Shown here: piece after piece, positions 1 to 64,000 of the stretch
Numbering within the stretch: position 1 is the stretch's first letter
Layout: the number at the start of each line of letters is the position of its first letter
Origin: Candidatus Saccharimonadales bacterium
Lineage (GTDB): Bacteria > Patescibacteriota > Saccharimonadia > Saccharimonadales > EFPC-124
Direction of reading: 5' to 3'
Length of the DNA stretch: 64,000 nucleotides
Assembly: GCA_035710125.1 (NCBI GenBank)
Contig: DASTDY010000063.1
Location: 150,446 to 214,445, forward strand
Position numbers and translations under genes: made by a program
Notes under the pieces: model-generated
Seen by the model: only the letters and a program-made list of their open reading frames with translations
What the model was told of the DNA's origin: nothing
Database searches by the model: none

Positions 1-1164
1 AGAGGCGACACCTGCCTGGCCCCAGAACCCAGCAAGGTTCGAGTTTTGCTGCGAGGCGAGTATTTGTGAAACACTAGCGTTGCCGCCTGCTGTGGTAGTT
101 CGTGAAATAATACCAATGTAGTATTGGCCTTCCGCCAGTGAACTGGTTGCCCCTAGCGTGAAGAGTTTTAGGCCGTTGTTAAGTGAGCTATTAACGTTGC
201 CAGAATGGGTAATCGCCCCACTTGCGGAAAAGCTTGTTAGTAATGATAGCGTTGAATCATCTCGCGTAAATATGCCAATCGACATAGATACAGACACCGA
301 AGCCGTAGAGTTAGACGAGCCAGTAAACACCATTGGCATGACTATACGGTCAAAAGAAACGTTAGGTATTTTGGTTGGTTGGAAGTGCAAGGATGCCTGG
401 CCCTGCTGGCCTGTTACCTGGATATATGCATCCTGCGGGTTAAAGTAGGAGTATGTAACGTCACTTGGTGCGCCAATGCTAATGGTGCTTCCGTTTGTAG
501 CAATACTTAGGCCCCCGGTTACAGACAGGCTAGAAGTTTGTGGCACAGAAAAGTTAAATGACTGGCCCGTAGTAGACGCAATAGTCATAGCACCGCCAGC
601 TACGTTTAGGTTAGCTGTACCACTCGTATAGGTGGTTTGGGAGTTGGCCAGCGCAATACCTCCGCCACCCGCCCCGCCGCTAATAGTGACGGCATTACCG
701 TTCTGGCTAAGCGTAATATTGTTTCCTCCGGCCAGGGTTAATGTTCCCGAGCTCACTTGTGCCATTACACCAGCTGTGTTGCCAGACAAGGTCACATTAT
801 GTAAGTTTTGGGTCTGCACCGTTTGGTTTGCCGCCGAAATTGTAATTGTGCCAGATGATGCGTTTAACGACTGGCTAAGTGTTACGTTGTTACCTCCGGC
901 AAAGGCGAATTGCAGCGCCGAACCACTTACAACGCCACTGGTGCCAATGGTGTTGCCAAGGTTGCTCATACCTAGGGTGTTAGAGCCTGCTGCCCCGCCT
1001 GCCCCACCGCTAATAGTTATGGCGTTGCCGTTCTGGCTAAGCGTTATGTTGTTGCCGCCAGCGAGGGTTAGGGTGCCGCTCGAAACGAGCGCGCCAGCTC
1101 CAGCGGTGTTGCCAGAGATTGTAGCATTTATTCGGCCTCCGTTGACGGGTGGTAAGTATGTCAT
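1..1164 (-). CDS. Gly/Asn/Thr/Ser-rich repeat protein (surface or tail-fibre-associated), 3' end cut by window edge
   Basis: Missing from the ORF track because it leaves the window. Manual reverse translation from ATG (cat 1162-1164, AGGA 7 nt upstream) reads MTYLPPVNGGRINATISGNTAGAGALVSSGTLTLAGGNNITLSQNGNAITISGG... with no stop down to nt 1. The + ORF 632..1177 is its antisense shadow. Confidence 0.6.
   Translation of the reverse strand, partial: MTYLPPVNGGRINATISGNTAGAGALVSSGTLTLAGGNNITLSQNGNAITISGGAGGAAGSNTLGMSNLGNTIGTSGVVSGSALQFAFAGGNNVTLSQSLNASSGTITISAANQTVQTQNLHNVTLSGNTAGVMAQVSSGTLTLAGGNNITLSQNGNAVTISGGAGGGGIALANSQTTYTSGTANLNVAGGAMTIASTTGQSFNFSVPQTSSLSVTGGLSIATNGSTISIGAPSDVTYSYFNPQDAYIQVTGQQGQASLHFQPTKIPNVSFDRIVMPMVFTGSSNSTASVSVSMSIGIFTRDDSTLSLLTSFSASGAITHSGNVNSSLNNGLKLFTLGATSSLAEGQYYIGIISRTTTAGGNASVSQILASQQNSNLAGFWGQAGVAS
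668..1123 (-). repeat. Intragenic coding repeat: two ~126-nt near-identical copies (668-793, 998-1123) 330 nt apart, with a degenerate half-copy between them
   Basis: The sense peptide SGNTAG..VSSGTLTLAGGNNITLSQNGNA.TISGGAGG occurs twice, with FAGGNNVTLSQ in between. The antisense ORF shows the same 110-aa offset (PAPPLIV.ALPFWLSV..). Confidence 0.7.
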
Positions 1165-1173
1165 GGGATTGTC

Positions 1174-1875
1174 CTAAATGATATACCAGGCACTGCCATC
1201 AGACACTATGGTGAGTGATGTGTACTGCAAGTCTAAAGAAATAGATGTTTGGCCATCTATGGTGTCGCTGCTCGACCGTGCAACAGTGCAGGTATTGCCA
1301 GAGTTATCTATACGTTTTACATAAAAGCGGTAGCCAGTGCTGGTAGATGCCGTGGGCAGCGTTATGGTGACGTTGCCGCTGGTGGCGTTGGCAAAAATAA
1401 CTGTGTCTGTAGCGCTTACGGTGTAGTTGCTGGTTTTGGTGCTGGTTGCGTAGGTGGTGTCGCTCCACGCAGGAATGCCACCCGATACGCGGAGTGTTTT
1501 ACCGGTTGCGCCAATGCCCAGCCGGACAAAATCGCCTGATGAATCACGATAGTATAGGTCACCGGTTGCGCCCGAGGAGTCGTCGTATATGGCAACTTTT
1601 TTGCGGACTGTGCCGGTGGTGATTGTAAAGTAAAGGCTGTCGGTGTTAAATTCTACCGCCCCAGCCTCGGCTGCCGAAAGCAATGTGCCAGATGTAAATT
1701 TAAGCGGGGCAGTCCCAGCAGTAGCCGTTCCGGCGCGGATTGTGACTGTCTTGTGGCCACCATTTGCGGCGTTGTCGACATCGGTGTTGTAATGCTCCTT
1801 CATGAGGAACTGCCGAATAATGTCGCCCCACACCCCATCGTCGCTATTTACGATCGGTAGCCGTTGTTCTGCCAT
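1174..1875 (-). CDS. Phage tail-fibre-like protein
   Basis: 233 aa. LPIVNSDDGVWGDIIRQFLMKEH at the N-terminus and GATGDLYYRDSSGDFVRLGIGATGKTLRVSGGIPAW match motif patterns I know from actinophage minor-tail/tail-fibre proteins. No signal peptide. Stop lies 9 nt before the next ATG. Confidence 0.55.
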   Translation of the reverse strand: MAEQRLPIVNSDDGVWGDIIRQFLMKEHYNTDVDNAANGGHKTVTIRAGTATAGTAPLKFTSGTLLSAAEAGAVEFNTDSLYFTITTGTVRKKVAIYDDSSGATGDLYYRDSSGDFVRLGIGATGKTLRVSGGIPAWSDTTYATSTKTSNYTVSATDTVIFANATSGNVTITLPTASTSTGYRFYVKRIDNSGNTCTVARSSSDTIDGQTSISLDLQYTSLTIVSDGSAWYII

Positions 1876-1877
1876 GA

Positions 1878-2081
1878 CTACACACCAAACTTGCGCGAGC
1901 CAAAGCCGTGCTTGTTGCTAGCAGCCGCTTGTGCGGTAGAATCGGGTTTTTCAGACGGATTAAACAGCATAGCAAAGTTGCCCAGTCCGAACAGCACAGC
2001 CAACGCGCCGCCGGCATGCTGCAAAAACTCCTTACGAGTCATTCTTTTAGACAGTAGCTCTTTGTTTAGAACGCTCCGCAT
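1878..2081 (-). CDS. Small protein with degenerate Tat-like motif (KRMTRKEFLQH + hydrophobic stretch), paralog of 18398..18607
   Basis: ORF track gives 1878..2111. An internal ATG at 2081 has GAGGGG 5 nt upstream (MRSVLNKELLSKRMTRKEFL...). Stop is 2 nt before the ATG of 1174..1875. Confidence 0.5.
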   Translation of the reverse strand: MRSVLNKELLSKRMTRKEFLQHAGGALAVLFGLGNFAMLFNPSEKPDSTAQAAASNKHGFGSRKFGV

Positions 2082-2146
2082 AACACCCCTCAGATACACT
2101 AAGTATAACAACAGTTAGGGAGTTCGTGCAATGTTTAGTTACAAAA

Positions 2147-3142
2147 CTAATGTTTTGTGAAGTGCATTTTTTTTGGGCGTTTAGAGAATCGGGCAAGCCG
2201 CGAAACGAGCGACCACAATCCTAAGCCAATAAGCCCCGTTAATAATAGGCCGACACCAATGAGGCGCCAGGGGAATAGCCAAAATGTTGCCTCTTTTTCT
2301 GCGGTAATGTCACGCTGGCCGTCGTTATATACCACCACGGCCTTGGCGGTAAAATGCCCCATGCGGGCATTCGCAAGGCTGTCTAAGAAGCTTGTTTTGT
2401 TGTCGCTCCAGGTTATGGTAAGGTCGCGTTCGCTGCCCGGCAAAATGTAGTTGGCGAGTTCGTTTACACGCAAAATGCTAATAGGAGTGTCGCTTCGTGA
2501 GCCGCGCTGAATAAAGACGTTACCCGCGGGCTGCACAATGGTATTGCCGGTATTTTTGATACGGAGTGAGAGTGTGGCGGGGAGGTGCTCATACATCTGT
2601 TGGCTTGGCTTAAAGTCGGTAATCTCCAGTTGTCTTGTTGCACCAGGACGGTCAACGTTGAGCAGTCCAAAAGTCATAACAGACCCTTTAATGTTCTGGC
2701 CGGCGCTTCGGGCGACAGGTTCGTTTGCGCGACGCAAAAGAAGTGCAAACGAATAGCTGAATCCGGCATCTTTAGGCACTGCAATATCAATTTTTTGGGT
2801 AAACCACTGGCCAGCTTGCACGGTAAAGGTGGGAGCCGAAAAATGAATCCATTGGGCGATAGCTGGTGTGGTTGTATCGTCTAGCTCAACCTGCTGGGTT
2901 ACAGAATTAAATGTAAAATTGCGGGGCGAGATAAACAGGGTTTCAGCCTGTGAGCCTGTGTTCCTTATTTTAAATTCTAGCGAAGTAGTTTCGCCTGGCT
3001 TTACTGTTGCAGTGAGCGGAGTCGGGGTAACTTGCAGGCTAAAATCACCTGGTTCGGCAGCTGCCGGTGCTGCGCAACCAAACAGCATACCTACTACTAA
3101 TACCGCAATAATTTGCCGGAACATGCGTGAGGTGTGTGGCAT
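2147..3142 (-). CDS. Secreted, C-terminally membrane-anchored cell-surface protein (DUF916/DUF3324-like architecture)
   Basis: Signal peptide IIAVLVVGMLFGCAAPAAA, then FSLQVTPTPL..VKPGETTSLEFKIRNTG. C-terminal TM helix LIGVGLLLTGLIGLGLW followed by a basic tail. Size and layout resemble WxL-cluster DUF916 proteins (pattern recognition only). Confidence 0.5.
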   Translation of the reverse strand: MPHTSRMFRQIIAVLVVGMLFGCAAPAAAEPGDFSLQVTPTPLTATVKPGETTSLEFKIRNTGSQAETLFISPRNFTFNSVTQQVELDDTTTPAIAQWIHFSAPTFTVQAGQWFTQKIDIAVPKDAGFSYSFALLLRRANEPVARSAGQNIKGSVMTFGLLNVDRPGATRQLEITDFKPSQQMYEHLPATLSLRIKNTGNTIVQPAGNVFIQRGSRSDTPISILRVNELANYILPGSERDLTITWSDNKTSFLDSLANARMGHFTAKAVVVYNDGQRDITAEKEATFWLFPWRLIGVGLLLTGLIGLGLWSLVSRLARFSKRPKKMHFTKH

Positions 3143-3151
3143 ACTAAAAGC

Positions 3152-4192
3152 CTAGAATAGGCCGGCGCCAATCACAGTAATTGTGTCGGTGTAGTCGGTG
3201 GCAGCTGCTGTTGTTGCCGAAATTGCCACATTGTTTTTTATAGTTAACACAGCTGTGTCAGCGGTACCGTTAGACGTTGCGAGAGTTCTAAGAGTTGTGT
3301 CTAACCCGCCGCCTTGGCCAGCAGCAGTACCAACAAATGGGGTGGCCACAGTAATTGTACCGGTGCCTCCTACCTGTGAGCTAGTTATACCTGTGTTATA
3401 GCCCGCCGTGCCTGCGACTTGCGTGCTGTTAGTGCCAGGTGTGGTAGATGCAATGGTGGCCGATGCCGTAGCAGAGGTGAGGCCTGTGTTTGCGTCTTTT
3501 GCTAAGACAGTCCACCCGGTTTTAGAGTTTGTGTTTACGGTAGCGGTACGCGGTGTGGGGCTGGTGGTGACCGAGCCAGTGCTTAGCGTTCCAAGTGCAT
3601 CCGTATTACCGCTTAATGCAAATGAAAACGTAGATGGTACAGTAGCGGTGACCACAATTTGGTCGTCTGCGATACTGGCAGTGCTAAATTCTGAGGAATC
3701 TATAGTTGCAGGCACGCTTGTTCGGGTAGCGACAGTGCCGGTGTTAGAGGCGGTTGCGCTCGATTTAACAGTAACAGCCGCGCTGTTTGTCCAGTTAAAG
3801 CAGTAAAGTGTGCCAACTGTAAGGTCACCACTTGGGAATGTCACCACCTGGCCAGTTACGTTTGACGCTGTAGAAACACTCGGCCACGCAGTGCCCCCCG
3901 TTGGCCAGGCAAGGTTGGTAGTGCTTACCGTAAATGTGCCCGCTGCGCCAAGGGTATAGCCCGTGGGGAAGGTAACTTGTACATCGGCTTCTGTGTTTGT
4001 AGATGTAGGCTTAGCGCAGATTGTACCGGTGGTAGCAGTACTGATTTTTAGACGATCAAAACGCACCATAGTCTGGCTAAGGTCTGCGGCGTGCGCCGGT
4101 TGGTTTGTTATTAGCGCGAAAAGAACGGGCAATACAAGGAGGGTAGAGACGGCCAGAGGAGATAGCGAAAACTTTGTGTGTCTTGATCTCAT
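3152..4192 (-). CDS. Secreted Thr/Ala/Ser-rich beta-type surface protein (possible WxL-like or fimbrial-type subunit)
   Basis: Signal peptide ..LLVLPVLFALITNQPAHA. Low-complexity T/S/A/G-rich body, with FSFALSGNTDALGTLS, KTGWTVLAKD and the C-terminal YTDTITVIGAGLF. First gene after an AT-rich divergent promoter region. Confidence 0.5.
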   Translation of the reverse strand: MRSRHTKFSLSPLAVSTLLVLPVLFALITNQPAHAADLSQTMVRFDRLKISTATTGTICAKPTSTNTEADVQVTFPTGYTLGAAGTFTVSTTNLAWPTGGTAWPSVSTASNVTGQVVTFPSGDLTVGTLYCFNWTNSAAVTVKSSATASNTGTVATRTSVPATIDSSEFSTASIADDQIVVTATVPSTFSFALSGNTDALGTLSTGSVTTSPTPRTATVNTNSKTGWTVLAKDANTGLTSATASATIASTTPGTNSTQVAGTAGYNTGITSSQVGGTGTITVATPFVGTAAGQGGGLDTTLRTLATSNGTADTAVLTIKNNVAISATTAAATDYTDTITVIGAGLF

Positions 4193-4347
4193 GTTTTTGC
4201 GTTTCTAATAGTTTATATTTTAGCTTTACACTTATCTTAAGCATAGCGCTAATGTTTTTATTGTGCAAGTGTGTGCTGGGTTTTGTCAATGCAATTTTAG
4301 TGGTACTATTGTAAGGATTTGCTTTATAAGCTTAAAAAAACAAACAA

Positions 4348-5292
4348 ATGCTCCGCATGCGCCATAAAAGCAAGAGACCTCTCCATAAAAAGGTTGCCCT
4401 GCACCCTATAAGTATTTTACTATTGCTTTGCTTTGGTGTGCTGTTGGTAGAAACTACAGTGCGCGTACATGCCGAAGAAACTATTACAGTCTCCGCTAAG
4501 GTGTCGGCGCCATTGCCATCTGCACCAGCAGTAATTGAGCAGCCGGCCGACCAATCCCACGTGACTACCCAAATTATTACCGTGCAAGGTACGTGTTCGC
4601 CTGAAACCGCCTATGTCTCACTTGTTGTTAATGGCGGGTTTGGGGGAGTGGCGGCCTGCCACTCTGGTACGTTTTCTGCGCAAGTTAGCCTGGTTCCAGG
4701 CGAAAACAGCGTGCAGGTCCGGTCATTCAATGCAACCGACGACGAAGGTCCGGTTTCGCTCATAGTTACAGTTTTTTACGATCCACCCCAGCAAGAAGTT
4801 CCAGAGCCCACCCCCGAACCCGCGCCTGAACCGCCACTCACAGTAACCCCAAGCCAACCTGGCGTGCCGCTGACGGCTGGCGCCCCATATACGTATCAGA
4901 TGCATTTTGCAGGCAGTCCCTTTGAGTGGCAGTTGATTATTGCAGGTGGAGTGCCTCCGTACACAATTATTATTGATTGGAAAGACGGCGAGACCACAGA
5001 ACTTACCTCTCAATCCGGAACAGTGTTACTGCGCCACGCATACCAACGTCCGGGCACGTTTGAACCGCTAGTGACTATTAGGGACGCAGCCGGTAATCTT
5101 ATGGTTATACAGTTGCTGGCAATTGTAAAAGCTTTGCCCCATGTGACCACCAATACTGAGCTCATTGATACATTCAGTAATTACCTAAGCATTGCCTGGC
5201 CGACATATGGCGTGGTAACTCTCGTGGTGTTTAGTTTTTGGCTTGGCGAGTTAGAATTGCTGCGGCTTCGAGGTAGGCGTCGTCCTAGCTAA
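4348..5292 (+). CDS. Membrane-anchored surface protein with PKD-like domain
   Basis: N-terminal signal anchor, Pro-rich linker PEPTPEPAPEPP, PKD-like IIDWKDGETTEL...LRHAYQRPGTFEPLVTIRDAAGN, and a C-terminal TM helix plus RLRGRRRPS. Confidence 0.6.
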   Translation: MLRMRHKSKRPLHKKVALHPISILLLLCFGVLLVETTVRVHAEETITVSAKVSAPLPSAPAVIEQPADQSHVTTQIITVQGTCSPETAYVSLVVNGGFGGVAACHSGTFSAQVSLVPGENSVQVRSFNATDDEGPVSLIVTVFYDPPQQEVPEPTPEPAPEPPLTVTPSQPGVPLTAGAPYTYQMHFAGSPFEWQLIIAGGVPPYTIIIDWKDGETTELTSQSGTVLLRHAYQRPGTFEPLVTIRDAAGNLMVIQLLAIVKALPHVTTNTELIDTFSNYLSIAWPTYGVVTLVVFSFWLGELELLRLRGRRRPS

Positions 5293-5313
5293 CAGATGTG
5301 ATAAAATTCGTGT

Positions 5314-6144
5314 GTGGCTGAGAACAAGTGGCAAGAGCTGTTTGTGGGTCGTACGATCCCATCACGCTCGTTCGCAGTTTTTGGCGTGAATCTTACAACA
5401 GGAATCGAGGTGGGGCATAATTCCAACCGGCTTATAGAAGCTGCCAGCACTATAAAGGTATTGGTGTTGGCGTACTTGTTGAGCCAGGTACAGGCAAGGC
5501 AGTGCAGTTTGTCTAACATTGAGTTCGTCAACGAGCTGGACCGGACCAACGCTGGTAGCGGCGTTTTGCAGTGGGGCACGCAAAAATCGGCGCTAGAGCT
5601 GGGCTTGCTGGCGCAGCTCATGATTCTTAGTAGCGACAACATTGCAACCAATTGTCTGGTGCGGGTATTCGGCGTAGAGGCAATCAACGATTTTGCCCGG
5701 AAGCTCTCGCTCGAGCACACACGGCTGGTGGGGCCACGGCTGGATTTTTCTACCAAGACGCCAGAAGGTATCGAGATGGGCGTATCTACACCGGTAGAAA
5801 TGGTCCGCCTCATGCGCAAGTTAGTCACGGGCGACTTGTTGAATCCAGACCTCACGAGTTTTGCGCTTGGCCTGTTGCAAGGTGTGACAGGTAGCCATTT
5901 CTTTAGGGGTATCGACATCGGCCAGTTCAAGCAGTCTGGCTCCAAAACTGGCTGGACATACCCAGATGGCGACATCTGTCTGGGTGAGTGCGGGTTCATG
6001 GTCAACGCAGAAGACCAGACCGCGGTGTTCGCCGTGTACAGCCGCCTGCCGTCAGACCCGCACCTTCCGTACAGCATCGATGCGTTGCCGCGCAAGATGT
6101 TCGGCCACGTGTCGCGTTTTGTTTACGACCAGCTGTTTTTGTAG
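5314..6144 (+). CDS. Class A beta-lactamase-related serine hydrolase
   Basis: SxxK (ASTIK), SDN (SSDNIA) and KTG (SKTGWT) motifs in the canonical order. GTG start. No clear signal peptide. Confidence 0.7.
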   Translation: MAENKWQELFVGRTIPSRSFAVFGVNLTTGIEVGHNSNRLIEAASTIKVLVLAYLLSQVQARQCSLSNIEFVNELDRTNAGSGVLQWGTQKSALELGLLAQLMILSSDNIATNCLVRVFGVEAINDFARKLSLEHTRLVGPRLDFSTKTPEGIEMGVSTPVEMVRLMRKLVTGDLLNPDLTSFALGLLQGVTGSHFFRGIDIGQFKQSGSKTGWTYPDGDICLGECGFMVNAEDQTAVFAVYSRLPSDPHLPYSIDALPRKMFGHVSRFVYDQLFL

Positions 6145-6212
6145 GGAGTGGCGCACCCAGTGTCTTGCTGGGTGCGCCACCCGGTTTGTAATCAGCCACA
6201 GATTATTCCATA

Positions 6213-6782
6213 ATGCGTATCATGAATCAGACGACAGTTTTTAGCGGCAAGATTGGCGAAGTTATCCACGAACAACAACCCGACGGGCGAACGTTTGAGC
6301 GTTTTCGGCGTCCGCCAGGCACTCGGTTAGTGATTGTGTCGCCAGATAACAAAATACTTATTACCAAAGAGCACCGGCAAGAAACCGGCAACGTAGACCT
6401 GCGCCTGCCAGGCGGGAAAGTCCGCGATAGCCTGGCCGAATACCACGCATTGCTCCAAAGCGGCCAATCCATGCTAGACGCAGCAAAAGAGGCGGCTGCC
6501 AAAGAGGCTGCCGAAGAAACGGGCCATATTGTTAAAGACTTACGGTTTTTAACCTGCGCGACCGCGGGCGCAACAGTAGAGTGGGACTTGTATTACTTTT
6601 TAGTGCGTGATTATTCTGAACATCCCGATGGCCAACAGCTAGAGCACGGCGAAGACATTACAATAACGTGGCTTACGCCAGCCCAACTCCGCCAAGCAAT
6701 AGCCGACGGCCACATGCAGGAATGGCGTAGTGTAGGTGTGTTGCTTGGGCTTGTGCTGCCAGGTCTAGAATCTAAAAAGTAG
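6213..6782 (+). CDS. NUDIX hydrolase
   Basis: Nudix-box-like LPGGKV...AAKEAAEETGHIV, with an insertion between the Gly and the REx2EE part. Confidence 0.6.
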   Translation: MRIMNQTTVFSGKIGEVIHEQQPDGRTFERFRRPPGTRLVIVSPDNKILITKEHRQETGNVDLRLPGGKVRDSLAEYHALLQSGQSMLDAAKEAAAKEAAEETGHIVKDLRFLTCATAGATVEWDLYYFLVRDYSEHPDGQQLEHGEDITITWLTPAQLRQAIADGHMQEWRSVGVLLGLVLPGLESKK

Positions 6783-6975
6783 CTGCGTCCGCGCCAAAAT
6801 GTGAAATTATTTATAGCAGCGGCATGTGCCCAGGGCTATAGTTAAAGTCGCAAAGTAACGTAAGGAGATTAGGTTATGTATCGAAACGCTCCTTAAGCCA
6901 AAAAGCAAGGGGCGCCGTAAAGTCGGCATACGCTAAGTTAGTTATAAAAGGCCTTTAAGCCATTCCCATGCCTTT

Positions 6976-7021
6976 AAAACAACCGGTTACGTGTATACCC
7001 ACGCATGAGCCGGTTGTTTTT
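6976..7021 (+). terminator. Terminator/attenuator-like hairpin just upstream of the AraC-family gene
   Basis: AAAACAACCGG (6976-6986) pairs with CCGGTTGTTTT (7010-7020), with an inner CGTG/CACG stem, ending in a T-run. Lies 21 nt before the ATG at 7042. Confidence 0.4.
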
Positions 7022-7041
7022 AATAGACGACTTACCCTAAA

Positions 7042-7731
7042 ATGACAGCAATGAGTTTTGAGTATCGCGAAAAGCCCGCAAAATCCCCGTACGTTGATGT
7101 GTTCTGGCAAACCAAAGACCTTACCGACGGCACATATCTCGCTGCCGCCGACGGTTCGTGGGATATTATCTTTACCACACTTACTAACGGTGATGTAACT
7201 GTGAGGCTGAGCGGCCCGTCTACTACGACTACGCCAGTCCATTATAAAAAAGGCAACCGTAACTTTGGTATGCGTTTAAAACAAGGTGTGTTTTTAACGC
7301 ATATTCCTACCTCCGAAGCTGTAGACACTACCGAAACACTACCAATGGTAAGTCGCGATACATTTTTGTTGGGTGGCCATGTTTTAAAAGTGCCTACGTA
7401 CGAAACGCTAGACGAGTTTGTCGGCAAGCTTGAAACACTAGGGTTAATAAGTGAAGATGCCATTGTGCGCGCTGTGCTTAAAGGCGTAAAATTCGGCGCT
7501 TCTAAACGGTCGGTACAGCGGCGTTTTGGTGACGCAATAGGTATGACGCCTGCCTATATTGCCCAGATCGAACGTGCGTGGCGTGCGGTAGAGCTGCTTC
7601 AGCAAGGAACGCCGATCCCCAAAGTAGCACACGAGCTAGGCTACGCCGACCAAGCTCATTTAAACCGTAGCATTAAAAGAGTCACTGGCTTCACGCCGCG
7701 CCAAAATGCACGACGTGGCGAGCCATTGTAG
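7042..7731 (+). CDS. AraC-family transcriptional regulator
   Basis: C-terminal AraC-type double HTH: SKRSVQRRFGDAIGMTPAYIAQIERAWRAVELL...VAHELGYADQAHLNRSIKRVTGFTPRQ. Confidence 0.75.
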   Translation: MTAMSFEYREKPAKSPYVDVFWQTKDLTDGTYLAAADGSWDIIFTTLTNGDVTVRLSGPSTTTTPVHYKKGNRNFGMRLKQGVFLTHIPTSEAVDTTETLPMVSRDTFLLGGHVLKVPTYETLDEFVGKLETLGLISEDAIVRAVLKGVKFGASKRSVQRRFGDAIGMTPAYIAQIERAWRAVELLQQGTPIPKVAHELGYADQAHLNRSIKRVTGFTPRQNARRGEPL

Positions 7732-7812
7732 AATGTCGTTTTTGTTCAATTATTCTTGTCACTTTGGTAGTTAAATAAGAACAGTCAAAACAAATAACAA
7801 AGGAGAAACGTT

Positions 7813-8967
7813 ATGACTATTAAGCCTTTTACAATCAAAATCGATGATGACGCTATCGACGATTTAAAAAACCGGCTCGCGCACATCCGTTGGCCAGAAA
7901 GCCTCCAAGGTGACGGCTGGACACGCGGTGTGCCTAAAAAATACCTCAAAAAAATTGCGACGCATTGGGAGAAACAGTATGACTGGCGCACGCATGAGGC
8001 TGCCATAAACAAATATCCTCAGTTCATTGCAGACATAGATGGCCAACCAATCCATTTTATCCATGTGCAATCTACCCAAGCTAATGCAACGCCATTGTTG
8101 CTTAACCACGGCTACCCAGGTTCGATCGTAGAAATGCTACCGCTTATCGACCGGCTCACTAACCCTGTTGCCCATGGCGGTAAGGCAGACGAGGCGTTCC
8201 ATGTTGTAGTGCCGTCGCTACCTGGCTTTGGCTTCTCTAATCCTGTAAAAGAAGCAGGCTGGGACATAGCGCGTACAGCAAAAGCCTACGCAGCTTTGAT
8301 GAAAGAGCTTGGGTATAACAAATACGGCGTGCAAGGGAGCGACATCGGAGCCGGTATATGCCAACAGATCTGCCTGGTCGATCCAGAGCATGTCATAGGC
8401 GCCCACACCAGCAACGACCCAACCTCTTTGGCATTAACTGGCATGCTGGCTATGATCCCGACAGACATGCTCCCAGAAACAGAAAAGGCCCAAATCGAAC
8501 GCTGGAAGGCCTACGCAGAAGACGGCAAAGGTTACCTGCAGCTGCAATCAACCCGCCCAGAAACTATTGGTTTTGGGTTGAGCGATTCGCCGGTACTACA
8601 GCTTGCCTGGGTAATCGAAAAGTTTAAAGAATGGACAAACCCAGCGCACGAATTGCCAGAAGACGCAGTTGAACTAGACCAATTGCTTACTAATGTGAGC
8701 CTATATTGGTTTACTAATAGCGGTGCCTCGGCTGCCCAATTTTTGTACGAAGCCGCCCACGCAGCACCAAATTGGGGCGCTGTGCCAACAACTCCTGCTG
8801 GCAGTGCGATTTTTAATGCAGAATCGTTTATTCGTATGGTACTCGACCCCGAACACAAGTCGATCCACTGGTCTGAGTTTAAAGAAGGCGGCCATTTCCC
8901 AGGGTTTGAAGTCCCAGAGCTTTTGGCGGCCGACCTGCGCGCATTCTTTTACAAAAGCATTAAATAA
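7813..8967 (+). CDS. Epoxide hydrolase (microsomal EH-type alpha/beta hydrolase)
   Basis: EH N-terminal domain pattern (IDDLKNRLAHIRWPE...GVPKKYLKKIATHWEKQYDWRTHE), HGYPGS oxyanion motif, nucleophile GSDIGAG. RBS AAAGGAG. Confidence 0.8.
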   Translation: MTIKPFTIKIDDDAIDDLKNRLAHIRWPESLQGDGWTRGVPKKYLKKIATHWEKQYDWRTHEAAINKYPQFIADIDGQPIHFIHVQSTQANATPLLLNHGYPGSIVEMLPLIDRLTNPVAHGGKADEAFHVVVPSLPGFGFSNPVKEAGWDIARTAKAYAALMKELGYNKYGVQGSDIGAGICQQICLVDPEHVIGAHTSNDPTSLALTGMLAMIPTDMLPETEKAQIERWKAYAEDGKGYLQLQSTRPETIGFGLSDSPVLQLAWVIEKFKEWTNPAHELPEDAVELDQLLTNVSLYWFTNSGASAAQFLYEAAHAAPNWGAVPTTPAGSAIFNAESFIRMVLDPEHKSIHWSEFKEGGHFPGFEVPELLAADLRAFFYKSIK

Positions 8968-9120
8968 AAAAGCTACATCTCAAAAGGCATCGTGTAAAAG
9001 CGGTGCCTTTGTGCAGGGGACCGTGTGTTCTTGACATGAGAGTGTAGTTTTTTAAAATAAAATTACGGGGCTTTTATGCTTTCGAATTACATTACCCAAA
9101 ATAATGAAAGGAGAAAATAT

Positions 9121-9552
9121 ATGAGCAATCTCATGAGATGGGATCCATTTGCAGAATTAAGTGCTTTGCAGAAGCAGTTTTTTAGCGATGATTGGCCGTC
9201 ATCTGTAAAAGGGGTAGGAATGCCCACGACCGATGTCTACATTAAAGAAAACCAACTAGTCGTAGAAGCGCATCTGCCCAACTTTGAAGAAAAAGATGTG
9301 AATATCCAGATCGAAAACGGCGCCCTGGTCATTAGCGCCGAGCGTCATGAAAAAGAGGAAGATAAAAACAAGAAATTTGTCGTGCGAGAAAGCTCAAGCA
9401 GTTTTTATCGCAGGATTGCCTTACCCGACCGTGCAGATAAAGAAAAAGTAGAAGCACATTTAGATGGTGGCGTTTTAAAGGTGACTGTCCCTATGACGCC
9501 ACTGCCCGAGCCAAAGAAAATCATAATCACGGGTAAGACGTCTAAAAAGTAA
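9121..9552 (+). CDS. Small heat-shock protein, Hsp20/alpha-crystallin family
   Basis: MSNLMRWDPFAEL... with an alpha-crystallin domain (VYIKENQLVVEAHLPNF...GVLKVTVP). AAAGGAG lies 7 nt before ATG 9121, so the ORF-track start 9076 is probably too early. Confidence 0.9.
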   Translation: MSNLMRWDPFAELSALQKQFFSDDWPSSVKGVGMPTTDVYIKENQLVVEAHLPNFEEKDVNIQIENGALVISAERHEKEEDKNKKFVVRESSSSFYRRIALPDRADKEKVEAHLDGGVLKVTVPMTPLPEPKKIIITGKTSKK

Positions 9553-9567
9553 GAGGTAAGCTAAAAA

Positions 9568-9600
9568 ATATAACCGTTGGCGCCCAACGGTTATATTTTT
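9568..9600. terminator. Rho-independent (bidirectional) terminator between hsp20 and tRNA-Arg
   Basis: Perfect 13-bp stem ATATAACCGTTGG / CCAACGGTTATAT with loop CGC, flanked by an A-run and a T-run. Confidence 0.8.
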
Positions 9601-9613
9601 ATGTATAAGTTTA

Positions 9614-9690
9614 TGGTACGCCCGGCAAGATTCGAACTTGCGACCCCTTGGTTCGAAGCCAAGTACTCTGATCCACTGAGCTACGGGCGC
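9614..9690 (-). tRNA. tRNA-Arg (anticodon UCG)
   Basis: Cloverleaf read by eye: acceptor GCGCCCG/CGGGCGU, anticodon arm CUUGG-CUUCGAA-CCAAG, T-arm GCAAG-UUCGAAU-CUUGC, encoded CCA. Confidence 0.85.
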
Positions 9691-9763
9691 GTGTATCTGT
9701 TATTATAACAAATTTTTGGCCATAAAGGTGACTATCTGTTCATTATATTGCATTATAGATAAG

Positions 9764-10696
9764 ATGAGAGTTTTAGACCAACACATTGCCGTTCAGCCTG
9801 GGCGCTACGTAGTGGCAGTTTCAGGCGGTGTTGACTCAATGGTGTTATTGCATCTACTACATAATATTGCAAACGTTTCAATTGTTGCGGTTCATGTGGA
9901 CCACGGGATCCGGCCAGATTCTCACCAAGACCAATCCTTGGTAGAGGCATTTTGTATGTCGCACAATATTGAGTATGTGACACAGCAGCTCAATCTGGGG
10001 CAAGCGGCGAGCGAAGCTCAAGCCCGCAGTGCCCGATACAGGGTTTTGCAACAGTGTCGCATTGCTAGAAATGCCGATGCGATTATCACTGCGCATCACA
10101 GAGACGATCTTTTAGAGACTGCGATTATAAATATTATAAGAGGGACCGGCTGGCGAGGTATTGCCCCGTTTACCAATAGCGATACGGTGATCCGTCCGTT
10201 GCTGCACGTACCAAAAGAAGAGCTTATAAGATATGCGGCCGAAAATAGCGTTCCGTGGCGGCAGGACTCAACTAATCTCGACCAGCGCTATTTGCGAAAC
10301 TATGTCCGTCTTAGCGTTATGCCCGAACTTGCGAAACATAATCCTAAATGGGAGCAAGATTTTTTGCGACTTATTCGCAAACAACGAGCATTACGTCGCA
10401 CAATAGAAGACGAACTCGCAACATACCTTACTTCTATAACAAAATCGCGCGGCCCCGCTGTGTCTGGCAACCGGTACGACTGGATCATGCTGCCGTCGAC
10501 GCTTGCCTACGAGTGCCTGCAGGCTCTTTGTCGCCGGCATTGCGGTAATAGCTTGGAACGTGCTAAAGCGCAATCGGCAATGATTTTTATTAAAGTAGCC
10601 AGGCCTGGCAAGGTTATGGTTTTGAATGACCATTGGCAAATAAGGGCTACAATGCGCGAATTCATTGTAGAATCTCGTTTGTCCATGGTAAAGTAG
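9764..10696 (+). CDS. tilS: tRNA(Ile)-lysidine synthetase
   Basis: PP-loop VAVSGGVDSMVLLHLL followed by HVDHGIR and AHHRDD. I prefer the internal ATG at 9764 (MRVLDQH...) over the ORF-track start 9716. Confidence 0.8.
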   Translation: MRVLDQHIAVQPGRYVVAVSGGVDSMVLLHLLHNIANVSIVAVHVDHGIRPDSHQDQSLVEAFCMSHNIEYVTQQLNLGQAASEAQARSARYRVLQQCRIARNADAIITAHHRDDLLETAIINIIRGTGWRGIAPFTNSDTVIRPLLHVPKEELIRYAAENSVPWRQDSTNLDQRYLRNYVRLSVMPELAKHNPKWEQDFLRLIRKQRALRRTIEDELATYLTSITKSRGPAVSGNRYDWIMLPSTLAYECLQALCRRHCGNSLERAKAQSAMIFIKVARPGKVMVLNDHWQIRATMREFIVESRLSMVK

Positions 10697-10736
10697 ACCT
10701 ACTAATAGCTTTCTCCAAAAAGGACAGAATAGACAA

Positions 10737-12581
10737 GTGAAACCATCTAAACAACCTTCTAAATTCATGCGGCTGACAATTTTTTGGTCGTTTTTAATTG
10801 TGATCGCTCTTGTTTTATGGGCGGTGTACTCGCCCCAGCAGAGCTTAAAAGACGTTTCTTTTAGTGACGTTATTCGGCGTGCAAATAGTGGTGAGATTAC
10901 TAAGATCCAAATCGAAGGTAACGAGCTTACTGTAACGCCAAAGGGCAGCGACAAGCCAACCGAGAAATCAATTAAAGAAGATGGCAGCAATATTTACGAG
11001 CAGGGCCTAAAACAAGGCGTGACAGAAGTCGCAGTAAAAAAACCTTCTGACACCAACAGCACAATTTGGAATATTGCAAGCATTTTGCTGCCTGTCTTGC
11101 TGTTCGGCGGTTTCTTTTTCTTGATGTTCCGCCAAGCGCAAGGACAGAGCAACCAGGCAATGGGCTTTGGCCGTTCTAAGGCACGTCTATATGGCAACGA
11201 AAAAGATAAAATTGTTTTCGGCGACATTGCCGGCAACCAAGAGGCCAAACAAGACCTAGTAGAAGTTGTAGACTTTCTAAAACACCCTAAGAAGTTTAAA
11301 GAAGTGGGCGCTAAAATTCCTAAAGGTGTGCTGCTTGTAGGCCCTCCAGGAACCGGTAAAACTATGCTTGCCCGCGCCGTTGCAGGCGAGGCTGGCGTGC
11401 CATTCTTTAGCATATCTGGTTCTGAATTTGTAGAAATGTTTGTTGGTGTTGGCGCCAGCCGCGTGCGCGACCTATTTGCCAAGGCTAAAAAGAACGCACC
11501 ATGCATTATTTTCATAGACGAAATCGATGCTGTTGGCCGCCGCCGTGGCAGTGGTATGGGCGGTGGACATGACGAGCGCGAACAAACCTTGAACCAAATT
11601 TTGGTAGAGATGGACGGGTTCGAGCAAGACACCAACGTGATCGTGCTTGCCGCTACTAACCGGTCTGACGTGTTAGACCCAGCATTACTGCGCCCTGGCC
11701 GCTTTGACCGCCGTGTGCAGATTACATTGCCAGAGCGCCGCGACCGCGAGGCGATCCTTAAGGTCCATTTTGCCAATAAGCCCGTCGAAAAAAGTGTAGA
11801 CCTTGATTCCTTGGCTGCAAAAACTGCTGGCTCATCTGGTGCAGACCTTGCCAATATTGCCAACGAAGCCGCAATTATAACTGCCCGCCACAACCGTAAA
11901 TCTATTACCAACAAAGACATTACAGAGGCGTTCGAGAAAGTAGCCATTGGCCCAGAGCGCAAGACTAAGGTTATGAGCGAGGCCGAGAAAGAGCTCACTG
12001 CCTATCACGAGGCAGGCCATGCCATTGTTGGCCACGTGCTGCCAGATTCTGACCCTGTGCACAAAGTAACAATCATTCCGCGTGGTGGCACAGGCGGTGT
12101 TACGTGGTTTTTGCCGCCGCAGGACCGTGTGTACACATCTATTGTTGAATTCAAAGACGTGCTGGCGCGATGCGTTGGTGGCCGCATTGCAGAAAAGGTC
12201 CGCTACGGCGATGACCGCGTAACTACTGGCGCTGGCGATGATCTGCGTAAAGCAGCCTCGATTGCTCGCAACATGGTTGTTGAAGAAGGCATGGGCAAGG
12301 GCCTGCGCGATATGGTCTTCCATGAAGACCAAGGCGGCATGATGTTCGACCGTATGGTCCACGAGCGCCCTTATTCTGAAGAAACCGCCAAGCTTATAGA
12401 CCAAGAAGTAGAGGGCCTATTGCGTGAAGCATCGGTGCGCGCCGAAGCAATTATCCGCGCCAACCCGGGCCCGATCAAAAAGCTTGCCGACGCCCTACTT
12501 AAAAAAGAAACCGTTGAAGGCCCTGAAGTAAAAGAATTGTTATCAGAAGCAAAACTACCTAAAGAAGCTGCCTTGTACTAA
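10737..12581 (+). CDS. ftsH: ATP-dependent zinc metalloprotease FtsH
   Basis: N-terminal TM helices, Walker [12 protein letters not shown] region, zinc motif [11 protein letters not shown] start. Confidence 0.95.
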
Positions 12582-12639
12582 AAACCCGCATCGCGTTATA
12601 GTGGTTGTCGATCCTGCACAACCAACGGGATGGGTATTC

Positions 12640-13242
12640 ATGAAGCGTACGCTTGTAGCAAAAGGCACGGTAGAGTCTGTGCTAATGACGCCGCACAACC
12701 AGGCGACATCGGAGCAGCAAACCGTGTTGCCCGTGAGCCATGCCTATGGGCTGAGCGGCGACAGGCACTCTGGCGGATACGTGGTGAGCGGCCACGACGA
12801 CGATCTGCTTAGCCTTGGCTTCACCAAGGGGACGCCAGCGGCCAACCTGCGGCAGTTTTCTATGGTGAGCACCGAAGAGCTGGCCGCGATCGCCGAGGAG
12901 ATGCAGCTGCCAGGCAGCGTCATGCCGCCCGGCTTGCTCGGCGAAAACATTGTGGTTTCGGGCATCGCAGATCTGACGAGCACGCTGAAAGCTGGCTCGT
13001 TGCTCTGCTTCACCCGCCGTAACACCGACATGCCTCAGGCGGCATTGCTGGTGACTGGGCCAAATGAGCCTTGCGGGCACCCCCACGCCAACATCGTGGC
13101 CCACTTTGGCGGGCCGGCAGAGTTCAAAGCACGTATGCCGTTCCTTAAGGCTGCGGCTGGGCGTCGCGGCGTAGTTGGCTTGGTGCGTGTTGGCGGCGGG
13201 ATCGAGCCTGGCGACACCATGCAGGTGTGGGCAGTCGCCTAA
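12640..13242 (+). CDS. MOSC domain protein (YiiM-like)
   Basis: GLSGDRHSG...PPGLLGENIVVSGI...ALLVTGPNEPC...GVVGLVRVGGGIEPGD matches the MOSC pattern. Visibly more G+C-rich than its neighbours. ATG at 12640 (MKRTL) preferred. Confidence 0.65.
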   Translation: MKRTLVAKGTVESVLMTPHNQATSEQQTVLPVSHAYGLSGDRHSGGYVVSGHDDDLLSLGFTKGTPAANLRQFSMVSTEELAAIAEEMQLPGSVMPPGLLGENIVVSGIADLTSTLKAGSLLCFTRRNTDMPQAALLVTGPNEPCGHPHANIVAHFGGPAEFKARMPFLKAAAGRRGVVGLVRVGGGIEPGDTMQVWAVA

Positions 13243-13364
13243 GGTGTGTGTCTGCCAGACAGTGCTGTGATTTTTGCGGCACTGCCTGGCAGGCGCAAGA
13301 AACGCCCCACAAAGCCCTTTGTATCTGGTATAATAAGCCGTAAACCAAGCGCTCTACATACTTC

Positions 13365-14990
13365 ATGGTAAAAAAACTTTTTGCGCGCGCCAATGGCCGC
13401 TTAAGTGTTGGATTGGCTGCATCTTTGCTTGCCGGCTCGTCGTTAATTGCGAGCTTGCTTGGTTTATACCGCGAAAAATTACTGCTCACCAACTACTACG
13501 ATACCTATCCGCAAGGAATTGATGCCTACAAAGTTGCATTTACGATCCCAGATTTTATGTTTTTCTTGCTGGTGTCTGGTGCGTTGAGTGTGACACTAAT
13601 CCCAGTTTTTAACCAACGTCTCGCGGCGGGTAATAAAAAATCGGCTTGGGAGCTTTGCTCGAGCTTGGTCAACTTGTTTGCGGTCGCAACATTTATTACC
13701 AGCATTTTAATTATTATTTTCGCTGAGCCGCTTATACAGTATGTGGTTGCTCCAGGGCTCGATGAAGATACGCGCGGCCTTGCAGTGTCACTTATGCGCG
13801 TTATTGCGATTAACCCGTTCTTGTTTTCTATTTCTACCGTGCTTGCCAGTATGCAACAGGCGGTGGGGCGGTTTTTCTTTTATGCGCTCGCACCGTCTAT
13901 GTATTCGCTGGGGATTATTATTGGGATTTTATTCCTTACCAACAAAATTACATTTTTCGGCGTCACCATTTTTGAAGGCGGCATTATGGGTGTCGCCCTT
14001 GGTGTAGTGTTAGGGTCGATCATGCAGCTCATTGTAAGCAGTATTGGCATGGTTGGCATGAATTTTGCTTACCAGTTTAAAATCTTTTGGAAAAACCTTG
14101 CCTTTAGGCAAGTGCTGCGGCTCTTACCACCGCGGTCCGTTGACCAAGGTATCGACTACTTTAATAACCTGGTAGAAATAAACCTAGCGTCTAGGTTAGG
14201 TGCCGGCGCAATTACGGCATACCAGGTAGCCACAACACTGCACATGGTACCTATTACGCTCATTGGTGTGGCGATCTCTACTGCAGTATTTCCTAAACTT
14301 ACAGAGCAAGTTGCGAGAGGCCAGGGTGATTTGTTCCGTAAAGAAATCCAGATTATGCTGCGGGTAATTATTTGGCTGGCGTTGCCGGTGGCTGTTATCG
14401 CCTTTCTTGGTAGAGGCTACTTAGTGAGCTTTATTAAGGTGGGCGGTGCTGCCGAGATTGCAGATATTTTAGGCACGCTTGCGATTGCTATTTTGTTTAG
14501 GTCTATCTACCACCTGGCGTCGCGCACATTTTACGCCCAGCAAGATACGCGCACACCGCTGTATATATCTATTGGCACCATTTTGCTCAACATTGTATTG
14601 GCAGCCACATTTGTGCTAGTGCTGCATATGGGCGTGTTCGGTTTGGCGGCAGCCCAGGCGATTGTGTCGTTTGTAGAAGTGGTGATTTTGTTTACCATAA
14701 TGTCGCGCCGTATCAGCAATCTGTTTAATACGCCGTTCATATATGGTATACTGCGCATGATTTCTGCAACCGGCCTGATGTTTGTGGTGACCTACATAAT
14801 GATTAAAGTCTTCAACCTTACATCGCTTGGCACGAGTATGTTCTCGCTGCTGCCTCCATTTATGCTCATTGTTGGCGTCAGCCTTGGATCATATCTGTTA
14901 TTTAGCCGATTATTGCAGATTGAAGAGGCAAAGCCCGTGCTTGCTAAGTTTAAGCAAATCGCGCTTAGCCGGATTCCGCCCGTAAAATAA
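13365..14990 (+). CDS. murJ: Lipid II flippase MurJ
   Basis: 541-aa polytopic membrane protein with a MurJ/MviN-type N-terminus (LLASSLIASLLGLYREKLL..., FTIPDFMFFLLVSGALS). Confidence 0.8.
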   Translation: MVKKLFARANGRLSVGLAASLLAGSSLIASLLGLYREKLLLTNYYDTYPQGIDAYKVAFTIPDFMFFLLVSGALSVTLIPVFNQRLAAGNKKSAWELCSSLVNLFAVATFITSILIIIFAEPLIQYVVAPGLDEDTRGLAVSLMRVIAINPFLFSISTVLASMQQAVGRFFFYALAPSMYSLGIIIGILFLTNKITFFGVTIFEGGIMGVALGVVLGSIMQLIVSSIGMVGMNFAYQFKIFWKNLAFRQVLRLLPPRSVDQGIDYFNNLVEINLASRLGAGAITAYQVATTLHMVPITLIGVAISTAVFPKLTEQVARGQGDLFRKEIQIMLRVIIWLALPVAVIAFLGRGYLVSFIKVGGAAEIADILGTLAIAILFRSIYHLASRTFYAQQDTRTPLYISIGTILLNIVLAATFVLVLHMGVFGLAAAQAIVSFVEVVILFTIMSRRISNLFNTPFIYGILRMISATGLMFVVTYIMIKVFNLTSLGTSMFSLLPPFMLIVGVSLGSYLLFSRLLQIEEAKPVLAKFKQIALSRIPPVK

Positions 14991-14991
14991 C

Positions 14992-16767
14992 ATGAACCAC
15001 ATACGAAATTTCTGCATTATCGCACATATAGACCACGGTAAGTCAACACTGGCTGACCGATTGCTTGAGTTGACCAATACCGTGCAAAAACGCGATATGA
15101 AAGAACAACTTCTCGACCGCATGGACTTGGAGCGCGAAAAAGGCATTACAATCAAACTGCAACCCGTGCGTATGCGGTATAAAGACCACGAACTCAACCT
15201 AATAGATACTCCAGGTCACGTCGATTTTAGCTACGAGGTCTCCCGCAGCCTAGAAGCCTGCGAAACCGCATTGTTAGTGGTAGATGCTACGCAGGGCATT
15301 CAGGCGCAGACCCTTGCTAATGTGTATTTGGCGATTGCTGCCGACCTTACTATTATTCCAGTGCTCAACAAAATTGACCTTCCCGCCGCCGACACCGACC
15401 GCGTTGCAAACGAAATTATCCGCCTACTTGGCTGCAAGCGCGAAGACATTTTAGAGGTGTCGGCTAAAACCGGCTTGAATGTTGGGCAGGTGCTTGACCG
15501 CATTATACAGGTAGGCCGGCCGCCAAAAGGTGAGCCTGCAGACAGCCTGCGCGCACTGGTGTTCGATTCCATGTACGACGACTACCGCGGCGTTGTGCTA
15601 TACGTGCGCATAATAGACGGTACGCTCGCCAAAAATAATGCAATCCACATGATGGCTGCCGACGCCGACGGGATAGCCTTAGAAGTCGGGCACTTATCCC
15701 CCACTATGAGCCCTGACCCTTCGTTACAAACTGGCCAGATTGGCTATATAGTGACCAACTTTAGGACTGTCGCCCAGGCTAGGGTGGGCGATACGGTCAC
15801 GCTTGTCCAAAAACCCGCACTCGTTGCGCTGCCAGGCTACAAAGAAGCCAAGCCGTTTGTGTACGCGGGTGTGTTCCCAAGCTCTAACCAAGATTATCCT
15901 GCACTTAAAGATGCGCTCGAAAAGCTCAGTTTAAACGATGCTGCCTTGCAGTATACGCTAGAGAACAGCCAGGTGCTTGGCCACGGTTTTCGGGTTGGGT
16001 TTTTGGGCCTTCTGCATATGGACATAGTGCGCGAACGGCTAGAACGAGAGTACAACCTAGAGCTAATAGTCACCAACCCCTCAACCGACTACCAGATAAA
16101 ACTTATAGATGGTACACAAAAAGAAATCCAAAACGCCGCGGACTTGCCAGACATAACCAAGGTGCAAGAAATTAGCGAACCCTGGATTAAAGGCGAGGTC
16201 GCATGCCCTGGTGACTACGTAGGTAACGTAATCCAGCTTATTGTGCAGCAGCGCGGCGTGCAAAAACATATAGAATATGTCGACGACCAATTGGCGCTCG
16301 TTAGCTTTGAGGCGCCGCTCGCCAACATGCTCACCGACTTTTACGACCAACTAAAAAGCATTACGAGCGGATACGGTTCTTTTAATTACGAATTATCTGG
16401 CTACCGGCCAGAAGATTTGGTGCGGCTCGATTTTTTGGTAGCATCAGAAAGAGTAGACAGTTTAAGCCTTATGGTGCACCGCTCCGAATCTATGCGTATG
16501 GGCCGCGAAATAGTTAACCGGCTCAAAGAGGTGATCCCAAAGCAGTTATTCCAGGTAGCGGTGCAGGCCGCAATTGGCGGCAAAATTATTGCACGGGCTG
16601 ATGTTCAGGCTAATAAAAAAGATGTGACGGGCCATTTGTATGGCGGCGATGTCAGCCGAAAAAAGAAGCTTTGGGCCAAGCAAAAAGCCGGAAAAGCTCG
16701 CATGAAAAAGTTCGGCAAGGTAGAAATCCCAGCCGAAGCTTTTACAGTGCTTTTAAAACGCGACTAA
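14992..16767 (+). CDS. lepA: Elongation factor 4 (LepA)
   Basis: IRNFCIIAHIDHGKSTLADRLLE, DTPGHVDF, NKIDL, and the LepA-specific C-terminal region. Confidence 0.95.
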   Translation: MNHIRNFCIIAHIDHGKSTLADRLLELTNTVQKRDMKEQLLDRMDLEREKGITIKLQPVRMRYKDHELNLIDTPGHVDFSYEVSRSLEACETALLVVDATQGIQAQTLANVYLAIAADLTIIPVLNKIDLPAADTDRVANEIIRLLGCKREDILEVSAKTGLNVGQVLDRIIQVGRPPKGEPADSLRALVFDSMYDDYRGVVLYVRIIDGTLAKNNAIHMMAADADGIALEVGHLSPTMSPDPSLQTGQIGYIVTNFRTVAQARVGDTVTLVQKPALVALPGYKEAKPFVYAGVFPSSNQDYPALKDALEKLSLNDAALQYTLENSQVLGHGFRVGFLGLLHMDIVRERLEREYNLELIVTNPSTDYQIKLIDGTQKEIQNAADLPDITKVQEISEPWIKGEVACPGDYVGNVIQLIVQQRGVQKHIEYVDDQLALVSFEAPLANMLTDFYDQLKSITSGYGSFNYELSGYRPEDLVRLDFLVASERVDSLSLMVHRSESMRMGREIVNRLKEVIPKQLFQVAVQAAIGGKIIARADVQANKKDVTGHLYGGDVSRKKKLWAKQKAGKARMKKFGKVEIPAEAFTVLLKRD

Positions 16768-16997
16768 AGTTGGCTAGCCTGGGCTTTTCGTTTGCGTAGC
16801 CAGCGCTTGGCAATGAGAATACTGCCGGCTATCAACAACGAAACACCTAAGAATATTGGTAGGAGTACGTCGTAACCGGTATCGGCTAGTCCACCACCAG
16901 TTGCTCCAGTGCTTGCGCACTGCCCCTCGTCGTACGCGCCACTGCCGTACGTACCACAGTTATATGTTGCCGCTGCAAATTGTGTTATGTATGTCAT
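16764..16997 (-). CDS. Small Cys/Gly-rich protein with C-terminal LAxTG-type sorting signal
   Basis: 77 aa ending in GGLADTG + hydrophobic LLPIFLGVSLLIAGSILIA + KRWLRKRK. AAGGA lies 10 nt upstream of the ATG. No N-terminal signal peptide visible. Confidence 0.5.
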   Translation of the reverse strand: MTYITQFAAATYNCGTYGSGAYDEGQCASTGATGGGLADTGYDVLLPIFLGVSLLIAGSILIAKRWLRKRKAQASQL

Positions 16998-17087
16998 GAT
17001 CGTTGAATCCTTATTGCCATTCTAGCATAAACACTATAAGCTAAAAGTACATAATGTTTTTGGGGTAATCCCGAGGGAGAGTATAAG

Positions 17088-17291
17088 GTGAATACATTTG
17101 CAGATATTTTAGGTATCGGCGCACCAGAGCTGCTCATCGTTTTGGCGATTGTGCTGCTTTTGTTCGGTGGTAAAAAATTGCCAGAACTATTTAAGAGTGC
17201 CGGTTCGTCTGTTCGCGAACTACGCAAAGGGTTGAATGGCGACGAGAATGTCAAGCCAAAAACCTCTAGCACCAGCGTCGAAAACCGCTAA
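17088..17291 (+). CDS. tatA: Twin-arginine translocase subunit TatA/E
   Basis: GAPELLIVLAIVLLLFGGKKLPELFKSAGSSVRELRKG is a typical TatA TM helix plus amphipathic helix. GTG start after GGGAGAG. Confidence 0.85.
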   Translation: MNTFADILGIGAPELLIVLAIVLLLFGGKKLPELFKSAGSSVRELRKGLNGDENVKPKTSSTSVENR

Positions 17292-18348
17292 ATCGCCAGA
17301 ACAGCCACTTCCTACGTTTTTAGACCACGTGCACGAGTTGCGCAAGCGTTTGTTTTGGGTGGTGGGCAGTGTCTTGGTGGTATCGAGTGCCGCGTACAGT
17401 TTTTTAGGCGTGATCATTAATTTACTTACTCGGCCACTTGGCGATCAGCAACTTTTTTACCTTACTCCAGCAGGTGGGCTTAGTTTTTCCATAAAACTGT
17501 GCGCCTATGTGGGTATGATTGTTGCTGTGCCCCTTATAATGTTCCATATTTATCGTTTTTTAGAGCCGCTTATGGGCAAGTGGCGAAAATCGGCGGTTTT
17601 TTATCTTGGATTTTCTTCTTTGCTCGCGACCTCTGGAGTATTGTTTGCTTATTTTATAAGCCTTCCTGCCGCGCTGCACTTTTTAACAGGCTTTAGCAAT
17701 GTCGCCAGCATCCAGGCTATGCTCACTGCAGATTCGTATCTTACATTCGTGACTACTTATTTGCTCGGCGCGGCGTTGCTGTTTCAGATTCCGCTGTTGC
17801 TGCTCATTATCAATACCATGACCCCGCTTAAACCCAGCAAACTCATGAAACTTCAGCGGTATGTCATTGTTGGCGCATTCATTTTGGGGGCAATTATTTC
17901 GCCCACGCCCGATATTATGAACCAAACGTTTTTGGCGCTGCCAATCATTGGCATGTACCAGCTTGGTGTGGTTTTAGTATGGATTCAAAACAAGGCGCTG
18001 CGTGGCCGTCGGCTTGAGCAGCTTGCCGAGGTGGCAATTCCAGACGATGTACTACTAGACTTATCAAATCCGCTACCAGAACCTCGTAAAACCCCAAGGC
18101 CGGCAATGCCTCTTACTGTGTCTGCGCAGCCTGTTGCGGCGAAACAAGTCCAACAAATAGCCCCTAGGCAAGCCGTAAGAAAGGTGGTGCCGGTCATGAG
18201 TGACATTGCACCACGGCAGGTAAGGCCTATGCCGGCTGTCCCGCAACTAACACGGCAAGTTAGGCCGGCGCCCAAAATAAGCGTGCCCGCCAGAACCGTT
18301 GATGGTTTTACCGCATACAGGGCGCCAATATCTGCTCAAATGTCTTGA
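17236..18348 (+). CDS. tatC: Twin-arginine translocase subunit TatC with a ~115-aa Pro/Arg/Gln/Val-rich C-terminal extension
   Basis: FLDHVHELRKRLFWVV... then six TM segments. The start is uncertain because the ORF overlaps tatA by 56 nt. The tail carries repeats IAPRQAVR / IAPRQVRP / LTRQVRP. Confidence 0.8.
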   Translation: MATRMSSQKPLAPASKTAKSPEQPLPTFLDHVHELRKRLFWVVGSVLVVSSAAYSFLGVIINLLTRPLGDQQLFYLTPAGGLSFSIKLCAYVGMIVAVPLIMFHIYRFLEPLMGKWRKSAVFYLGFSSLLATSGVLFAYFISLPAALHFLTGFSNVASIQAMLTADSYLTFVTTYLLGAALLFQIPLLLLIINTMTPLKPSKLMKLQRYVIVGAFILGAIISPTPDIMNQTFLALPIIGMYQLGVVLVWIQNKALRGRRLEQLAEVAIPDDVLLDLSNPLPEPRKTPRPAMPLTVSAQPVAAKQVQQIAPRQAVRKVVPVMSDIAPRQVRPMPAVPQLTRQVRPAPKISVPARTVDGFTAYRAPISAQMS

Positions 18349-18397
18349 CTTCTTAGTGATTATGCTTAATTATTAAAGAAAATAAAAAGGCAAAGAA

Positions 18398-18607
18398 ATG
18401 ACAACTCCATCCCCTATAAACGATCTACTCCAAAAGCGCATGGATCGCAAAGATTTTTTAAAGCATGTTGGCATCGGCATGGCTATGCTTACTGGTATTG
18501 CTGGCGTTATAAAAATGCTCCAACCCGCCCAACGCAAACAACAGCTGGGATATGGTAGCTCTGTGTACGGTGGTTCTGCAAAAAGCCTTGAGCAAACCAA
18601 AAGTTAG
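18398..18607 (+). CDS. Small protein with degenerate Tat-like motif (KRMDRKDFLKH + hydrophobic stretch), paralog of 1878..2081
   Basis: 69 aa, located 50 nt downstream of tatC. Aligns colinearly with the 1878..2081 product over about 40 aa. Confidence 0.55.
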   Translation: MTTPSPINDLLQKRMDRKDFLKHVGIGMAMLTGIAGVIKMLQPAQRKQQLGYGSSVYGGSAKSLEQTKS

Positions 18608-18655
18608 TGTCTGTTACAACTTGATCTTACAGCCAACTCAACTTATAGTACCCGT

Positions 18656-19387
18656 ATGGAAGTTAACGAACGGCAACGCCGTAAAGTTGCCGCTTATGCG
18701 CCAAGCCTAGCCGCATTGGAGCCTATTCGTAAGGCGCCTCTTTTATTTGTGTGCGGTATAGTGGGGGCGGGTAAAGATTCTACCCTGCGGCAAGTTATGG
18801 CCACCTACCCTGGCCAGTACCAGTTTATTGTATCGCATGTAACACGGCCTCCGCGTGTTAATAACGGGGTGCCCGAACGCGATGGCGACGACTACCATTT
18901 TATTGATTTTAACCAAGCCGAACGCATGTTAGATAACGGCGAATACATTGAGGCAGCAATTGTACACGCCAAACATATTTATGGCACAAGTATTGCCGAG
19001 GTAAAAAGAATTTACGACGCCGGAAAGATTGCGTTTACAGACGTAACGGTAGAGGGCGCAGGAAACTACATAAACCTTGGCTTAAACGCACGGCCTGTAT
19101 TTTTACTGCCGCCAGATTATCCCACATGGCGGATGCGTTTAGAGAAGCGCGGCCGGATGGCTCCAGAAGAACTCAAGCGTCGTTTGCAGAGCGCGGTAGA
19201 CGAAATCTCTTATGCGCTCAGTGTACCGTTTTTTTATTTTGTTATTAACAACGACCTAGAGAATACTGCTAAAATTGTTAACCGAATAGGCCACGGAGAG
19301 CCGGTTGATCGTCGTTACCCTGGTGCGATTAAGGTTGCAGAGAACTTATTAGACAGCATTAAGCAGGAGCTCAAGAGACTTGGTTAA
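18656..19387 (+). CDS. Guanylate kinase-like protein
   Basis: P-loop GIVGAGKDST, SHVTRPPRVNNGVPERDGDDYHFID, EAAIVHAKHIYGTS (Gmk pattern with an N-terminal extension). Confidence 0.6.
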   Translation: MEVNERQRRKVAAYAPSLAALEPIRKAPLLFVCGIVGAGKDSTLRQVMATYPGQYQFIVSHVTRPPRVNNGVPERDGDDYHFIDFNQAERMLDNGEYIEAAIVHAKHIYGTSIAEVKRIYDAGKIAFTDVTVEGAGNYINLGLNARPVFLLPPDYPTWRMRLEKRGRMAPEELKRRLQSAVDEISYALSVPFFYFVINNDLENTAKIVNRIGHGEPVDRRYPGAIKVAENLLDSIKQELKRLG

Positions 19388-19520
19388 CATGGGTGACTTA
19401 GTAGAGGTGGGATAGGTTGGATTACTTAGGTTTTATAAAATATGTAAATAATCTTTATGCGCATGGTATTGCCTGCTATAGTGTAAAGCGCACGATTTTC
19501 CCAACGAGCAAGGGAGTTTT

Positions 19521-20456
19521 GTGGCTGATCTAAGCCGAAGGCAGCTTGCAGCTGTCTTGTGTACTGCCGGTGTAGCCATGTCGTCGCTGCCGGGTGTCGC
19601 CACGGCCGACGACCAGAGACAGGGTAAGGCCTGTGTGCTGAACTACGACCCTACTCCAGGAGGCAAGGTGCACCCTGCGCCGTTTTTGAAGTTGCCGTTC
19701 CGTTCTCAGGACGCGCGCAACTCACTGGTCGTAGACAACGGCTGGGAGATGGCCGCCGACGAGATTCCGATCGCCGGCGCTGACCCCCACCGTGCACTCG
19801 ACATGGTGCTGGCGCGCACCAAAGACTTCGGCCACGGTGTGCCCGTGCTGGCTGCTGCCAGTGGCCGGGCGTACTTCTCGTACCAGTACATCACTGGTGC
19901 ATGGAAGGACCCCAAGACCGGCGTGACACACCAGTTGGGTTATGGGGCGGGCTTGGTGGTAGAAATCCGCCACCAAGACGCCAACGGCCAGCCGACTGGC
20001 TGGGTGACCCAGTACGTGCACCTGGCGGACGTTGCACAGGATCTTCCGTACCTGCGGCCCGAGAAGTCAGGCGAGCACGACTGGTTCCCGAGTGGACTGC
20101 TCAAGCCCAATCAAGAACTGTGGGATCTGGGCGTGCCGGTCGTGGCCGGTCAGGTGATCGGACACCAGGGCGACACTGGTATTGGCAAAGACTGGTGGGA
20201 CGACTTCCGCGTCGAGACCGGCGAAGTTGTCCCGCGCGACCGCACCACACTCAAGCCGTGGGACCCGCCACAGCTGCACTTTCAGCTGTACCAGGGCCGC
20301 GTGGACGGCGCGAAGCAGAACATCATCGACCCGCTGGGCGTGTACGGGCGTGTGTACCCCGAGTTCAACCCGTACGGCGAGCCTGGCAGCATCTGCCAGG
20401 GGCCGCAAGGTGTGTTCCTGACCGACCAGCGTGGTAGGTTGCAGTACGCAGGCTAG
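19521..20456 (+). CDS. Secreted M23/LytM-like peptidase domain protein, G+C-rich (probable horizontal acquisition)
   Basis: Tat-like signal LSRRQLAAVLCTAGVAMSSLPGVATA. M23 landmarks HRALD (HxxxD), YVHL, GQVIGHQGDTG. The final motif reads PQLHFQ rather than the canonical PHLHFE. Third codon positions are mostly G/C. Confidence 0.6.
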   Translation: MADLSRRQLAAVLCTAGVAMSSLPGVATADDQRQGKACVLNYDPTPGGKVHPAPFLKLPFRSQDARNSLVVDNGWEMAADEIPIAGADPHRALDMVLARTKDFGHGVPVLAAASGRAYFSYQYITGAWKDPKTGVTHQLGYGAGLVVEIRHQDANGQPTGWVTQYVHLADVAQDLPYLRPEKSGEHDWFPSGLLKPNQELWDLGVPVVAGQVIGHQGDTGIGKDWWDDFRVETGEVVPRDRTTLKPWDPPQLHFQLYQGRVDGAKQNIIDPLGVYGRVYPEFNPYGEPGSICQGPQGVFLTDQRGRLQYAG

Positions 20457-20505
20457 GCAGTGACGGTGTGCGTCGGGCTTTTCGGCTCGGCGCACACCCG
20501 CGTTC

Positions 20506-20532
20506 TTGGCACTCTTGACTCGCGAGTGCCAG
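20506..20532 (+). promoter_or_regulatory. CIRCE operator (HrcA binding site) upstream of hrcA
   Basis: TTGGCACTC-N9-GAGTGCCAG against the consensus TTAGCACTC-N9-GAGTGCTAA. Confidence 0.8.
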
Positions 20533-20555
20533 TAAGACTATCATGTAAATCAGAT

Positions 20556-21251
20556 ATGACCGACCGGCAACAGCAAATCCTTGCGGCAATTATTGAGCAA
20601 TATGCAGAGGTCGCCGTCCCTGTTGGGTCGGTGACGCTTGCTAAGTTGTTTGGCGTAAGCTCGGCAACAATTAGGGCCGAAATGAGCCGGCTAGAAGACA
20701 TGGGCTTTATTGCGCAGCCACATACTAGTGCTGGCCGGATTCCAACAGACAAAGGTTATCGGTCTTATGTAAATTATTTGCATAACGAAGACTCGCCGCA
20801 ACTCGCGCCTCTTAGGCCAGTGCACGCGCTCGATGTACGGGTGTCGCAGGCAGGGCGTGCAGATTTGGCTATCCGATCTGCGGTAGATATGCTAGTAGAG
20901 CTCACCCATAACGTGGGTTTGGCTACCATTGGCGACCAGCTGTATTTGAGCGGATTTGGCCATTTATTTACACAGCCCGAATTTTTAAACGGCGGCTCAG
21001 AAGTTGCCCGTTTACTCGACAACCTAGAGCCATGGCTGCGCGAAGCAACCCCAAACGAGCCGCTCAACGTGTATATTGGCAGCGAAAACCCTATCGGCAA
21101 GAGCAGTGGCTGCAGCCTTATTATCAGCAGGTTCCGTTCGCCCTATTCAGACTTTAGTTATATTGGGGTGCTAGGGTCAACACGGCAAAGCTACCGAGAT
21201 GTAATGCGCCTTGTAAGGCATGCAGGCGAAACACTAGAAACAACAATATAG
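20556..21251 (+). CDS. hrcA: Heat-inducible transcription repressor HrcA (short form)
   Basis: [70 protein letters not shown] prefer ATG 20556, because the ORF-track start 20460 would run through the CIRCE site. Confidence 0.9.
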
Positions 21252-21261
21252 GAGCATACAA

Positions 21262-21735
21262 ATGGCAAAGCCCTCAAAAAAAGAAGAAGAACTACAGGTA
21301 CGGTTAACCGAACTCACTGCCGACCTACAGCGCCAGCGTGCCGATTTTGAGAACTACCGAAAACGCGTAGATACCGAAAAAGCCCAACTGAGCGACATGG
21401 CAAAAGCCGCCACAATCATGAAACTATTACCCGTAATAGATACAATTGAGCGCGCTATTGCCCATGCCCCTGCCGAACTGGCCGACGACCCTTGGGCAAA
21501 AGGCGTGACCAGCCTAACCAAAAACTTAGAGAAATCTTTACAAGACCTCGGCCTTAGCCGTATTCAGGCGACACCTGGCACCAGTTTTGACCCCAGCTTG
21601 CACGAAGCTGTCATTATGGACGAAACCGAAGGCGACAAACAGGTTGTGGCAGAAGAGCTCCGCGCCGGCTATACCCTATCCGGCCACGTTGTCCGCCCGA
21701 GCATGGTAAAAGTTACCCATGCAAAGGAGCAATAA
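21262..21735 (+). CDS. grpE: Nucleotide exchange factor GrpE
   Basis: DLQRQRADFENYRKRVDTEK...LLPVIDTIERA...FDPSLHEAV. Confidence 0.9.
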   Translation: MAKPSKKEEELQVRLTELTADLQRQRADFENYRKRVDTEKAQLSDMAKAATIMKLLPVIDTIERAIAHAPAELADDPWAKGVTSLTKNLEKSLQDLGLSRIQATPGTSFDPSLHEAVIMDETEGDKQVVAEELRAGYTLSGHVVRPSMVKVTHAKEQ

Positions 21736-22061
21736 TGACTACTCAGGAAATCCAGGCACGGGCCAAGCAAGTGCGGGCACTCTACGAAAAGCTAGCACAA
21801 AAGAACTACGGCCGCTCCTGGAGCCGCGAAGAATTGATGCTTGGGTTTGTGGGCGATGTCGGTGACCTAGCCAAGCTAGCCATTGCAAAAGAAGGTGTCC
21901 GCGATATTAGCGATGCAGACCAAAAGCTGCAGCACGAACTCGCCGACTGTTTGTGGTCAGTTTTAGTGTTGGCAGATGCCTACGGTATAGATATTGAAGC
22001 CGCTTTTACGCGCACAATGGATCAGCTAGAAACACGCGTTAACAAAGAACTGGATGTCTAG
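21735..22061 (+). CDS. MazG-like nucleotide pyrophosphohydrolase
   Basis: LMLGFVGDVGDLAKL and HELADCLWSVLVLADAYGIDIEAAF (four-helix MazG/NTP-PPase pattern). Its start overlaps the grpE stop. Confidence 0.65.
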   Translation: MTTQEIQARAKQVRALYEKLAQKNYGRSWSREELMLGFVGDVGDLAKLAIAKEGVRDISDADQKLQHELADCLWSVLVLADAYGIDIEAAFTRTMDQLETRVNKELDV

Positions 22062-22064
22062 TTT

Positions 22065-22091
22065 TTAGCACTCTTGACGTACGAGTGCTAA
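22065..22091 (+). promoter_or_regulatory. CIRCE operator upstream of dnaK
   Basis: Perfect consensus TTAGCACTC-TTGACGTAC-GAGTGCTAA. Confidence 0.9.
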
Positions 22092-22186
22092 TTTTTTATG
22101 CTAGAAGTATATTAGTAGCCAATGCGAGAGGTTACTAAACTTGAACTACCAATTCTCAATCAGAAAAAGCAAAAGGAGGCATCTTT

Positions 22187-24088
22187 ATGGGTAAAATTAT
22201 CGGTATCGACCTTGGCACCACCAACAGCGCCATGGCCTACATGGTGGCTGGCAAACCAGAGGTTATTGCAAATGCAGAAGGCAATCGCACCACACCCAGC
22301 GTTGTTGCGATCAACAAGAATGGCGAACGTTTGGTTGGCCAAGTGGCCCAGCGCCAACGCGTAACTAACGCCAAAAACACAATCTACGGCGTAAAGCGTT
22401 TAATCGGCCGCAAATTTAGCGACACCGAGGTACAAAAAGACCTCGACTTAATGCCATACGAAATAGTTAAAAGCGGCGACGGCGTAAAGGTAAAACTTGG
22501 CGACAAAGAATATAGTAGCGAAGAAGTCAGCGCTATGATCTTAAGCAAGCTTAAAGCCGACGCCGAAGCCTTTTTAGGCGAAAAGGTAACAGAAGCTGTT
22601 ATTACTGTACCGGCCTACTTCGACGACTCCCAGCGCCAAGCCACCAAAGACGCCGGTAAAATCGCCGGCCTAGAAGTTAAGCGTATTATTAACGAGCCTA
22701 CCGCCGCCGCCCTTGCGTACGGCCTAGAAAAGAACAAAGAAGAAAAAATCGCCGTCTTCGACCTTGGTGGCGGTACGTTTGATGTATCTATTTTGGAACT
22801 CGGCGACGGCGTGTTTGAAGTAAAAAGCACCAACGGCGACACCCATCTTGGTGGTGAAGACTTCGACAACCGCATAATGAATTACTTTATCGACGAATTT
22901 AAGCGAGAACACGGCGTAGACCTTAAAAACGACAACGCCGCTAAACAGCGCCTTAAAGACGAAGCAGAAAAGGCAAAGAAAGAACTGTCTACTACCACAG
23001 AGGTAGAAATCAACCTGCCGTTCTTAACCGCCGACGCCGACGGCCCTAAACACTTCGAAACCAAGCTTACCCGCGCCAAACTAGAAGAACTGGTTGCCGA
23101 CCTAATCGACAAAACTGCCGAACCTTGCCAAAAGGCCCTAAAAGACGCCGGCTTTAGCGCCAGTGACATAGACGAAATCGTGCTTGTGGGCGGTATGACC
23201 CGCATGCCGGCTGTGGTAGAAAAAGTCAAAAAAATCTTCGGCAAAGAACCGCTTAAAGGCGTAAACCCCGACGAAGTTGTAGCGATTGGCGCTGCAATCC
23301 AAGGTGGCGTGCTTGCTGGCGACGTAAAGGACGTATTGCTTCTAGACGTAACCCCGCTCAGCCTTGGTATCGAAACCATGGGCGGCGTTATGACTAAGTT
23401 GATCGAACGCAACACTACTATCCCAACTAGCAAATCCGAAACCTTTAGTACTGCTGCCGACAACCAGCCGCAAGTAGAAATCCGCGTGCTGCAAGGCGAG
23501 CGCCAAATGGCTAACGACAATAAAGAACTTGGAATCTTCCAGCTCACCGGCATTGCACCAGCCCCACGCGGCGTGCCCCAGATTGAAGTGTCGTTTAACC
23601 TAGACGCCAACGGTATTCTGCACGTCACCGCCAAAGACAAAGGCACCGGCAAAGAGCAAAGCATTACCATTAGCAACAGTGGCAACCTAAGCAAAGACGA
23701 CATCGAAAAGGCCCAAAAAGAAGCCGAAATGCACGCCGAAGAAGACAAGCAAAAGCGCGAAGCCGCCGAAGCTAAAAACTTCTTGGCCCAGGCAATCTAC
23801 CAGGCCGAAAAACTGCCAGATGAGCACAAAGATAAAATCAGCGACGAAGACAAAAAAGTGATCGAAGAAGCCGTAAAAGAGGCGAAACATCACGAAAAGT
23901 CAGACGATAAAGCCGAGCTCGAAAAAGCGCTTAAGGCGTTAAACGAGAAAATCATGCCAATCGGTAGTAAACTATATGAAGCGGCCGCAAAAGACGCGCC
24001 CGCTGAAGACGCCGGAACTAAAGAAGGCGACAAAAAAGCCGATGAACCAGTTGAAGGCGAAGTAATAGACGATAAAAAGGAGAAATAG
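22187..24088 (+). CDS. dnaK: Chaperone DnaK (Hsp70)
   Basis: [13 protein letters not shown]..., DLGGGTFD, full-length Hsp70 with an acidic C-terminus. RBS AAAGGAGG. Confidence 0.97.
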
Positions 24089-24089
24089 C

Positions 24090-24272
24090 ATGGCAGAAGG
24101 CGGCAACATTTTTGAACAGCTCGGCTCAGCACTTGGCGATATCTTTAGCGCCAAAGACGAAGTAGTAAGCCAGGTAGAAGAAGTACAGCAAAGCATCCAA
24201 GACGCGAACCCGTTAAACGCGTTAGACGGCGAAGCTGGCAATAACGACAGCGAGAACCAAGGGCAACAATAG
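24090..24272 (+). CDS. Small acidic hypothetical protein between dnaK and dnaJ
   Basis: 60 aa. The ATG lies 1 nt after the dnaK stop. No recognisable motif. Confidence 0.4.
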   Translation: MAEGGNIFEQLGSALGDIFSAKDEVVSQVEEVQQSIQDANPLNALDGEAGNNDSENQGQQ

Positions 24273-24296
24273 CCTGCTGCCCACGCATTTTTGACT

Positions 24297-25382
24297 ATGG
24301 CAAAACGTGACTACTATGAAGTCTTGGGTATTGGCAAGTCTGCATCGGCAGATGAGATTAAAAAGGCCTTCCGCAGGCTTGCCGTGCAATACCATCCAGA
24401 CAAACAAGGTGGCGACGAAGCCAAGTTTAAAGAGATCAATGAGGCCTACGAGGTCTTAAAAGACGACGCCAAACGCCAGCGCTACGACCAATTTGGCCAT
24501 GCTGGTGTTGGCGGGGCGTCTGGCGGTGGTGGCGGTAGCCCGTTTGAGGGGTTCCAAGGTTTTGGCGGTCAAAATGTCGAGTTTGACCTTGGCGATATTT
24601 TTGGCAGCTTTTTTGGCGGAGGACAGGGCGGCCGTCAGCATGCCCGCCGTGGCCAAGACATTGCAATAGAGTTAACAATTGAGTTTAACGAAGCAATTTT
24701 TGGTACCGAAAAAGAAATCGCCCTAAACCTAGACGACAACTGCACACATTGCAAAGGTAGCGGCGCCGAGCCTGGCCATGACACAAAAAAGTGCCCTACA
24801 TGCAGTGGCACCGGCCAGGTAAACCGCGCCATGAACACCTTATTTGGGCGGATCAACCAAACCGTTGCCTGCGACACGTGCCAAGGGCGGGGCAAGGTGC
24901 CAGAAAAGGCCTGTAGTGTGTGCCATGGCCGTGGTACGCACCGCCAACGCCAGTCTATAAAAGTAAAGATTCCGGCTGGCATAGATGACGGCGCAACCAT
25001 TAGGCTTACGGGCCGCGGTGAGGCGGTCCAGGGCGGCGACAAGGGCGACCTTTACATTCATATGCGGGTTAAGGCGCACAAAAAGTTCACGCGTGAGGGC
25101 GGGCTAATCTTATCGACCGAAACAATAGATATTGTCACCGCGGCGCTCGGCGGTGAGCTGCAAGTAGACACGGTGGACGGGCCACTCACAATGAAGATTC
25201 CAGCCGGCACCCAAAGTGGCACCGATTTTAAACTCGCCGGCCACGGCGTGCCAAACGTGCGTACTGGCAGCCGCGGCGCACAGATTGTGTCGGTCCATGT
25301 GCAAACACCGACCAAACTGAGCAAACGCCAAAAAGAGCTACTCCAAGAATTTAAAAAGACCAAACGCGGGCTGTTCGCATGA
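24297..25382 (+). CDS. dnaJ: Chaperone DnaJ
   Basis: [12 protein letters not shown]-domain with HPD, a G/F region, and four CxxCxGxG zinc-finger repeats. ATG 24297 preferred over the TTG at 24291. Confidence 0.95.
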
Positions 25383-26380
25383 TAAACGCCGCAACAATCC
25401 CCGCCGAACGATTGCGTTTTACAACCCGACTTATCCGCGACCAGGCACTGAAGCGCAGCTGGAAAGTGTGGTTGTACTATGAATACAGCTCGCAACTGCG
25501 GCTAGAGCGCCCAGACGGCACGCAGCTAGAGGTATACAGTGCAACACCGTCTACCACAAGCTACGTGGCTGCCCTGCGCGCAGACGATAAATTTTTTACT
25601 CATGTTGCGCTGCAGGCGGCAGGCCTTCCCCTACCCAAAACCTATGTTGTAGGCAGCCTTGCTCAGGCCACGCCAATCGTGCGGCAGTTTGTTGCGGCAG
25701 GCAAGCAATATGTAATAAAGCCACTCAACGAAGGCCACGGCAACGGTGTTTCGGTGGAGTTAGAAACTCTCGAACATTTACCTCTGGCATTTGCCTACGC
25801 CCAAGAGTATAGCGAAGACGTAATCATACAAGAACAAGTGCAGCAGCCGACAGACCTGCGCATTGTGTGTATTAACGGTAAGTGCGTGGCCGGTTTAGTA
25901 CGCATTCCGGCACGGGTTTTGGGCGATGGCATCCATACGGTTACTGAGTTGATCGAAACCGAAAACCGCAGTGACCGGCGCGGCCAAAATTACACCAAAG
26001 AGCTAAACATCATAAATAAAACACGTGCAGAATTATACGTGGGCGACAAGCTTAAGTACGTACCCAAAAAAGGCGAGTGGTTCCAAGTGCTCGGAACAGC
26101 AAACGTTGGTACCGGCGGCGAAACGGTAGACGTAACCGACGAACTCCCACAGTGGCTTAAAGATATGGCCGTGAAGGCAGCAAAAGTTATGGAACTCCCC
26201 GTGTGCGGCGTTGACTTTTTGCTGGGCGATATGCCAAAAATAACGCACACATCCCAGACATTGCCTGTTAAAATTATCGAAATAAACAAGACGCCAGCCC
26301 TGTTTATGCACGAGACCCCAACCTACGGCATGCCACGCCCTGTAGTCTCAGCTTACCTTGATTATTTAGAAACGCTATAA
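25379..26380 (+). CDS. ATP-grasp ligase (cyanophycin-synthetase-N-terminal-like / RimK-related)
   Basis: [66 protein letters not shown]. The ATG overlaps the dnaJ stop (ATGA). Confidence 0.6.
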
Positions 26381-26451
26381 TGACAGATCTAAAAATCTTC
26401 TCATTATTAACAGAATCCTCTATTATTAGCTAAACGGATAACTTTACAGAT

Positions 26452-26928
26452 ATGAATGAAGAAACAAAAGAACTTCGTGTTATTGGGCGCGCCGAAAACA
26501 TTAGCCTGCCTGAGCAAGGTATAGATAAAATCCCAGCCCGCATAGACACCGGCGCAAAGACATCGGCCATTTGGGCCAGCGGCATGCAGGTAAAAGATGG
26601 CGTGCTGAGCTTTGTGTTTTTTGATAAGCAAAGCCAATTTTACAACGGTGTCCGCCATAATGTTACTGAGTTTTCTGAGCAGGTAGTGGCTAGTTCTAAC
26701 GGAATGGTAGAGAAACGTTTTAGGGTGCAGCTATTAGTTAAGATACGTGGTAAAAAGATTAGGGCTGCATTTACCCTTGCGAATCGGTCCACTCAGGTGT
26801 ATCCTGTGCTGATTGGCCGCAATGTGTTAACTGGCAAGTTTGTTGTTGATGTTAAAAAAGGTAAGCCACAGCGCGAAGCCGAACGATTGCGCGAAGCCCA
26901 ATTGCAATCACAACTGAACGATTTATAG
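26452..26928 (+). CDS. RimK-associated retropepsin-like protein (DUF785 / 'ATP-dependent zinc protease', RimB-like)
   Basis: VIGRAENISLPEQGIDKIPARIDTGAKTSAIWA matches the DUF785 signature. Sits immediately upstream of rimK. Confidence 0.7.
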   Translation: MNEETKELRVIGRAENISLPEQGIDKIPARIDTGAKTSAIWASGMQVKDGVLSFVFFDKQSQFYNGVRHNVTEFSEQVVASSNGMVEKRFRVQLLVKIRGKKIRAAFTLANRSTQVYPVLIGRNVLTGKFVVDVKKGKPQREAERLREAQLQSQLNDL

Positions 26929-26937
26929 GAGTAGCAA

Positions 26938-27843
26938 ATGAAAATCGCAATTTTGTCTAAGGGGCCTGGTAACTACACTACCAAACGGCTAAAAGAAGAA
27001 GCCAAAAAGCGCGGCCACACTGTGCGCGTGATTAGCTATACCAAATGTTACGTAGCGGTAGAAGCCAGCAAGCCAGTGGTGCGGTACGAGGGCGGCGATT
27101 TAGAGACGTTCGATGCGATTATTCCGCGCATTGCGCAGTCGTACACCAGATACGGTTCGGCAATTGTGCGTCAGTTTGAAATGCAAGGCACATACACCAC
27201 TGCCAGTTCGATTGCGATTACCCGCTCGCGCGACAAGCTACGCACCTACCAGCTGTTGGCGCGCGCAGGGGTTAATATCCCTAAAACGCTGTTTGCGCTA
27301 GAGACCGCAAGTTTCGACGACGTCATAGAGCAGGCTGGCGGTGCCCCGCTTATTATTAAAGTTGCCCGCGGCACCCACGGCAACGGCGTGGTATTGGCCG
27401 AAACCGCCAAGGCTGCAAAGGCGGTAATGCAGGCATTTTATGTAGAAAACGTGAGTTTTTTGGTACAAGAATTTGTAAAGGAATCCGCAGGGACCGACAT
27501 CCGCGCTTTGGTTGTAGGTGGCAAAGTTGTAGCCAGCATAGAACGCAAAAGTTTAGACGAAGACTTTAGGTCTAACACGCACCAAGGCGGTGTGGGCAAA
27601 TCTGTAAAACTTACCGACGACGAGCGCCACACTGCTATAAAAGCCGCCCGCGCCATGGGCCTGCCGGTATGTGCGGTAGACATGATGCGCTCTAATTCGG
27701 GGCCAATGGTTCTAGAGATCAATTCGTCGGGCAGTATTAAAACGCCAGAAATCACTACCGGCCGTAACGTTGCAGAGAAAATTATAGAGTACATAGAACT
27801 TAACGCTAAGCGCCGCAACAAAAAAGACCGCGTTGGCGCGTAG
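26938..27843 (+). CDS. rimK: Ribosomal protein S6 L-glutamate ligase RimK
   Basis: MKIAILS..., an ATP-grasp domain (IIKVARGTHGNGVVL, DIRALVVGGKVV, VCAVDMMRS..GPMVLEINSS). Confidence 0.85.
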   Translation: MKIAILSKGPGNYTTKRLKEEAKKRGHTVRVISYTKCYVAVEASKPVVRYEGGDLETFDAIIPRIAQSYTRYGSAIVRQFEMQGTYTTASSIAITRSRDKLRTYQLLARAGVNIPKTLFALETASFDDVIEQAGGAPLIIKVARGTHGNGVVLAETAKAAKAVMQAFYVENVSFLVQEFVKESAGTDIRALVVGGKVVASIERKSLDEDFRSNTHQGGVGKSVKLTDDERHTAIKAARAMGLPVCAVDMMRSNSGPMVLEINSSGSIKTPEITTGRNVAEKIIEYIELNAKRRNKKDRVGA

Positions 27844-27863
27844 AGTAGTGCTATCATAAGAAC

Positions 27864-28355
27864 ATGGGGCCTTTAATTACAATGGCACTCTTGTTTGCAG
27901 CACTTGTGTTCGCAGGTTATATTACCAAGCGCCGGTTTGGCGTACTGGGGTTGGCGCTTGCGGCCGGTTCGCTCATTAGCAATTACTGGTCGAAACCAGT
28001 TGCTGATTTTTTAGAACAAAACGGCATTATTTTTTCTGTGCCGCCGTTAATTGCAGTGGTGCAGATAGGTTTATTGCTGCTGCCGCCAGTCCTACTGTTG
28101 AGTGCCGGCCCAACGTATTCTAAGGGCATGCCACGTGTTCTGGGCGCCTTGGCCTTTGGAGTTTTGGCGCTTACCTTGCTTACAGATATACTCCGCACAA
28201 TCTTGGCGCCAGAACCAACAACAGAGTCTATTCTTTTATTCTTGGCGGCAAACAAAGCACTGATAATAACTATCGGACTAAGTGCGGCTGTTGTAGATAC
28301 GCTCTTTACGCGCAAGGGTAAGGGGCGAGACACTAAAAAATCCAAATCTCATTGA
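27864..28355 (+). CDS. Hypothetical multi-pass membrane protein
   Basis: 163 aa with about four hydrophobic helices and a Lys-rich C-terminus. Confidence 0.55.
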   Translation: MGPLITMALLFAALVFAGYITKRRFGVLGLALAAGSLISNYWSKPVADFLEQNGIIFSVPPLIAVVQIGLLLLPPVLLLSAGPTYSKGMPRVLGALAFGVLALTLLTDILRTILAPEPTTESILLFLAANKALIITIGLSAAVVDTLFTRKGKGRDTKKSKSH

Positions 28356-28437
28356 CAATAACAGATTAAACAGGTAATATATGCTTGCCGTGTAGTGCGA
28401 TTTTTTGTTATAAAAAGCCTACACCACAAACTTTTGT

Positions 28438-28514
28438 GGGCCCATAGCTCAGCCGGTTAGAGCACCTGCCTTTTAAGCAGGGTGTCCTGGGTTCGAGTCC
28501 CAGTGGGCCCTCCA
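28438..28514 (+). tRNA. tRNA-Lys (anticodon UUU)
   Basis: Acceptor GGGCCCA/UGGGCCC, anticodon arm CCUGC-CUUUUAA-GCAGG, T-arm CUGGG-UUCGAGU-CCCAG, encoded CCA. Confidence 0.85.
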
Positions 28515-28563
28515 TGAAAAATACCAACGGTACATCTGTTGGTATTTTTCATGGAGGGCTTTT
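28507..28563 (+). terminator. Long terminator hairpin whose 5' arm starts inside the tRNA-Lys 3' end
   Basis: 22-bp perfect stem GCCCTCCATGAAAAATACCAAC / GTTGGTATTTTTCATGGAGGGC, 9-nt loop, then TTTT. Confidence 0.7.
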
Positions 28564-28757
28564 GCAGCTCGAAACGGTGCTCAAAATCCCATGTCCGGCA
28601 ACTGCATTGGACTTAGGTAATCAGGCGACCGGACCCCGCTATCCGTTACTGTACGCAGGAGTACGATATTGCATACAAGATGATGGATGCTGCTTGGCAT
28701 TGTTTATGTCGAAGACAGCGATAGACTCGCACTGGTTAAGTTTGCTATAGTGTAAGT

Positions 28758-28952
28758 ATGAAAAACACCGTAATCTTCCGTTTAGTTGCAATGCTGTTTG
28801 TTTTAATAACAGCTGTGCTACTAATACTAATGGTTCTTGATATTATTAGCGGCCCGTCAGCACGCGAGATTATCATGAAGTTGGCGGCAGTGTCCGGAAT
28901 TATCGCTGCGGCTGCTTTAGCAATGTCTTTCCTGGGCAATAGTAAGCCTTAG
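28758..28952 (+). CDS. Small hypothetical membrane protein (two TM helices)
   Basis: 64 aa, hydrophobic. No clear RBS. Confidence 0.4.
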   Translation: MKNTVIFRLVAMLFVLITAVLLILMVLDIISGPSAREIIMKLAAVSGIIAAAALAMSFLGNSKP

Positions 28953-29066
28953 CCTGCAAAACTACAGCCCCTTGCCAGCCAACACATAGCTAGCATCTCT
29001 GTTGCGTGCGCGAGACTCGCAGGTACTATTTACTACCGGGTAATCTGTGTTACAATCCCAGATATA

Positions 29067-29576
29067 ATGCCGACTGCAAAGAAACAAACTCATTTTAAAG
29101 ACATTGCGCTACTGTTTGCTATCCCTCTTAGCATTGCGTTAATTGCCGCGGCTGTGGTGTACGTGCCACGATTCCTTGCGAACCCAGCGTACGATTTTAT
29201 TTATGCAACCTGTGGGGATTACTACTGTTCGCCACTGTATACGGTAGACCAATCGGGGCGCATTGTTTCGCAGCCGCAGTCAGACGGTTTTTTGCGTCCC
29301 CGCGCGTCGCAGCTTAGGTATTACGATTCAGCAAAAGGCTCTTTTAGGGATATTTCGCCCGAAGAGGCCGTTAAGTATTCGCTGCTTACAGATTCTAAAT
29401 CGCCAGACGGCTATACGCTCACTAAAGAGTCCTCGCGCAGTGGTTTTTTGTTCTGGAGTACGTATGACGGCGGATGGTATTTGGTAGACGGCGCAAAAAA
29501 GAAAAACGTTACGCTTTCTGCCGGTAATACTGTTAATCGCGATGACATAAAATTTTTGGGCTGGGTTAAAAAATGA
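29067..29576 (+). CDS. Hypothetical N-terminally membrane-anchored protein
   Basis: 169 aa with TM helix IALLFAIPLSIALIAAAVVYV followed by a soluble domain. Its stop overlaps the next ATG. Confidence 0.5.
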   Translation: MPTAKKQTHFKDIALLFAIPLSIALIAAAVVYVPRFLANPAYDFIYATCGDYYCSPLYTVDQSGRIVSQPQSDGFLRPRASQLRYYDSAKGSFRDISPEEAVKYSLLTDSKSPDGYTLTKESSRSGFLFWSTYDGGWYLVDGAKKKNVTLSAGNTVNRDDIKFLGWVKK

Positions 29577-30562
29577 ACAACAAACTAGAGTTACTTGCAG
29601 AAGTCCAGCAGGCACTGCAAAGAGGCACGATAACAGAGAACGACCTAAGTTTACTAATTTCCCAACCTACTAAGGCGGGCCACGCCGAACCTGTCCAAAA
29701 ACCAGAGGTTACCGCTGTTGACACCATGTTTTATATTGCTGGCATTGTGCTCTTTGCGGCGATTATTTCTATAATTTCGCAATCATGGAACGACGGCAAC
29801 GCCCTAGCGCACATATTCTTAAGCGCTGGTGTTGGCCTTGGCTTGTGGGCAGCTGCGTATCTTTTAATAAAAAGTCCGCAGCAGAGTGATGTACGCAAAG
29901 GGTTGATTGGGGCGTTGTTGCTAACCGGTTCACTAACGGTGGTGACGGGCGGTTACATTATAACCAACGAACTTATTGGCGGTTTCGGGAACGTAAACTT
30001 TATCCCAGGGGCGGTTATGCTCGCGGTTTTGGGTGCCGTGCATTTAGGGTTTGATAGGCTCGTTAAAAGGGATTGGACGCTCCTGATGGGCATACTGCTT
30101 TGCGTGGCGGCGTTCCCTGCGTTTCTTTTTGGGCTTTTGCAAGATGCCGACGTACCATATGATTTTTGGTCCGCAGTCCTCATTGCCTCGGCTGGTTTGC
30201 TTGCCTATGCAACCAGGGTAGCGGCTAAGCTGAATGCCAAAAGGAATATAAGAACGTCATTTGACTCGATTGCGACTTTTTTGGCGCTTCTTATCATGTA
30301 CGGTTCTAGCTTTGGCGAGAATGGAGTGTTGTGGCTGAGCGCGCTGGTGTTTGCGATATTTGGTATTTTTTACCTAAGTATTGTGTCGCAGAACAGGCAT
30401 TTGCTAGGAAACGCGTCGGTATTTTTGGTGCTAACTGTTATTACGATGTCGTTTAGGTATTTCTCGGGTTATGGCGCGACTACTAGCTTAATTGTTGCCG
30501 CGATTGGATTGCTCGCTTCGGGTGCGATTGCGTCCGGCATTAATAAAAAATATTTTAAGTAA
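29573..30562 (+). CDS. Hypothetical polytopic membrane protein
   Basis: 329 aa with about eight hydrophobic segments. Translationally coupled to 29067..29576. Confidence 0.55.
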   Translation: MNNKLELLAEVQQALQRGTITENDLSLLISQPTKAGHAEPVQKPEVTAVDTMFYIAGIVLFAAIISIISQSWNDGNALAHIFLSAGVGLGLWAAAYLLIKSPQQSDVRKGLIGALLLTGSLTVVTGGYIITNELIGGFGNVNFIPGAVMLAVLGAVHLGFDRLVKRDWTLLMGILLCVAAFPAFLFGLLQDADVPYDFWSAVLIASAGLLAYATRVAAKLNAKRNIRTSFDSIATFLALLIMYGSSFGENGVLWLSALVFAIFGIFYLSIVSQNRHLLGNASVFLVLTVITMSFRYFSGYGATTSLIVAAIGLLASGAIASGINKKYFK

Positions 30563-30655
30563 AAATAAAACCCCGATAGAGCGGAGTCCTATTTGATGAT
30601 GCTTGGGCAAGCGGGACGGCACGAACGGCCGCCCCGACTTACTTTGTTGCTTGGG

Positions 30656-31186
30656 CTAGGGGGTAGCAGGTACCCACCAGATCCGGCGCTTGGTGGCAAC
30701 GAAGCTTCCCAGCGTGGCGCACAGGCTAACAAATCCGCCCATGAGCGTGGGCCAACCCTGGGGAAGGCCGTAGCTCCACACCAGGAGAGCCGTTCCGAGA
30801 ACGCACAACAAGGTGTAGGCCACTACGACGGTCTTGAGCACACTCGGTGTCTCCCTGGCGCTCTCTGCAGGCCAGAGCTTCTCCCTTTCAGCGTCGGTGG
30901 TGGCAAACGGCAAGCGTTTGCGCCACTTACTGGACAGGTAGAGCCCCCTGGCGCCACCCACCAGCAATGCCCCGCTGAGCCCGAAGTTCAAGGCGACCAG
31001 GAACCGGATGAGCGGCTCCGAGTCGTACTCGAGACTCCACAACACATTGCCGGCGAACCCGCAGAGTGTGAGCGCTGTAAGGGTACTGAGAAAGCCCGCC
31101 AGAAGGCGGTACTTTGCCCTGACGACAAAGATGACCATCATGGTGCCGACAAGCCCTGCAATGTTCCACCACATCTTGCACCCCAT
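30656..31186 (-). CDS. Hypothetical 4-TM membrane protein, G+C-rich
   Basis: ORF track gives 30656..31240 with a TTG start. I prefer ATG 31186 (MGCKMWWNIAGLVG...). The opposite-strand ORF 30593..31192 is P/R/G-rich junk typical of a GC-rich shadow frame. Confidence 0.5.
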   Translation of the reverse strand: MGCKMWWNIAGLVGTMMVIFVVRAKYRLLAGFLSTLTALTLCGFAGNVLWSLEYDSEPLIRFLVALNFGLSGALLVGGARGLYLSSKWRKRLPFATTDAEREKLWPAESARETPSVLKTVVVAYTLLCVLGTALLVWSYGLPQGWPTLMGGFVSLCATLGSFVATKRRIWWVPATP

Positions 31187-31331
31187 AACTAGGCAATGAG
31201 TAAGCTGAATAATTTTAATATATTTCAAATGACTAGTCAATGCATGACAGCGCCCCCGGCTTTAGAGCAAAAGCTCCAATGCTGGGGGCAACTGCGACTT
31301 ACTGAAAGGCAGTGGCGTTTCGTCTGGCGGG

Positions 31332-32309
31332 TTACTCGGGCCCTGCGACCGCTGCCACGAGCATTGTTGCCAACTGTTTTGGAGGCGTCGCCCTGATTGC
31401 CTTACTGCGGGTGTCGCCGGCGAGATTCTCCCAGTTGACGGTGCCAGGTACGGGTGCGAAGGCGAGCGCCAACCGAATGTCGATGACTGTCCGGTCGTCT
31501 TCGCGCAGTGCTGCCACAAGCGGTTCTTTGGGGTCTCGTAGCGCGGCGTACAAGAATCCACGCAGGACGGCCTGGAACCATCCCTTGATTGTGGCGAGGC
31601 GCAGGAAGTCTTGCTTTTTCGGCCTGCGGCCGAGGACGTCCATGCTGGCGTCCAGCATTATTACCGCAACCGCGAGCGAGTCAGCTAGCGCGGCTAGGGT
31701 GCCAGAATCAGTTGATTGGCTGGCTCCTCTGAGTTCCGTCTGGTGAAGGTACAAGGCGGCGCCTAGCCGGTACGGCCCGCGGAACCACTCCTTAGCCATC
31801 TCTACCGTCACAAAAGACGGCATCAAATCCAGGATGGTGGGTGTGGGCAGTGCGTCGAGTTCCCGCACCCTGCGCAGAACCTCAACCTGGTGTCTCCACC
31901 AGTGCTCTGCGTTGGTCTGCAGGCGCATCAGGTCCGCTTGTGGATCGGTGATCGACACAGGTGGCTCGGGCATCTGGCCATGGCGCGCCATAACCAGCAG
32001 GTTGGCCCACACTTGGCGCTGTCTCTCGATGAGTGGGTTCAGTACTTCGGCGTTTTCGTCGGTCAGCTCGAGATGTGCCTCTTTACCGCTCTGTGCCAGG
32101 ATCAGCCGCAGCACATTGCCGCTGCTGAGTGAGCCGTCCCGCAACAGCAGGCTGATCGCGTGCGCCTCGGCTTGCGCCACAGGTGTAACACCTTGCAAAG
32201 ACAGCAAAGCCGGGAGTCTTTTGTGCAACAGCTCAAGCAGTTTGGTGTTGGGCGTGCCGATCATGTCGGCTGGAACCAACTCCACAAGCTTGGTCGTCTT
32301 GCTGGCCAT
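31332..32309 (-). CDS. Hypothetical cytoplasmic protein, G+C-rich, no motif recognised
   Basis: 325 aa. GGAGG lies 5 nt upstream of the ATG. The coding bias is clear (overlapping + strand ORFs look like shadows). Confidence 0.6.
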   Translation of the reverse strand: MASKTTKLVELVPADMIGTPNTKLLELLHKRLPALLSLQGVTPVAQAEAHAISLLLRDGSLSSGNVLRLILAQSGKEAHLELTDENAEVLNPLIERQRQVWANLLVMARHGQMPEPPVSITDPQADLMRLQTNAEHWWRHQVEVLRRVRELDALPTPTILDLMPSFVTVEMAKEWFRGPYRLGAALYLHQTELRGASQSTDSGTLAALADSLAVAVIMLDASMDVLGRRPKKQDFLRLATIKGWFQAVLRGFLYAALRDPKEPLVAALREDDRTVIDIRLALAFAPVPGTVNWENLAGDTRSKAIRATPPKQLATMLVAAVAGPE

Positions 32310-32330
32310 ATCTACCTCCGGTAGTCGCAG

Positions 32331-32346
32331 CTCTGAATTTTCAGAG
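32331..32346. promoter_or_regulatory. Perfect 16-bp palindrome between the putative promoter and RBS of 31332..32309
   Basis: CTCTGAATTTTCAGAG reads the same on both strands. It sits in the AT-rich leader of a G+C-rich gene. Confidence 0.35.
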
Positions 32347-32406
32347 TATATAATATTTTACAATAAAAATAAGTCTACGTCTATGCGTGCGGAGTAAAGT
32401 AAAATT

Positions 32407-33126
32407 CTAGCGATATTCCGGATTTTCAAAATCAAACCGGCTGCCTGCGTCCCACTTGCTGCGCTGGTTGCCGAAGGCTGGTACGCCGCCCTGCGTTTTA
32501 AGCATTTTTGCCAGGTGCATAAGGTTCCATGACATGAATGTGGCGTTGCGGTTAGTAAAATCGTTTTGAGGGCCGCCTGAGTCTTTGTCTAAATAACTTG
32601 GGCCTGGGCCAGCCTCGCCCACCCAGTAGGTGTCGGCTTGGGGTGGGATGGTGTATCCGATATGCTGAAGGCTGTATAAAATATTCATACTACAGTGTTT
32701 GCCGCCGTCTTCGTTGCCGGTAATCAGACTGCCGCCAACTTTGCCGTAATAAACGTATTGGCCCTGGTCGTTTAGTTCGGCAGAATTGCCGTACAAGCGT
32801 TCGATTATTTGTTTAGTCACAGAACTGTTGTCGCCGAGCCAGATAGGGCCGGCGATCACCAAAATATCGGCCGCCTTTACTTTTTTGAACAACTCGGGCC
32901 AGGCGTCGGTTGCCCAGCCTTGCTCGCGCATGTCTGGGTATACACCGGTGGCTATATCGAAGTCGATTGCCCGAATAACCTCTGTCTTTACCCCATGCTT
33001 TTGCATGATGTCAGTACAAACTCTAATTAAACCCTCTGTGTTGCTGGTGGCTGGGCTCTTTTTGAGTGTGCAGTTAAAAAATACCGCGCGTAAATCCGAA
33101 AAGTCGTGCGTTGGTCCATGCGCCAT
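32407..33126 (-). CDS. Flavodoxin-like fold NAD(P)H-dependent FMN reductase family protein
   Basis: VFFNCTLKKSP..SNTEGL, AADILVIAGPIWLGDNSSVTKQIIERL. GGGAGG lies 7 nt before the ATG at 33126, so the ORF-track start 33168 is too early. Confidence 0.65.
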   Translation of the reverse strand: MAHGPTHDFSDLRAVFFNCTLKKSPATSNTEGLIRVCTDIMQKHGVKTEVIRAIDFDIATGVYPDMREQGWATDAWPELFKKVKAADILVIAGPIWLGDNSSVTKQIIERLYGNSAELNDQGQYVYYGKVGGSLITGNEDGGKHCSMNILYSLQHIGYTIPPQADTYWVGEAGPGPSYLDKDSGGPQNDFTNRNATFMSWNLMHLAKMLKTQGGVPAFGNQRSKWDAGSRFDFENPEYR

Positions 33127-33203
33127 GGTATACCCTCCCATTATTTGCTTTCTTAAGCATACTCCCATTCCTATAAGAGGTAAAATGTAGTAAAATATAC
33201 GAA

Positions 33204-34013
33204 ATGCGAATACTAGATGGCCTCCAGCTCGCCGGTTTTATTAAAGAACGCCAAGCCCGACAAGTGCGGGCGCTGCGGCAAGCCCATAAGATCTTTCCTA
33301 AACTAGCGATTGTACGTACATCTAACGACCCTCGGATTGCTGCGTATGTCCGCTTAAAAAAAGCCTACGGTGAAGATATTTTAATAGATGTAGACGAACA
33401 TGTAGTCCCGCAAGAACAGGCACCTGCCTTGGTGCAAAAACTAAACAATGACCCAAGTGTGACAGGTATAATAATTCAGCTGCCGCTTGCCGACGCATCA
33501 CAAACAGCCGATCTTGTAAATGCTGTTGCGCCACAAAAAGATGTAGACGGCTTGGGCAAAGATGCTATGCTCGATCCCGCGACACCAATGGCAATTTTAT
33601 GGCTCATGGCCGGTTATAACGTAGAGCTTAAAAATAAGAACATAGTGGTAATTGGGCAAGGAAGGCTAGTAGGAGCGCCGTTAACGCGCATGTTACGAAA
33701 CAGCGGCTACACAGTTGTGACTATTACCAAAGAGACCGACAACCTGCCCGCAGTAGTGCGTCAGGCCGACGTTATAATCAGCGCCGCAGGCAGCCCAGGG
33801 TTGGTCACCAGTGACATGATCCAGCCAGGAGCAACAGTAGTAGACGCCGGTGTCGCCACCGACAAAGGCAAGCTAGTAGGCGACATCGACCCAGCCGTAC
33901 GCGAACGCCACGACCTAACCATAACGCCAGAAAAAGGCGGAGTAGGCCCGCTCACTGTCACCGCCCTGTTCGACAACGTTATCCGCGCCGCACAGAAAGC
34001 GGTAACGCAATGA
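33204..34013 (+). CDS. folD: Bifunctional methylenetetrahydrofolate dehydrogenase/cyclohydrolase FolD
   Basis: ILDG..LAGFIKE, GIIIQLPL, KDVDG, VVIGQGRLVGAPL, GGVGPLTVTAL. Confidence 0.9.
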   Translation: MRILDGLQLAGFIKERQARQVRALRQAHKIFPKLAIVRTSNDPRIAAYVRLKKAYGEDILIDVDEHVVPQEQAPALVQKLNNDPSVTGIIIQLPLADASQTADLVNAVAPQKDVDGLGKDAMLDPATPMAILWLMAGYNVELKNKNIVVIGQGRLVGAPLTRMLRNSGYTVVTITKETDNLPAVVRQADVIISAAGSPGLVTSDMIQPGATVVDAGVATDKGKLVGDIDPAVRERHDLTITPEKGGVGPLTVTALFDNVIRAAQKAVTQ

Positions 34014-34975
34014 GTAGCTTCCCACAATTCCCCAAGTTCACCGAACTCAAGTGGGAGCATAAAGAAGAGTATGAGGAGTTGGTGAGGGGGTATCCGCCGA
34101 TTGCGGATATTGCGTTCTCCAGTCTGATGGGTTGGTGGAGTCTGAAGAGAGTCCCTAAAATTTCACTTTTAAATCACAATCTCGTCATAATGTATACGGA
34201 AGATAAGGGTACAGGTTTTTGTTTAGTGGGCACTAATGAGGTAGATGAATCGATATGTGCTATTTTTGACTTTCTTAAAACCCACCGCTCCGTAGCACGG
34301 TTAGTACACGTTCCTGAGTTTGTGGTCAATAATATGCGCTATCCTGCGTTATATCAGTTTAATGCCGAACGGGATTATGATGAATATGTCATAGACATTT
34401 CAAAGTTTTTTCCACTTGAGAAGTCGCCTATTTTTCAACAGCGAAGGGTAAAAAGCTTTATAAATAAATTTAGTGAAAGCAGAATAAGTGTAAGACAAAT
34501 CGACTTGTCTGAGACGGCAAATCAAGAGGTGATCCTTGGCGCTGCGGCATCGTGGCCCTCAGTTGGGATTAATAATTTAAATAGCCATTCAATTCAGGCG
34601 TTTGAGCGATCGATTAAATTTGCTGATAAATTGGGCATTTACAATGTTTGCCTTTTTATAGACGATAAGCTCCAAGGTTTTTTGATATTCCACGCGCCAT
34701 CAGATAGAAAATATGTGACTCTTGAATATGCAAGATTAAGCTACAGCATCCCCTCCTTATTAGATTTTATGGTTTTTGTTTTTTCTGAGTGGTTCCTGGC
34801 GCAAGATGTTACTTTTGTAAACGTATGCATGGATTTCAACAAACCTGTTATGAGGGTTGCAAAGTTAGCGCTTAAACCAGTTAATTTTTTTAGGAAGTAT
34901 ACAATTGAACCGCTCCCAAATCGAACGTCAGAAGACTCGAACCGAAAGTCTAGATCTCTGCGAGCGCTTGCTTAA
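34010..34975 (+). CDS. DUF2156-like protein (C-terminal domain type of lysyl-phosphatidylglycerol synthase MprF), tentative
   Basis: FPKFTELKWEHKEEYEELVRGYPPIADIAFSSLMGWWS... matches my memory of stand-alone DUF2156 N-termini. The ATG overlaps the folD stop (ATGA). Confidence 0.4.
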   Translation: MSSFPQFPKFTELKWEHKEEYEELVRGYPPIADIAFSSLMGWWSLKRVPKISLLNHNLVIMYTEDKGTGFCLVGTNEVDESICAIFDFLKTHRSVARLVHVPEFVVNNMRYPALYQFNAERDYDEYVIDISKFFPLEKSPIFQQRRVKSFINKFSESRISVRQIDLSETANQEVILGAAASWPSVGINNLNSHSIQAFERSIKFADKLGIYNVCLFIDDKLQGFLIFHAPSDRKYVTLEYARLSYSIPSLLDFMVFVFSEWFLAQDVTFVNVCMDFNKPVMRVAKLALKPVNFFRKYTIEPLPNRTSEDSNRKSRSLRALA

Positions 34976-35327
34976 CCCTTTCGGTTACTTGTCGCGGTGT
35001 GAGTTCTGCCTTAACAATGTATGAGTGAATATTCAACCCTTGAAGGCTTCTAGGTGCTTCCTCTTCTCCAAGGTTTGTCAAAATAATTACAGGGATTGTT
35101 TTACCCCAGCTGGCGCTACGAATTTGGGCTAGGGCCTCCTCTCCGCTCATTTCAGGCATCTTGAGATCCATTAGTATCATGTCAGGACGGAGTTGTTCGC
35201 ATAATTCTACGCCGAGCCTACCGTTGCCTGCAGTCTGAACTTCAAAGCCTTCTGCTTCAAACTTCATGCGGTACATTTGTGCTATGACGGAGTCGTCTTC
35301 AATAATTGCGATTTTTATAGCGCGCAT
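34950..35327 (-). CDS. Single-domain response regulator (CheY-like receiver)
   Basis: MRAIKIAIIEDD...PDMILMDLKMPEMSG...IPVIILTNLG...KA. I chose ATG 35327, which lies 8 nt after the upstream gene's stop. Confidence 0.8.
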   Translation of the reverse strand: MRAIKIAIIEDDSVIAQMYRMKFEAEGFEVQTAGNGRLGVELCEQLRPDMILMDLKMPEMSGEEALAQIRSASWGKTIPVIILTNLGEEEAPRSLQGLNIHSYIVKAELTPRQVTERVKQALAEI

Positions 35328-35334
35328 GTCTTTA

Positions 35335-35964
35335 TTATAGCGCATATATTGCATCCATTATTGCTTTTGGATCAGTTTTGTCTAGAGAGTCTGGTGCCTC
35401 TGCAAGAACAACTGTAACGTGTCTACGCCAAAAACTGTACCGGCGCCACTCAATATGAGCAAGTAAAAGCTTGGCTTGTGGGTATTCGGCTAGAATGCGT
35501 GTTACACCAGGTCTTGGTTGCGAATCCTTTCGGAGGGTTCGATGGGCCTCAGGAAATATACAAATGTTGTAGCCGGAATGTAGAAGTTTTACGCTTCCCT
35601 CAACACCGAAAGTGTGGTGGGGGCGCTGTTTGTTGTGCGCAGGAAAGCTGCCCAAGATGAACAAGGCGGGCTTGAGTAAGGGGTGATGATAGACCCAAGG
35701 GATAGTCATGAATTTAATCGGTAGTAGGTGAAACCGTTGTTTGGCTTTCGCTAGAGTGAAAATAGCAAAAGGATCCAACTTACTCTGATGGTTCGCAGCA
35801 ATAACATAACGTTGATTGTGACCAAGCTCGTCGGGTATCCTGATGATCGCCTTATAGCCTCCCGTTAGGTTAAGAAAAATCCTGTAAAAGATAGCTGCTA
35901 ATTCTTGGGCAATTGAAATGAGAAAACCATTTAAAGTAAAGCGCGCGTTTCGATATTTGATCAC
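35335..35964 (-). CDS. PlsC-family lysophospholipid/lyso-aminolipid acyltransferase
   Basis: HX4D motif AANHQSKLDPF and FPEAHRT (block III). Confidence 0.7.
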   Translation of the reverse strand: MIKYRNARFTLNGFLISIAQELAAIFYRIFLNLTGGYKAIIRIPDELGHNQRYVIAANHQSKLDPFAIFTLAKAKQRFHLLPIKFMTIPWVYHHPLLKPALFILGSFPAHNKQRPHHTFGVEGSVKLLHSGYNICIFPEAHRTLRKDSQPRPGVTRILAEYPQAKLLLAHIEWRRYSFWRRHVTVVLAEAPDSLDKTDPKAIMDAIYAL

Positions 35965-36032
35965 ATTTAAAACCTTTCATCTTATCATAACATCGCTAGA
36001 AGTTAAAAATTGAAAGCTGACCTATAGATGAT

Positions 36033-36794
36033 ATGATTAATGGAGAACTAGAGCTTATTAGAATGGTCAACCCTTTTAGGAATTTATTGTACGACCTGAG
36101 AGCAGCTAAGGAGCTAAAGAACTTCGAGCGGCTACCTTTTTATGCCGAAATTTTAAACGAACAGAACACTCTAAGAGCGCGCCAGATGTTGGCGCGCGTC
36201 TATGTATCTAAGGGGGTAGTCCAGCAAAAATCGCTTACAGTGCAAGGGACGATTAGCGATTCGGTTGATCCTTACTGGCGTCAATCAATCTACTATGGTG
36301 TTTTTAGTAAAGATGATCCAGATCGTATTTTAATGACAGCCAGGCTAATAAGACCCGTTAATAGGCTTGAGTCGCTACAACTTCATTTAGACGACCTCAG
36401 TCCTGGTGTTCGAGAAAAATTACAGCAGATAGATCTTAAAAAGGTTGCGGAGTTTGCGGCCTATGTTAAAGAGCCTGGGCTTGATCCTCTTACTAGTCGT
36501 GTAGTTTCTCTTTATTTGATTCGTGAAATGGTCTGGGACTCTCGCAAGAGGGGAATTGAGACTTGGCTATTTGGAATGCGTCCTGAACTACAGAGAAAAT
36601 ACGCTCGCAACTTTGGTCCAGCGCTTCATCGTCTGGGTAAGAAGGTGCATCTAGGAAGGTTTAACGCCATTTTTGTGCCATATAAGGTTGATATAGAGGC
36701 AGCCTCACGACGACTTCAAACCTCTAGCTATTGGAGGTTGGGAAGTCGCACAGTCTCAAGTTTTATAGGGAAGGTTCACTATAAGAATCACTAA
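36033..36794 (+). CDS. GNAT-fold N-acyl amino acid synthase-like protein (FeeM/OlsB/LuxI-like), tentative
   Basis: The pattern LRARQMLARVYVSKG...DPYWRQSIYYGVF..DDPDRILMTARLI...VAEFAAYV...LYLIREMVWDSRKRGIETWLFGMRPELQRKYARNFG is colinear with N-acyltransferases of that family (recalled from memory, not searched). Confidence 0.35.
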   Translation: MINGELELIRMVNPFRNLLYDLRAAKELKNFERLPFYAEILNEQNTLRARQMLARVYVSKGVVQQKSLTVQGTISDSVDPYWRQSIYYGVFSKDDPDRILMTARLIRPVNRLESLQLHLDDLSPGVREKLQQIDLKKVAEFAAYVKEPGLDPLTSRVVSLYLIREMVWDSRKRGIETWLFGMRPELQRKYARNFGPALHRLGKKVHLGRFNAIFVPYKVDIEAASRRLQTSSYWRLGSRTVSSFIGKVHYKNH

Positions 36795-36836
36795 GCGCTC
36801 ATGGTAAAATGATCATAGGTTAACCAGGTTGATACA

Positions 36837-38993
36837 ATGTCCCTAATCATACTAATGGCACTTAGTGCGGCCTTTGGAGTTCTAGCTGCTCTATTTGCTT
36901 TGCTGCGTAATCCATCTTCAAAGATCCATCGTTGGTTGTTTCTATTGATTTTCTCTGCATGTCTTTGGGTTGTAAGCGTGAATTTACATAGTGTGGTAGG
37001 TGCTGACATCGGACTATGGCTTTTACGATTAGCGTTCGTTACAGCGTGTTTTTTGGGCTACTCTATTTTGCGGTTTTGCCAAGAGGTAAGTGGCGCAGGA
37101 GCGCACGCTGCTTCTAAAATAATTTTTGGGCTTGCAGCGTTTATTGGGATGGCCTTGAGTCTAAGTCCATGGGTAATTCAAGGGTTTTCGTCTATAGGTG
37201 ACTCTTTTCAGCCTGTTCGAGGCCCAGCTTATCTGGCGGTGATAGTAGCTATTCTTTCCCCGATTATTTATGGGGTTGTATTGTTAGACTATCGCCGTAG
37301 GCACCGAAAGGGTGTGCAAAGAATGCAACTTTGGATCATCGAGGTTGGATTAGTCATGGGCACATTCGTTGGAGTTCTTACTAACGTTCTGTTACCGAAT
37401 ATCACAAAGACAACTGACCCAAGTAGGTTTGCGTTTCTTGCCATTCTTATTTTAACCTGCAGTCTTGTTTACGCCGTTGTCCAGCATCGTTTTTTAGACA
37501 TAAGACTTACCTTAACCAGGGCCGTTGCCTATTTAACAACACTGATCACTACTGCCACGCTTTATGTGATTGCCATTTATACCATTGCACAATTTATCTT
37601 AACGAATGCAGATCAGGCAACCCGTCAAGCCATCGATATTTTAGTTGCAATTTTGGTGGCAGTCTCCTTTCATCCACTTAAAACCTTTTTTGATAGGGTG
37701 ACTAGTAAGCTTTTTTATAGAGATGCCTATGATACGAAAGAGGTTATAGACAAAATTGGAGATGTTCTTGTGGAAGAGGTAGAGATTGAGGCTTTAGCTC
37801 GTGGTTTCACAAAAATTTTAGGTCGTGCTATTAAAGCAAGTCATTTTGAGATCACCCTTTTAGACCCTAAAGATAAAATGATTCGACGTGTTCTAATGAG
37901 ACTTTCAGAATCAGATGCTGACGGTATTATTAAGGCCTTGATTAAATCGAATCGTAAGCTGGTAGTGGTGGATGAGTTAGGTAATAACCATGAGCTACAG
38001 CAAGCGCTTATATCAGCTGATATAGCTGTTGTGACTAAATTAGAGACTTCAAAGGAGCTTCTTGGCTACCTACTGGTGTCTTATAAGTCGAACGGTGCAG
38101 CCTATACCAGTCAAGATGTAGAGCTCATACGAATAGCGGGTGACGAGCTTGCCGTTGCAATGCAAAACGCCCTCCGTTTCGAAGAAATCTCCCATTTCAA
38201 CGAAAAGCTCAAACAAGAGATAGAGGAAGCCACTGCGCAGCTCCGCGATAGCAACCGTAAGCTTAAAAAGCTCGACGAAGCCAAGGACGAATTTATAAGT
38301 ATGGCTTCACATCAGTTGCGTACGCCGCTTACTAGTGTGAAGGGGTATATCTCTATGGTGATGGACGGCGATGCTGGCAAGTTGACGGGCCCTCAGCAAA
38401 AGTTGTTAGAAGAGGCTTTTATTGCCGCGCAGCGAATGGTGTACTTGATTGGCGACTTTCTAAACGTGTCTCGGCTACAAACTGGCCGTTTTATGCTTGA
38501 ACGCAAGCGTACCGATATTGCCCAGGTGGTCAACGACGAAGTTGCCCAGCTTACCAGTACGGCCGCGCGGCGGCAGATTACGGTGCAGTACCACCATCCG
38601 GTGCAGTTCCCTATTGTGTCTGTAGACGAAAACAAAATCCGCCAAGTTATTATGAATTTTATAGATAACGCTATTTTTTACTCGCGCCCAAATACTGTGG
38701 TAGACGTACTGCTGGTTAACACTGGCCGCGAGATCCGCTTTGAAGTGCACGATGCCGGTATTGGCGTGCCTCAGGCCGACAGGCACAAAGTGTTCACTAA
38801 GTTTTTCCGTGCAGAAAACGCGAGGCGGGTTCGTCCCGACGGTACTGGCATTGGATTATTCATGGCCAAAAAAGTAATTACCGCGCACGGAGGCAGCATG
38901 ATTTTTGAAACCAAAGAGCACAAGGGGAGCACGTTCGGCTTTGTGCTACCGCTAGCTGCCTTAAAACACCAGCCGGAACAGCTCAACCACTAA
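36837..38993 (+). CDS. Sensor histidine kinase with polytopic N-terminal domain
   Basis: About 7 TM helices, a central GAF-like region, a coiled coil, HisKA SHQLRTPLTSVKGY, and HATPase_c (N, G1 DAGIGV, G2 GTGIGL). Confidence 0.85.
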   Translation: MSLIILMALSAAFGVLAALFALLRNPSSKIHRWLFLLIFSACLWVVSVNLHSVVGADIGLWLLRLAFVTACFLGYSILRFCQEVSGAGAHAASKIIFGLAAFIGMALSLSPWVIQGFSSIGDSFQPVRGPAYLAVIVAILSPIIYGVVLLDYRRRHRKGVQRMQLWIIEVGLVMGTFVGVLTNVLLPNITKTTDPSRFAFLAILILTCSLVYAVVQHRFLDIRLTLTRAVAYLTTLITTATLYVIAIYTIAQFILTNADQATRQAIDILVAILVAVSFHPLKTFFDRVTSKLFYRDAYDTKEVIDKIGDVLVEEVEIEALARGFTKILGRAIKASHFEITLLDPKDKMIRRVLMRLSESDADGIIKALIKSNRKLVVVDELGNNHELQQALISADIAVVTKLETSKELLGYLLVSYKSNGAAYTSQDVELIRIAGDELAVAMQNALRFEEISHFNEKLKQEIEEATAQLRDSNRKLKKLDEAKDEFISMASHQLRTPLTSVKGYISMVMDGDAGKLTGPQQKLLEEAFIAAQRMVYLIGDFLNVSRLQTGRFMLERKRTDIAQVVNDEVAQLTSTAARRQITVQYHHPVQFPIVSVDENKIRQVIMNFIDNAIFYSRPNTVVDVLLVNTGREIRFEVHDAGIGVPQADRHKVFTKFFRAENARRVRPDGTGIGLFMAKKVITAHGGSMIFETKEHKGSTFGFVLPLAALKHQPEQLNH

Positions 38994-39176
38994 AAAGCTC
39001 ACGACAAAAATCGCCCCAACAATAATTGCAACTATTTTTACGGTTTGCTTGTGGGTGTGCCACCATTCTCCCAAGGGAGACCGCTGTACGGCAACGTAGC
39101 GGTGGACATTTGGCTTGGTCGGGGCAGCGTCGGCTCCGGTGTAGGGTTTATTGCGCTTTTTTTGCTTACGACTCAT
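38961..39176 (-). CDS. Small basic tail-anchored membrane protein
   Basis: 71 aa with TATAAT and AAAGAG upstream. C-terminal TM helix IVAIIVGAIFVVSFLVV. The 3' end overlaps the kinase gene. Confidence 0.45.
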   Translation of the reverse strand: MSRKQKKRNKPYTGADAAPTKPNVHRYVAVQRSPLGEWWHTHKQTVKIVAIIVGAIFVVSFLVVELFRLVF

Positions 39177-39193
39177 AACTCTTTAATTATAGC

Positions 39194-39226
39194 AAAACCG
39201 CCTACGTTTTTATTGCAGGCGGTTTT
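39194..39226 (-). terminator. Terminator hairpin after the LPXTG protein gene
   Basis: AAAACCGCCT / AGGCGGTTTT 10-bp stem with a 13-nt loop. U-rich 3' arm on either strand. Confidence 0.6.
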
Positions 39227-39252
39227 GACGGGTTGAGCGGTCAGCTGGTTAG

Positions 39253-40599
39253 TTAGCGTTTAAGAACTACATCTAGCAAGTTGCGGCGGGAGTTGCGGTA
39301 GTACATACCTGCACCAGCGATGCTGCTTAGGCCTAGGGCGCTACCAATGATTTCGGCAGGGCCAGTGCTTGGCAGAACGTAGCAGCCTTCCATGCCTGGA
39401 GTGTTTTCACAGGTTTTTGGTGGTTGGCATTCAGGTGCGTTAGGGGTGTCGGCGCAGGTCTTAGGTGGTTGGCACTCAGGAGCGTTTGGCTTGTCGGCGC
39501 AAGTTTCTTTGTTGATCTTGATAGTTGCAGTACAAGCCTTAACTTCTTGGGTAGTGCCTTCTTTGTAAGTCAGGTAAGCCTTAACAGTGTATTCTTTGTC
39601 TTCTTTGTATTCGTGTTCGGTGGTAACAGTTTGGTTGTTGCCTTTAAGGTCGGCAGCCGTTTGGCCGTCGCCAAAGTCGAACTTGGCAGATACAAAGGTG
39701 GCGTTTTCGCTTTTGCCTTTTACAGTAAAGCTGTATTTGGTGCGGGTAAGTTGCTTGTAGCTAAGGTTGTCGCACACGAACACTGGTTTTGGTGGTTCTG
39801 GTACTTCAACTGGTTTAGTACATTCAGCACGGGTGTCGCTTTTTTCTTGGCCGTTTACGTTAAAATATACGGTTGCTTTAGCGGTAAATTTACCAGGCTT
39901 GTAGGTGTGGGTAACTTTTTGGCCAAAGTTGCTAGTAACAGTTTGGCTGTTGCCGTCGCCAAAGTCGTACACAATTTTAGTGACGGTTGAGTTTTTAGTG
40001 GCAGGGGTAGCAACAAAGTTGTAGGTGGTGTCGTTAACCTTTTCTTTGTTTAGCATCTGGCATTTGTAGCCGGCGCTGTCGCCCCATAGTGGGTTACCAC
40101 AGTCAGTTAGAGCGGCAAATTTAAGGCTGTGGTCATCGTTTAGCAATACATAAGCAGACAGGGCATTGCTACCAAAGGCGGTGTTGTTGTAGCCCCAGTA
40201 GTAGGGTTTGCCATTAATAACAATGGTGTGGTTGTTGCCGCCACCACTGTTGCGGCCTAGGCTTGCGCTATTTGTGGCAACAAGAGTGCCGTCGTCGAGT
40301 ACAAGGCGGCCGTCTTTATAGGCGGTGGCGTGTTTAGCATTTGCGGCGAATTCGCTCATGTTGCTAATACCATAGCCATTTGTAAATGCGTTGTTGTAGA
40401 TGGTTTGGATTTCGCCATTTACCTTACCGGCTAGGTCGCCAGGTGTGGTGTAGCCACAACGAACAACGCTGTTGTCGCTACAGTCGGCGGCTACTGCGGG
40501 GCGCTGGTTTGCAATATTAAAACCGGCGACTCCAATAATAGCTAATGCGATTGCAGGCACCAGCATTTTCGGACTAAAAAGATGCTTCAGGAAATTCAC
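39253..40599 (-). CDS. LPXTG-anchored surface protein with two PKD-like domains and a Cys-rich tandem repeat
   Basis: Signal anchor; VYDFGDGNSQ...THTYKPGKFTAKATVYF and KFDFGDGQTA...EHEYKEDKEYTVKAYLTY; sorting signal LPSTG + hydrophobic segment + RNSRRN. Confidence 0.8.
   Translation of the reverse strand: MNFLKHLFSPKMLVPAIALAIIGVAGFNIANQRPAVAADCSDNSVVRCGYTTPGDLAGKVNGEIQTIYNNAFTNGYGISNMSEFAANAKHATAYKDGRLVLDDGTLVATNSASLGRNSGGGNNHTIVINGKPYYWGYNNTAFGSNALSAYVLLNDDHSLKFAALTDCGNPLWGDSAGYKCQMLNKEKVNDTTYNFVATPATKNSTVTKIVYDFGDGNSQTVTSNFGQKVTHTYKPGKFTAKATVYFNVNGQEKSDTRAECTKPVEVPEPPKPVFVCDNLSYKQLTRTKYSFTVKGKSENATFVSAKFDFGDGQTAADLKGNNQTVTTEHEYKEDKEYTVKAYLTYKEGTTQEVKACTATIKINKETCADKPNAPECQPPKTCADTPNAPECQPPKTCENTPGMEGCYVLPSTGPAEIIGSALGLSSIAGAGMYYRNSRRNLLDVVLKR
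39412..39501 (-). repeat. 2 x 45-bp tandem coding repeat (CAD[K/T]PNAPECQPPKT), with a degenerate third unit at 39385-39411
   Basis: Direct reading of the DNA and the translated repeat. Confidence 0.85.
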
Positions 40600-40630
40600 C
40601 TATGTTCTCCTCTCATTAAAACTCACTTGT

Positions 40631-40646
40631 TTTGTATATTAACACA
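40631..40646. promoter_or_regulatory. Possible SOS-box-like palindrome (TGT-N10-ACA) in the umuD / LPXTG-gene intergenic region
   Basis: TTGTATATTAACACAA resembles the CTGT-N8-ACAG LexA-box architecture. Single occurrence, AT-rich context. Confidence 0.25.
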
Positions 40647-40731
40647 AATTTTACAAACAGTCAACCGTGCTTATGTCTTTTTGCACATTTTTCCACAGGT
40701 TTACCTCTGATGTGTCATAATATAACTACGC

Positions 40732-41139
40732 ATGAAAAAAAGATTGACAAAGTTATCTACCTTAATGGGCACCCCTGTTAAGGCAGGGTTCCCAAATCCG
40801 GCAGAAGACGCGCCAGGAATAGCCTTAGATTTAAATGAATTAATGGTGCCAAACCCAGTTAGCACTTATTATTTGCGTGTAGAGGGTGATTCTATGACTG
40901 GCGCTGGCATAACATCGGGCGATATAGTAGTGGTAGATAAGTCGTTAGAACCTAAAAATGGCGACATAGTCATAGCCGCTATAGATGGCGACTTTACCAT
41001 TAAGCATTTAAAGCGCGAGGGCAGCCAAAAAGCTTGGTTGGTTGCTGCAAACCCCAATTACACTCCTATTGCCCTACACGAGGCAGCAGACGCTGTGCTT
41101 TGGGGTGTGGTTACTTTTGTGATCCACAGCACTCGCTAA
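40732..41139 (+). CDS. umuD: UmuD-like S24 peptidase (translesion polymerase accessory subunit)
   Basis: Cleavage-site context VKAGFPNPAED (compare UmuD CGFPSPA), GDSM serine, and a lysine in FTIKHLKRE. No N-terminal HTH. Confidence 0.75.
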   Translation: MKKRLTKLSTLMGTPVKAGFPNPAEDAPGIALDLNELMVPNPVSTYYLRVEGDSMTGAGITSGDIVVVDKSLEPKNGDIVIAAIDGDFTIKHLKREGSQKAWLVAANPNYTPIALHEAADAVLWGVVTFVIHSTR

Positions 41140-41177
41140 TCATACTGCCGATAAGTTAAGTGGGTTATACTATAATT

Positions 41178-41666
41178 ATGTCAATAATTATAAACAGCTC
41201 AAAACAACATATAGTAGATTTTTTAGACAGACATCACGACGGGGTATTGGCTACAGTAGATGCTTCTGGCCAGCCCCATGCCGCGACAGTATACTTTACT
41301 TGCGACCGTGAGCAAACCCTTTATTTTGTAACAAAAAAAGAAACTCAAAAAAGCCGCAATATCCAGCAGAACGCCAAGGCCGCCATTGCTATCCACGACG
41401 TGCCGACCCTCACAACCCTACAGGCGGAAGGTACCATTAGCGAAGTCACAGACCCGCAACAACAAGAGTGGGTGTTTAATGATATTTGGCGGATCGCGTT
41501 TCGTTCTGGGCAAAATGGCCCACCCCCGTCGCAGATATTGGCAGGCGGCTATGTAGTGTACCGTTTTATGGCGCCGACGCTTCGGCTTGCACGCTTTAAT
41601 ACGACAGATCCAAACACAGTGGGTGAAAGTATATTTGAAGTCACCCATACAACGCCAACGCTATAA
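41178..41666 (+). CDS. Pyridoxamine 5'-phosphate oxidase-like FMN-binding protein
   Basis: HDGVLATVDASGQPHAATVYFTCD...LYFVTKKETQKSRNIQQNAKAAIAI. Confidence 0.6.
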   Translation: MSIIINSSKQHIVDFLDRHHDGVLATVDASGQPHAATVYFTCDREQTLYFVTKKETQKSRNIQQNAKAAIAIHDVPTLTTLQAEGTISEVTDPQQQEWVFNDIWRIAFRSGQNGPPPSQILAGGYVVYRFMAPTLRLARFNTTDPNTVGESIFEVTHTTPTL

Positions 41667-41682
41667 AAAGGAGAAAGAAAGT

Positions 41683-42132
41683 ATGAAGCACGAACAAGAA
41701 ATTATTGAATACATCCAGGCTAACCCTGTAATGGTTTTAAGCACTGTAGATGACCTTGGTATGCCGCACGGGGCCGCTGTATATGCCTACGTTAAGTCTG
41801 CTAAAAAAGTATACTGTATTACTAAGACTGACACGCGCAAGTTCCAAAATCTGCGTGCCAACCCGCATGTTGCGATAACCATTGTGAACTCAGAAGAAAA
41901 CAGCAGCCTGCAAGCTACTGGCCATGCCGGAACTGTGCAGGATGCCGCAGAACTAGAAGATGTGATGGGGCAGATGGCAAAAATTTACGCCAAGAGTCCT
42001 GACTGGTTACCGCCTATCGCAAAGCTGCGGGCAGGCCCCTATCAGGTGGTCGGAATTACATTAAAGGATGTAAGGTTGGCTCGGTATTTAAAGGAGCACC
42101 CAGGAAGTAAAGCTATTTTTAAGGAGGCGTAG
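41683..42132 (+). CDS. Pyridoxamine 5'-phosphate oxidase-like FMN-binding protein
   Basis: NPVMVLSTVDDLGMPHGAAVYAYV...VYCITKTDTRKFQNLRANPHVAITI. AAAGGAG lies before ATG 41683, so the ORF-track start 41587 is too early. Confidence 0.6.
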   Translation: MKHEQEIIEYIQANPVMVLSTVDDLGMPHGAAVYAYVKSAKKVYCITKTDTRKFQNLRANPHVAITIVNSEENSSLQATGHAGTVQDAAELEDVMGQMAKIYAKSPDWLPPIAKLRAGPYQVVGITLKDVRLARYLKEHPGSKAIFKEA

Positions 42133-42135
42133 TAC

Positions 42136-42921
42136 ATGGAAACGGTACCACACAATAATCTTTTAGACCTAAAAGGTAAGACAGCCATTGTAACAGGGGG
42201 TGGAGTGGGCATTGGTTTTGGCATTGTGTATCGGTTTGCCGAAGCAGGTGCAAACGTGGTAGTCGCCGATATTAGCCAGGCTAACTTAGACGAAGCAAAA
42301 TCGAAACTAGAAACCAAAGGTTGGCACGTTGCCTATACCGTGGCCGACGTCTCGAAAGAAGAAGATGTTGTGGCCATGTGTCAGACTGCCGTTGATACTT
42401 TTGGCACGTTAGATATTTTGGTAAATAATGCCGGCATTTATCCCATTAAGCCGGTTGCCCAGCTAAGCACCAAAGAGTTTGATAGGGTAATTGCGGTTAA
42501 CCTGCGTAGCGTATTCATGGCTACACAAGCCGCGACCAAGCACATGATTGCCGGTGGCAAGGGTGGGAAGATCATTAACATTACATCTATAGATGCCCTG
42601 CATCCCTCTATGGTTGGCCTTGCGCCATACGATTCTTCTAAGCATGGCGTGTGGGGTTTCACAAAGAATGTTGCGTTAGAGCTTGCGCCGCATAATATTT
42701 GGGTTAACGCTATCGCACCTGGTGGAATAAATACCCCCGGTACAGGATCGCAAGATGGTAAGCCCGCTCCTGGCATGGAGGCCTTTATGGCAAAAATACC
42801 CATGAAACGTTTTGGGCATATAGATGAAATCGGTAAAGCAGCCTTGTTTTTGGCGTCTGACATGTCTTCTTACATGACTGGGGCCCAGGTAGTTGTAGAT
42901 GGTGGCGTGTTGTTAAGCTAG
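42136..42921 (+). CDS. Short-chain dehydrogenase/reductase (SDR)
   Basis: GKTAIVTGGGVGIGFG, NNAG, catalytic YDSSKHGV, PGGINTP. Confidence 0.85.
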   Translation: METVPHNNLLDLKGKTAIVTGGGVGIGFGIVYRFAEAGANVVVADISQANLDEAKSKLETKGWHVAYTVADVSKEEDVVAMCQTAVDTFGTLDILVNNAGIYPIKPVAQLSTKEFDRVIAVNLRSVFMATQAATKHMIAGGKGGKIINITSIDALHPSMVGLAPYDSSKHGVWGFTKNVALELAPHNIWVNAIAPGGINTPGTGSQDGKPAPGMEAFMAKIPMKRFGHIDEIGKAALFLASDMSSYMTGAQVVVDGGVLLS

Positions 42922-42961
42922 TATTTCTGTTTGCGGTGTCACGGGGCGTATAATACGGGGC

Positions 42962-43393
42962 ATGGAAAACACAGAATCTCTAGTCCGTAATTATCTCAAA
43001 AGGCCCGAAGTCCAGGTAATGCAGCTGGCCACTGTGCGTGATGGCCAGCCTTGGGTGTGTACTGTCCATTTTTGGGCAGACGACAGCATGAGTTTTTATT
43101 GGGTAAGTAATCCTGAAACCCGCCATAGCCAAGAAATCGAAGATGGCTGCAAAGCGGCAATTGCTGTCGTGGTAAACTCGGTCGGTAAACCTATTGGCAT
43201 CCAAGCCGAGGGTGACGCATACTTGGTGGAAGACATGGCCGAACTGCAACGAGGTGCTGCTGGTTGGGCCTCCCGCCATAACCGTTCAACTGATTTGGGC
43301 GTTAAAAGGCTATACAAATTTGCCCCTAGGCTTGTTACCTTGTTTGATACACAAAGCTTCCCGCAGGATCCCCGTAAAGTATGGCATCTGTAA
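42962..43393 (+). CDS. Pyridoxamine 5'-phosphate oxidase-like protein (third paralog)
   Basis: VMQLATVRDGQPWVCTVHFWADDSMSFYWVSNPETRHSQEI. Confidence 0.55.
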   Translation: MENTESLVRNYLKRPEVQVMQLATVRDGQPWVCTVHFWADDSMSFYWVSNPETRHSQEIEDGCKAAIAVVVNSVGKPIGIQAEGDAYLVEDMAELQRGAAGWASRHNRSTDLGVKRLYKFAPRLVTLFDTQSFPQDPRKVWHL

Positions 43394-44658
43394 AACCAGT
43401 ATTTGCATTGGTGGACTGCAATAATTTTTTTGCCAGCTGCGAGCGGGTATTCCGGCCAGATTTATGGGATAAACCTGTGGCGGTGCTCAGCAACAACGAT
43501 GCCTGTATTGTTGCCCGTAGCAACGAAGTAAAAGAGCTAGGTGTCTATACTGGCCAACCTTACTTTAAGGTGCGTGATGTCTTAGCTGAACATAAGGTGC
43601 ATTTATTTTCGGCCAATTTTGGTATGTACGGCGATTTTTCGCAGCGTGTAGTGCAAATGCTGCAACAAGAATCACCAGATATAGAGGTGTATTCGGTAGA
43701 TGAATCATTTTTAGAAATCTCGCATCTACCTATTAAGGACTACGAAGAGTGGGGAAGGCGGCTGAGCCAAAAAGTATACCAATGGACCGGCCTGCCGGTT
43801 TCGGTGGGTATTGGCTCTACTAAAACACTCGCTAAGGCGGCAGCTGACTATACAAAAAAGCATCCAGAAAAAAACGGAGCATTTTCTGTTGTTAATAACG
43901 AAGAAGAGCGCATTAGGCTACTAAAATGGCTGCCGACTAGCCATGTTTGGGGTGTGGGCTGGCGTACCACGCCAAAACTTGCGGCTCGGGGTGTAACTAC
44001 AGCTTACGATTTAACGCAGGTGAGTTTACAGTGGGCTCAAGAGCAGCTAACTATTAGGGGTGTGCGCACAATCCGCGAATTACTTGGCGAGAGTTGTTAT
44101 GGCCTTGACACCTCACCCGAACCACAGCAATCTATTGCCCGCACCAGGACGTTTGGCCACACTGTTCGCGACTATTACCAGCTAGAAGGCGCAATTGCTA
44201 CCTTTGCCGCCAAAGCCGCTGCTAAATTGCGCCAGCAAAAAGAGGTAGCGGGCGAGGTAATGACATTTTTGCGCAGTCCAAAACACGCCGAGGTACGCGC
44301 TGGCGGTTCGCATATAGTTAAGCTTCAGCAGCCAAGTGCAGATACGGGTGCGATTATTACAGCCGCATTACAGGCGCTGAACCAGGTGTACGACCCTGAG
44401 TTTGGCTATAACAGGGCAGGCGTGGTGCTTTTGAACCTTGGAACTTCCCAGCAATTAGCGCTTAGCACAGACGTGCAAAAGCTTAGCCGTAACGCTACTT
44501 TAATGAAAACGGTAGATGGTATAAACCGGCGTTTTGGCACACGCCTTGTCCGCCACGCAAGTGAGCATGTGGAGGCAACAAACTGGCATAGCAAAAGGGA
44601 GTTGTGCAGCCCTGCATATACCACAAATTGGCGGCAATTACGTACGGTGCATGCGTAG
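43381..44658 (+). CDS. umuC: Y-family DNA polymerase UmuC-like
   Basis: FALVDCNNFFASCERVFRPDL..KPVAVLSNNDACIVARS, SVDESFLE, GIGSTKTLAK. Overlaps the preceding gene by 13 nt. Confidence 0.8.
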   Translation: MASVKPVFALVDCNNFFASCERVFRPDLWDKPVAVLSNNDACIVARSNEVKELGVYTGQPYFKVRDVLAEHKVHLFSANFGMYGDFSQRVVQMLQQESPDIEVYSVDESFLEISHLPIKDYEEWGRRLSQKVYQWTGLPVSVGIGSTKTLAKAAADYTKKHPEKNGAFSVVNNEEERIRLLKWLPTSHVWGVGWRTTPKLAARGVTTAYDLTQVSLQWAQEQLTIRGVRTIRELLGESCYGLDTSPEPQQSIARTRTFGHTVRDYYQLEGAIATFAAKAAAKLRQQKEVAGEVMTFLRSPKHAEVRAGGSHIVKLQQPSADTGAIITAALQALNQVYDPEFGYNRAGVVLLNLGTSQQLALSTDVQKLSRNATLMKTVDGINRRFGTRLVRHASEHVEATNWHSKRELCSPAYTTNWRQLRTVHA

Positions 44659-44695
44659 GTGTGTCTGGCGCGGACACACTCGTTAGATTTTTTGC

Positions 44696-45154
44696 TTAGA
44701 TTTTGATGTTAGGGATTCGACCGCTTCGGGCCAAGCGGCAAAGCACTACTCTATCCCTACAACCGAAGAGCCTGATGAGCTTGGTGATTTGATCGTCGAC
44801 ATACCGACGCTTCAGATTCAAATCCAGGGCGATTTTTCTGGCCCGGTCACCCTTGCCAAGTGCCGTCAGGATCGTCATCTGCTCTTCGTCTAGGACGATG
44901 TGATTAAAGCTTTTGACCTCGCTCAAGGGGTTAAGCGGATCCCCAGGTTCGGCGGAATCCAGGTCGTCGAAGACAAGCCCACGGTCTTCTGCATTTTTAA
45001 CGGCTGCGGCAGTACAGTCGGCGTCGAGTTCGGAGTAGACGTTAGCCAGACGGTAGTTGACCTGCCTTTCGCTGAGACCTGTCTCTTTGGCGACCTCTCT
45101 TGCGGTAAGACCTCGCGCTTTAAGCCTGAGACACAGAAATTCTTCGTCGTTCAC
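44696..45154 (-). CDS. Protein with two LuxR/GerE-type HTH modules, G+C-rich
   Basis: EEFLCLRLKARGLTAREVAKETGLSERQVNYRLANVYSEL and EEQMTILTALGKGDRARKIALDLNLKRRYVDDQITKLIRLFG. Confidence 0.5.
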   Translation of the reverse strand: MNDEEFLCLRLKARGLTAREVAKETGLSERQVNYRLANVYSELDADCTAAAVKNAEDRGLVFDDLDSAEPGDPLNPLSEVKSFNHIVLDEEQMTILTALGKGDRARKIALDLNLKRRYVDDQITKLIRLFGCRDRVVLCRLARSGRIPNIKI

Positions 45155-45233
45155 TGTACAGCTTTCTCCAAGATGTACGTCCGCGCCAGAATTTACACTA
45201 AAGGATTATGCGGCAAAGAGCAAACTTGATCGG

Positions 45234-45261
45234 TTGACAAAAAAATGTGTAACATTATACT
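45234..45261 (+). promoter_or_regulatory. Near-consensus sigma-70-type promoter for 45298..45897
   Basis: TTGACA, 16 nt, then TATACT in an AT-rich divergent region. AAAGGAG RBS at 45287-45293. Confidence 0.5.
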
Positions 45262-45297
45262 ATAGCCGATCACTGTTTTTGCTGCAAAAGGAGTAGT

Positions 45298-45897
45298 GTG
45301 ACCGCTCACCCCAAAACGCTGGTCGTGCAGTACATCGCTCAGACGACACGCAGAAACCCGACGCCCGATCCGCAGTTTCTGGCAGAAAAGAACGCCACCA
45401 CGTGCCGCCTGCAGCTAATGGTGGACGGCACTGGGTATGACGGTGTCGGCGTTGCTCTGCGTAAGAAGCAGGCTGAGGTCATTGCATACGGCGACATTCT
45501 GCGCCAGATGGTGGCGAACGGGTTGTGTGTGCCGGATGCCGCAGAGGCGCTAGCCTATGTGGATGACCTGGTTGCCCAGGAGCAGGCGGCCGTAGAGGCG
45601 GCTAGCCAGCAAGAAACCGTGGGCGAAAGTCGTCTACGAAAGGCGTTCGCAACCCTGTGCAGGCCGTACGGCGATAACCACGTCTGGCATCTTCAGTTGT
45701 TCGCGCAAACCGCTGGTATCAGGGAGGCGGTGTACACCCAGCATCAGACTGGCGAGTCGACCTGGGAGGTCAACGTGAGCATTGTTCTCCCTGGCGCGCC
45801 GCTCAGGTCGGATACGTACACCGGTAGCAAGAAGTCGTGCAGGCAAAGGGCTGCAAGCGACCTGATCGCTCGCATCAAGGAGCACATGCAGCAGTGA
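45298..45897 (+). CDS. Hypothetical protein with two dsRNA-binding-domain-like modules, G+C-rich
   Basis: GTG start. Helix-2-like motifs GVGVALRKKQAEVIAYGDILRQM and GSKKSCRQRAASDLIARI (compare GxGxSKKxAExxAAxxAL), each preceded by helix/beta-like segments. No catalytic domain. Confidence 0.45.
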   Translation: MTAHPKTLVVQYIAQTTRRNPTPDPQFLAEKNATTCRLQLMVDGTGYDGVGVALRKKQAEVIAYGDILRQMVANGLCVPDAAEALAYVDDLVAQEQAAVEAASQQETVGESRLRKAFATLCRPYGDNHVWHLQLFAQTAGIREAVYTQHQTGESTWEVNVSIVLPGAPLRSDTYTGSKKSCRQRAASDLIARIKEHMQQ

Positions 45898-45999
45898 GCA
45901 ACCCGCCTGGGCTGGACAATGCCGTCCTGCCTAGGCGGTCACTCCAGGTTAAAGAATTTTTTAGTAGGTTTTTTACACATTAATTAGTAAGGCGTAGGG

Positions 46000-46028
46000 T
46001 TTACTCAACCCTTAATTTGTGCTATAGT
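46000..46028 (+). promoter_or_regulatory. Putative promoter of tRNA-Glu
   Basis: TTTACT, 17 nt (ending in TGC), then TATAGT, 13 nt upstream of the tRNA 5' end. Confidence 0.45.
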
Positions 46029-46041
46029 TTTTATCTGTTAC

Positions 46042-46116
46042 GGCCTCATCGTCTAACGGTTAGGACACCAGGTTTTCATCCTGGCAATCGGAGTTCGATT
46101 CTCCGTGAGGTCACCA
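46042..46116 (+). tRNA. tRNA-Glu (anticodon UUC)
   Basis: Acceptor GGCCUCA/UGAGGUC, anticodon arm CCAGG-UUUUCAU-CCUGG, T-arm CGGAG-UUCGAUU-CUCCG, encoded CCA. Confidence 0.85.
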
Positions 46117-47788
46117 TAAGATCATTTTCTGCTTTCAGCACCTGAAAGACCGGAGACACCCCTGTAAAAAGGGGTGTTTTTGGTGTTCCAGGTTTTATTT
46201 CTTCGTATGTTGGCAAACGGTCAAATAACGCACCGAAAAGCTGGGCTTTTTTGACTGGATCAATCTGTTTTATGAGTAGTTCATCGAGGTGTTCCAGGAA
46301 ATATCGTACCTTAGCGAGAATCTTGTTAATATCGGTTGGTTTTTCTGCCTCTTTCTTAGCTTTAAGTGCTTGCAAGTCTTTGATTTGTTGTTCAATACGA
46401 ATGATATCCTCCTCAATGAATTTGATGACCGTGATGGACTCTACGGCGCGCAGTTTGGCGACATTAGCTCGCACATCCTTTTGTAGCTCGGCCATGCGTT
46501 CGTCAACGCCCTGGATTTCTTGTATGTAGCTTTGGTTATGCATATTCCACTCCGCGGCAATCGCGTTCATGACTGTATCGATCCGTTCATTCGAGACAGT
46601 TAAGTTACTAATAAATGCTCTCACAGTGTCCTCCAATTCCTGTTTTGGTACGCGATAATAGTGGCCGTGGTTGCTGCAATGATAGGCTGGATAGCGTTTG
46701 CCGGATTTGCCACGTGAGGCGCTGCCAAGCATCGGCCGTTTACATTCGGAACATAGTACGAAGCGGCGATATGGAAAATCTTCGTTTCGTGAACCTTTGT
46801 TGATCAAATGCTCGGCCGGACGTTTAGTAAGGATCTGTATGTCGCCGTCTTTATCCTCAATGATAAACTTCTTGCCTTGCATGGCCCGGTTCCATAAGTC
46901 GATAGAAACGAGACCCTTAAAGGCACATCGTACAGGCTTTCCCTCTGTCCACTTCTCAGCATTCACGCCCGCATAAATCGGGTTAGCAATGAGTTTTTGC
47001 ATGGCTTTTACAGTTAAGGGATTGCCGCCGGTTTTAGAGATAATCTTAGTGCGGTCATTCTTGTCGCGCTTGTACTGTACGCGAGTGCGGAAGCCAAGTT
47101 CGTTTATTTTATCGACAATCTCGGAGTCGTGCATGGCACCTTTGGCGCGTAATTCTAGCATCATGCGGAGGTATTTGGCTTCGGTAGGGTGCGGTTTGAG
47201 AACGCAACGCTTGCCATTTTTAGTCTCCACCTTCTCGCTCGTCAGGCCATAGGGTGCGCGGCGCATCCAGTAGCCCATTCGAGCGTAGCGTATTTCTGCT
47301 CCGATCATACGACTCATGATGTCGCGTAGCTCGTCCTTTGCCCGTTCGGCTTCTAGAATCTCAGTCTTTTTGCTGGGCGAAAATTTGCTCCAATCGTACT
47401 CAACGCCGAGGTGCTCCAGCGTATTAATTTCCTCGCCGCTGATAATCCCATAGACATCAATCAAGCCAACATTACATTCTTTAAGTTGGTTTTTGAGCGG
47501 GCTGTAAAAGTCAGAGCCGCCGCGAGTGAAGCGGTCAATAGATTTGATAATAAATAAATCGATTTCGTTTTTTGGGTCTTTGCAGTAATCGATAGCTGGC
47601 TGCATCGGCTGCTGTTCTTGAGAGGCCGACTCCAGAAATACAAAGTACTGTTTAACGGTTATGCCGCGTGAAGCCGCGAAACGCTCAATTTGCTCGCGCT
47701 GTGCTTCGGGTGAATCTCCGTCCGTACCTTGCTTGGTGGTCGATACACGGATAGCGGCAACGGCGTTCTTGTTAGCATGCGGTGACAT
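46076..47788 (-). CDS. Large serine recombinase (integrase) 1
   Basis: Resolvase domain AAIRVSTTKQ...SIDRFTRG, a recombinase domain, zinc ribbon CSECKRP...YHCSNHGHYY, and a long coiled coil. The last 13 codons (MVTSRRIELRLPG) are antisense to tRNA-Glu. Confidence 0.85.
   Translation of the reverse strand: MSPHANKNAVAAIRVSTTKQGTDGDSPEAQREQIERFAASRGITVKQYFVFLESASQEQQPMQPAIDYCKDPKNEIDLFIIKSIDRFTRGGSDFYSPLKNQLKECNVGLIDVYGIISGEEINTLEHLGVEYDWSKFSPSKKTEILEAERAKDELRDIMSRMIGAEIRYARMGYWMRRAPYGLTSEKVETKNGKRCVLKPHPTEAKYLRMMLELRAKGAMHDSEIVDKINELGFRTRVQYKRDKNDRTKIISKTGGNPLTVKAMQKLIANPIYAGVNAEKWTEGKPVRCAFKGLVSIDLWNRAMQGKKFIIEDKDGDIQILTKRPAEHLINKGSRNEDFPYRRFVLCSECKRPMLGSASRGKSGKRYPAYHCSNHGHYYRVPKQELEDTVRAFISNLTVSNERIDTVMNAIAAEWNMHNQSYIQEIQGVDERMAELQKDVRANVAKLRAVESITVIKFIEEDIIRIEQQIKDLQALKAKKEAEKPTDINKILAKVRYFLEHLDELLIKQIDPVKKAQLFGALFDRLPTYEEIKPGTPKTPLFTGVSPVFQVLKAENDLMVTSRRIELRLPG
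46156..46181 (+). terminator. Rho-independent terminator of tRNA-Glu, lying inside the recombinase ORF on the other strand
   Basis: ACACCCCT-GTAAAA-AGGGGTGT followed by TTTTT. Confidence 0.7.
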
Positions 47789-47791
47789 GAT

Positions 47792-47926
47792 TTAAGCTTT
47801 CGTTTCTTCCTCGATGATAATTTGCAAGATCAAATCAGCTATCAGTTCAACACGCCGTTCTTCTGGCATAGTCACCGTTTCCGGCAGCTTTATTTCTTTA
47901 TTTTGTGAGCCTTTTGTTCTTGCCAT
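47792..47926 (-). CDS. Small ORF (44 aa) directly upstream of recombinase 1; possible accessory/directionality factor
   Basis: Below the ORF-track size cutoff. Manual translation: MARTKGSQNKEIKLPETVTMPEERRVELIADLILQIIIEEETKA. GAGGG RBS. The stop is 3 nt before the recombinase ATG. Confidence 0.3.
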   Translation of the reverse strand: MARTKGSQNKEIKLPETVTMPEERRVELIADLILQIIIEEETKA

Positions 47927-47939
47927 TTTACCCTCGTAG

Positions 47940-47958
47940 CACTTACAATATGTAATAC
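47940..47958. promoter_or_regulatory. Operator-like inverted repeat, copy 1 (CACTTACA-ATA-TGTAATA)
   Basis: Shares 15 fixed positions with 56945..56963. Lies 14 nt upstream of the small ORF/recombinase operon. Confidence 0.5.
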
Positions 47959-47966
47959 CCTAACTA

Positions 47967-47981
47967 TAACAAATTGTAATA
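47967..47981. promoter_or_regulatory. Operator-like inverted repeat, copy 2 (TAACA-AAT-TGTAATA)
   Basis: One mismatch to the TTACA-N3-TGTAATA core. Lies 24 nt from copy 1. Confidence 0.4.
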
Positions 47982-48158
47982 TCTATGACAATAGAAAATG
48001 TAAACATCGCTGTTAAACCTTTAACCTTAATCTCACCCCTCATATATTCTCTTTATATTTTTCCTCTCTTAATATATAAATATATAGAAGATAAGACACA
48101 TAGAATCATTAGAGCATTTAATTGTAAGACAGCAAAAGAAGCTTATAGGTAAATAGAT

Positions 48159-48977
48159 ATGGATAAGACTGAATCTAAAACTAGAAGAAAATTAAATGCA
48201 GAACAATTAGAAGTCTTAGAGCTTCTATATAAATTTAGATTTGGTAGTAATGATCTAATTGCTCAGTATTTTGGTAAGAAGAATCGGTCGTTTGTGTTTA
48301 AGCGGCTATCGATACTGTTAGAGCAAGAACTTATTGGTAAGCGTTTTAATAGTAGCTATCGTATTAAAGGTAAGCCAGCTGCATATTACTTGTTGCCTGC
48401 CGGTGCTCGCAAGCTCCAAGAAACCCGTACCGCAGAAGACGAAGCAGTAAACATCAAAAGCATCTACAAAGACAGAACCGTATCAGAAACATTCATCCAG
48501 CATTCATTGAATATCTTTACTGCGTATAACCAGCTAAAGGCACGATACGGAGATGAGCTAGCATTCTTCACTAAAACTAATCTAACAAGCTACGAGCACT
48601 TTCCTAAGCCATTACCCGATGCGTTTGTATCACTTGAAATCAAGAACACTACCCATTACTTCTTCATAGAGATAGTGGAAGATACCCAACCATTCTTTAC
48701 AGTGGTAAGAAGCATCAAGAAATATCTCGATCACAAAGAAAGTGGCGAATGGGCTATAACCGAAACGGACTATCCGGCTGTCTTATTTATTTGTGAGTCA
48801 ACGAGTCTGCAAAAGAGACTACAGAAGCAAATCACCAAGATGCTGGATACATCATGGGTAGATGATCTAAACTTTGCTACAACCACTAAATCCGAACTTA
48901 CGTCTCTTGTCGAAAATGATGCCATTTGGCAGAAAGTAACCGAGCCAGACGATAAGCTCCCTTTACAAGACACCTAG
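48159..48977 (+). CDS. Replication-relaxation family protein
   Basis: LNAEQLEVLELLYKFRFGSNDLIAQYF...FVFKRLSILLEQELIGKRF...KPAAYYLLPAGARKL follows the winged-helix N-terminal pattern of the Replic_Relax family. Confidence 0.5.
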   Translation: MDKTESKTRRKLNAEQLEVLELLYKFRFGSNDLIAQYFGKKNRSFVFKRLSILLEQELIGKRFNSSYRIKGKPAAYYLLPAGARKLQETRTAEDEAVNIKSIYKDRTVSETFIQHSLNIFTAYNQLKARYGDELAFFTKTNLTSYEHFPKPLPDAFVSLEIKNTTHYFFIEIVEDTQPFFTVVRSIKKYLDHKESGEWAITETDYPAVLFICESTSLQKRLQKQITKMLDTSWVDDLNFATTTKSELTSLVENDAIWQKVTEPDDKLPLQDT

Positions 48978-49128
48978 AACTTGTCACTTGCTTGCAAGTG
49001 GGAAGTCCCTGTTTGTATATTACAAACAGGTTAACTCAGCCCTACTAAGCTACAATTAACCTTGGGAGAGCGAGTCCTTACTCCAACTAGGCTTTGTCGA
49101 GCGTCCTGCTGTTACCTCGACACAGACG

Positions 49129-49491
49129 CTATTTCGGCTGCCAAAGTTGCACTAAGTTGCCTTCTGGATCTACCAACGAGGCAAAGATACCATTTGGATA
49201 CTCTTCAGGATCCCGCTTTACTTCAATGCCGCCATCTGTTAATTGAACAATCATTGCGTCCAAATCGTCCACCCGAAAATTAAGTGCCCATGTTTTGCCG
49301 CTACCGTTAAAATGCTCACTGTCGGCACTCATAAAAGCAAAAACTGTAGGCCCCTGCTTTGGTACCCATTCGGGATCTTCGTACGATGCTGGTGGTAGAG
49401 GTACCCCTAGGTACTTCTGATACCACTCACCTAACATTTCTGGATTCTGTGCGACGATAAATACACCGCCTATACCGTTGATTTTCTGCAT
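49129..49491 (-). CDS. VOC (glyoxalase/bleomycin-resistance) family protein
   Basis: INGIGGVFIVAQNPEMLGEWYQKYLGV ... FASLVDPEGNLVQLWQP. Confidence 0.65.
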   Translation of the reverse strand: MQKINGIGGVFIVAQNPEMLGEWYQKYLGVPLPPASYEDPEWVPKQGPTVFAFMSADSEHFNGSGKTWALNFRVDDLDAMIVQLTDGGIEVKRDPEEYPNGIFASLVDPEGNLVQLWQPK

Positions 49492-49659
49492 ATGTTTATT
49501 GTAGCAGTAGACAACGAGATCGGAGTGGAGAGGTCTATTCCAACTTTTTGACGAAGATATATAAATCTAATGTCTATAAAACCACCATCTTTGAGACACC
49601 TAAAAAGAGAATCTTCATCAGTCCCGCCGCTATGTCTCTAGATCAGTTATACTAGGCGT

Positions 49660-50277
49660 ATGAGTGATCTATATTTCATCGGTGGAGCTCCGCGAACCGG
49701 AAAAACTACCGTGGTCCAAAAACTTCTAAAACAAAAACCAATTCTAGCAGCTTCAACAGATGCTATTCGCGCGGTTGCCCTGGGACTTGTTTCCAAAGAG
49801 ACAGACCCTCATTTGCATCGTGTTGAGCGCGGCCCTTTTGGGTCAGAGGAACACCTGTCCAATTTGAAGAGTAACCAGGAGCTACTTTTGAAGCAAGAGC
49901 TTGCGTCAGCTGAAGCAACTTGGAAGTCGGTCTTAGATTTTGTTGGCTACTACCAAAAGGACGCTAAAGATGCACTCGTGGAGGGTGTTGCAGTATTGCC
50001 AAGTGAGCTTGCAAAAGTAAATTTTGACTTCAAGGCAGTTTTTATCGTCAACCTAACAGATCAAACGGAAGAGATTCTGAGCCACGCACGAGAAAATTCG
50101 TTCGACTGGCTATCAAAGTATGATGATGAAACGATTCGCCAATACGCCACCTTTAATTATCGGTGGAATCAATACTACGCCGAAGAGGCTGTAAAGTACG
50201 GGTTCCATGTTGTCGAGATTGAACCTAAGAACTTTCATCAGAGTGTAGATACGGCTGTTGAGCTTCTAAGCGCTTGA
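49660..50277 (+). CDS. P-loop kinase-like protein
   Basis: Walker A GGAPRTGKTT at the N-terminus. Size and layout of small-molecule/nucleotide kinases. Confidence 0.5.
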   Translation: MSDLYFIGGAPRTGKTTVVQKLLKQKPILAASTDAIRAVALGLVSKETDPHLHRVERGPFGSEEHLSNLKSNQELLLKQELASAEATWKSVLDFVGYYQKDAKDALVEGVAVLPSELAKVNFDFKAVFIVNLTDQTEEILSHARENSFDWLSKYDDETIRQYATFNYRWNQYYAEEAVKYGFHVVEIEPKNFHQSVDTAVELLSA

Positions 50278-50648
50278 TTCCTGATTTCACAACCTTGTCA
50301 ACGGCCTTAGATAACATAAGTTAAATCATGCCCCACAGTTTAAGCGCAAAAGCTTCGACAGCGTATTGTCTCAAAAACCTTCATTTTAGACACGCTATTA
50401 TTGCGTTTTGAAACATGATTTATACCTAGTTTTATGCATATCGTAGTCTTTTGTATCTGTAATAATCTCATGGCTGAAGACTTTGCCAACACGTGCAACA
50501 CAGACGGCAGCTTTAAAACCCAGTCAGCAACCACGTTCACTCCAAGGACGACCCCCTAAGGACTTTATCTACAAGGTTTCCAGAGCGAGATAGGTTAGTA
50601 CGGTAGTATAATAAGATAAAGCAGCTGAGAGAGCAGCGAAAGGAAAAT

Positions 50649-51068
50649 ATGGCACTAGAAGTAAATTGGCTAGCAGTAGCAATAGCCACTATTGTTGGAA
50701 CGGCGATTGCTGGAATATGGTATCAGGAGCCAGTCTTTGGTAAAGCATGGCGAAAGGCCACTGGGGTAACACCGAAACAGTCAAAGCAGGCAGGCAATGC
50801 TCCGATGGTTGTTCTGTTGATTGCAAACTCCGTAACTGCAGTCGGCTTGGCAAGCTTAGTCTATCTAACTTCCCACTTCTTTGAAAATTATACAGTTGGG
50901 TTTGCTCTGCTGAATGGAGCAGTCGCAGGACTGGCGCTATCGGCAACCACTCTTGTCGTGCATAATGGCTTTGAGCTAAAACCTAAGAGGTTAACGCTGA
51001 TCAATGTTGCTTATCAAATGGTAATCTTTTTAAGCATGACGCTTGTCATTGGCTTGTTTGGCGCGTGA
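50649..51068 (+). CDS. DUF1761 family membrane protein
   Basis: NWLAVAIATIVGTAIAGIWYQEPVFGKAWRKATG plus three further TM helices. RBS AAAGGA. Confidence 0.55.
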   Translation: MALEVNWLAVAIATIVGTAIAGIWYQEPVFGKAWRKATGVTPKQSKQAGNAPMVVLLIANSVTAVGLASLVYLTSHFFENYTVGFALLNGAVAGLALSATTLVVHNGFELKPKRLTLINVAYQMVIFLSMTLVIGLFGA

Positions 51069-51078
51069 TCAAAATTTA

Positions 51079-51909
51079 ATGCACATTTTCACCACATCCC
51101 AAGGCACCCTTGAATACCGAATAGTCGGTAACGGCAATAAGACGGCTATTATCTTCCCTGGCGGTCACATGGACGCGAGCGTGAACTTAGGTGAAGACTT
51201 TTTTATCAAAAGGGGCTACCAGGTGATAACATTGTCACGACCGGGGTATGGAAAAACCTCACTTGCTACTGGACCTTCACCCGATAGCTTTGCAGATACT
51301 GTTGCTCAGCTGCTCGAAAGTCTTAATATCCATAAGATAGTTGCAGTAGGTATTTCGGCCGGAGGGCGCAGTGCAGTTCGTCTGGCTGCAAAGTACCCTA
51401 GAGTAGTAGAAAAACTAATCCTGCAATGTGCCACAAGTTTTATGCCATGGCCCGATGCCCAGACCCGCCGAGTTGCGCGTATTGCGTTTAATCCCTCCAT
51501 GGAGAAGTTCACTTGGCAGATCATGCGAAGAATACTTAAAGCAAGCCCTCGCGCGGGTCTAAAGATGATGCTGGGCAATATGAGTACGCTTAACCCGGAT
51601 GATGTGATAGATAGCTTAAGTAAGGGACAGACAGATGGCCTGATTAATATTTTCGCCCATCTGCAATCTGGCAAGGGTTTTATGAATGATCTGGCGCAAA
51701 CATCAGGCTCGGCAAAAGATGTGCATGTGCCTACATTGATTATTCATAGCAAGTATGACAAAAGCGTTTCGCTAGAGCATGCAAAGAAGCTTCATTCTGA
51801 AATTGCAGGCTCAAGACTTTTTATAACCACAGCAGAAAGCCATATGATTTGGTTTAGTACCCAGTACGATCAAATTCAGAAGGAAATGGGAGCCTTTTTA
51901 GACTTTTAA
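51079..51909 (+). CDS. Alpha/beta hydrolase
   Basis: Nucleophile elbow VGISAGG, C-terminal HSKYD...H. ATG 51079 preferred over the TTG at 51043. Confidence 0.7.
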   Translation: MHIFTTSQGTLEYRIVGNGNKTAIIFPGGHMDASVNLGEDFFIKRGYQVITLSRPGYGKTSLATGPSPDSFADTVAQLLESLNIHKIVAVGISAGGRSAVRLAAKYPRVVEKLILQCATSFMPWPDAQTRRVARIAFNPSMEKFTWQIMRRILKASPRAGLKMMLGNMSTLNPDDVIDSLSKGQTDGLINIFAHLQSGKGFMNDLAQTSGSAKDVHVPTLIIHSKYDKSVSLEHAKKLHSEIAGSRLFITTAESHMIWFSTQYDQIQKEMGAFLDF

Positions 51910-51948
51910 TAAGGTGCCAATCTCGCATGGATACGATATGTGGGACGT

Positions 51949-52683
51949 TCATAACCCGCTCACCACAAGCAATACTCCCACCCCATGCGCTACAACCGCA
52001 GGCCATAAACCATATCGCATCCGCAGGAAAGCACACACCAACCCTTCGTATAAAGTAAAGATAAGCAATGCTATACCTACATCGGTGGCTATGAAGGCTA
52101 AGAATATATGCGCTGCCGCAAAGGTTAGCGCCGAGAGGAGTGCAGCGAGTAACGGTTTGTACAGCTTTTCGAGATAACCTTGTAGATAGCCCCTGAAAAG
52201 CAACTCCTCCATGAAATTCCCTAGTAAGGTTATGGCAAGTAAAGCTGGGAGTAAGCCTAGCGCTACGCTACCGCCGCGTTCTGCCAGCGGAGTAAACTGG
52301 TAAGCAATAAGGAGCGGTGCGGCAACAGCGCCAGCTCCGAGCAAGCCGTATAGCAGGGTCTTAGGCGTAAATTTGCCCCATTTTAGATAGGACTTCATTT
52401 GTTTGTTGGTTGCCAAAACAAGCACGGCAAAAACCAAAGAAGCTAGTCCTAGTGATACAAGAATAAGCGGATCATTAATAAACCGTATCCACAATACTCC
52501 ATTATGAGTGCCCAATTCCCAGAGGTTATGTACGGTCATTGCATCCCGCATGAGCATAAAGGCTAAAATAAGTAGGAATATTCTAAAAGCCATGGCTTGT
52601 TTACCTTTGTAGAGAAAATAGAGGGCCCCAAGCAATAGCAGGCCAGGGAGTATGTGAAGGCTGTAGTCGATAAGCGTAAGCAT
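51949..52683 (-). CDS. CPBP family intramembrane glutamic endopeptidase (CAAX protease / Abi-type)
   Basis: EELLFRGYL and FAAAH motifs in a polytopic membrane protein. A TATAAT box lies in the short upstream gap. Confidence 0.75.
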   Translation of the reverse strand: MLTLIDYSLHILPGLLLLGALYFLYKGKQAMAFRIFLLILAFMLMRDAMTVHNLWELGTHNGVLWIRFINDPLILVSLGLASLVFAVLVLATNKQMKSYLKWGKFTPKTLLYGLLGAGAVAAPLLIAYQFTPLAERGGSVALGLLPALLAITLLGNFMEELLFRGYLQGYLEKLYKPLLAALLSALTFAAAHIFLAFIATDVGIALLIFTLYEGLVCAFLRMRYGLWPAVVAHGVGVLLVVSGL

Positions 52684-52732
52684 TTGTTGCTATTATAGCA
52701 ATCTTTGGGCGTAGCAAGTGGCTAAGGAGAAC

Positions 52733-55375
52733 TTAAGATACCTTACCCTTCTTAGGAAATAAAGGTTTTGCCTGCTTATCTTTTGTTTGGGTTCTCTTTG
52801 CAGGAGTCTTTCGTTTTGCCGCAGCCTTGGCCTTAGGCTCTTTCGCCTTTGTGGCTGGCTCACTCTTTTTAGAGGGGTCAGGAATTTCCTTTGGTCTTAT
52901 ATATTCTTTGCCGTAGTTCTTCTGCGAAGCAGCAACAGCTCGTTTAGCAACGTTCTCGTCGCCCGATCCCTCTAGTACAATTGTCTCGCCCGAAAATGCT
53001 TCCTGTGCATCACCAGCCGCAATACGCATATAGAAGTTATACTTTGGTAAGTGTGTGATCTCACCCTCTTCAATATAACCTTTGAACTGATGGAGCATTA
53101 ATTCCTCGTCGGCTGGATTCCCGGTACGGAAACAAACAATCGTGCCTGCGTTGTCTAGGATATTTTCGGTGAGCTCGCGGTCTTGCTGTGAAGTAGATTG
53201 TTCGGCCATTGTTAGGAATAGCTTATACTTGCGTGATTCTGACAATATTTGCATAAACAGCGGTGATACAAAATTCTGGAATTCATCCACATACAGGTAG
53301 AACGGACGCCGGTCTTCTTCTTTTGTATTGATGCGGCGGTAGGCCGCAAGCTGCAATCTCGTAAGAATAGCAGTGCCGAGCACGGCCGAAGTATCTTCAC
53401 CAATCGAACCCTTAGCTAGGTTACAGATAAGAATCTTGCCATTTAGTATTTCATCGAAGTCGATGGTTGATTTCTCTTGTTCCAAGATGCGTCGTGTCAC
53501 TACGGAACGTTGGAAACGCCCAATCTTGGTAGTGACGCCATCCATGGCTTTATATTTCTGGTAGTTACCTGCCAGGCCAAACTCGTTGATCCAAAAGTCT
53601 TTAATATCTTCATCGTCTAATGTGGCGACAACTTTCTTACGGAATTCTGGATTGTTAAGTAGCTTGCGGATAGTGAAAAGGGTTGCACCTTCGACGGCAA
53701 AAGCAGTGTGTACGGCATTTCGCAAAACGTGCTCAATGCGATGTCCGCCCGAATCATCCTCGGAGAAAATCTTGCGGAAAACGGAGACGATCGACTCCGT
53801 AACGAAGTCCTTCGCAAGTAGTAGCTCATCGCCAGTAAGACCCTCTGGCAATTCAAGTAAGTTCAAGCCAATAGGATTGCTGATGTCTGCCGGATTAAAG
53901 TAAATGACATCCTTCATCCGCTCCTCTGGAATATACTTGAGCAGCTTTGCCGCCATGTCTCCGTGCGGATCGACTACGGCAACGCCCTTGCCGTTCTGTA
54001 TATCTTGCAGGATTGCATATTGCAGTAGCGTTGTTTTGCCATTACCCGTACCACCGATAATGTACATATGACGTTCACGTTCATCTGTGGTCAGGCCAAT
54101 GTTTGTTGTTTCGCCGTGATGGTTATTGTTACCGAGCACTACGTCAAAAGTACTGTCATCAGTACGATTCTTAAGAAGTGTTGGTGCTGGCAGAGTTCGG
54201 CTATGGGAACGAGTCATACCTTCAGTTGTAATTGCGCCATAGGGGAAATGGTAGATACTGGCAAGCTCAGATGCTGCAAGAATATTAGTACCAAACACAA
54301 AGAATGATGGCATACGACGTTCAAGCTTGAACATGCCCATCTTTTGACCCAGCCAATCGGGATGTAGCCGAGGCATGTGTAATTGTTGTGTGCTCACTGA
54401 GTTGAGGGGAGCAAGTGAACTGGTGATACCCGAAGATAAATCATAAAGTCGCGAGTTACTTGCGGCTGAGACCAATATACGGATATCTGTTCTAAAAAGT
54501 GGTTGGTTTAACTTCGCCAGCACACCTGCAAATACTTCTTGTTGTGCCTGGGTAAGCTCGGGTTCATCGCGGCGTATGAATAACGAAACGACAAGCAGTA
54601 CCAATAACAAGGATGCAGTAGCCTTTAGATCATTGGTAAAAAGGCCGTACACAGCAGTGATTAGCCATACCCATATGGGACGGCTTAATATAAAGTATCG
54701 TAACTTACGGTCTAGGACGGCATAGCCAGTACCCTCAATCTTGGCACGCAGCCGGTTAGTCCAGTATGAATGGTGCGGTGCGAGCACGAGCTGCATAGTC
54801 ACCTTCTCATCTGGCTTTAGCTTAGTCATTGCTCCTGTAATAAATGTAACTGGGTCACTTTGATCGAGTGCTTCGTGGGCTTGCAAAGGATAGGCGTAAT
54901 GATAGGCTTGTTTGACTTCAAAGACACGGCTGTGGCTACTACGAGCTTCCCCTGTTGCCGATTCCAATATTCTGAACTGGGCATCGGGCAAGTACGCTGC
55001 TAATTGCCGCTGAAGCGTTTCGGCATCGCCTGGATGTATATGCATAAGGTAGCGAATACCTTCTTTGCGAGTGGCACTAATTTCAAGCGGCGCGACTTCA
55101 TTACGATTGATAAGCTGCCCTATGACCGCGAAAAGCTGCTGCGTAGCAAGCGGTGACTTCTCTATATGCTTAGGCGGTGTGATCTCAAGAATGACGCGTG
55201 GGTGGTTACGCATCTTCCAGAAATTCCACATACCTTTTAGCACGGTATAAGTTGGTTCAAGTATCCAACGGTAAATCAAATACACCACGATGATTAACAA
55301 GGCAACACTAAGAGAACGGTCAAAGAGATTGTGACCCAAGAAATTCAGTGCGTCGTCTAGTGTAAGCATAACCAC
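52733..55375 (-). CDS. Membrane-anchored TraD/VirD4/FtsK-like coupling ATPase
   Basis: TM helix, a ~190-aa domain, two TM helices, then Walker A IIGGTGNGKTT, VVDPHGD, Walker B FYLYVDEFQNF, TMAEQSTSQ. Lys-rich tail. Start is GTG 55375 or ATG 55369. Confidence 0.7.
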   Translation of the reverse strand: MVMLTLDDALNFLGHNLFDRSLSVALLIIVVYLIYRWILEPTYTVLKGMWNFWKMRNHPRVILEITPPKHIEKSPLATQQLFAVIGQLINRNEVAPLEISATRKEGIRYLMHIHPGDAETLQRQLAAYLPDAQFRILESATGEARSSHSRVFEVKQAYHYAYPLQAHEALDQSDPVTFITGAMTKLKPDEKVTMQLVLAPHHSYWTNRLRAKIEGTGYAVLDRKLRYFILSRPIWVWLITAVYGLFTNDLKATASLLLVLLVVSLFIRRDEPELTQAQQEVFAGVLAKLNQPLFRTDIRILVSAASNSRLYDLSSGITSSLAPLNSVSTQQLHMPRLHPDWLGQKMGMFKLERRMPSFFVFGTNILAASELASIYHFPYGAITTEGMTRSHSRTLPAPTLLKNRTDDSTFDVVLGNNNHHGETTNIGLTTDERERHMYIIGGTGNGKTTLLQYAILQDIQNGKGVAVVDPHGDMAAKLLKYIPEERMKDVIYFNPADISNPIGLNLLELPEGLTGDELLLAKDFVTESIVSVFRKIFSEDDSGGHRIEHVLRNAVHTAFAVEGATLFTIRKLLNNPEFRKKVVATLDDEDIKDFWINEFGLAGNYQKYKAMDGVTTKIGRFQRSVVTRRILEQEKSTIDFDEILNGKILICNLAKGSIGEDTSAVLGTAILTRLQLAAYRRINTKEEDRRPFYLYVDEFQNFVSPLFMQILSESRKYKLFLTMAEQSTSQQDRELTENILDNAGTIVCFRTGNPADEELMLHQFKGYIEEGEITHLPKYNFYMRIAAGDAQEAFSGETIVLEGSGDENVAKRAVAASQKNYGKEYIRPKEIPDPSKKSEPATKAKEPKAKAAAKRKTPAKRTQTKDKQAKPLFPKKGKVS

Positions 55376-55432
55376 GTCATAATTCTGTTAATTATACAAA
55401 CTAATATAACTGATGAGCAAACAGAAGGCTAG

Positions 55433-56677
55433 CTACTCAAAGTAGTAAAGGGGTAATATGTATTTCGATCCATCTTGGACTGGGTGTCTATGGTTTGCGC
55501 TAAATCTAGCTAGATATTCGTTGTCTACAAAGTCAATTGCATTCCGAAATATATTACTGCCGCCACGCTCCAGGCCATTAATTGTTTCAGCCATTGATCC
55601 GACTAACTGATTTTGACCTATTGCAAGCACGAGCAGGTGCTCATCTGTGCCTCTTCTAATACTGCGGTTTTGCCGATGTGTGTCATAGTGCGTAAGCAGA
55701 GGATCGGCGCTGTCATGCTTGATATAGCGCCCTGATTCAATAATGAGAACGATACGAGGATCGGGGTTGTAGCCTTTTGCCTGTAGGGATTGATACTTAC
55801 TTTCGCTATTGCGGATGATGAATTTTACATCCCTAAAGCTTAGCTTATGTTTGGCGACTAGTCTCTGAAGCCATTCTGCTAGGTGATCTTTGCTCGTTTG
55901 GCTTGTCGTGAGTTCTTGGGAGAATACTTTCTCAACAAATTTTGTGAAATCTCGTGAATCTAAATCAAAAAATTCTACAAAATCCAAAGCCTTTATGTAA
56001 GAGTCTCGCTGATCTGAAAAAGATTTGCCAGCGATGGGAATAAATACTTTTATTTTATTATCAAACTCCGACGCCCTCAAGAAGTGACTAAGTGTCTCGA
56101 TAAAATATATACCTGCATCCCCGGATCGATCTGCATCTTCTATGACGATGTATATTTGTTTCTGCCTGATATCTTTCTTGGCTAGAACATCTTTAAATAT
56201 GTCCTGAATCTGAAATACGCGTTTAGCCGGGCTTGTAGTGAAGAAATCAGCCAACTTACTAACTATCGCCCCGGATCCCTTGAAAGGTATATTTAACGCA
56301 GCGCCAGCGGCTTTAGTGAGCTTCTTTTTAACATCTCCAGACGTACCGTCCATAATCTTTAACGTTTTTGCAAAATCTTTTGGCGCAACTTGCCGCACAA
56401 AATCCAAAACAAACCCTTCCCATAGATTTGTTCGCTCAGGATACTTCCAAGCATCAAAATGTGCCCATATAACATCATCGTTATCGAGTTTGCTGTGTAC
56501 CTTCTCGAGCAATGTACTTTTACCCATGCCGTAGTTACCTACGATGCCCAAGAGGGATTTATTGGAAATTGTTTCGATTTTGCTCTTTAGGCTATCTACA
56601 TGAACGTCAAAAGAAAAAAGATCCTCTGTTTTATAGTCTTCGACCAAAAACAGGGGGTCATTTATCATTGTTGCCAT
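55433..56677 (-). CDS. KAP-family P-loop NTPase without an obvious transmembrane insert
   Basis: Walker A GNYGMGKST, then FDAWKYPERTNLWEGF (KAP signature), Walker B IYIVIEDADRS. The ATG lies 5 nt after the XRE stop, with AAGGA inside the XRE 3' end. Confidence 0.6.
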   Translation of the reverse strand: MATMINDPLFLVEDYKTEDLFSFDVHVDSLKSKIETISNKSLLGIVGNYGMGKSTLLEKVHSKLDNDDVIWAHFDAWKYPERTNLWEGFVLDFVRQVAPKDFAKTLKIMDGTSGDVKKKLTKAAGAALNIPFKGSGAIVSKLADFFTTSPAKRVFQIQDIFKDVLAKKDIRQKQIYIVIEDADRSGDAGIYFIETLSHFLRASEFDNKIKVFIPIAGKSFSDQRDSYIKALDFVEFFDLDSRDFTKFVEKVFSQELTTSQTSKDHLAEWLQRLVAKHKLSFRDVKFIIRNSESKYQSLQAKGYNPDPRIVLIIESGRYIKHDSADPLLTHYDTHRQNRSIRRGTDEHLLVLAIGQNQLVGSMAETINGLERGGSNIFRNAIDFVDNEYLARFSANHRHPVQDGSKYILPLYYFE

Positions 56678-56682
56678 GTCGC

Positions 56683-56910
56683 CTAAAGTCCTTTGAAAAA
56701 CTCGACTACCGTCACATCAAGACACTTCGCTAACTTCTGTAGAGTAGCAAGTCGCGGCCAGCGTCGGCCTTGTTCGATAAAACCAATAGATAGCGGTGTA
56801 ATATCCGCCTTTGCTGCAAGTTGTTCTTGTGTATAGCCACGCTGACGTCGAACATCTGCGACGCGTTTGCCGAAGGCTTTCAGGTATTTGGATTCTTTTG
56901 GATCATTCAT
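56683..56910 (-). CDS. XRE-family HTH transcriptional regulator
   Basis: FGKRVADVRRQRGYTQEQLAAKADITPLSIGFIEQGRRWPRLATLQKLAKCL. I prefer ATG 56910 (MNDPKES). Confidence 0.8.
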   Translation of the reverse strand: MNDPKESKYLKAFGKRVADVRRQRGYTQEQLAAKADITPLSIGFIEQGRRWPRLATLQKLAKCLDVTVVEFFKGL

Positions 56911-56944
56911 TACTTCCAGAGTAAAGAAATATGACAACTCGTAA

Positions 56945-56963
56945 CACTTACAGATTGTAATAT
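56945..56963. promoter_or_regulatory. Operator-like inverted repeat, copy 3 (CACTTACA-GAT-TGTAATA)
   Basis: Lies in the divergent region between the XRE gene and 57025..57465. Matches copy 1. Confidence 0.5.
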
Positions 56964-56999
56964 GTGGCAAAGTGTCCTATTCTAGAACAGATACAACTA

Positions 57000-57015
57000 T
57001 TACAGAGCGTAATAC
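57000..57015. promoter_or_regulatory. Operator-like inverted repeat, copy 4 (TTACA-GAG-CGTAATA)
   Basis: One mismatch to the core. Lies 52 nt from copy 3. Confidence 0.4.
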
Positions 57016-57024
57016 AGATAAAAT

Positions 57025-57465
57025 ATGCACGAACTGAAAATTTTATATCATTCACCGAGAGTTAGCTTGTCTCGCGACTTAGCCGAGCAGATATGCGAAA
57101 GTAGCATGCAGAGTAAGGTGGCTATCGTGACGAGCAGGCCAATAGTACTACTTTCTGCTACAAGAAAACAGTGGCTAAAACTAATACGTCGCGCACAGCG
57201 CGAGCGTTCAAGTACGTTGAATGCCTTAAAGATTGCCAGCTTGACTCAGCAAATAGCCTGGATGCAATCGTTACGCTTTACCGCGACAGCGCCGGACGAT
57301 CTATTGGAAGCTGATGTGACCTTCGCAACTGCCGAAGATTCCGTGCATATACCGCCGGTGTGCAGAACGATTTATGTGACTTATGGATTTGAAAAAGAAA
57401 AGCTGCACATGCTCACGAGTTGGATGCCGAAGGGTGGACTGGTGGTGATGTATGGACAGAAGTAG
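57025..57465 (+). CDS. Hypothetical protein (146 aa)
   Basis: No motif recognised. Overlaps the RadC-like gene by 14 nt. Confidence 0.45.
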   Translation: MHELKILYHSPRVSLSRDLAEQICESSMQSKVAIVTSRPIVLLSATRKQWLKLIRRAQRERSSTLNALKIASLTQQIAWMQSLRFTATAPDDLLEADVTFATAEDSVHIPPVCRTIYVTYGFEKEKLHMLTSWMPKGGLVVMYGQK

Positions 57466-57835
57466 GCCCCTACTTACTACCGAAGCTGCACTGGCGCATG
57501 TCATGTTTATTCGCAACAAGCGGCAGGAATATTTTGTGTGCCTTTCGCTGGATAGTGGCCGCAGATTGATTGCACGGCGCACTGTAACGATCGGCTTATT
57601 GGATATGTCACTGGTACATCCGCGTGAAGTGTTTGCAGGGCCGCTTAAAGATCGAGCTGCTACGGTCATCATTGCTCACAATCATCCTTCGGGCATTGCG
57701 GAGCCAAGTAGACAGGATATTAAAGCAACGCAGCAACTCATCGCCGCAGGTCAGCTGCTCGGTATACCGCTTTCCGATCATATTATCATTACCAAAGATC
57801 GACATTACAGCTTCAGAGAGAGCGGCCTCATCTAG
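57452..57835 (+). CDS. RadC-like JAB/MPN domain protein
   Basis: HPREVFAGPLKDRAATVIIAHNHPSGIAEPSRQDIKATQQL (JAMM motif HxHPSG..PSxxD). Lacks the N-terminal HhH part of full RadC. Confidence 0.8.
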   Translation: MDRSRPLLTTEAALAHVMFIRNKRQEYFVCLSLDSGRRLIARRTVTIGLLDMSLVHPREVFAGPLKDRAATVIIAHNHPSGIAEPSRQDIKATQQLIAAGQLLGIPLSDHIIITKDRHYSFRESGLI

Positions 57836-57888
57836 TAGTAAAACGATGTAAAACATCGCATGATAGCTCTGTTAAATAAGGAGATATC

Positions 57889-59310
57889 ATGCAAGCACAA
57901 CCAAAAGCAGTCATCTTTGCCCGTGTATCGAGCAAAGCACAGGAGGACGAGGGATATTCACTCGACTCACAACTCAAACTTTTACGGGCTTACTGCAAGA
58001 AGAGACGGCTCGATGTCGTTAAGGAGTTCAAGATTGCGGAAACCGCCTCAAAGACGCAGCGCCGTACCGAGTTCCGCGCATTGCTGACGTATATTACAAA
58101 GAATAGGATTCACCACTTTGCTGTAGAGAAAACAGACAGGGCTGCGCGGAATATTAAGGACGCATCCGATATCTACGATTGGATCGAAGGTGACGAAAAG
58201 CGCGTCTTTCACTCGGTTAAAGAAGGGCTGGAGTTGCACAAATGGTCAACCTCACAAGTAAAATTCATGTGGGGCATTTTTGTAGCGTTCGCCAAGCAGT
58301 ATACCGATAGCCTCCGCGAAGAAGCGATGAAGGGCTGGTACGAAAAGTTAGCACAAGGTTGGCTGCCAGCTCCGCCTCCTCCGGGATACAAAACAATTAC
58401 GGAGTACGGTAAGAAAATTCATGTGCCCGATACGGACATTGTTCATAGCATGGTGCACATCTTTCAGCTCGCAAGCTTGCCCGACTATAACGTGAGGCGA
58501 GTAACTGAAGTCTTGGCCGAGCTGGGCGTTACGAGCCGCAAAGGACGGCCATATTCTAAAAGCTATGTCCACAAGACACTGACGAACCCTTTTTATATCG
58601 GCATTAACCGTTTTAATGGCAAGGATTATCCAGGCGCGCAGGAACCGATTATCAGCAAAGAGCTGTTTTATGAGGTGCAAGAAAAGCTCCGTAGACCTCG
58701 TAATGGGCCCGGCAAAAAACACAATCCGGTTTTCAAAGGTATGATCCACTGCACTGATTGTGGCTCAATGGCAACCTGGCAACAACAGAAAGGTCGTTAC
58801 TACGGTGCTTGCCAACGTACAAGCGAGGCATGTCGACGTAAGCCGCTTCTCCGTGGAGATCGTGTCGAATCACAAGTAATCGAAAAACTGGAGGCGATTA
58901 AAGATCGTGGTGGCAAGCTTTTTGATGAGCTTAAGGTTGCCCTGAATCTGGAGCACTCTGCATATATCGGTATGCATCGTAACCAAGTGATGAAGTCTTT
59001 GAAAAGTCAGCTAAGGAGGCTTCAAGTCATGGAAGATGCGTTGTATGAAGATAAGCTAGCGGGCGTGATATCGGACGGTCGATATCAGTCCAAGCGTGCA
59101 GATTTCGCCGATCAAGCTGAGCAAATAATGGCCCGCTTATCGAAGCTCGATGAGATTCAGGCCGAGCGGGATGTTGAGCTCCCGGGTGTAAAGAACAAAA
59201 TTGTAGCGCTCTATCTAAAAAGCACGCCTGGCCAGAAACGTACTATCTTGAGTACTGTGTTTAAGAAAATGATTCTGAGTGGCGGTTTATTAGTGATTGA
59301 GCGAACGTAG
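57889..59310 (+). CDS. Large serine recombinase 2
   Basis: AVIFARVSSKAQ...VEKTDRAARN resolvase domain, a recombinase domain, zinc ribbon CTDCGS...YYGACQ, and a coiled coil. Confidence 0.85.
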   Translation: MQAQPKAVIFARVSSKAQEDEGYSLDSQLKLLRAYCKKRRLDVVKEFKIAETASKTQRRTEFRALLTYITKNRIHHFAVEKTDRAARNIKDASDIYDWIEGDEKRVFHSVKEGLELHKWSTSQVKFMWGIFVAFAKQYTDSLREEAMKGWYEKLAQGWLPAPPPPGYKTITEYGKKIHVPDTDIVHSMVHIFQLASLPDYNVRRVTEVLAELGVTSRKGRPYSKSYVHKTLTNPFYIGINRFNGKDYPGAQEPIISKELFYEVQEKLRRPRNGPGKKHNPVFKGMIHCTDCGSMATWQQQKGRYYGACQRTSEACRRKPLLRGDRVESQVIEKLEAIKDRGGKLFDELKVALNLEHSAYIGMHRNQVMKSLKSQLRRLQVMEDALYEDKLAGVISDGRYQSKRADFADQAEQIMARLSKLDEIQAERDVELPGVKNKIVALYLKSTPGQKRTILSTVFKKMILSGGLLVIERT

Positions 59311-59311
59311 C

Positions 59312-59512
59312 CTACGACTCACGTTCCTTCTGGAATGCTTCGTACAATTCGTCCAGTGCGTTAGGATCAGTAAGAGCTAACCGGCGAGACGCTGCTTTGA
59401 GATATCTAAGCATCTCTTCTGCAAACTCGCGGTTGGCATTTTCCGGATGGAATGATTTTAGGTATCTCAGCATTCCCTGTATATCTTCTTCTGTGATTTC
59501 GTAGCCACTCAT
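59312..59512 (-). CDS. Small hypothetical protein with internal MLRYLK duplication
   Basis: 66 aa with AAGGA RBS. Convergent with recombinase 2 and divergent from the OLD-family gene. Confidence 0.5.
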   Translation of the reverse strand: MSGYEITEEDIQGMLRYLKSFHPENANREFAEEMLRYLKAASRRLALTDPNALDELYEAFQKERES

Positions 59513-59591
59513 AATTCTTCCTTAGTATAGCACCGCTATATTGCTATTAGCTCCCATAGATGTCAATAAGGACATTCCTGCTACAATCGAT

Positions 59592-61598
59592 ATGGAAGAA
59601 GAAAACTCTAATTACGGATTTGTAAGTATGACTGTCGAAGTAGATGATAATGAGCATAGCGAATTAGCCAGCGTTAATTCACAAACAAGGCCTAATTTCT
59701 ATTTAAGTCGCCTAACGATTAAGGGTTTTAGGGTATTAAAAGATGCTACGTTTAACTTTAATCCAAGCCTGAATGTTATTGTTGGCCCAAACAACGGTGG
59801 CAAGAGCGCCCTGATTGATGCATTACGGCTGATTTTTAGTATCGGAACCTATGAAGAAAAAGAGGATCTAATACGGATACAGCACAAAGATGTATCTCGG
59901 CTTCTTGGCGATGTTGATACTGCTTCGATAGTGCTTGAAGCGACTTTTCATGGGCGAAAAGATAGTGATATTCCGGGCATGTTTTATGACATTGATACGA
60001 ATGAGGATGTTGAGGATGATAAAGAGTTTGGAATATTCAAACTCCGGTATCAAGTTAATTTTGGATTTGATGACGTAAGAAAGAGGTTCAGCTATAAGTC
60101 ACGAGATATAAGTGGTGGAAAGGACTTCTCGCATCCTGTTAGCCCTGAATCCTTGGATTATATGAAATCGATATACCTGGAGCCGCTCCGTGATTTAAGC
60201 ACCGATCGAAGACGGATTGGTTTGGAGATAGAGCGATTGCTTTACGGACATGGCGACCACCAAAAGCTGAAAGATATTCCGCCTGAGCTAAAAGAGAAAG
60301 CAAGAGAGTTGCTGGAGAAAGCTACTGACGGAAACAGGCATGAAAATGCTGCTGGGAAGAACTTTGCCAAGTATGCAAGTGCCTATAAGTTCCCGGATAA
60401 TGTATTACACTTTGCGCCCACAAACTTGAACGATGAGCTTTTAAGGTCATTAGAAGCCGTTCTAGAGCACGGAATTCATGGTGCATCCAAGCTGAATCTC
60501 TCTAGTAACGGACTAGGAATTAATAACCTTATATATTCTAGTATTGTTCTGTCCCGCACAAGTGAAGAGTTAAGTCATATCCATCGTTTTTTCTTGATTG
60601 AGGAGCCCGAAGCTCACCTCCATCCTCAATTACAGGACTCTTTCTTTCAAGAGTTGAACAGAATTACTTCCCATCAGATATTTGTAACATCACACTCACC
60701 AACGATTACCGCTAAGAGTGATGTGGATAAGATTATTGTTATGAGCCACCCGCGATCAGATATTGGTGGTCAACCTTCTCATTTGGCTGAAATAGTTAAA
60801 GACGAAGACAAGAGGTATTTACATAAGTTTCTTGATGTTACTCGCTCTCAACTACTCTTTGCGAATTCTGTAATTTTTGTCGAGGGTGTAACTGAGGCAC
60901 TTTTACTAGAACGATTCTCTGAAATGATTGGCTGTGGATTGAGAGAAAGTGGTGTTGAGATTGTGATACTAGGTGCTAAAGGTGGCTTCAGTCATTTCGA
61001 GGCTTTATTCGGCGAGGGCGGATTGCCTCTGCGATGTGCATTCATTACTGACGATGACGCCCGCCCAGACACTATGCCTGTGTCTGTAGCTGATCTCGTT
61101 AAGAAGACAGAGGTTACGAGCGTCACTGGCACAGAAACAGTAAAGACTTTTAAGGGTCTCGGCACATTTGAGTTTGAACTCTTACTTAGCGCTGTGAGTA
61201 ACACGGATATGCAGGCTATCCTCAAGGATAGCCTGACTAAGGCTCGCAACTCAAGTGATGATCAAGTTAATACTGACTTTGTCAGTGATTACTTAGATTT
61301 TTCAAACCCGCTACTCAGCTACAAAAAAATGAAACAGAAGTATGCTACTGCACTAGCTGGAAAGTCACTTTTAGTTAGTGACGAAGAATGGTCTGGTGGC
61401 TCAAGAACAAACAGTGCATTTTTAACTTCAAAATCTGACTACGCATATTATTTATACGAAGCATTGCTATCTAAGACTGACCAAACTGAATTTATAGTTC
61501 CAAAGTACATACGAGATGCAATAGAGTTTGTTGTAACATCAGATCCAGAGCCAGAAGCGGGTATAGTCGATGAAGCTAACGACAGAACAGACCGATAG
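59592..61598 (+). CDS. OLD-family ATP-dependent endonuclease (ABC-type ATPase + Toprim), GajA-like
   Basis: LSRLTIKGFRVL, Walker A GPNNGGKSA, Walker B FFLIEEPEAHLHPQ, Toprim VIFVEGVTEALLLE and FITDDD. Start uncertain: ORF-track TTG 59541, first ATG 59592. Confidence 0.75.
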   Translation: MEEENSNYGFVSMTVEVDDNEHSELASVNSQTRPNFYLSRLTIKGFRVLKDATFNFNPSLNVIVGPNNGGKSALIDALRLIFSIGTYEEKEDLIRIQHKDVSRLLGDVDTASIVLEATFHGRKDSDIPGMFYDIDTNEDVEDDKEFGIFKLRYQVNFGFDDVRKRFSYKSRDISGGKDFSHPVSPESLDYMKSIYLEPLRDLSTDRRRIGLEIERLLYGHGDHQKLKDIPPELKEKARELLEKATDGNRHENAAGKNFAKYASAYKFPDNVLHFAPTNLNDELLRSLEAVLEHGIHGASKLNLSSNGLGINNLIYSSIVLSRTSEELSHIHRFFLIEEPEAHLHPQLQDSFFQELNRITSHQIFVTSHSPTITAKSDVDKIIVMSHPRSDIGGQPSHLAEIVKDEDKRYLHKFLDVTRSQLLFANSVIFVEGVTEALLLERFSEMIGCGLRESGVEIVILGAKGGFSHFEALFGEGGLPLRCAFITDDDARPDTMPVSVADLVKKTEVTSVTGTETVKTFKGLGTFEFELLLSAVSNTDMQAILKDSLTKARNSSDDQVNTDFVSDYLDFSNPLLSYKKMKQKYATALAGKSLLVSDEEWSGGSRTNSAFLTSKSDYAYYLYEALLSKTDQTEFIVPKYIRDAIEFVVTSDPEPEAGIVDEANDRTDR

Positions 61599-63783
61599 CC
61601 TTTGGGAGTCAGGGCTACCTCGCTTCGGATTGCAGATAATATCAGCAAGAGCGGGAACTGGCAAGACAACACTGATCACCGAATACTGCATCAGTATCGC
61701 TGACAAGTGGCAGGCTAAATTCAAGCCATGGCAAGGAATGGCAATGGTCTCCTACACAAATGTTGCTAAAGACGAAATAAAAACTAAGCTACAAAAATCA
61801 AGAGGCAACACTAGCTTAGTTAATCACCCTCACTCTATTGAAACGATAGACTCGTTCTTAAATAAAAAGCTCTTCTTGTTGCATGGCGGAGTCTATATGG
61901 GATTCCCTGAGGGTCGGCCAAAACTTGTAGGAGAACCTTTCAGTACTTTTAAGGCAAAGGACAGTACTGTTATCAATCAGTTTGGCGGTGTGAGTAACTT
62001 AGATTACGGCTTCATTTTTGACAAAACATACTATGGAGTTGACGGCAGGATATATCCAAACTTTGGGCATGTGAAGTATGGCGATAACGGCAAGATGACG
62101 GTAGCTATTCGCAAGGGCGATAAAGCTGCCAGCATTCCCTGGTTTAATAATGGTGGCAATGAGTCAAAGTATGTGCAGGCACTCAGGGTTTATAAGGAAG
62201 CAAAACATAAGGAGGGCTTGGTTTCGCAAGCAGACGCTAATTATTTTGCATATAAAGCATTGATCAGTTCTGACCATCTTACTAAAAGCATCATCAAACG
62301 TTACCCCGTGTTCATTATTGATGAGGCTCAGGATATGACCGAGGTACAGCATGCAATTCTCGATCATTTAATAAATAACGGTCTAGAAAATGTCGTCATG
62401 ATTGGGGACGAGCAGCAAGCAATTTATGAATGGAATACTGCTCGCCCAGAACTTTTTACGCAAAAGGTTGCTGACGATAATTGGCTTGGTCATGAAATTA
62501 CAGGAACTTTTAGGAATAGCCAAAATATCTGCAACGCACTCAATTCCCATACGATAACTGGTAATATTAAGCCCGCTGAGGGGTCTAAGAGCCTGAATTA
62601 CAACGACGATGTTGGGATTATCGAGTGGAGCATTAAAGACGATAATGCGGGCTTACGATTTAAGGCGATTGTTGATGATTTTGCACAGCATATTTCAGTT
62701 AAGGATCCTCATAACGAGGGTGAATTACGGTTAGCGATATTAGCAAGAAGCAAAGAAGATGCCGCTCAATATCGAGCGTTTTGCATTGAGAACCCCAATC
62801 TAAAAGTTGAGCCAGTCGAGTTTGACCATCCTCATTCAAGGGCAATATTAAAAGTTGCCTATTTTGTTACAACTGGAGATAAATACAATGCATTTAAGGC
62901 GTATGAGAGGATGTTACACAAACTCAGCGATGCACAGAGTCTCGAAGCTATGAAAACGAACCTACTCAGTAGGCTCGGTCTTGATGAGAGCTACACCTAC
63001 AGAAAAGTTCTTTATACCGACCTACAGACAATTAAGGCTCAATTGTCTGGTGAGGAGCCAACAATTTCTCAGCTTTCTAAAATAGATCAATGGCAACTTA
63101 GGGCGCTCTCAAGTGACGTCACGATGGATATCAAAAGTGATTACACTGTTGCCGTAACTAGCGATCAACCTATCGCCAACATGCTTGTAGTTCAAAACGA
63201 AAAACCAGTTGACTATCATCCAGTTCATAAGAATGTTAGGCTAGTATTCTCAACTATTCACGGTGTTAAGGGTGAGACATACGATGGTGTCCTTTATGCA
63301 TTGCGAGAAAAGACACTTGCTTGTGGCTGTCCTAAGAATTCGACAAATTTAAACCTGAAGATTGCTGGGCACGACATGCTTGAATGTGAAAGCAAGAGAA
63401 TTCAGTATGTTGCACTGTCCCGAGCAGCCCAGAGCTTATGGATAGCAGTTGCCTCTGATGATCAAAAATGGCAAACTTTACTTTCAGGCGCGCAGAGACG
63501 AATAAGTGTACAGGTTACAGAAACAGTTAATGACAGAGCGTTGAGTTTAGATGAATGGAAGCCTATATGGGAAGGCGTTGGCTCTGTAGATCGAATGTTA
63601 GGTAACATTCTTCGTATGAGTACGGCGAGGATAGAGGGCGGGACGCTTTTAGTGAGTTTTAAATTTATGTTTCATAAAAAGAGATTTGGCACTACAGCAC
63701 ATGAGCAAATTATAAAAGTCGTGGCTGATAAGGTCTTCGGAGCACCTGTAGAAGTCAGTATTCTGCACGAGCCTAAAATATAG
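61570..63783 (+). CDS. UvrD/Rep-like SF1 helicase, GajB-like, with an extra C-terminal ~95-aa module
   Basis: Motifs I ARAGTGKTT, II FIIDEAQDM, III GDEQQAIYEW, IV FRNSQNI, V TIHGVKGETYD, VI YVALSRAAQSLWI. Overlaps the OLD gene by 29 nt. Confidence 0.75.
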   Translation: MKLTTEQTDSLWESGLPRFGLQIISARAGTGKTTLITEYCISIADKWQAKFKPWQGMAMVSYTNVAKDEIKTKLQKSRGNTSLVNHPHSIETIDSFLNKKLFLLHGGVYMGFPEGRPKLVGEPFSTFKAKDSTVINQFGGVSNLDYGFIFDKTYYGVDGRIYPNFGHVKYGDNGKMTVAIRKGDKAASIPWFNNGGNESKYVQALRVYKEAKHKEGLVSQADANYFAYKALISSDHLTKSIIKRYPVFIIDEAQDMTEVQHAILDHLINNGLENVVMIGDEQQAIYEWNTARPELFTQKVADDNWLGHEITGTFRNSQNICNALNSHTITGNIKPAEGSKSLNYNDDVGIIEWSIKDDNAGLRFKAIVDDFAQHISVKDPHNEGELRLAILARSKEDAAQYRAFCIENPNLKVEPVEFDHPHSRAILKVAYFVTTGDKYNAFKAYERMLHKLSDAQSLEAMKTNLLSRLGLDESYTYRKVLYTDLQTIKAQLSGEEPTISQLSKIDQWQLRALSSDVTMDIKSDYTVAVTSDQPIANMLVVQNEKPVDYHPVHKNVRLVFSTIHGVKGETYDGVLYALREKTLACGCPKNSTNLNLKIAGHDMLECESKRIQYVALSRAAQSLWIAVASDDQKWQTLLSGAQRRISVQVTETVNDRALSLDEWKPIWEGVGSVDRMLGNILRMSTARIEGGTLLVSFKFMFHKKRFGTTAHEQIIKVVADKVFGAPVEVSILHEPKI

Positions 63784-63926
63784 TGTCTTGTGAATGTAAG
63801 TTATCTATGGGGCTTTTCTAAAATATTCAGCTCCTCAAGTTGCTGACTCATTCGCTCCAAACTAACCTGTAAAGTGTTCCAGTTTTTACCCCGCAGGCTC
63901 ACCATGACATTATTTCAAATCAGAGA

Positions 63927-63960
63927 AGTTCCACAATTTATTCTTGTGGAACTTTTCTTT
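63927..63960 (+). terminator. Rho-independent terminator downstream of the OLD/helicase pair
   Basis: AGTTCCACAA-TTTATTC-TTGTGGAACT followed by TTTCTTT. Confidence 0.55.
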
Positions 63961-64000
63961 GCTATCGGCTTTGTTATTTGGGTCCGATTCCCTGCAGTCT

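Follow-up and report, generated by a model that had tools for sequence, protein, structure and literature searches.

The literature describes bacterial dsRNA-binding domains (dsRBDs) essentially as a C-terminal part of RNase III (PMC3867540). A gene that encodes two such domains and no nuclease in a Candidatus Saccharimonadales genome raises the question of where this protein came from and what it might do. The gene lies in the 64-kb window analyzed here (the whole stretch of 64,000 nucleotides), where it diverges from a gene for a 152-aa protein with LuxR-type helix-turn-helix (HTH) units. Both open reading frames reported in an earlier note on this DNA are present, and the two peptide segments that it quoted occur in the translation. 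The features of the locus are listed in Table 1. The 199-aa dsRBD protein is identical to the NCBI hypothetical protein VFO38_05090 of Candidatus Saccharimonadales.

Table 1. Features of the two-gene cassette and its flanks, in window coordinates.
Feature	Position	Strand	Description
Y-family polymerase gene (left flank)	43381..44658		IMS/IMS_C/DUF4113 domains
Terminator hairpin of polymerase gene	44658..44680	(+)	10-bp stem; left edge of inserted segment
Tandem-LuxR gene	44696..45154	(-)	152 aa, GTG start; from the ORF list
Divergent intergenic region	45155..45297		143 bp, 40% GC
Promoter TTGACA-16-TATACT	45234..45261	(+)	sigma-70-type, pointing to dsRBD gene
RBS AAGGAG	45288..45293	(+)	4 nt upstream of the GTG of the dsRBD gene; read from sequence
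Stand-alone tandem dsRBD gene	45298..45897	(+)	199 aa, GTG start; from the ORF list
dsRBD 1	45310..45516	(+)	residues 5-73; AF2 and Pfam dsrm
Linker helix, long and acidic	45538..45660	(+)	residues 81-121; AF2 secondary structure
dsRBD 2	45679..45891	(+)	residues 128-198; AF2 model
GC-rich hairpin after dsRBD stop codon	45903..45938	(+)	about 14 bp, -30.5 kcal/mol; near right edge of GC-rich segment
Promoter-like TTTACT-17-TATAGT (with TG), upstream of tRNA-Glu	46000..46028	(+)	promoter scan
tRNA-Glu (UUC; ttc gene)	46042..46116	(+)	ARAGORN; Rfam tRNA 60.8 bits

The identity of the domains is weak from the single sequence and strong at the level of the family. The window protein matches Pfam dsrm (PF00035) at 17.8 bits (E = 0.005), under the 23-bit gathering score, with residues 5-70 covering profile positions 1-65 of 66. 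Homologues pass the dsrm cut-off in domain 1 or domain 2 with 28.8-46.8 bits, and the P0005 domain equivalent to dsRBD 2 scores 40.3 bits. A first AF2 run on three near-identical sequences was poor (pLDDT 52, with the C-terminal domain alone visible) and was superseded by a model built on a 12-sequence alignment (pLDDT 89.6). In this model two alpha-beta-beta-beta-alpha domains are separated by a long helix. The first (pLDDT about 85-98) consists of H5-17, E26-29, E34-42, E45-53 and H56-73, and the second of H128-139, E145-151, E155-164, E167-175 and H178-198. Each of the 15 Foldseek matches in the PDB at E ≤ 1e-3 is a dsRBD protein, in most cases a tandem-dsRBD cofactor; they include Loqs-PB (3.9e-7), MLE dsRBD1/2 (8e-7), TRBP, R2D2, NF90, DGCR8 and DRB4, and the Dicer-like proteins DCL3 and DCL4. 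Single domains superpose on solved dsRBDs with an rmsd of 1.7-3.5 Å and full-length alignments to the eukaryotic proteins have an rmsd of about 17-54 Å, so it is the domains that match, not the assembly. The family profile aligns with the tandem dsRBDs of MLE over both domains (E = 1.4e-7), followed by Loqs, DHX9, TRBP and RNase III. Searches of the 199-aa protein with Pfam, NCBIfam, PHROG and PADLOC detected no other domain, including Ribonuclease_3, and the AF2 model has no extra domain. The earlier note had proposed a tandem dsRBD protein without a nuclease and named structure prediction as the check; AF2, Foldseek and the family profile agree with the proposal, and the expected fold is present twice.

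Both domains retain the basic start of helix 2. In dsRBD 1 this helix opens with RKKQAE (R55-K56-K57-Q-A-E60), which aligns with 'NKKDA' of DHX9/MLE dsRBD1, and dsRBD 2 carries SKKSCRQRAA (K178-K179-S-C-R182-Q-R-A-A), which aligns with MLE dsRBD2. K56 is invariant in the family, and K178 and R/K182 are largely conserved. The most conserved columns are canonical dsRBD positions: K6 and V9 in helix 1, G51, K56, A59, E60, A63, A185, A186 and L189. The GPxH loop between beta1 and beta2 has neither His nor GP in either domain or in the homologues, and a G-F or G-W pair is conserved there. The histidine of this loop contacts a 2'-OH and is used by many dsRNA-specific dsRBDs; the loop is missing from many accepted dsRBDs too. 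Its absence therefore weakens a claim of dsRNA specificity, not of fold membership, and makes a protein-binding 'type B' role possible. The protein is about neutral in net charge, with -4 in the 47-residue linker segment (76-122), and the length of the linker varies among family members.

The eukaryotic tandem-dsRBD proteins MLE/DHX9, Loquacious/TRBP/PACT, R2D2, DRB4/HYL1, DGCR8 and NF90 resemble the 199-aa protein in having paired domains, a KKxA(K/E) start of helix 2 and a module devoid of catalytic residues. They differ in having the GPxH histidine and in joining the domains by a flexible loop, whereas the bacterial linker is predicted to be a single long helix, and identity to them is 11-19%. 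The dsRBD of bacterial RNase III shares the fold and has a similar helix-2 motif, with weaker profile and fold matches. Unlike RNase III, the 199-aa protein has no catalytic domain and has two dsRBDs rather than one. Given the Pfam E-value of 0.005, its divergence is too great for it to have arisen recently from rnc.

The composition of the cassette and its position both point to horizontal acquisition. The dsRBD gene has 60.5% GC (GC3 72.5%) and the LuxR gene 52.9% (GC3 60%), versus a GC3 of 46-47% in the flanking pol, SDR and PNPOx genes and 49% GC in window positions 1-44658. In eight related Saccharibacteria tRNA-Glu comes directly after the polymerase gene, at a distance of 88-1040 bp, and neither cassette gene has a homologue there. 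Thus, tRNA-Glu is the ancestral neighbor of the polymerase gene, and both the foreign composition of the pair and its insertion beside the tRNA gene, as earlier suggested, are well supported. In the window, tRNA-Glu starts 144 nt past the stop codon of the dsRBD gene. It is also the integration site of an island on its 3' side; the cassette lies outside this recombinase island, which has no primase. No att-like duplicate of the 3' end of tRNA-Glu turned up in a search for one. Defence and mobile genes (Gabija, KAP NTPase, recombinases) abound in the neighborhood.

The relatives that could be detected for the protein are a few rare stand-alone proteins and the tails of rare, giant primase-like proteins. 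An exhaustive HMMER search of 1.84 billion representatives recovered a family of 10 clusters; a word-based search found 2 close relatives alone, to which P0013 and P0014 were added with the family alignment. Five DnaG/Toprim primase-like proteins of 1330-1464 aa (P0004, P0005, P0007, P0008 and P0011) carry the module as their C-terminal tail. All of the module (residues 1-199) aligns to residues 1141-1336 of P0004 with E = 1.4e-18 in the search of 1.84 billion proteins, and the same relation between module and tail has E = 4.5e-29 against the A4 profile. End-to-end identity to the primase-like tails is 21-35%. Their dsRBD-linker-dsRBD arrangement is a true homologue of the whole 199-aa protein, which, unlike the giant proteins, has no DnaG-like core and has its own promoter. 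The fused proteins carry about 1140 residues ahead of the module, comprising a catalytic core of DnaG type and a second region resembling Toprim, and 2-3 dsRBDs in the tail. They match PHROG DNA primase families (down to 1e-14), DUF3854, Toprim_3 and DnaG_N, and the PADLOC model 'RTasDnaG-like'. The Toprim E and DxD motifs are kept, and primase activity is predicted. Among NCBIfam models the fused homologues match RNase III (TIGR02191) alone, through its dsRBD part. The genes of P0004 and P0005 have a G+C content of about 61%, similar to that of the dsRBD gene. A literature search for primase-dsRBD fusions or stand-alone bacterial dsRBD proteins found nothing specific.

The homology to primase tails indicates an origin of the module in replication or in mobile elements, rather than in RNase III or viral proteins. 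An origin from the host rnc gene was rejected on the basis of sequence divergence, foreign composition and the primase tails as closest relatives. We also rejected a pseudogene fragment of a primase gene: the gene is preceded by a promoter and an RBS of its own, both conserved, no primase remnant lies upstream, and other lineages, including at least one further lineage of Saccharibacteria, encode stand-alone proteins of equal size. When the contigs of the fused proteins were classified through exact-cluster look-ups of their neighbors, no names were returned, and L085 alone was assigned, to Saccharibacteria.

With about even confidence we propose that the pair is a horizontally acquired cassette and that the 199-aa protein binds A-form duplexes without catalytic activity and shares ancestry with the primase tail. 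A G+C-rich two-gene segment of 1.2 kb would have entered the short spacer between the polymerase gene and tRNA-Glu in one Candidatus Saccharimonadales lineage, where the near-consensus promoter would drive expression of two dsRBDs spaced by a helix of about 40 residues. The protein may use the conserved helix-1 and KKxA(E/K/R) surfaces of its two domains to bind the backbone of dsRNA, possibly of an RNA:DNA hybrid, without cutting it, and may thereby cover duplexes, link them or keep them sequestered. The giant primase-like proteins would plausibly grip the RNA-primed duplex with their tail of 2-3 dsRBDs, and the stand-alone form would be a freed copy of this tail. This direction is our inference; a neighbor-joining tree of the module is compatible both with stand-alone proteins derived from fused ones and with the reverse. 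The divergent tandem-LuxR protein would not be required for keeping the dsRBD gene.

The relationship to primases could be taken more literally, with the 199-aa protein as a split-off replication accessory that holds the RNA:DNA primer-template in trans for a DnaG-type primase of the host or of a mobile element. The full-length homology to the five tails favors such a role. In addition, the gene of P0008 (locus L094) lies together with HTH and ParB-like genes in a serine-recombinase island inserted at tRNA-Glu, which matches in site and layout the island next to the 199-aa gene, and DUF3854/Toprim proteins serve as plasmid Rep proteins in cyanobacteria (PMC10079941). However, no primase-core homologue was found in any ORF of the 64-kb window, which includes the tRNA-Glu island, or beside the other stand-alone homologues, and dsRBDs in general are described as dsRNA binders (PMC3867540). 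We consider this role unlikely.

The signals around the dsRBD gene are those of a real gene. The earlier note had described a near-consensus promoter in an AT-rich intergenic region; it is present and matches the consensus at 11 of 12 positions. Promoter-like sites are enriched in the 1.8-kb region (5 observed versus 0.8 expected from shuffles). Both hexamers are unchanged in the close relatives L001 and L002, with a different spacer, and the AAGGAG RBS is kept in both, ahead of a TTG start in L001 and a GTG start in L002. The hairpin after the stop codon is more stable than expected (RNA fold z-score -3.4; 0 of 200 shuffles equally stable), its sequence is conserved in both L001 and L002, and it is possibly a terminator or a transcript stabilizer. 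It was not called by the terminator scan because the T-run is about 18 nt away. A scan of positions 44000-48500 for Rfam-type non-coding RNA families detected the tRNA alone.

Two GerE/LuxR-type HTH units had been noted in the 152-aa protein, in agreement with Pfam GerE (PF00196; 37.3 bits, cut-off 23.5, two matched stretches) and with LuxR-type NCBIfam models matching residues 3-61 and 86-141. The NCBIfam matches are to the HTH parts of PedR, NarP, FimY and ErdR, with PedR best, and in the source the protein is annotated as 'LuxR C-terminal-related transcriptional regulator'. It has neither a receiver nor a ligand domain. The protein thus resembles the stand-alone GerE/PedR-type LuxR HTH regulators, which likewise have no receiver or autoinducer domain, and unlike them it has two HTH units per chain in a 'single-chain dimer' layout. 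Its sole homologue among 5.8 billion proteins is the L001 orthologue (76% identity), and the dN/dS of the gene is 0.34. In L002 the LuxR gene is deleted and the promoter and an intact dsRBD gene are retained; the partner is thus dispensable. No LuxR gene was seen beside other homologues of the dsRBD module either, and the idea that the two genes make up an obligate module is therefore not supported. The tandem-LuxR protein probably arrived with the cassette and would act as a local transcription factor.

The dN/dS of the dsRBD gene is 0.32-0.49, significantly below 1 (Fisher p 2e-4 to 0.02) and about ten times higher than in neighboring genes (0.03-0.04), so constraint on the gene is weak. This pattern, together with the loss of the LuxR gene in L002, would fit a pair that is the functionless remnant of an old transfer, surviving only because the lineages are young. 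The family is also extremely rare and patchy; P0009, for example, occurs on 1 contig and its neighbor genes on 5-27. Nevertheless, the ORF is full-length and free of frameshifts in three lineages, with the same start context, an intact RBS and promoter hexamers that do not differ. There is a significant excess of synonymous over non-synonymous changes, amino-acid replacements among the close relatives avoid the helix-2 motifs, and stand-alone proteins of the same size exist in other lineages. Decay of this kind appears quite unlikely to us.

An origin in phages or actinobacterial integrative elements, where the earlier note had suggested looking for the pair, found no backing: no homologue of the module was detected in 50,697 phage genomes, 72,556 plasmids and 2.9 million viral contigs. 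Searches of viral contigs with P0006 and P0009, and of viral and JGI metagenome contigs with the alignment of close relatives (A1), found nothing, and tblastn against phages and plasmids gave no match for the module or for P0004. When the long proteins were compared with viral contigs, the Toprim segment alone matched viral primases, and the dsRBD module was in none of those loci.

These searches also bear on the anti-defence function raised in the earlier note, in which an abundant dsRNA binder might hide duplex RNA from RNase III or from RNA-sensing immunity. By analogy, the protein is comparable to viral dsRNA-masking dsRBD proteins (poxvirus E3/OPG065 and others), with which it shares the fold and the lack of a nuclease, and vaccinia E3-type and other viral DRBM structures are among its structural matches. 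The strong promoter, the horizontal acquisition and fast evolution of the gene, the defence and mobile genes nearby, and a CBASS operon adjoining one fused homologue are compatible with such a function. Against it, all of the viral structural matches are from eukaryotic viruses and reflect the shared fold alone, without a sequence relationship past the fold or a significant phage counterpart. Viral dsRNA masking is tied to eukaryotic innate immunity. The module was not found in the phage, plasmid and viral-contig collections, PADLOC gave no match for the 199-aa protein, the gene is chromosomal and outside the recombinase island, and the homologues are mostly in ordinary chromosomal settings. 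RNA masking would thus seem improbable.

Lastly, 'type B'-like dsRBDs that serve dimerization or bind a partner (the LuxR-type protein or a nuclease) would agree with the missing GPxH histidine, the near-neutral charge and a long helical linker able to form a coiled coil, but are very improbable, given that the KKxA(E/R) start of helix 2 and the helix-1 pattern are kept in both domains as the best-conserved family columns and that the LuxR partner is dispensable.

Returning to the duplex-binding reading, what is new here is a nuclease-free tandem-dsRBD protein in a CPR bacterium and a small family with members that carry this module joined to DnaG/Toprim primase-like enzymes. For now the practical weight of the finding is limited: the family is very rare, its hosts are uncultured and any activity is a prediction. 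A broader interpretation, which we offer tentatively and regard as rather doubtful, is that bacteria make a formerly unrecognized use of dsRBDs independent of RNase III: the module would be a 'duplex clamp' that holds the RNA:DNA primer for DnaG-type primases of integrative elements, freed in Saccharibacteria to act in trans, either by handling the primer or hybrid or by sequestering dsRNA. In the latter case it would modulate RNase III or the RNA-sensing immunity of these reduced epibionts. Binding of RNA:DNA hybrids or dsRNA by the module, if real, would add a new accessory principle to the priming of mobile elements and give bacteria a counterpart of the eukaryotic dsRBD cofactors; the module would also be a compact natural duplex-binding scaffold.

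The source genome of the window belongs to a Candidatus Saccharimonadales bacterium (CPR/TM7), and the 199-aa product is identical to the NCBI hypothetical protein VFO38_05090. On its own it matches Pfam dsrm over the entire profile (E=0.005, 17.8 bits), under the 23-bit cut-off, which is passed at family level only, by several clusters in the first or second domain. Its top matches among PDB sequences, to DHX9 dsRBD1, are non-significant. Based on a 12-sequence alignment of the family (A3), AlphaFold2 predicts two alpha-beta-beta-beta-alpha units (H5-17, E26-29, E34-42, E45-53, H56-73; and H128-139, E145-151, E155-164, E167-175, H178-198) with a long helix, 81-121, between them (mean pLDDT 89.6). 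All 15 Foldseek matches in the PDB at E<=1e-3 are dsRBD proteins, including the tandem cofactors Loqs-PB, MLE dsRBD1/2, R2D2, TRBP, NF90, DGCR8 and DRB4 and the Dicer-like DCL3 and DCL4. Superposed single dsRBDs have an rmsd of 1.7-3.5 A. Full-length TM-scores are low because the two domains are placed differently relative to each other; compared with eukaryotic tandem-dsRBD proteins (MLE, Loqs-PB etc.), the predicted single-domain fold is the same and the inter-domain placement different. The family profile matches MLE dsRBD1-2 across both domains (E=1.4e-7). The most conserved columns of A3 are classical dsRBD ones (K6 and V9 of helix 1, G51, K56, A59, E60, A63, A185, A186, L189), and the basic start of helix 2 is retained in both domains (RKKQAE; SKKSCRQRAA). 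The GPxH histidine of loop 2 is absent from both. Searches of Pfam, NCBIfam, PHROG and PADLOC detected no further domain. Based on the model and the helix-2 motif, we assign the protein to the dsRBD fold family; the coordinates and sizes of both ORFs and the nuclease-free tandem dsRBD proposed in an earlier note are borne out. RNase III was considered as an identity and rejected, the dsRBDs being the sole detectable domains.

The 152-aa protein matches Pfam GerE in two stretches (37.3 bits) and NCBIfam LuxR-type models at residues 3-61 and 86-141, and is therefore a tandem LuxR-type HTH protein without a sensor domain. It is an orphan: the sole homologue in a 5.8-billion-protein collection is the orthologue (76% identity) in L001, one of two close relatives carrying the dsRBD gene. 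In the other, L002, a ~455-bp deletion (at L002 560-700, corresponding to about 44750-45205 of the window) takes out almost the entire LuxR-type gene and leaves its last ~55 nt, the promoter and an intact dsRBD gene; thus, the pair is not an obligate module. The divergent intergenic region, which contains the promoter, is 143 bp long with 40% GC. A perfect 12-nt inverted repeat flanks the LuxR gene (44664-44675 and 45179-45190; TCTGGCGCGGAC / GTCCGCGCCAGA), its left arm within the polymerase terminator hairpin. By estimate, chance alone would give about 0.1 pairs of this kind in the stretch, and conservation in L001 and L002 is only partial.

The dsRBD gene has 60.5% GC and a GC3 of 72.5%, and the LuxR gene a GC3 of 60%, against 46-47% in the polymerase, SDR and PNPOx genes immediately upstream. 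We compared polymerase-tRNA-Glu spacing in 12 loci of related Saccharibacteria. The gap from the Y-family polymerase gene to tRNA-Glu is only 88-1040 bp in eight of them and 1384 bp in the window. Relatives of either gene occur in none of 80 polymerase loci, and other small unrelated ORFs fill the spacer in some relatives (L013, L010, L011, L006). Thus, we conclude that the spacer is a variable spot, a recurrent site of small cargo, and that the pair is cargo specific to this lineage and foreign in composition. Both this origin beside tRNA-Glu and the two GerE/LuxR-type units agree with the earlier reading. One spacer ORF (L013 11365-11727) is GIY-YIG-like by sequence pattern only.

Features of the gene pair, tRNA-Glu and the adjoining island (window coordinates)
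Feature	Position	Strand	Remark
Tandem LuxR-type HTH gene	44696..45154	-	ORF, 152 aa
Sigma-70-type promoter TTGACA-16-TATACT	45234-45261		11/12 positions matched
RBS AAGGAG	4 nt upstream of GTG of dsRBD gene	+	sequence
Tandem dsRBD gene	45298..45897	+	ORF, 199 aa, GTG start
tRNA-Glu(UUC)	46042-46116		downstream of dsRBD gene
Large serine recombinase gene	46076..47788	-	570 aa
Replic_Relax protein	48159..48977		island cargo
TrwB/HerA-like coupling-type ATPase	52733..55375		PADLOC mad8 7e-21
KAP-family NTPase	55433..56677		island cargo
Second serine recombinase	57889..59310		ahead of Gabija genes
Complete Gabija system	59541-63783		just past second serine recombinase; PADLOC

When 1.84 billion representatives were searched exhaustively with HMMER, the family came to only 10 clusters. 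The strongest lead comes from five giant primase-like proteins (P0004, P0005, P0007, P0008, P0011; 1330-1464 aa), whose C-terminal ~200 residues align with the module over its full length (E down to 1.4e-18; 4.5e-29 against their own profile). The five share 39-47% pairwise identity. A DnaG-like core in them is supported by matches to PHROG DNA primase families (down to 1e-14) and PADLOC 'RTasDnaG-like' (2e-8), by weak matches to Pfam DUF3854, Toprim_3 and DnaG_N, and by conserved TEGEFKC and LDRDPxGKG, the Toprim Glu and DxD. Three dsRBD units, not two, are found in P0008, P0010 and P0011. A second conserved region (columns about 890-960 of their alignment, A4; HELDGLAL...VVALNSSF...VLSG..P.S.YDAF.YDG) looks like a degenerate second Toprim, and residues 723-806 of P0005 match another PHROG primase family. 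Cyanobacterial plasmid Rep proteins include DUF3854/Toprim proteins (PMC10079941).

Stand-alone forms of 194-245 aa recur (P0006, P0009, P0012, P0013). P0009 (within L085 6283-9498), from another Saccharibacteria lineage, lies <~2 kb from an SDR 58% identical to that of the window (42136..42921), through either ancestral linkage or coincidence; it is on 1 contig only, and its neighbours are on 5-27. The surroundings also include NUDIX genes and an ORF weakly similar to nucleoside-deoxyribosyltransferase/TIR proteins. A distance tree did not separate the order of descent of fused and stand-alone forms; nearest to the window protein by identity (32-35%) and G+C (about 61%) are the fused P0004 and P0005. 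Phage genomes, plasmids and viral contigs yielded no relative of the module, so the phage or ICE link suggested earlier finds no support. The Toprim segment is the sole part that viral contigs and the giant proteins have in common, and the viral-library structural matches of the module are all eukaryotic-virus dsRBD proteins. Literature searches returned no published description of such stand-alone or primase-fused dsRBD proteins. The only true relatives are a few stand-alone copies and an undescribed family of primase-like proteins whose tails consist of dsRBDs.

We infer that both dsRBDs would bind the backbone of an A-form duplex (dsRNA and/or RNA:DNA hybrid), with the rigid helical spacer setting the inter-domain distance, and that the protein would coat, bridge or sequester the duplex without cutting it. 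With the GPxH histidine missing, either substrate may be preferred. Fusion to DnaG-like enzymes suggests that the module originally served to hold RNA-primed duplex. As a free protein it may work in trans on duplexes of that kind, or on dsRNA generally. The narrower reading, a trans-acting primase accessory, has the fused relatives in its favour; no primase was found in the island 3' of tRNA-Glu (48159-56677), and we consider it rather unlikely.

Both L001 and L002 (88% and 86% protein identity) retain the full dsRBD ORF, RBS and identical promoter hexamers. The dN/dS of the gene lies between 0.32 and 0.49, which is significantly lower than 1 (Fisher p of 2e-4 to 0.02) and ~10x that of the adjacent polymerase and SDR genes (0.03-0.04). 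A strong GC-rich hairpin lies 3' of the stop codon (-30.5 kcal/mol, z = -3.4). The gene is real, intact, under selection and fast-evolving, looks well expressed from its sequence, and encodes a nuclease-free product with two predicted dsRBDs. Decay of the pair as cargo would fit the L002 deletion and the raised dN/dS; set against this retention and selection, it is unlikely. Between the window and L001, dS of the dsRBD gene (~0.19) is below that of polymerase (0.34), LuxR (0.38) and SDR (0.48), reflecting either strong GC3 bias limiting silent change or inter-strain exchange later than the divergence of the flanks.

Beyond the pair, the large serine recombinase gene shares 41 nt with tRNA-Glu(UUC), at the 3' end of the tRNA. 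This arrangement recurs at L094 3999-5554, in the island of the fused P0008, although the recombinases are just 22% identical, which suggests a class of elements that integrate into tRNA-Glu and use the 3' end of their recombinase gene to rebuild that of the tRNA. The window contains no long direct repeat of the tRNA 3' end. The window island has further cargo in DUF1761, alpha/beta-hydrolase and Rce1-like genes; its make-up resembles that of an integrative mobilisable or defence island. With the same target and layout, the P0008 island holds an HTH gene and, at L094 7250-16368 between tRNA-Glu and tRNA-Lys, the fused gene, behind which come two ParB_N-like genes as well as a CBASS operon (CD-NTase + Cap15); other fused copies have ordinary-looking chromosomal surroundings. 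The Gabija system of the window comprises GajA (685 aa, PADLOC E=1e-90, AAA_15 + OLD-like Toprim) and GajB (737 aa, E=5e-93, UvrD-like helicase). An anti-defence masking factor, as the earlier note had envisaged, would suit such neighbours; the protein falls in no known anti-defence family by PADLOC, Pfam, NCBIfam or PHROG, and we judge this role improbable. A pure protein-interaction module is very improbable, the conserved positions of the predicted dsRBDs being the canonical nucleic-acid-facing ones.

A nuclease-free tandem dsRBD protein is unusual among bacteria. Within the weight allowed by a tiny family, weak constraint, uncultured organisms and a role predicted from sequence and a model, the 199-aa protein points to a previously unreported primase-dsRBD architecture.

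Follow-up and report, generated by a model that had tools for sequence, protein, structure and literature searches.

A mobile element of a Saccharimonadales bacterium very probably inserted at the 3' terminus of a gene for tRNA-Glu by means of a large serine integrase that carries attP within its own gene, so that insertion would swap the tail of the enzyme for codons read from the antisense strand of the tRNA, and the terminator of the tRNA would at the same time be replaced by one brought in by the element. The window, that is, the whole stretch of DNA analysed, comprises 64,000 nucleotides, and the features that define the element and its two ends are the following.

46000-46028, plus strand: promoter-like site 5' of the tRNA-Glu gene, TTTACT-17-TATAGT with an extended -10 TG (consensus scan, a pattern match only)
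46042-46116, plus strand: host tRNA-Glu(UUC) gene, intact, with encoded CCA (ARAGORN, anticodon ttc)
46076-47788, minus strand: large serine recombinase in its integrated form, 570 aa (ORF list, Pfam, homologues)
46111-46117: attL core TCACCAT, made of tRNA nucleotides 71-76 plus one base
63801-63905, minus strand: 3' part of the integrase gene, detached, with the P arm and the tail, reading MVSLRGKNWNTLQVSLERMSQQLEELNILEKPHR up to a stop codon (tblastn, tail HMM, ORF list)
63899-63905: attR core TCACCAT, an exact repeat of 46111-46117
46118-63905: whole integrated element, 17,788 bp, GC 0.441, bounded by the two cores

An earlier sequence-only reading of this DNA had noticed that the recombinase ORF runs through a hairpin and into the tRNA gene, and both ARAGORN and the ORF list confirm the overlap, which amounts to 41 nt on opposite strands. 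The ORF ends in ...LMVTSRRIELRLPG, and its TGA stop is the antisense of U35-C36-A37 of the anticodon loop. Residues 1-559 are native and residues 560-570 (TSRRIELRLPG) are read from the tRNA antisense, which reduces the foreign part from the last ~45 codons, as first proposed, to 11, with the junction at the last tRNA bases (46111-46117). The promoter that the same reading had given the tRNA corresponds to the promoter-like site listed above, and the composition switch that it placed here exists, but as a modest change only (GC 0.493 at 1-43000 vs 0.441 at 46118-63899). Composition was also considered as a marker of the boundary and discarded, the shift being small and sequence features locating the boundary far better.

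Such an overlap might be ascribed to a chance lack of stops or to an artefact of ORF calling, and the antisense of tRNA genes does often give stop-free peptides such as GIEP or RIEL. This explanation is hardly credible, as the overlap recurs throughout the family: 99 of the 120 best homologues end in a tRNA-antisense peptide (nine of the 120 carry instead a tail with a Trp-Asn pair, described below), and among 80 metagenome loci, in which about 70 ORF ends were visible, about 65 of these 70 enter a tRNA gene on the opposite strand. The proteins concerned are 52-94% identical, the tRNA genes entered are of six types (Glu, Gln, Leu, Phe, Val and Arg), and the overlap always starts at the CCA end. 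A like arrangement was found at 39 further tRNA-Glu loci from metagenomes, and in one metagenome collection 484 of the 600 pattern matches examined first were confirmed as loci of the family. A scan of a genome collection with a single protein query returned two loci, and an alignment query would reach further.

The heptamer TCACCAT occurs in the window at 46111, at 63899 and at one unrelated site, and nowhere else, and the repeat puts the predicted crossover within TCACCA. Adjoining attR, on the minus strand and in frame, is a 34-codon ORF (MVSLRGKNWNTLQ...) whose product matched the tail of the homologue P0021 by tblastn (E 3e-4) and a leave-one-out HMM built from the alternative tails of homologues (E 2.4e-8, against 0.76 for the next hit). 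In the reconstructed excised circle this detached 3' end joins codon 557, and the addition of SLRGKNWNTLQVSLERMSQQLEELNILEKPHR after residues 1-559 yields an excised form of 591 aa. When the C-termini of the two forms are compared, the reconstructed 591-aa enzyme thus has a 32-residue tail where the 570-aa enzyme has the 11 tRNA-antisense codons. Five further elements (L079, L037, L068, L047 and L026) have the same layout, including ones at tRNA-Arg and tRNA-Val genes. Both the proposed location of the junction, within the 3'-terminal part of the recombinase gene, and the proposed exchange of the C-terminus are therefore supported: the former by the detached tail and the repeated core at the far end, and the latter by the match of that tail to the alternative tails of homologues and by the five elements alike. 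The tRNA-Glu gene itself (46042-46116) is the B arm of attB and attL. Across the six elements the ends share 6-9 bp of identity, always at the tRNA terminus and without any longer repeat, the block common to all of them being TGGTGA/TGGTAC on the integrase strand; attL and attR share few bases, as they do in serine-integrase systems.

The possibility that the tRNA belongs to the element, or that the junction lies further to the right, towards 46260, with nothing more than an ordinary overlap at the tRNA, is very improbable. It is true that some mobile elements carry tRNA genes and that the empty site was not recovered: the reconstructed attB of the present element, GATTCTCCGTGAGGTCACCATGACATTATTTCAAATCAGAGAAGTTCC, had no match in 92 fetched loci, and a search by way of the 199-aa gene to the left of the tRNA found this gene on a single contig of 1.2 kb, which breaks off within the tRNA. 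Neither had the circular attP junction, GTGTTCCAGTTTTTACCCCGCAGGCTCACCATAAGATCATTTTCTGCTTTCAGC, any match in the 92 fetched loci or any exact match in IMG/VR, so that both junctions proposed earlier as a check went unmatched in these collections. The right flank of the element was likewise unmatched among the 92 loci; the window ends 95 bp past attR, leaving the host right flank barely visible, and the contig of the nearest element (P0001, 94% identity, with other cargo) ends just after the tRNA and so lacks a right flank. On the other hand, the second core and the terminator-like hairpin (63899-63958), together with the detached tail, set the boundary at 46117/46118, the short identity at the ends of the six elements falls always on the tRNA terminus, and 46118-46260 is conserved integrase coding sequence that is also present in genes of the attP form with no tRNA nearby.

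The attP site reconstructed from the two ends lies inside the integrase gene, its core falling on codons Met558-Val559 (ATGGTGA), and one of its arms can be recognized in the integrated gene.

46118-46138, minus strand: inner P' arm of the att site, integrase codons 551-557 (e.g. GAA AAx TCT CTT), located by excess synonymous-codon identity

The excess in the P' arm reaches a z of about 4, and Leu557 is encoded by CTT in 18 of 22 non-redundant genes. The P arm comprises about 10 codons after the core and ends in an invariant Trp-Asn pair (TGGAAC), which occupies positions 25-30 without exception, and 13 of 14 cases use AAC for Asn; at positions 20-25 of the tRNA arm stands TCGAAC. For LI integrase an outward shift of the zinc-ribbon motif by 5 bp has been described in attP relative to attB (PMC3783163), and the same offset separates the two putative motifs here, of which no mirror copy was found by eye in the P' and B' arms. 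We infer that the zinc-ribbon domain would recognize TCGAAC, the T-loop box, in attB and, in attP, the copy TGGAAC that lies 5 bp further out.

In L001, L002, L056, L059, L067, L086 and L090 the integrase gene runs on without interruption into a tail with the Trp-Asn pair. Every attP-form gene seen stands on a longer contig and none in a proven circle, and the contigs of L001, L002, L086 and L090 contain long stretches with further element or host genes; the attP-form contigs are probably tandem arrays and not circles. In 15 diverged copies the reading frame of the tail remains open for 19-45 codons past the Trp-Asn pair, vs a median of 8 in the other frames, which indicates that the alternative tail is coding.

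Whether the exchange matters to the enzyme is a separate question, and a swap that is real but functionally neutral, the att site merely happening to overlap the gene's 3' end, the tail being dispensable and the 570-aa and 591-aa forms behaving alike, is a considerable possibility, if somewhat short of an even one. An AlphaFold model of an attP-form homologue gave the tail with low confidence (pLDDT <50) and without docking, and the conservation of its codons 1-10 can partly be explained at the DNA level by the P arm. Moreover, the tails read from tRNA genes differ freely in length (2 to 58 extra codons) and in sequence according to the tRNA targeted, suggesting that the integrated form tolerates anything there. 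Past the P arm, however, the open frame in the diverged copies, together with an amphipathic and then acidic pattern that the tail keeps, points to selection on the peptide, and the swapped integrase of Mx8, the sole precedent that has been studied, has altered activity (PMC6070905). We infer that the 591-aa and 570-aa forms would differ in activity.

The replacement of the terminator concerns two hairpins, one at each end of the element.

46156-46181, plus strand: element-borne hairpin and T-run, in tRNA sense (fold, synonymous conservation)
63922-63958, plus strand: host-side hairpin followed by a T-run, beyond attR (fold -20.7 kcal/mol, z -5.3)

The first of these, ACACCCCTGTAAAAAGGGGTGT at 46156-46177 followed by TTTT to 46181, starts 40 nt after the tRNA and was taken at first for the tRNA's own terminator, but it belongs to the element, as it lies inside native integrase coding sequence and is encoded by codons 537-545 (KTPLFTGVS). 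The 74 nt 3' of the tRNA fold at -33.2 kcal/mol (z = -5.5 vs shuffles), and the G+C-rich stem directly before a T-run, downstream of the tRNA, is that of an intrinsic terminator; a simple terminator scan did not include this hairpin in its output. Synonymous sites of the motif are conserved with z 3.4-3.9, and the 25 windows of the gene with the highest excess in synonymous identity lie without exception within residues 532-544 and 551-570, statistics that are drawn, as are those of the hairpins, from related sequences and loci that are not independent events. Hairpin and P' arm are both constrained at the level of the DNA. With the same proviso on independence, terminator-like sites were present in 39 of 61 loci, vs 10.8% when the codons were recoded synonymously and 7.2% in antisense windows elsewhere, and at least five different hairpin sequences occur among the loci. 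After integration the element hairpin would probably end transcription of the tRNA-Glu gene. The host-side hairpin is probably the original terminator of the tRNA, now 17.8 kb away from it; analogous hairpins adjoin attR in L037, L047 and L026.

It is unlikely that the hairpin at 46156-46181 has been kept not for tRNA termination but because of a constraint on the KTPLFTGV peptide, as an outer part of the att site or for the stability of the integrase mRNA. The peptide is itself well conserved and the hairpin also folds in the integrase-sense RNA; besides, in the 61 loci a recognizable hairpin with a T-run is mostly missing from elements at tRNA-Gln, Val and Phe, so that a built-in terminator is not universal. 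Against these roles, the third-codon positions in ACA, CCC, GGG and GTG are fixed far beyond expectation (identity 0.72-0.97 observed vs 0.25-0.32 expected), subfamilies with a different peptide carry a different hairpin together with a T-run in tRNA sense (L031, L032, L042, L043, L070, L073 and L079), the T-run is found only on the tRNA-sense strand, and insertion removes the probable native terminator.

The 570-aa ORF scored 35.9 bits with the Resolvase domain PF00239 (cutoff 23.3), with borderline values just under the cutoffs for the Recombinase domain PF07508 (20.7 vs 21.1) and the Zn-ribbon PF13408 (23.0 vs 25.3). In an alignment of 50 sequences R14, S16, T17, Q20, D85, R86 and R89 are invariant, as are C346, C349, H370, C371 and H376; the R-x-S-T and D-R-x-x-R motifs of serine-integrase catalytic domains are present, and the TP901-1 catalytic domain was also matched. 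In the AlphaFold model of P0021 two long helices (398-446 and 450-479) are inserted after the beta ribbon, the Recombinase domain being followed by a zinc ribbon with a coiled-coil insert, and Foldseek searches with the homologue model retrieved the full-length SPbeta integrase (E 2e-18, ~570 aligned columns) and the C-terminal domain of LI integrase (4kis, E 4e-9). Sequence motifs and model alike assign the enzyme to the large serine recombinases and not to the tyrosine recombinases. No close relative was found in annotated plasmids and phages, where the best match was 24% identity to Paenibacillus phage integrases.

The remaining genes identified within the element include a second serine recombinase and a defence system.

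47792-47926, minus strand: 44-aa ORF directly upstream of the integrase gene (ORF list)
48159-48977, plus strand: Replication-relaxation family protein, divergent from the integrase gene (Pfam PF13814, E 5.5e-13)
52733-55375, minus strand: type IV coupling-protein-like ATPase, TrwB/TraG-D_C (Pfam)
57889-59310: second serine recombinase, 473 aa (Pfam Resolvase, Recombinase, Zn-ribbon)
59541-61598, plus strand: Gabija GajA (PADLOC 1.1e-90)
61570-63783, plus strand: Gabija GajB (PADLOC 5.3e-93)

Integration by the second recombinase is highly unlikely. Its Pfam matches to Resolvase, Recombinase and Zn-ribbon are stronger than those of the 570-aa enzyme, but it is internal, 4.6 kb from the nearest element end, and in elements that lack a second recombinase and carry quite different cargo (e.g. 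L091) the tRNA junction and the detached tail accompany the 570-aa family. The integrase of the 570-aa family is part of a conserved module: a gene of 44-55 aa is found at the place of the 44-aa ORF, and the Replication-relaxation gene also neighbours the integrase, in L001, L002, L086 and L091. The product of the 44-aa ORF is a possible regulator or directionality factor. Genes for VirB4, pilin and TrbL were absent among the element ORFs scanned, and type IV secretion genes are present in relatives such as L001. The combination of an integrase, a Replic_Relax protein and a coupling-protein-like ATPase without a complete mating-pair apparatus is that of integrative and mobilizable elements, and by this gene content the element of the present Saccharimonadales bacterium, a member of the candidate phyla radiation, is integrative and probably mobilizable.

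Known large serine integrases have protein-coding or intergenic targets and an attP outside the integrase ORF. The present enzyme shares with those of phiC31, Bxb1, A118/LI, TP901-1 and SPbeta (SprA) the order of catalytic domain, recombinase domain and zinc ribbon with a coiled-coil insert, as well as short att sites with very little identity at the crossover, but its sequence identity to the characterised enzymes is at most 24%. In the mycobacteriophages BPs and Brujita, which use a tyrosine integrase, attP lies in the repressor gene and integration alters the C-terminus of the repressor and with it the way the repressor acts; attP is likewise in coding sequence here, but the altered protein is the recombinase itself. 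The SSV1-type integrases are tyrosine recombinases of archaeal viruses, and integration cuts their gene in two large parts, inactivating it. In the present element, by contrast, the detached part is limited to the last 32 codons, and the catalytic and DNA-binding domains remain in one piece. The gene of the Sulfolobus fuselloviruses likewise extends across attP and is divided when the virus integrates into a tRNA gene (PMC4383910). Similar in layout are IntP/IntX of phage Mx8, and also Mx9, whose attP lies inside the integrase coding sequence and whose target is a tRNA locus (PMC6070905; PMC4383910); on integration the Mx8 integrase gene gets a new 3' end and C-terminus, with a reported change in activity (PMC6070905). 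The parallel with Mx8 intP drawn in the sequence-only reading holds for the attP core within the integrase ORF and for the new 3' end gained on integration, but not for the enzyme family, as IntP is a tyrosine recombinase and the Resolvase domain and Foldseek matches make the present enzyme a serine recombinase; the resemblance is one of layout only. In further difference to Mx8, the ends here have just 6-9 bp of identity and no tRNA fragment is duplicated.

Tyrosine-integrase islands of the Islander/TIGER type resemble the present element in their site-specific insertion at the 3' part of a tRNA gene that is kept functional, in the integrase gene beside the tRNA and in the formation, here probable, of tandem arrays at one tRNA, but they bring along a duplicate of the 3' fragment of the tRNA gene and have a displaced fragment at their far end, whereas here only the terminator is replaced. 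ARAGORN and inspection of the sequence revealed no tRNA fragment at attR, where TCACCAT alone is repeated, so that the element falls outside the Islander definition. A database paper of 2014 states that serine-family integrases were not known to target tRNA genes (PMC4383910), and within the library that could be searched we found no description of the present integrase family or of serine integrases at tRNA genes. A large integrase family sharing the layout at the tRNA end is apparently undescribed.

In the mechanism that we propose, the circular form would have a continuous gene for the 591-aa enzyme with its conserved 32-residue tail, and this large serine recombinase would insert the element at the extreme 3' end of tRNA-Glu(UUC) by a crossover within the terminal ...TCACCA of nt 71-76. 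As these are the last six bases of the tRNA, the tRNA would need no repair and would stay intact, including CCA. Integration would shift the 32-residue tail to attR (63801-63905), and the integrated gene would read 11 codons of acceptor and T-arm antisense up to a TGA opposite the anticodon loop, giving 570 aa. The tRNA would lose its own terminator, now at 63922-63958, and gain the hairpin and T-run carried in integrase codons 537-545. It is conceivable, though doubtful, that the tail swap serves as a sensor of the integration state, with directionality or stability differing between a 591-aa circle form bearing the amphipathic and acidic tail and a 570-aa chromosomal form, with a zinc ribbon that reads the T-loop box and the ACCA end, and with the invariant Trp-Asn pair as a DNA mimic of that box inside attP. 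The structure of the gene would then control integration vs excision, instead of or besides a separate directionality factor, and the reading of a universal T-loop box plus ACCA by the zinc ribbon would explain the hopping of the family between six tRNA species.

These elements bring a large family of serine integrases to tRNA genes, the classic landing sites of tyrosine integrases, and within the present one the final ~130 nt of the integrase gene appear to serve fourfold, as protein, as both arms of attP, as replacement terminator and as the choice of C-terminus. Directionality is the main practical limit of serine integrases as tools for genome engineering, and the two natural forms of the enzyme would offer a direct test of the influence of a C-terminal peptide on it. 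For the bacteria, elements of this kind carry defence systems, here Gabija, together with genes for conjugation into the very small genomes of Saccharibacteria, in which gene flow is little known.

The 570-aa integrase gene runs on the minus strand through a hairpin and 41 nt into a tRNA-Glu gene on the opposite strand, exactly as the sequence-only reading had described. The two genes at the left junction are:

46042-46116, plus strand: tRNA-Glu (anticodon ttc), called by ARAGORN
46076..47788, minus strand: integrase ORF, 570 aa, C-terminal ...KAENDLMVTSRRIELRLPG, from the ORF list

Over its final 41 nt the integrase ORF is antisense to the 3' half of the tRNA, with its TGA stop lying opposite U35-C36-A37. 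The hairpin, ACACCCCTGTAAAAAGGGGTGT, and the TTTT that follows it together span 46156-46181; the 74 nt 3' of the tRNA have a calculated folding energy of -33.2 kcal/mol (z = -5.5), and a promoter-like site is found upstream of the tRNA. The region immediately left of the tRNA (43381-45897) encodes a UmuC/ImpB-type polymerase, a LuxR-type regulator and a 199-aa orphan, has a GC content of 0.52 (0.49 in the remaining host part), and is possibly another acquired segment. The sole other contig with an identical 199-aa protein (L005, 1238 bp) breaks off inside the tRNA-Glu gene, as is to be expected where occupied and empty sites occur together in one sample.

Pfam searches of the integrase gave a Resolvase catalytic domain above threshold, with the Recombinase and Zn-ribbon domains just below it. 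The TP901-1 catalytic domain was the sole match in a PDB sequence search, and nothing above 24% identity was found among annotated phages and plasmids. The AlphaFold model of the homologue P0021 shows, in order, a catalytic domain, long helix E, a recombinase domain, and a beta ribbon carrying an insert of two long helices (398-479), and Foldseek matched full-length SPbeta integrase complexes (E 2e-18) and the LI integrase-DNA structure (E 4e-9). These results place the enzyme in a remote clade of the large serine recombinases.

More than 100 homologues (58-94% identity) were found by protein search, the majority exactly 570 aa long. Among the 120 best, 99 end in tRNA-antisense C-termini (...MVTPRGIEPLLPG, ...PAGFEPAIFWMRTR and similar), 9 diverge straight after "MV" into a different common tail with an invariant Trp-Asn (the W-N tail, e.g. 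MVTQTSQMWNTLYPSLIILGEQLEKLGIGEEELGDADL), and 12 are truncated or end otherwise. Scanning metagenomes with the family alignment recovered 80 loci. The ORF end is visible in ~70, and in about 65 of these the gene enters an opposite-strand tRNA gene, invariably from the CCA end. The tRNA genes entered were tRNA-Glu-UUC (27, including the window), Glu-CUC (12), Gln (11), Leu (5), Arg (4), Phe (3) and Val (3), and the family is abundant in Saccharibacteria. A subfamily (P0079, P0082, P0090 and P0092) ends in ...GDPKGNRTPVAGMKTRCPNR, which resembles tRNA antisense in another frame, so that the integrase does not keep one fixed frame relative to the tRNA throughout the family. A closed candidate-phyla-radiation genome (L004, CP064960.1, 1.32 Mb) contains a decaying element, with a frameshifted integrase copy at 10001-11728 adjoining tRNA-Glu.

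Searching the window with the W-N tails of homologues produced a single match, near its right end:

63905..63801, minus strand: detached integrase tail ORF, MVSLRGKNWNTLQVSLERMSQQLEELNILEKPHR
63922-63958: hairpin with a 15-bp stem and T-run, directly right of the core at the far end (attR), -20.7 kcal/mol, z -5.3

The detached tail scored E 2.4e-8 with a tail HMM built without that sequence, the runner-up peptide in the window reaching 0.76. Its ORF starts in the heptamer TCACCAT (63899-63905), which recurs identically at the tRNA-Glu end (46111-46117); the one remaining plus-strand copy in the window, at 13963, lies in an unrelated position. In the reconstructed empty site the hairpin at 63922-63958 would fall 16 nt 3' of the tRNA, a fitting place for a tRNA terminator. 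The two cores, the detached tail and the right hairpin therefore delimit an element of 17,788 bp (46118-63905). In the reconstructed circle, attP would read ...CCCCGCAGGC-TCACCAT-AAGATCATTTTC... and the integrase ORF would run on as ...ENDLMV-SLRGKNWNTLQ..., giving a predicted product of 591 aa, in the size range of the W-N-tailed homologues (585-602 aa). By this reconstruction, 11 tRNA-antisense codons take the place of 32 tail residues on integration. The detached tail and the core repeat support the earlier proposal of a junction within the integrase 3' end and a swapped C-terminus, while moving the junction to the last bases of the tRNA and reducing the foreign codons from about 45 to these 11. 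We consider this anatomy, with its junctions, attP inside the integrase gene and a displaced tail, highly probable.

The tail HMM also found detached tails in five other elements, namely L079 (tRNA-Arg), L037, L047, L026 (tRNA-Glu) and L068 (tRNA-Val), in every case upstream of the integrase gene, on its strand, and beginning in a 6-9-bp block that recurs at the tRNA junction (ATGGTAC, TGGTGACC, TGGTGACCC, TGGTGA and ATGGTGGGT). The block shared by all six elements, TGGTGA/TGGTAC, corresponds to tRNA nt 71-76 read in antisense (last acceptor pairs, discriminator A and CCA); judging from these repeats, the crossover dinucleotide must lie within it, as one of five possible. A hairpin with a T-run is also present on the host side of attR in L037, L047 and L026. 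Beyond the tRNA-Arg of L079, at 13527, is a second detached tail (MVRSVGKRWNTLY...) whose first 10 codons are nearly identical to the element's own, and which may be the boundary of a further insertion at a nearby site.

Two motifs are invariant across 15 distinct attP (P) arms, TGGT (positions 2-5) and TGGAAC (positions 25-30). TGGAAC encodes the Trp-Asn pair; its Asn codon is AAC in 13 of 14 cases, in genes where AAC and AAT otherwise have roughly equal shares. In the tRNA arm, positions 20-25 read TCGAAC, which is antisense to the universal G53-T54-T55-C56-G57-A58; the attP and attB motifs share five of six bases, and the attP copy lies 5 bp farther from the centre. The same 5-bp outward shift in attP is reported for the zinc-ribbon motif of LI integrase (Rutherford et al., PMC3783163). 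The remaining two att arms contain no TGGAAC/TCGAAC-like motif, and the likeness is only suggestive of a zinc-ribbon motif; such a T-loop motif would explain the family's moves among tRNA species, the distance from CCA end to T-loop being constant.

The hairpin at 46156-46181, originally taken for the tRNA's own terminator, belongs instead to the element: it constitutes integrase codons 537-545 (KTPLFTGVS), and its sequence is also found in attP-form genes with no tRNA nearby. Terminator-like sites (hairpin of -7 kcal/mol or lower with a T-run directly after, at most 111 nt past the tRNA, on the tRNA-sense strand) were present in 39 of 61 non-identical integrated loci, compared with 10.8% after recoding the same peptides with each gene's own codon usage and 7.2% in further antisense windows of the same genes. 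Subfamilies with a different peptide at this position form a hairpin of another sequence, likewise with a T-run after it, and at least five such other solutions were found (L031/L032, L042/L070, L043/L048/L066, L073 and L079). A scan for excess synonymous-codon identity along 22 genes (<85% identical pairwise) placed all 25 top windows in residues 532-544, the hairpin plus the AAA giving the T-run (z 3.4-3.9), or 551-570, the P' arm and tRNA overlap (z up to 4.5); as the sequences are related, the loci in both analyses are not independent events. The site is mostly absent from elements at tRNA-Gln, Val and Phe. The hairpin looks selected, and the element probably supplies a replacement terminator for a tRNA whose own one its insertion displaces; it would also protect the integrase gene from antisense read-through.

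All 15 copies of the tail remain in open frame for 19-45 codons past the P arm (median 28), compared with a median of 8 in the other two frames, of which only 7% reach 18, and the pattern, amphipathic then acidic, is kept. Open frame and pattern together argue for selection on the tail peptide. In P0021, an attP-form protein, AlphaFold predicts two short tail helices at pLDDT <50. That the swap has a functional consequence of any kind appears to us somewhat doubtful.

Two chromosomal contigs carry paired integrase genes on the same strand, 38 kb apart in L056 and L008 (Ga0207695_10000005, 1.2 Mb) and 27 kb apart in L067 and L042 (Ga0154997_13, 74 kb); in both pairs the gene farther from the tRNA has a W-N tail and its partner is fused to the tRNA. 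L001 and L090 have the module tail - small nuclease - small ORF - HTH both before and after the integrase gene. The simplest reading of these layouts is tandem arrays of related elements at one tRNA, in which the inner integrase would read into the next element's tail. To form them, recombination of the attP x attL type would be needed, an unusual reaction for serine integrases.

The following further genes of the element were identified:

47792-47926, minus strand: 44-aa ORF, ending 4 nt ahead of the integrase start codon
57889-59310, plus strand: second, unrelated large serine recombinase, 473 aa, with clear Resolvase, Recombinase and Zn-ribbon matches
59541-63783: complete Gabija pair at the right end of the element (PADLOC, GajA E 1.1e-90, GajB 5.3e-93)

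Genes of 44-55 aa occupy the position of the 44-aa ORF in L001, L002, L086 and L091, making its product a candidate regulator or directionality factor. The second recombinase, which immediately precedes Gabija within the element, might be the trace of a nested element or of one that was once separate. On the minus strand of 52733-56677, a coupling-protein-like ATPase, also a PADLOC "mad8" match (E 6.6e-21), adjoins a KAP-family NTPase with weak defence-model matches; their role could be either transfer or defence. The locus with the closest integrase relative (L091/L092, 94% identity) has wholly different cargo (EamA transporter, aminoglycoside-phosphotransferase-like kinase, NUDIX hydrolase and lactate-dehydrogenase-like protein); an integrase and Replic_Relax module is common to both elements, so the cargo is modular. 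In this Saccharibacteria genome, Gabija is anti-phage defence cargo.

The integrases of Mx8 and SSV likewise span attP (PMC4383910), and when Mx8 integrates, int acquires a different 3' end and its activity changes (PMC6070905); those enzymes are tyrosine recombinases, whereas this one is a serine recombinase. The paper that describes this attP overlap, a database paper, states that no serine-family integrase is known to target tRNA genes (PMC4383910), and a 2017 review places serine-recombinase mobilizable elements within protein-coding genes (PMC5704250). No description of this integrase family was found in the literature searchable here. What is new is the combination of a serine integrase, an Mx8-like split gene, a target at the tRNA end and a probable terminator written into the coding sequence.

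Follow-up and report, generated by a model that had tools for sequence, protein, structure and literature searches.

The window, a 64-kb stretch of DNA from a Candidatus Saccharimonadales MAG, carries in this order a tRNA gene, the recombinase gene rec1, a 44-aa ORF, control region 1, the gene for a MOBC-type relaxase, cargo genes, a coupling-protein gene, the gene for an XRE-family helix-turn-helix (HTH) protein (XRE), control region 2, and the genes hyp146, RadC and rec2 (Table 1). At least 11 distinct contigs that span both control regions show the same gene order, which bears out the proposal of the first-pass annotation that both halves form one element, and the gene context given there for the two regions likewise holds, with the 44-aa ORF between rec1 and region 1 and a third site in region 2 as additions. 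The palindromic sites in the two regions thus appear to belong to a conserved, tRNA-integrated and putatively mobilizable element.

At the left end, the overlap of rec1 with the tRNA gene is repeated in relatives with different tRNAs. A repeat of the tRNA end of at least 16 nt, sought as attR, is absent from positions 40000-64000, so that only the left end of the element could be placed. The protein with the Replic_Relax domain belongs to a family that has been assigned to the MOBC relaxases (PMC5357655); an exact-protein look-up of the relaxase in the window returned nothing on record. Neither VirB4 nor other T4SS genes could be found between 46 and 59.3 kb, and in a megablast search positions 46000-59400 matched neither E. 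coli genomes nor PLSDB plasmids. Homologues of the coupling protein combine DUF8128 with T4CP domains. The slot taken by the KAP NTPase gene is empty in one relative (L082) and elsewhere holds Mrr (L087), HNH with a methylase (L169) or an unidentified gene, and the defence cargo of related elements, which differs by relative, comprises Gabija-like, Hachiman-like, Kiwa, Druantia, Shedu, Mrr or restriction-modification genes. The synteny of hyp146, RadC and rec2 is also present in relatives. The 44-aa ORF matched no known domain, and its homologues, with tblastn identities of 44-93%, are called as genes in relatives.

Beside the control regions, XRE is the sole protein with a recognised sequence-specific DNA-binding domain. 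Its closest solved relatives include C.AhdI, C.BclI, C.Esp1396I, DdrO, the DNA-binding domain of ImmR (7t8i) and SinR, the similarity to the C proteins being generic only (E about 1e-5 to 1e-3). A short and generic query, it retrieved from genome contigs relatives of at most 49-53% identity, all of them from unrelated phyla.

Table 1. Genes, predicted promoter and palindromic sites of the element, with positions in the 64-kb window
Feature	Position	Strand	Description
tRNA-Glu(ttc)	46042..46116	+	overlapped by last 41 bp of rec1; left integration junction
rec1, large serine recombinase, 570 aa	46076..47788	-	Resolvase 35.9 bits; Recombinase and Zn_ribbon_recom just below Pfam cut-offs
44-aa ORF	47792..47926	-	MARTKGSQNK...EERRVELIADLILQIIIEEETKA; first gene of rec1 operon
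Operator site R1-A	47941..47957		ACTTACAATATGTAATA; 14 bp upstream of 44-aa ORF ATG; over predicted transcription start and leader
Predicted sigma-70-type promoter of 44-aa ORF-rec1 operon	47963..47991	-	TTGTCA, 17 nt, TATAGT; TG upstream of -10; 10/12 matches
Operator site R1-B	47965..47981		TATAACAAATTGTAATA; between -35 and -10, overlapping -10; centre 24 bp from R1-A centre
Relaxase-proximal block, region 1	48003..48097		short hairpin (TTCAAC-N6-GTTGAA in relatives) and TAATATATAAATATATAGAAGATAAGAC
Replic_Relax protein (PF13814, MOBC relaxase family)	48159..48977	+	49.9 bits vs cut-off 25.3
Type IV coupling-protein-like ATPase	52733..55375	-	TrwB_AAD_bind 30.8 vs 20.5; TraG-D_C 25.6 vs 22; DUF87; last gene of XRE operon
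KAP-family P-loop NTPase	55433..56677	-	variable cargo slot directly downstream of XRE
XRE-family HTH protein, 75 aa, proposed repressor	56683..56910	-	HTH_3 (PF01381) 57.0 bits vs cut-off 23, residues 19-71
Operator site R2-C	56930..56946		TATGACAACTCGTAACA; degenerate in window, three mismatches; abuts R2-A
Operator site R2-A	56946..56962		ACTTACAGATTGTAATA; kept in all F1 relatives
Operator site R2-B	56998..57014		TATTACAGAGCGTAATA; 10 bp upstream of hyp146 ATG
hyp146	57025-57465	+	first gene of divergent operon 57025..59310, reading away from region 2
RadC-like JAB protein	57452-57835	+	second gene of hyp146 operon
rec2, large serine recombinase	57889-59310	+	above cut-offs for Resolvase, Recombinase and Zn_ribbon_recom

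Palindromic sites in the two control regions

Regions 1 and 2, which are 9 kb apart, each contain two copies of a 17-bp palindrome with the consensus TATTACA-N3-TGTAATA, and a scan of all 64 kb allowing for up to two mismatches to it revealed no copy besides R1-A, R1-B, R2-A and R2-B. The four sequences from which a common operator had initially been proposed, namely CACTTACAATATGTAATA (47940-47957), CACTTACAGATTGTAATA (56945-56962), TAACAAATTGTAATA (47967-47981) and TTACAGAGCGTAATA (57000-57014), are all present, except that the ends of the two 18-mers had been set one base too far. With TTACA-N3-TGTAATA and up to one mismatch, six strand-hits corresponding to four places were obtained where 0.41 were expected, and six or more were reached in 0 of 100 shuffles. 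Resampling of the two AT-rich intergenic regions under a first-order Markov model yields a mean of 0.041 sites in comparison to the four observed, and a probability of 5.5e-4 for at least one site in each region. Both copies noticed initially in region 2 are real, the total there being raised to three by R2-C, whose centre is separated by 16 bp from the centre of R2-A and by 28 bp from the ATG of XRE. In their geometry the sites would fit the dyads expected for dimeric regulators of the XRE/Cro-C1 family.

In region 1, both hexamers of the predicted leftward promoter are conserved among relatives of the same operator class (F1, see below), and the F2 relatives have an equivalent TTGTTA-17-TAGAAT (read by eye). 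On the minus strand, the left arm of R1-B also serves as the extended -10 (TGTTATAGT), and this accounts for the deviation of this site from the consensus. R1-B is conserved too, and R1-A is conserved in nine distinct F1-class region-1 sequences, its counterpart in L083 being a perfect palindrome, TATTACATATTGTAATA. The relaxase-proximal block is conserved separately from the sites and independently of operator class, and is a candidate for the relaxase promoter or for an origin of transfer (oriT). Since the relaxase start lies about 180 bp from the region-1 sites and has this conserved upstream block of its own, control of the relaxase falls outside the supported claim. The first-pass annotation had proposed co-control of both recombination/replication modules; what stands of this for region 1 is the position of the sites at the leftward promoter of the 44-aa ORF and rec1, and the replication-relaxation gene has to be taken out of it.

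In region 2, R2-C and R2-A form abutting dyads just upstream of XRE (TTACA-N3-TGTAA-GTG-TTACA-N3-TGTAA). In L083, L087 and L169, the counterpart of R2-C reads TTACAAnTTGTAA and forms a good palindrome; that of L090 comes near to one. All three sites of this region are kept, and the 25-35 nt between A and B as well as the 3-nt site centres vary; R2-B, in particular, differs between the window, L081 and L082 at central bases only. Promoter prediction over region 2 returned no consensus promoter, so that the placement of the sites relative to promoters is here our own reading; the hexamers tentatively assigned by hand to hyp146 (TTGTAA-17-TATTCT) match at 8 of 12 positions.

Operator classes and XRE classes among related loci

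In 15 non-redundant related loci, 40 sites (21 of them exact) were found in 3.1 kb of control regions, compared to 10 (none exact) in the 295 kb outside, i.e., the density is about 380-fold higher within the control regions; three of the ten outside sites fall in 27.9 kb of other DNA with a G + C content of at most 36%. Hence, the motif is concentrated in the control regions; a high frequency in AT-rich intergenic DNA, which the first-pass annotation had named as evidence against its own reading, is not seen. Phylogenetic footprints are evident at the sites in both regions.

In the F2 elements, XRE is only 60-64% identical and has a changed recognition helix (TALTV[AS]YIEQGRQWPR in F2, T[PA]LS[IL]..IEQGRRWPR in F1), and the operator is changed in both regions to CTATTA-N7-TAATAG. 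At the position homologous to R2-A, for instance, the F2 relatives have ACTTAGTACTACTAATA, a symmetric change of both arms from TTACA..TGTAA to TTAGT..ACTAA. As the operators of F1 and F2 have their outer bases (TATTA..TAATA) in common, the two classes are related and not wholly different. A third XRE class, found in L096 (51% identical), has TAGACT-N3-AGTCTA upstream.

The sites thus change in concert with the recognition helix of XRE, and in the elements for which both the XRE class and the F1/F2 class of the region-1 operator are known, the two agree in nine out of nine. Six of these are F1/F1 (the window, L083, L087 together with L163, L164, L172 and L175), three are F2/F2 (L100, L106 and L154) and none is mixed (p = 1/84 by our own calculation, Fisher's exact test, where the nine elements are not fully independent lineages and the three of class F2 are closely related among themselves). 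Three elements pair XRE with a region 1 devoid of XRE-type sites, L090 and L099 having a different palindrome and L156 none, so that the coupling of XRE and region 1 is not universal. The intervening genes have been shuffled: the nearest neighbour of the coupling-protein gene is of the same operator class in 3 of 13 cases, with identities of 67.5% within and 68.5% between classes, and the relaxase is mostly unlinked from operator class as well (15/26). The L092 relaxase is 85% identical to that of the window and yet located beside F2 sites, and the one of L172 is only 24% identical and yet located beside F1 sites.

Taken together, specificity, footprints, covariation with the XRE helix and the shuffled interior support the reading of the sites as shared operators of XRE. 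The two parts of this reading contained in the first-pass annotation, a palindromic operator common to both regions and XRE as its most likely binder, are strengthened by the comparison: the footprints occur in both regions, which appear to have switched together when XRE diverged, and operator class seems to follow XRE class across the shuffled genes. The sites are therefore probably operators to which the element's own 75-aa XRE binds as a dimer, and one protein would control both recombinase operons.

That the shared sites are real but bound by something other than XRE, i.e., by hyp146, the 44-aa protein, a recombinase via accessory sites or a host factor, is in our view unlikely. The identity of hyp146 does drop with operator class (83, 68 and 57% for F1 loci in comparison to 49-54% for F2 loci), and rec1 tracks its operator cassette in 20 of 21 cases, the F2 rec1 genes forming one clade with nearest-neighbour identities of 84-95%, so that part of the linkage could stem from co-adaptation of rec1 with rec2 or hyp146. 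However, R2-C and R2-A stay beside XRE in loci (L169-171, L164, L166) from which hyp146, RadC, rec2, rec1 or the coupling protein are missing; the sites are kept, e.g., in L164 without hyp146 and rec2 and in L166 without hyp146 and RadC. They are also kept where an F1-type XRE resides in an unrelated context, with metal-ATPase genes upstream and HNH, methylase and PycTM downstream. Judging from these loci, the minimal unit that moves as one consists of XRE and the sites upstream of it. Binding by hyp146 is not supported, as it is missing in loci where the sites are retained and its model suggests an alpha/beta domain with neither an HTH nor an RHH fold. Homologues of the 44-aa protein of the MARxKGS type occur with F1 sites, with an unrelated palindrome (GATAGTATACTATC) or with no sites, and thus this protein does not determine specificity; it was rejected as the binder also because L090 has region-2 sites and a 107-aa ORF instead. 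The latter, which belongs to an alternative rec1 module and was checked as a local repressor, has no recognisable domain. The relaxase was rejected as well, its phylogeny being shuffled with respect to operator class as outlined above for L092 and L172, and a host factor would not explain why the motif class follows the XRE recognition helix.

Less probable still is that the two regions resemble each other by common descent or by exchange of promoter cassettes, the arms serving as -10-like (TGTAAT) and -35-like (TTACA) elements with no shared trans-acting regulator. Sequence identity does run past the dyad (CTCGTA[G/A]CACTTACA), TGTAAT has five of the six bases of the -10 consensus, the site arms coincide with predicted promoter hexamers, and modules of the element have clearly been exchanged by recombination. 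However, arms that are 3 nt apart are unable to form a -35/-10 pair, and dyad symmetry and the fixed 3-nt centre are kept in five sites, centres and flanks being variable. The symmetric change of both arms in F2 is a signature of a dimeric binder and not of RNA polymerase, and descent alone leaves unexplained why regions separated by shuffled genes both still match the XRE class.

It is very improbable that the palindromes are recombination or accessory sites of the two serine recombinases or elements of an oriT. In favour of such a function, they adjoin the recombinase operons, region 1 lies within about 200 bp of the MOBC-type relaxase gene, and inverted repeats are common in transfer origins. 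However, the cut made by serine recombinases is staggered by 2 nt at the dyad centre, and the odd 3-nt centre of the sites puts the axis on a base. In addition, the junction of the element is at the tRNA, 1.8 kb away, R2-C and R2-A occur with XRE where neither recombinase nor relaxase is present, and the sites are shuffled with respect to the relaxase, the block conserved with the latter being the better oriT candidate. A role in the RNA, either as hairpins of the leader or as a known RNA element, was rejected as hardly credible in spite of the probable location of R2-A, R2-C and R1-A in 5' leaders, since folding energies are no better than those of shuffles (z = -1.1, -0.2, 0.0), Rfam matches are limited to the tRNA, a stem of five A/U-rich pairs closing a 3-nt loop is marginal, and R1-B lies upstream of the predicted transcription start.

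Proposed regulation by XRE and comparison with known systems

On the reading of the sites as XRE operators, R1-B covers the spacer and the -10 hexamer of the leftward promoter and R1-A its predicted transcription start, so that XRE bound there should repress the operon of the 44-aa ORF and rec1. In region 2, the position of C and A beside XRE and of dyad B just upstream of hyp146 leads us to propose that XRE autoregulates its own operon (XRE, the variable cargo gene and the coupling protein) via C and A, and that it also controls the divergent hyp146-RadC-rec2 operon. One protein would thereby couple the expression of both recombinases and of the coupling protein of a tRNA-integrated element. 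By analogy with the controller proteins of restriction-modification systems, a low level of XRE could activate region 2 and a high level repress it.

That one repressor acts through like operators at two promoters in a mobile element is standard biology, and several known systems follow this familiar logic, which judged by the comparison with related elements is unusually well supported here. The restriction-modification C proteins C.PvuII, C.AhdI and C.Esp1396I are, like XRE, small XRE-family HTH proteins of about 75-80 aa. In both cases two adjacent dyads with 3-nt centres, which here are kept in all F1 relatives, lie just upstream of the regulator's own gene, and operator class tracks the recognition helix. 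In both, the regulator also appears to be co-transcribed with a potentially toxic gene downstream (Mrr in L087, HNH in L169, the KAP NTPase in the window). The C-boxes have the layout GACT-N3-AGTC-N4-GACT-N3-AGTC with a conserved central GT (PMC2175313), and the TAGACT-N3-AGTCTA of L096 contains the C-box consensus. However, the half-sites in the window are TTACA/TGTAA and not GACT/AGTC, the centre-to-centre spacing is 16 bp here and 15 bp in C-boxes, and in place of a restriction endonuclease the window has a KAP NTPase and a coupling protein downstream, with no restriction-modification pair. Unlike that of the C proteins, moreover, the proposed XRE regulon reaches a second promoter 9 kb away, which drives a recombinase.

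ImmR of ICEBs1 and other cI-like repressors of integrative elements such as TnSmu1 resemble XRE in being XRE-type proteins that are encoded at a divergent promoter region by an integrated transferable (here putative) element. ImmR-type repressors hold recombination and transfer genes off, and ImmR has 127 residues, the C-terminal part being cleaved by the adjacent metallopeptidase ImmA (PMC8960796). In the window, XRE is divergent to hyp146-RadC-rec2 and has sites at the rec1 promoter, both of which it may control. In contrast to ImmR, the 75 residues of XRE consist almost wholly of the HTH domain and include no ImmR-like C-terminal extension; no ImmA-like (COG2856) domain was found in the genes neighbouring XRE. 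ICEBs1 has one tyrosine integrase plus Xis, whereas the element in the window has two serine recombinases at opposite ends.

In phages lambda and 434, cI and Cro act on tandem 17-bp pseudo-palindromic operators, about 24 bp from centre to centre, that overlap promoter hexamers. The lambda operator regions OL and OR are kilobases apart and served by one repressor, and repressor and operators change together between discrete immunity classes. All these features, i.e., 17-bp operators, a spacing of about 24 bp, promoter overlap, distant regions and matched classes, are also found here; unlike lambda and 434, however, the element in the window has neither phage genes nor a second, Cro-like regulator.

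With respect to gene content, streptococcal integrative mobilizable elements (IMEs) have been described that combine an integrase and a coupling protein with a non-canonical relaxase but have no full type IV secretion system (PMC5357655), and the element in the window likewise has its own recombinases, a relaxase and a coupling protein but no complete mating-pore apparatus. The putatively mobile element has its left junction at the 3' end of a tRNA gene, an arrangement kept in relatives at different tRNAs. A survey of Patescibacteria counted 58 homologues of the MOBC relaxase as well as 39 genes for relaxases with a coupling-protein gene nearby; the element, its two large serine recombinases, its tRNA junction and its regulation are not described there (PMC12102498).

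A far-reaching reading, which we regard as rather doubtful in its entirety, takes the XRE-operator pairs to define separate classes of immunity or compatibility (F1, F2 and at least a third) within a family of tRNA-integrating elements that has two serine recombinases and has not been described before. As further parts of this joint reading, the elements would carry much of the anti-phage defence cargo of Saccharibacteria, and one 75-aa repressor would synchronise both recombinases and the coupling protein, so that the element would excise and transfer as a unit. Selection for matched repressor and operators would hold the ends together, the interior being freely exchanged. The divergently encoded RadC-like JAB protein might then be the missing anti-repressor.

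Both gene regulation and mobile elements are very poorly known in Saccharibacteria and other Patescibacteria, a group that is difficult to grow and has become genetically tractable only recently. The loci compared here provide a concrete predicted regulon, comprising a 75-aa repressor, five defined operator sites and three target operons, and the difference between F1 and F2 represents a natural specificity swap that is usable as a built-in control. The conserved element could explain how defence cargo moves among these organisms, and its repressor-operator pairs and two serine recombinases are candidate parts for genetic tools in them.

Operator sites and promoter geometry of the two control regions

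Read on the minus strand, the operator sites form a 17-bp palindrome with the consensus TATTACA-N3-TGTAATA. With at most two mismatches, it occurs in the whole 64 kb only as R1-A and R1-B in region 1 (between the 44-aa ORF and the relaxase gene) and as R2-A and R2-B in region 2 (between the XRE and hyp146 genes), four sites versus 0.041 upon resampling of both AT-rich regions themselves, and the 15-mer of the first-pass annotation gives six strand-hits at ≤1 mismatch versus 0.41 expected in the 64 kb. The palindrome which that annotation had proposed for both control regions is thus borne out, and its four sequences are present as given, except that both 18-mers end one base sooner (47940-47957 and 56945-56962) and that region 2 holds a third site, R2-C, besides the two reported. 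Joined together, sites C and A read TTACA-N3-TGTAA-GTG-TTACA-N3-TGTAA. Pfam likewise confirmed the gene calls, to which the 44-aa ORF is added here. Proteins identical to the relaxase and to XRE are on record from a Candidatus Saccharimonadales MAG (229-kb contig).

Coordinates of features in the window
Feature	Position	Strand	Remark
tRNA-Glu gene	46042-46116	+
rec1, large serine recombinase	46076-47788	-	Pfam
44-aa ORF	47792-47926	-	between rec1 and region 1
R1-A	47941-47957		≤2 mismatches
R1-B	47965-47981		≤2 mismatches
Predicted promoter	47991-47963	-	TTGTCA-17-TATAGT, upstream TG; promoter scan
Relaxase-proximal block	48003-48097
Replic_Relax protein (relaxase)	48159-48977	+	Pfam
Coupling-protein-like ATPase	52733-55375	-	Pfam
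KAP NTPase	55433-56677	-	Pfam
XRE HTH protein	56683-56910	-	Pfam
R2-C	56930-56946		3 mismatches; adjoins R2-A
R2-A	56946-56962		≤2 mismatches
R2-B	56998-57014		≤2 mismatches
hyp146 (146 aa, no assigned function), RadC-like JAB protein, rec2 (second large serine recombinase)	57025-59310	+
Small convergent ORF	59312-59512	-
Defence-type cargo	59541-63783

In nine distinct sequences of the window's operator class (F1), region 2 has three conserved blocks that coincide exactly with sites C, A and B, its variable parts being the 25-35 nt separating A and B and the 3-nt site centres. Site C, degenerate in the window, is a good palindrome in relatives (TTACAAnTTGTAA), and region 1 (nine distinct sequences) conserves its two sites together with the promoter hexamers that flank them. 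Judged by this conservation, the operator sites are footprints in both regions. Across 15 non-redundant F1-class loci, the 3.1 kb of control regions contain 40 sites (21 exact), as compared to 10 sites, none exact, in 295 kb outside, only three of these 10 residing in comparably AT-rich DNA (27.9 kb). Therefore, the motif is not frequent in AT-rich intergenic DNA; a high frequency there had been named beforehand as speaking against a shared operator.

In region 1, R1-B occupies the spacer and overlaps the -10 of the predicted promoter, its left arm reading TATAACA because it doubles as the -10. Immediately downstream, R1-A covers the position where transcription is expected to start, and beyond it come a GAGGG ribosome-binding site and then the start codon (ATG) of the 44-aa ORF. 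By its sequence this would be a classic repressor arrangement, with the operon of the 44-aa ORF and rec1 as the predicted target. The likely target in region 1 is thus the rec1 operon, with sites over its predicted promoter, rather than the relaxase gene. The latter starts about 180 bp away behind a separate block conserved with it in any operator class, and therefore its control is not established by these sites. That block includes TAATATATAAATATATAGAAGATAAGAC and a short hairpin, which in relatives reads TTCAAC-N6-GTTGAA. It is also found upstream of the relaxase gene in most of the loci L092-L160, its TATATAAATATA core being kept even at 36-45% relaxase identity and in any operator class, and it may serve as relaxase promoter or origin of transfer. 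In L172 (16807-17838) and L173 (9144-10175), an IS1595-family transposase is inserted between the operator pair and this block, the F1 sites beside the small ORF still being intact. In region 2, the promoter scan gave no consensus promoter, and we infer the assignment of its sites to promoters.

Covariation of XRE proteins and operators

The central and well-supported result is that XRE proteins and operators covary. In the related loci L099, L100, L106 and L154, the XRE is 60-64% identical and region 2 is homologous to that of the window, but the sites differ (class F2): the two arms of site A change symmetrically, ACTTACA-GAT-TGTAATA becoming ACTTAGT-ACT-ACTAATA, and site B reads CTATTAG-N5-(A/G)TAATA(G/C). 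Region 1 of L100, L106 and L154 has two CTATTA-N7-TAATAG sites at unchanged promoter positions, and 10-mers such as AAACTATTAG are common to both of their regions. The recognition helix differs consistently between F1 (T[PA]LS[IL]..IEQGRRWPR) and F2 (TALTV[AS]YIEQGRQWPR), and a third class, L096, combines a 51% identical XRE having a different helix with TAGACT-N3-AGTCTA upstream of the XRE gene; there, XRE adjoins RadC, and TAGACT-TAT-AGTCTA is accompanied by a second similar dyad (870-953). The F2 region 2 spans about 410 bp (L100 19853-20264, L106 12106-12518, L154 17729-18141) and, as read by eye, its stretch from the operator sites to hyp146 includes an additional small Cys-rich ORF (about 85 aa).

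Where both the XRE class and an F1- or F2-class region-1 operator are known, F1 is paired with F1 in the window, L083, L087+L163, L164, L172 and L175, and F2 with F2 in L100, L106 and L154, with no mixed pairs (p = 1/84, Fisher's exact test, our calculation, the concordant elements not being independent lineages). This concordance is not simple linkage, since the genes between the regions are shuffled relative to class: for the coupling protein, the nearest neighbour is in its own class in 3/13 cases (identity 67.5% within and 68.5% between classes), for the relaxase in 15/26, and the L092 relaxase, though sharing 85% identity with that of the window, adjoins F2 sites. In turn, rec1 tracks the adjacent operator cassette in 20/21 cases, and the rec1 genes of class F2 fall into one clade.

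The coupling of XRE to region 1 is common but not obligatory, as L090 (F1 XRE), L099 (F2 XRE) and L156 lack XRE-type sites there. L156 combines an F1 XRE with a short region 1 without sites; L090 and L099 have a different rec1 module with its own palindrome (arms of 17-21 bp, ACATTATATGGATAGTA|TACTATCCATATAATGT), whose occurrence with either XRE class suggests an independent local control system. The recombinase of this module (L090 19544-19794, L099 9413-10000; also L095, L107, L108, L113 and L138) shares about 22% identity with rec1, and in L090 a 107-aa ORF without known domain precedes it.

Candidate regulators of the control regions

Among the proteins encoded next to the sites, only XRE has a recognised sequence-specific DNA-binding domain, and its gene is the only one that always accompanies the sites. 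L164 lacks hyp146 and rec2, and L166 hyp146 and RadC, with sites kept in both, and in L169-L171 sites C and A accompany an F1-type XRE whose neighbours are metal-ATPase, HNH, methylase and PycTM genes, with no other gene of the element present. The closest solved relatives of XRE (C.AhdI, C.BclI, C.Esp1396I, DdrO, ImmR of ICEBs1 and SinR) are small dimeric operator-binding repressors. Together with the covariation of helix and operators, this supports the earlier proposal of XRE as the regulator shared by both regions, which we consider probable.

An RNA-level role of the palindromes is unlikely, as they fold no better than shuffled sequence and Rfam matched only the tRNA. As to other proteins, the confident model of hyp146 (pLDDT 85.5) is an alpha/beta domain weakly similar to helicase RecA-like domains, with neither HTH nor RHH fold, and the 44-aa protein cannot set specificity because homologues sharing its MARxKGS N-terminus are found alongside F1 sites, alongside an unrelated palindrome and where there are no sites.

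Organisation of the element and relation to known systems

On contigs gathered via XRE and relaxase homologues, a recurrent order is found (window orientation): tRNA, rec1, small ORF, region 1, relaxase (PF13814, the MOBC family; PMC5357655), variable cargo, coupling protein, variable slot, XRE, region 2, hyp146, RadC, rec2 and further variable cargo. This layout supports the view that the two halves are parts of a single element. In the window, rec1 runs antisense into the 3' part of the tRNA-Glu gene, overlapping it by its last 41 bp, and a tRNA gene of differing identity (Glu, Phe, Arg, Gln, Gly) overlaps or sits near the rec1 3' end in most relatives checked (L093, L104, L145, L100, L106, L154, L163, L172, L101, L111, L117, L156, L164, L142, L098, L099, L095), which suggests integration of the element family at 3' ends of various tRNA genes; the recombinase C-terminus would thereby be encoded across the integration junction. 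The right end was not found: within 40000-64000, the tRNA end does not recur as a repeat of 16 nt or longer.

The cargo varies by locus and is frequently defence-related (window, L083 3111-7266, L087, L088, L163, L164, L175, L169): a Gabija-like OLD-family ATPase with UvrD helicase in the window and L083, and HamA with helicase (Hachiman-like), Mrr with methylase and ResIII helicase, KwaA/KwaB, DruA, SduA, PycTM or reverse transcriptase in relatives. The hot-swappable slot directly downstream of XRE contains the KAP NTPase in the window and L081, Mrr in L087 (10233-11051), an unknown 296-aa protein in L090 (10228-11118) and an HNH nuclease in L169 (10230-11030), and is empty in L082 (1020-1140). 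An ORF of 66-84 aa with only sub-threshold Pfam matches is convergent to, and nearly touches, the rec2 3' end (window, L083 7328-7582, L087 7324-7551).

With respect to known systems, restriction-modification controller proteins offer the closest parallel to the operator layout, sites C and A mirroring their double-dyad C-box (GACT-N3-AGTC-N4-GACT-N3-AGTC; PMC2175313), and the L096 dyad contains their GACT-N3-AGTC consensus. In working as a mobile-element immunity repressor, the system would resemble ImmR of ICEBs1 and phage cI. However, neither the C-box half-sites nor a restriction gene under regulation is present in the window, and the C-terminal extension of ImmR and an ImmA partner are missing too; the XRE system therefore belongs to neither family. 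A survey of type IV secretion in Patescibacteria reports homologues of MOBC relaxases, and also relaxase genes in the vicinity of coupling-protein genes, the element itself not being described (PMC12102498). In the literature searched, no description of the element or its regulation was found; the phylum is poorly studied.
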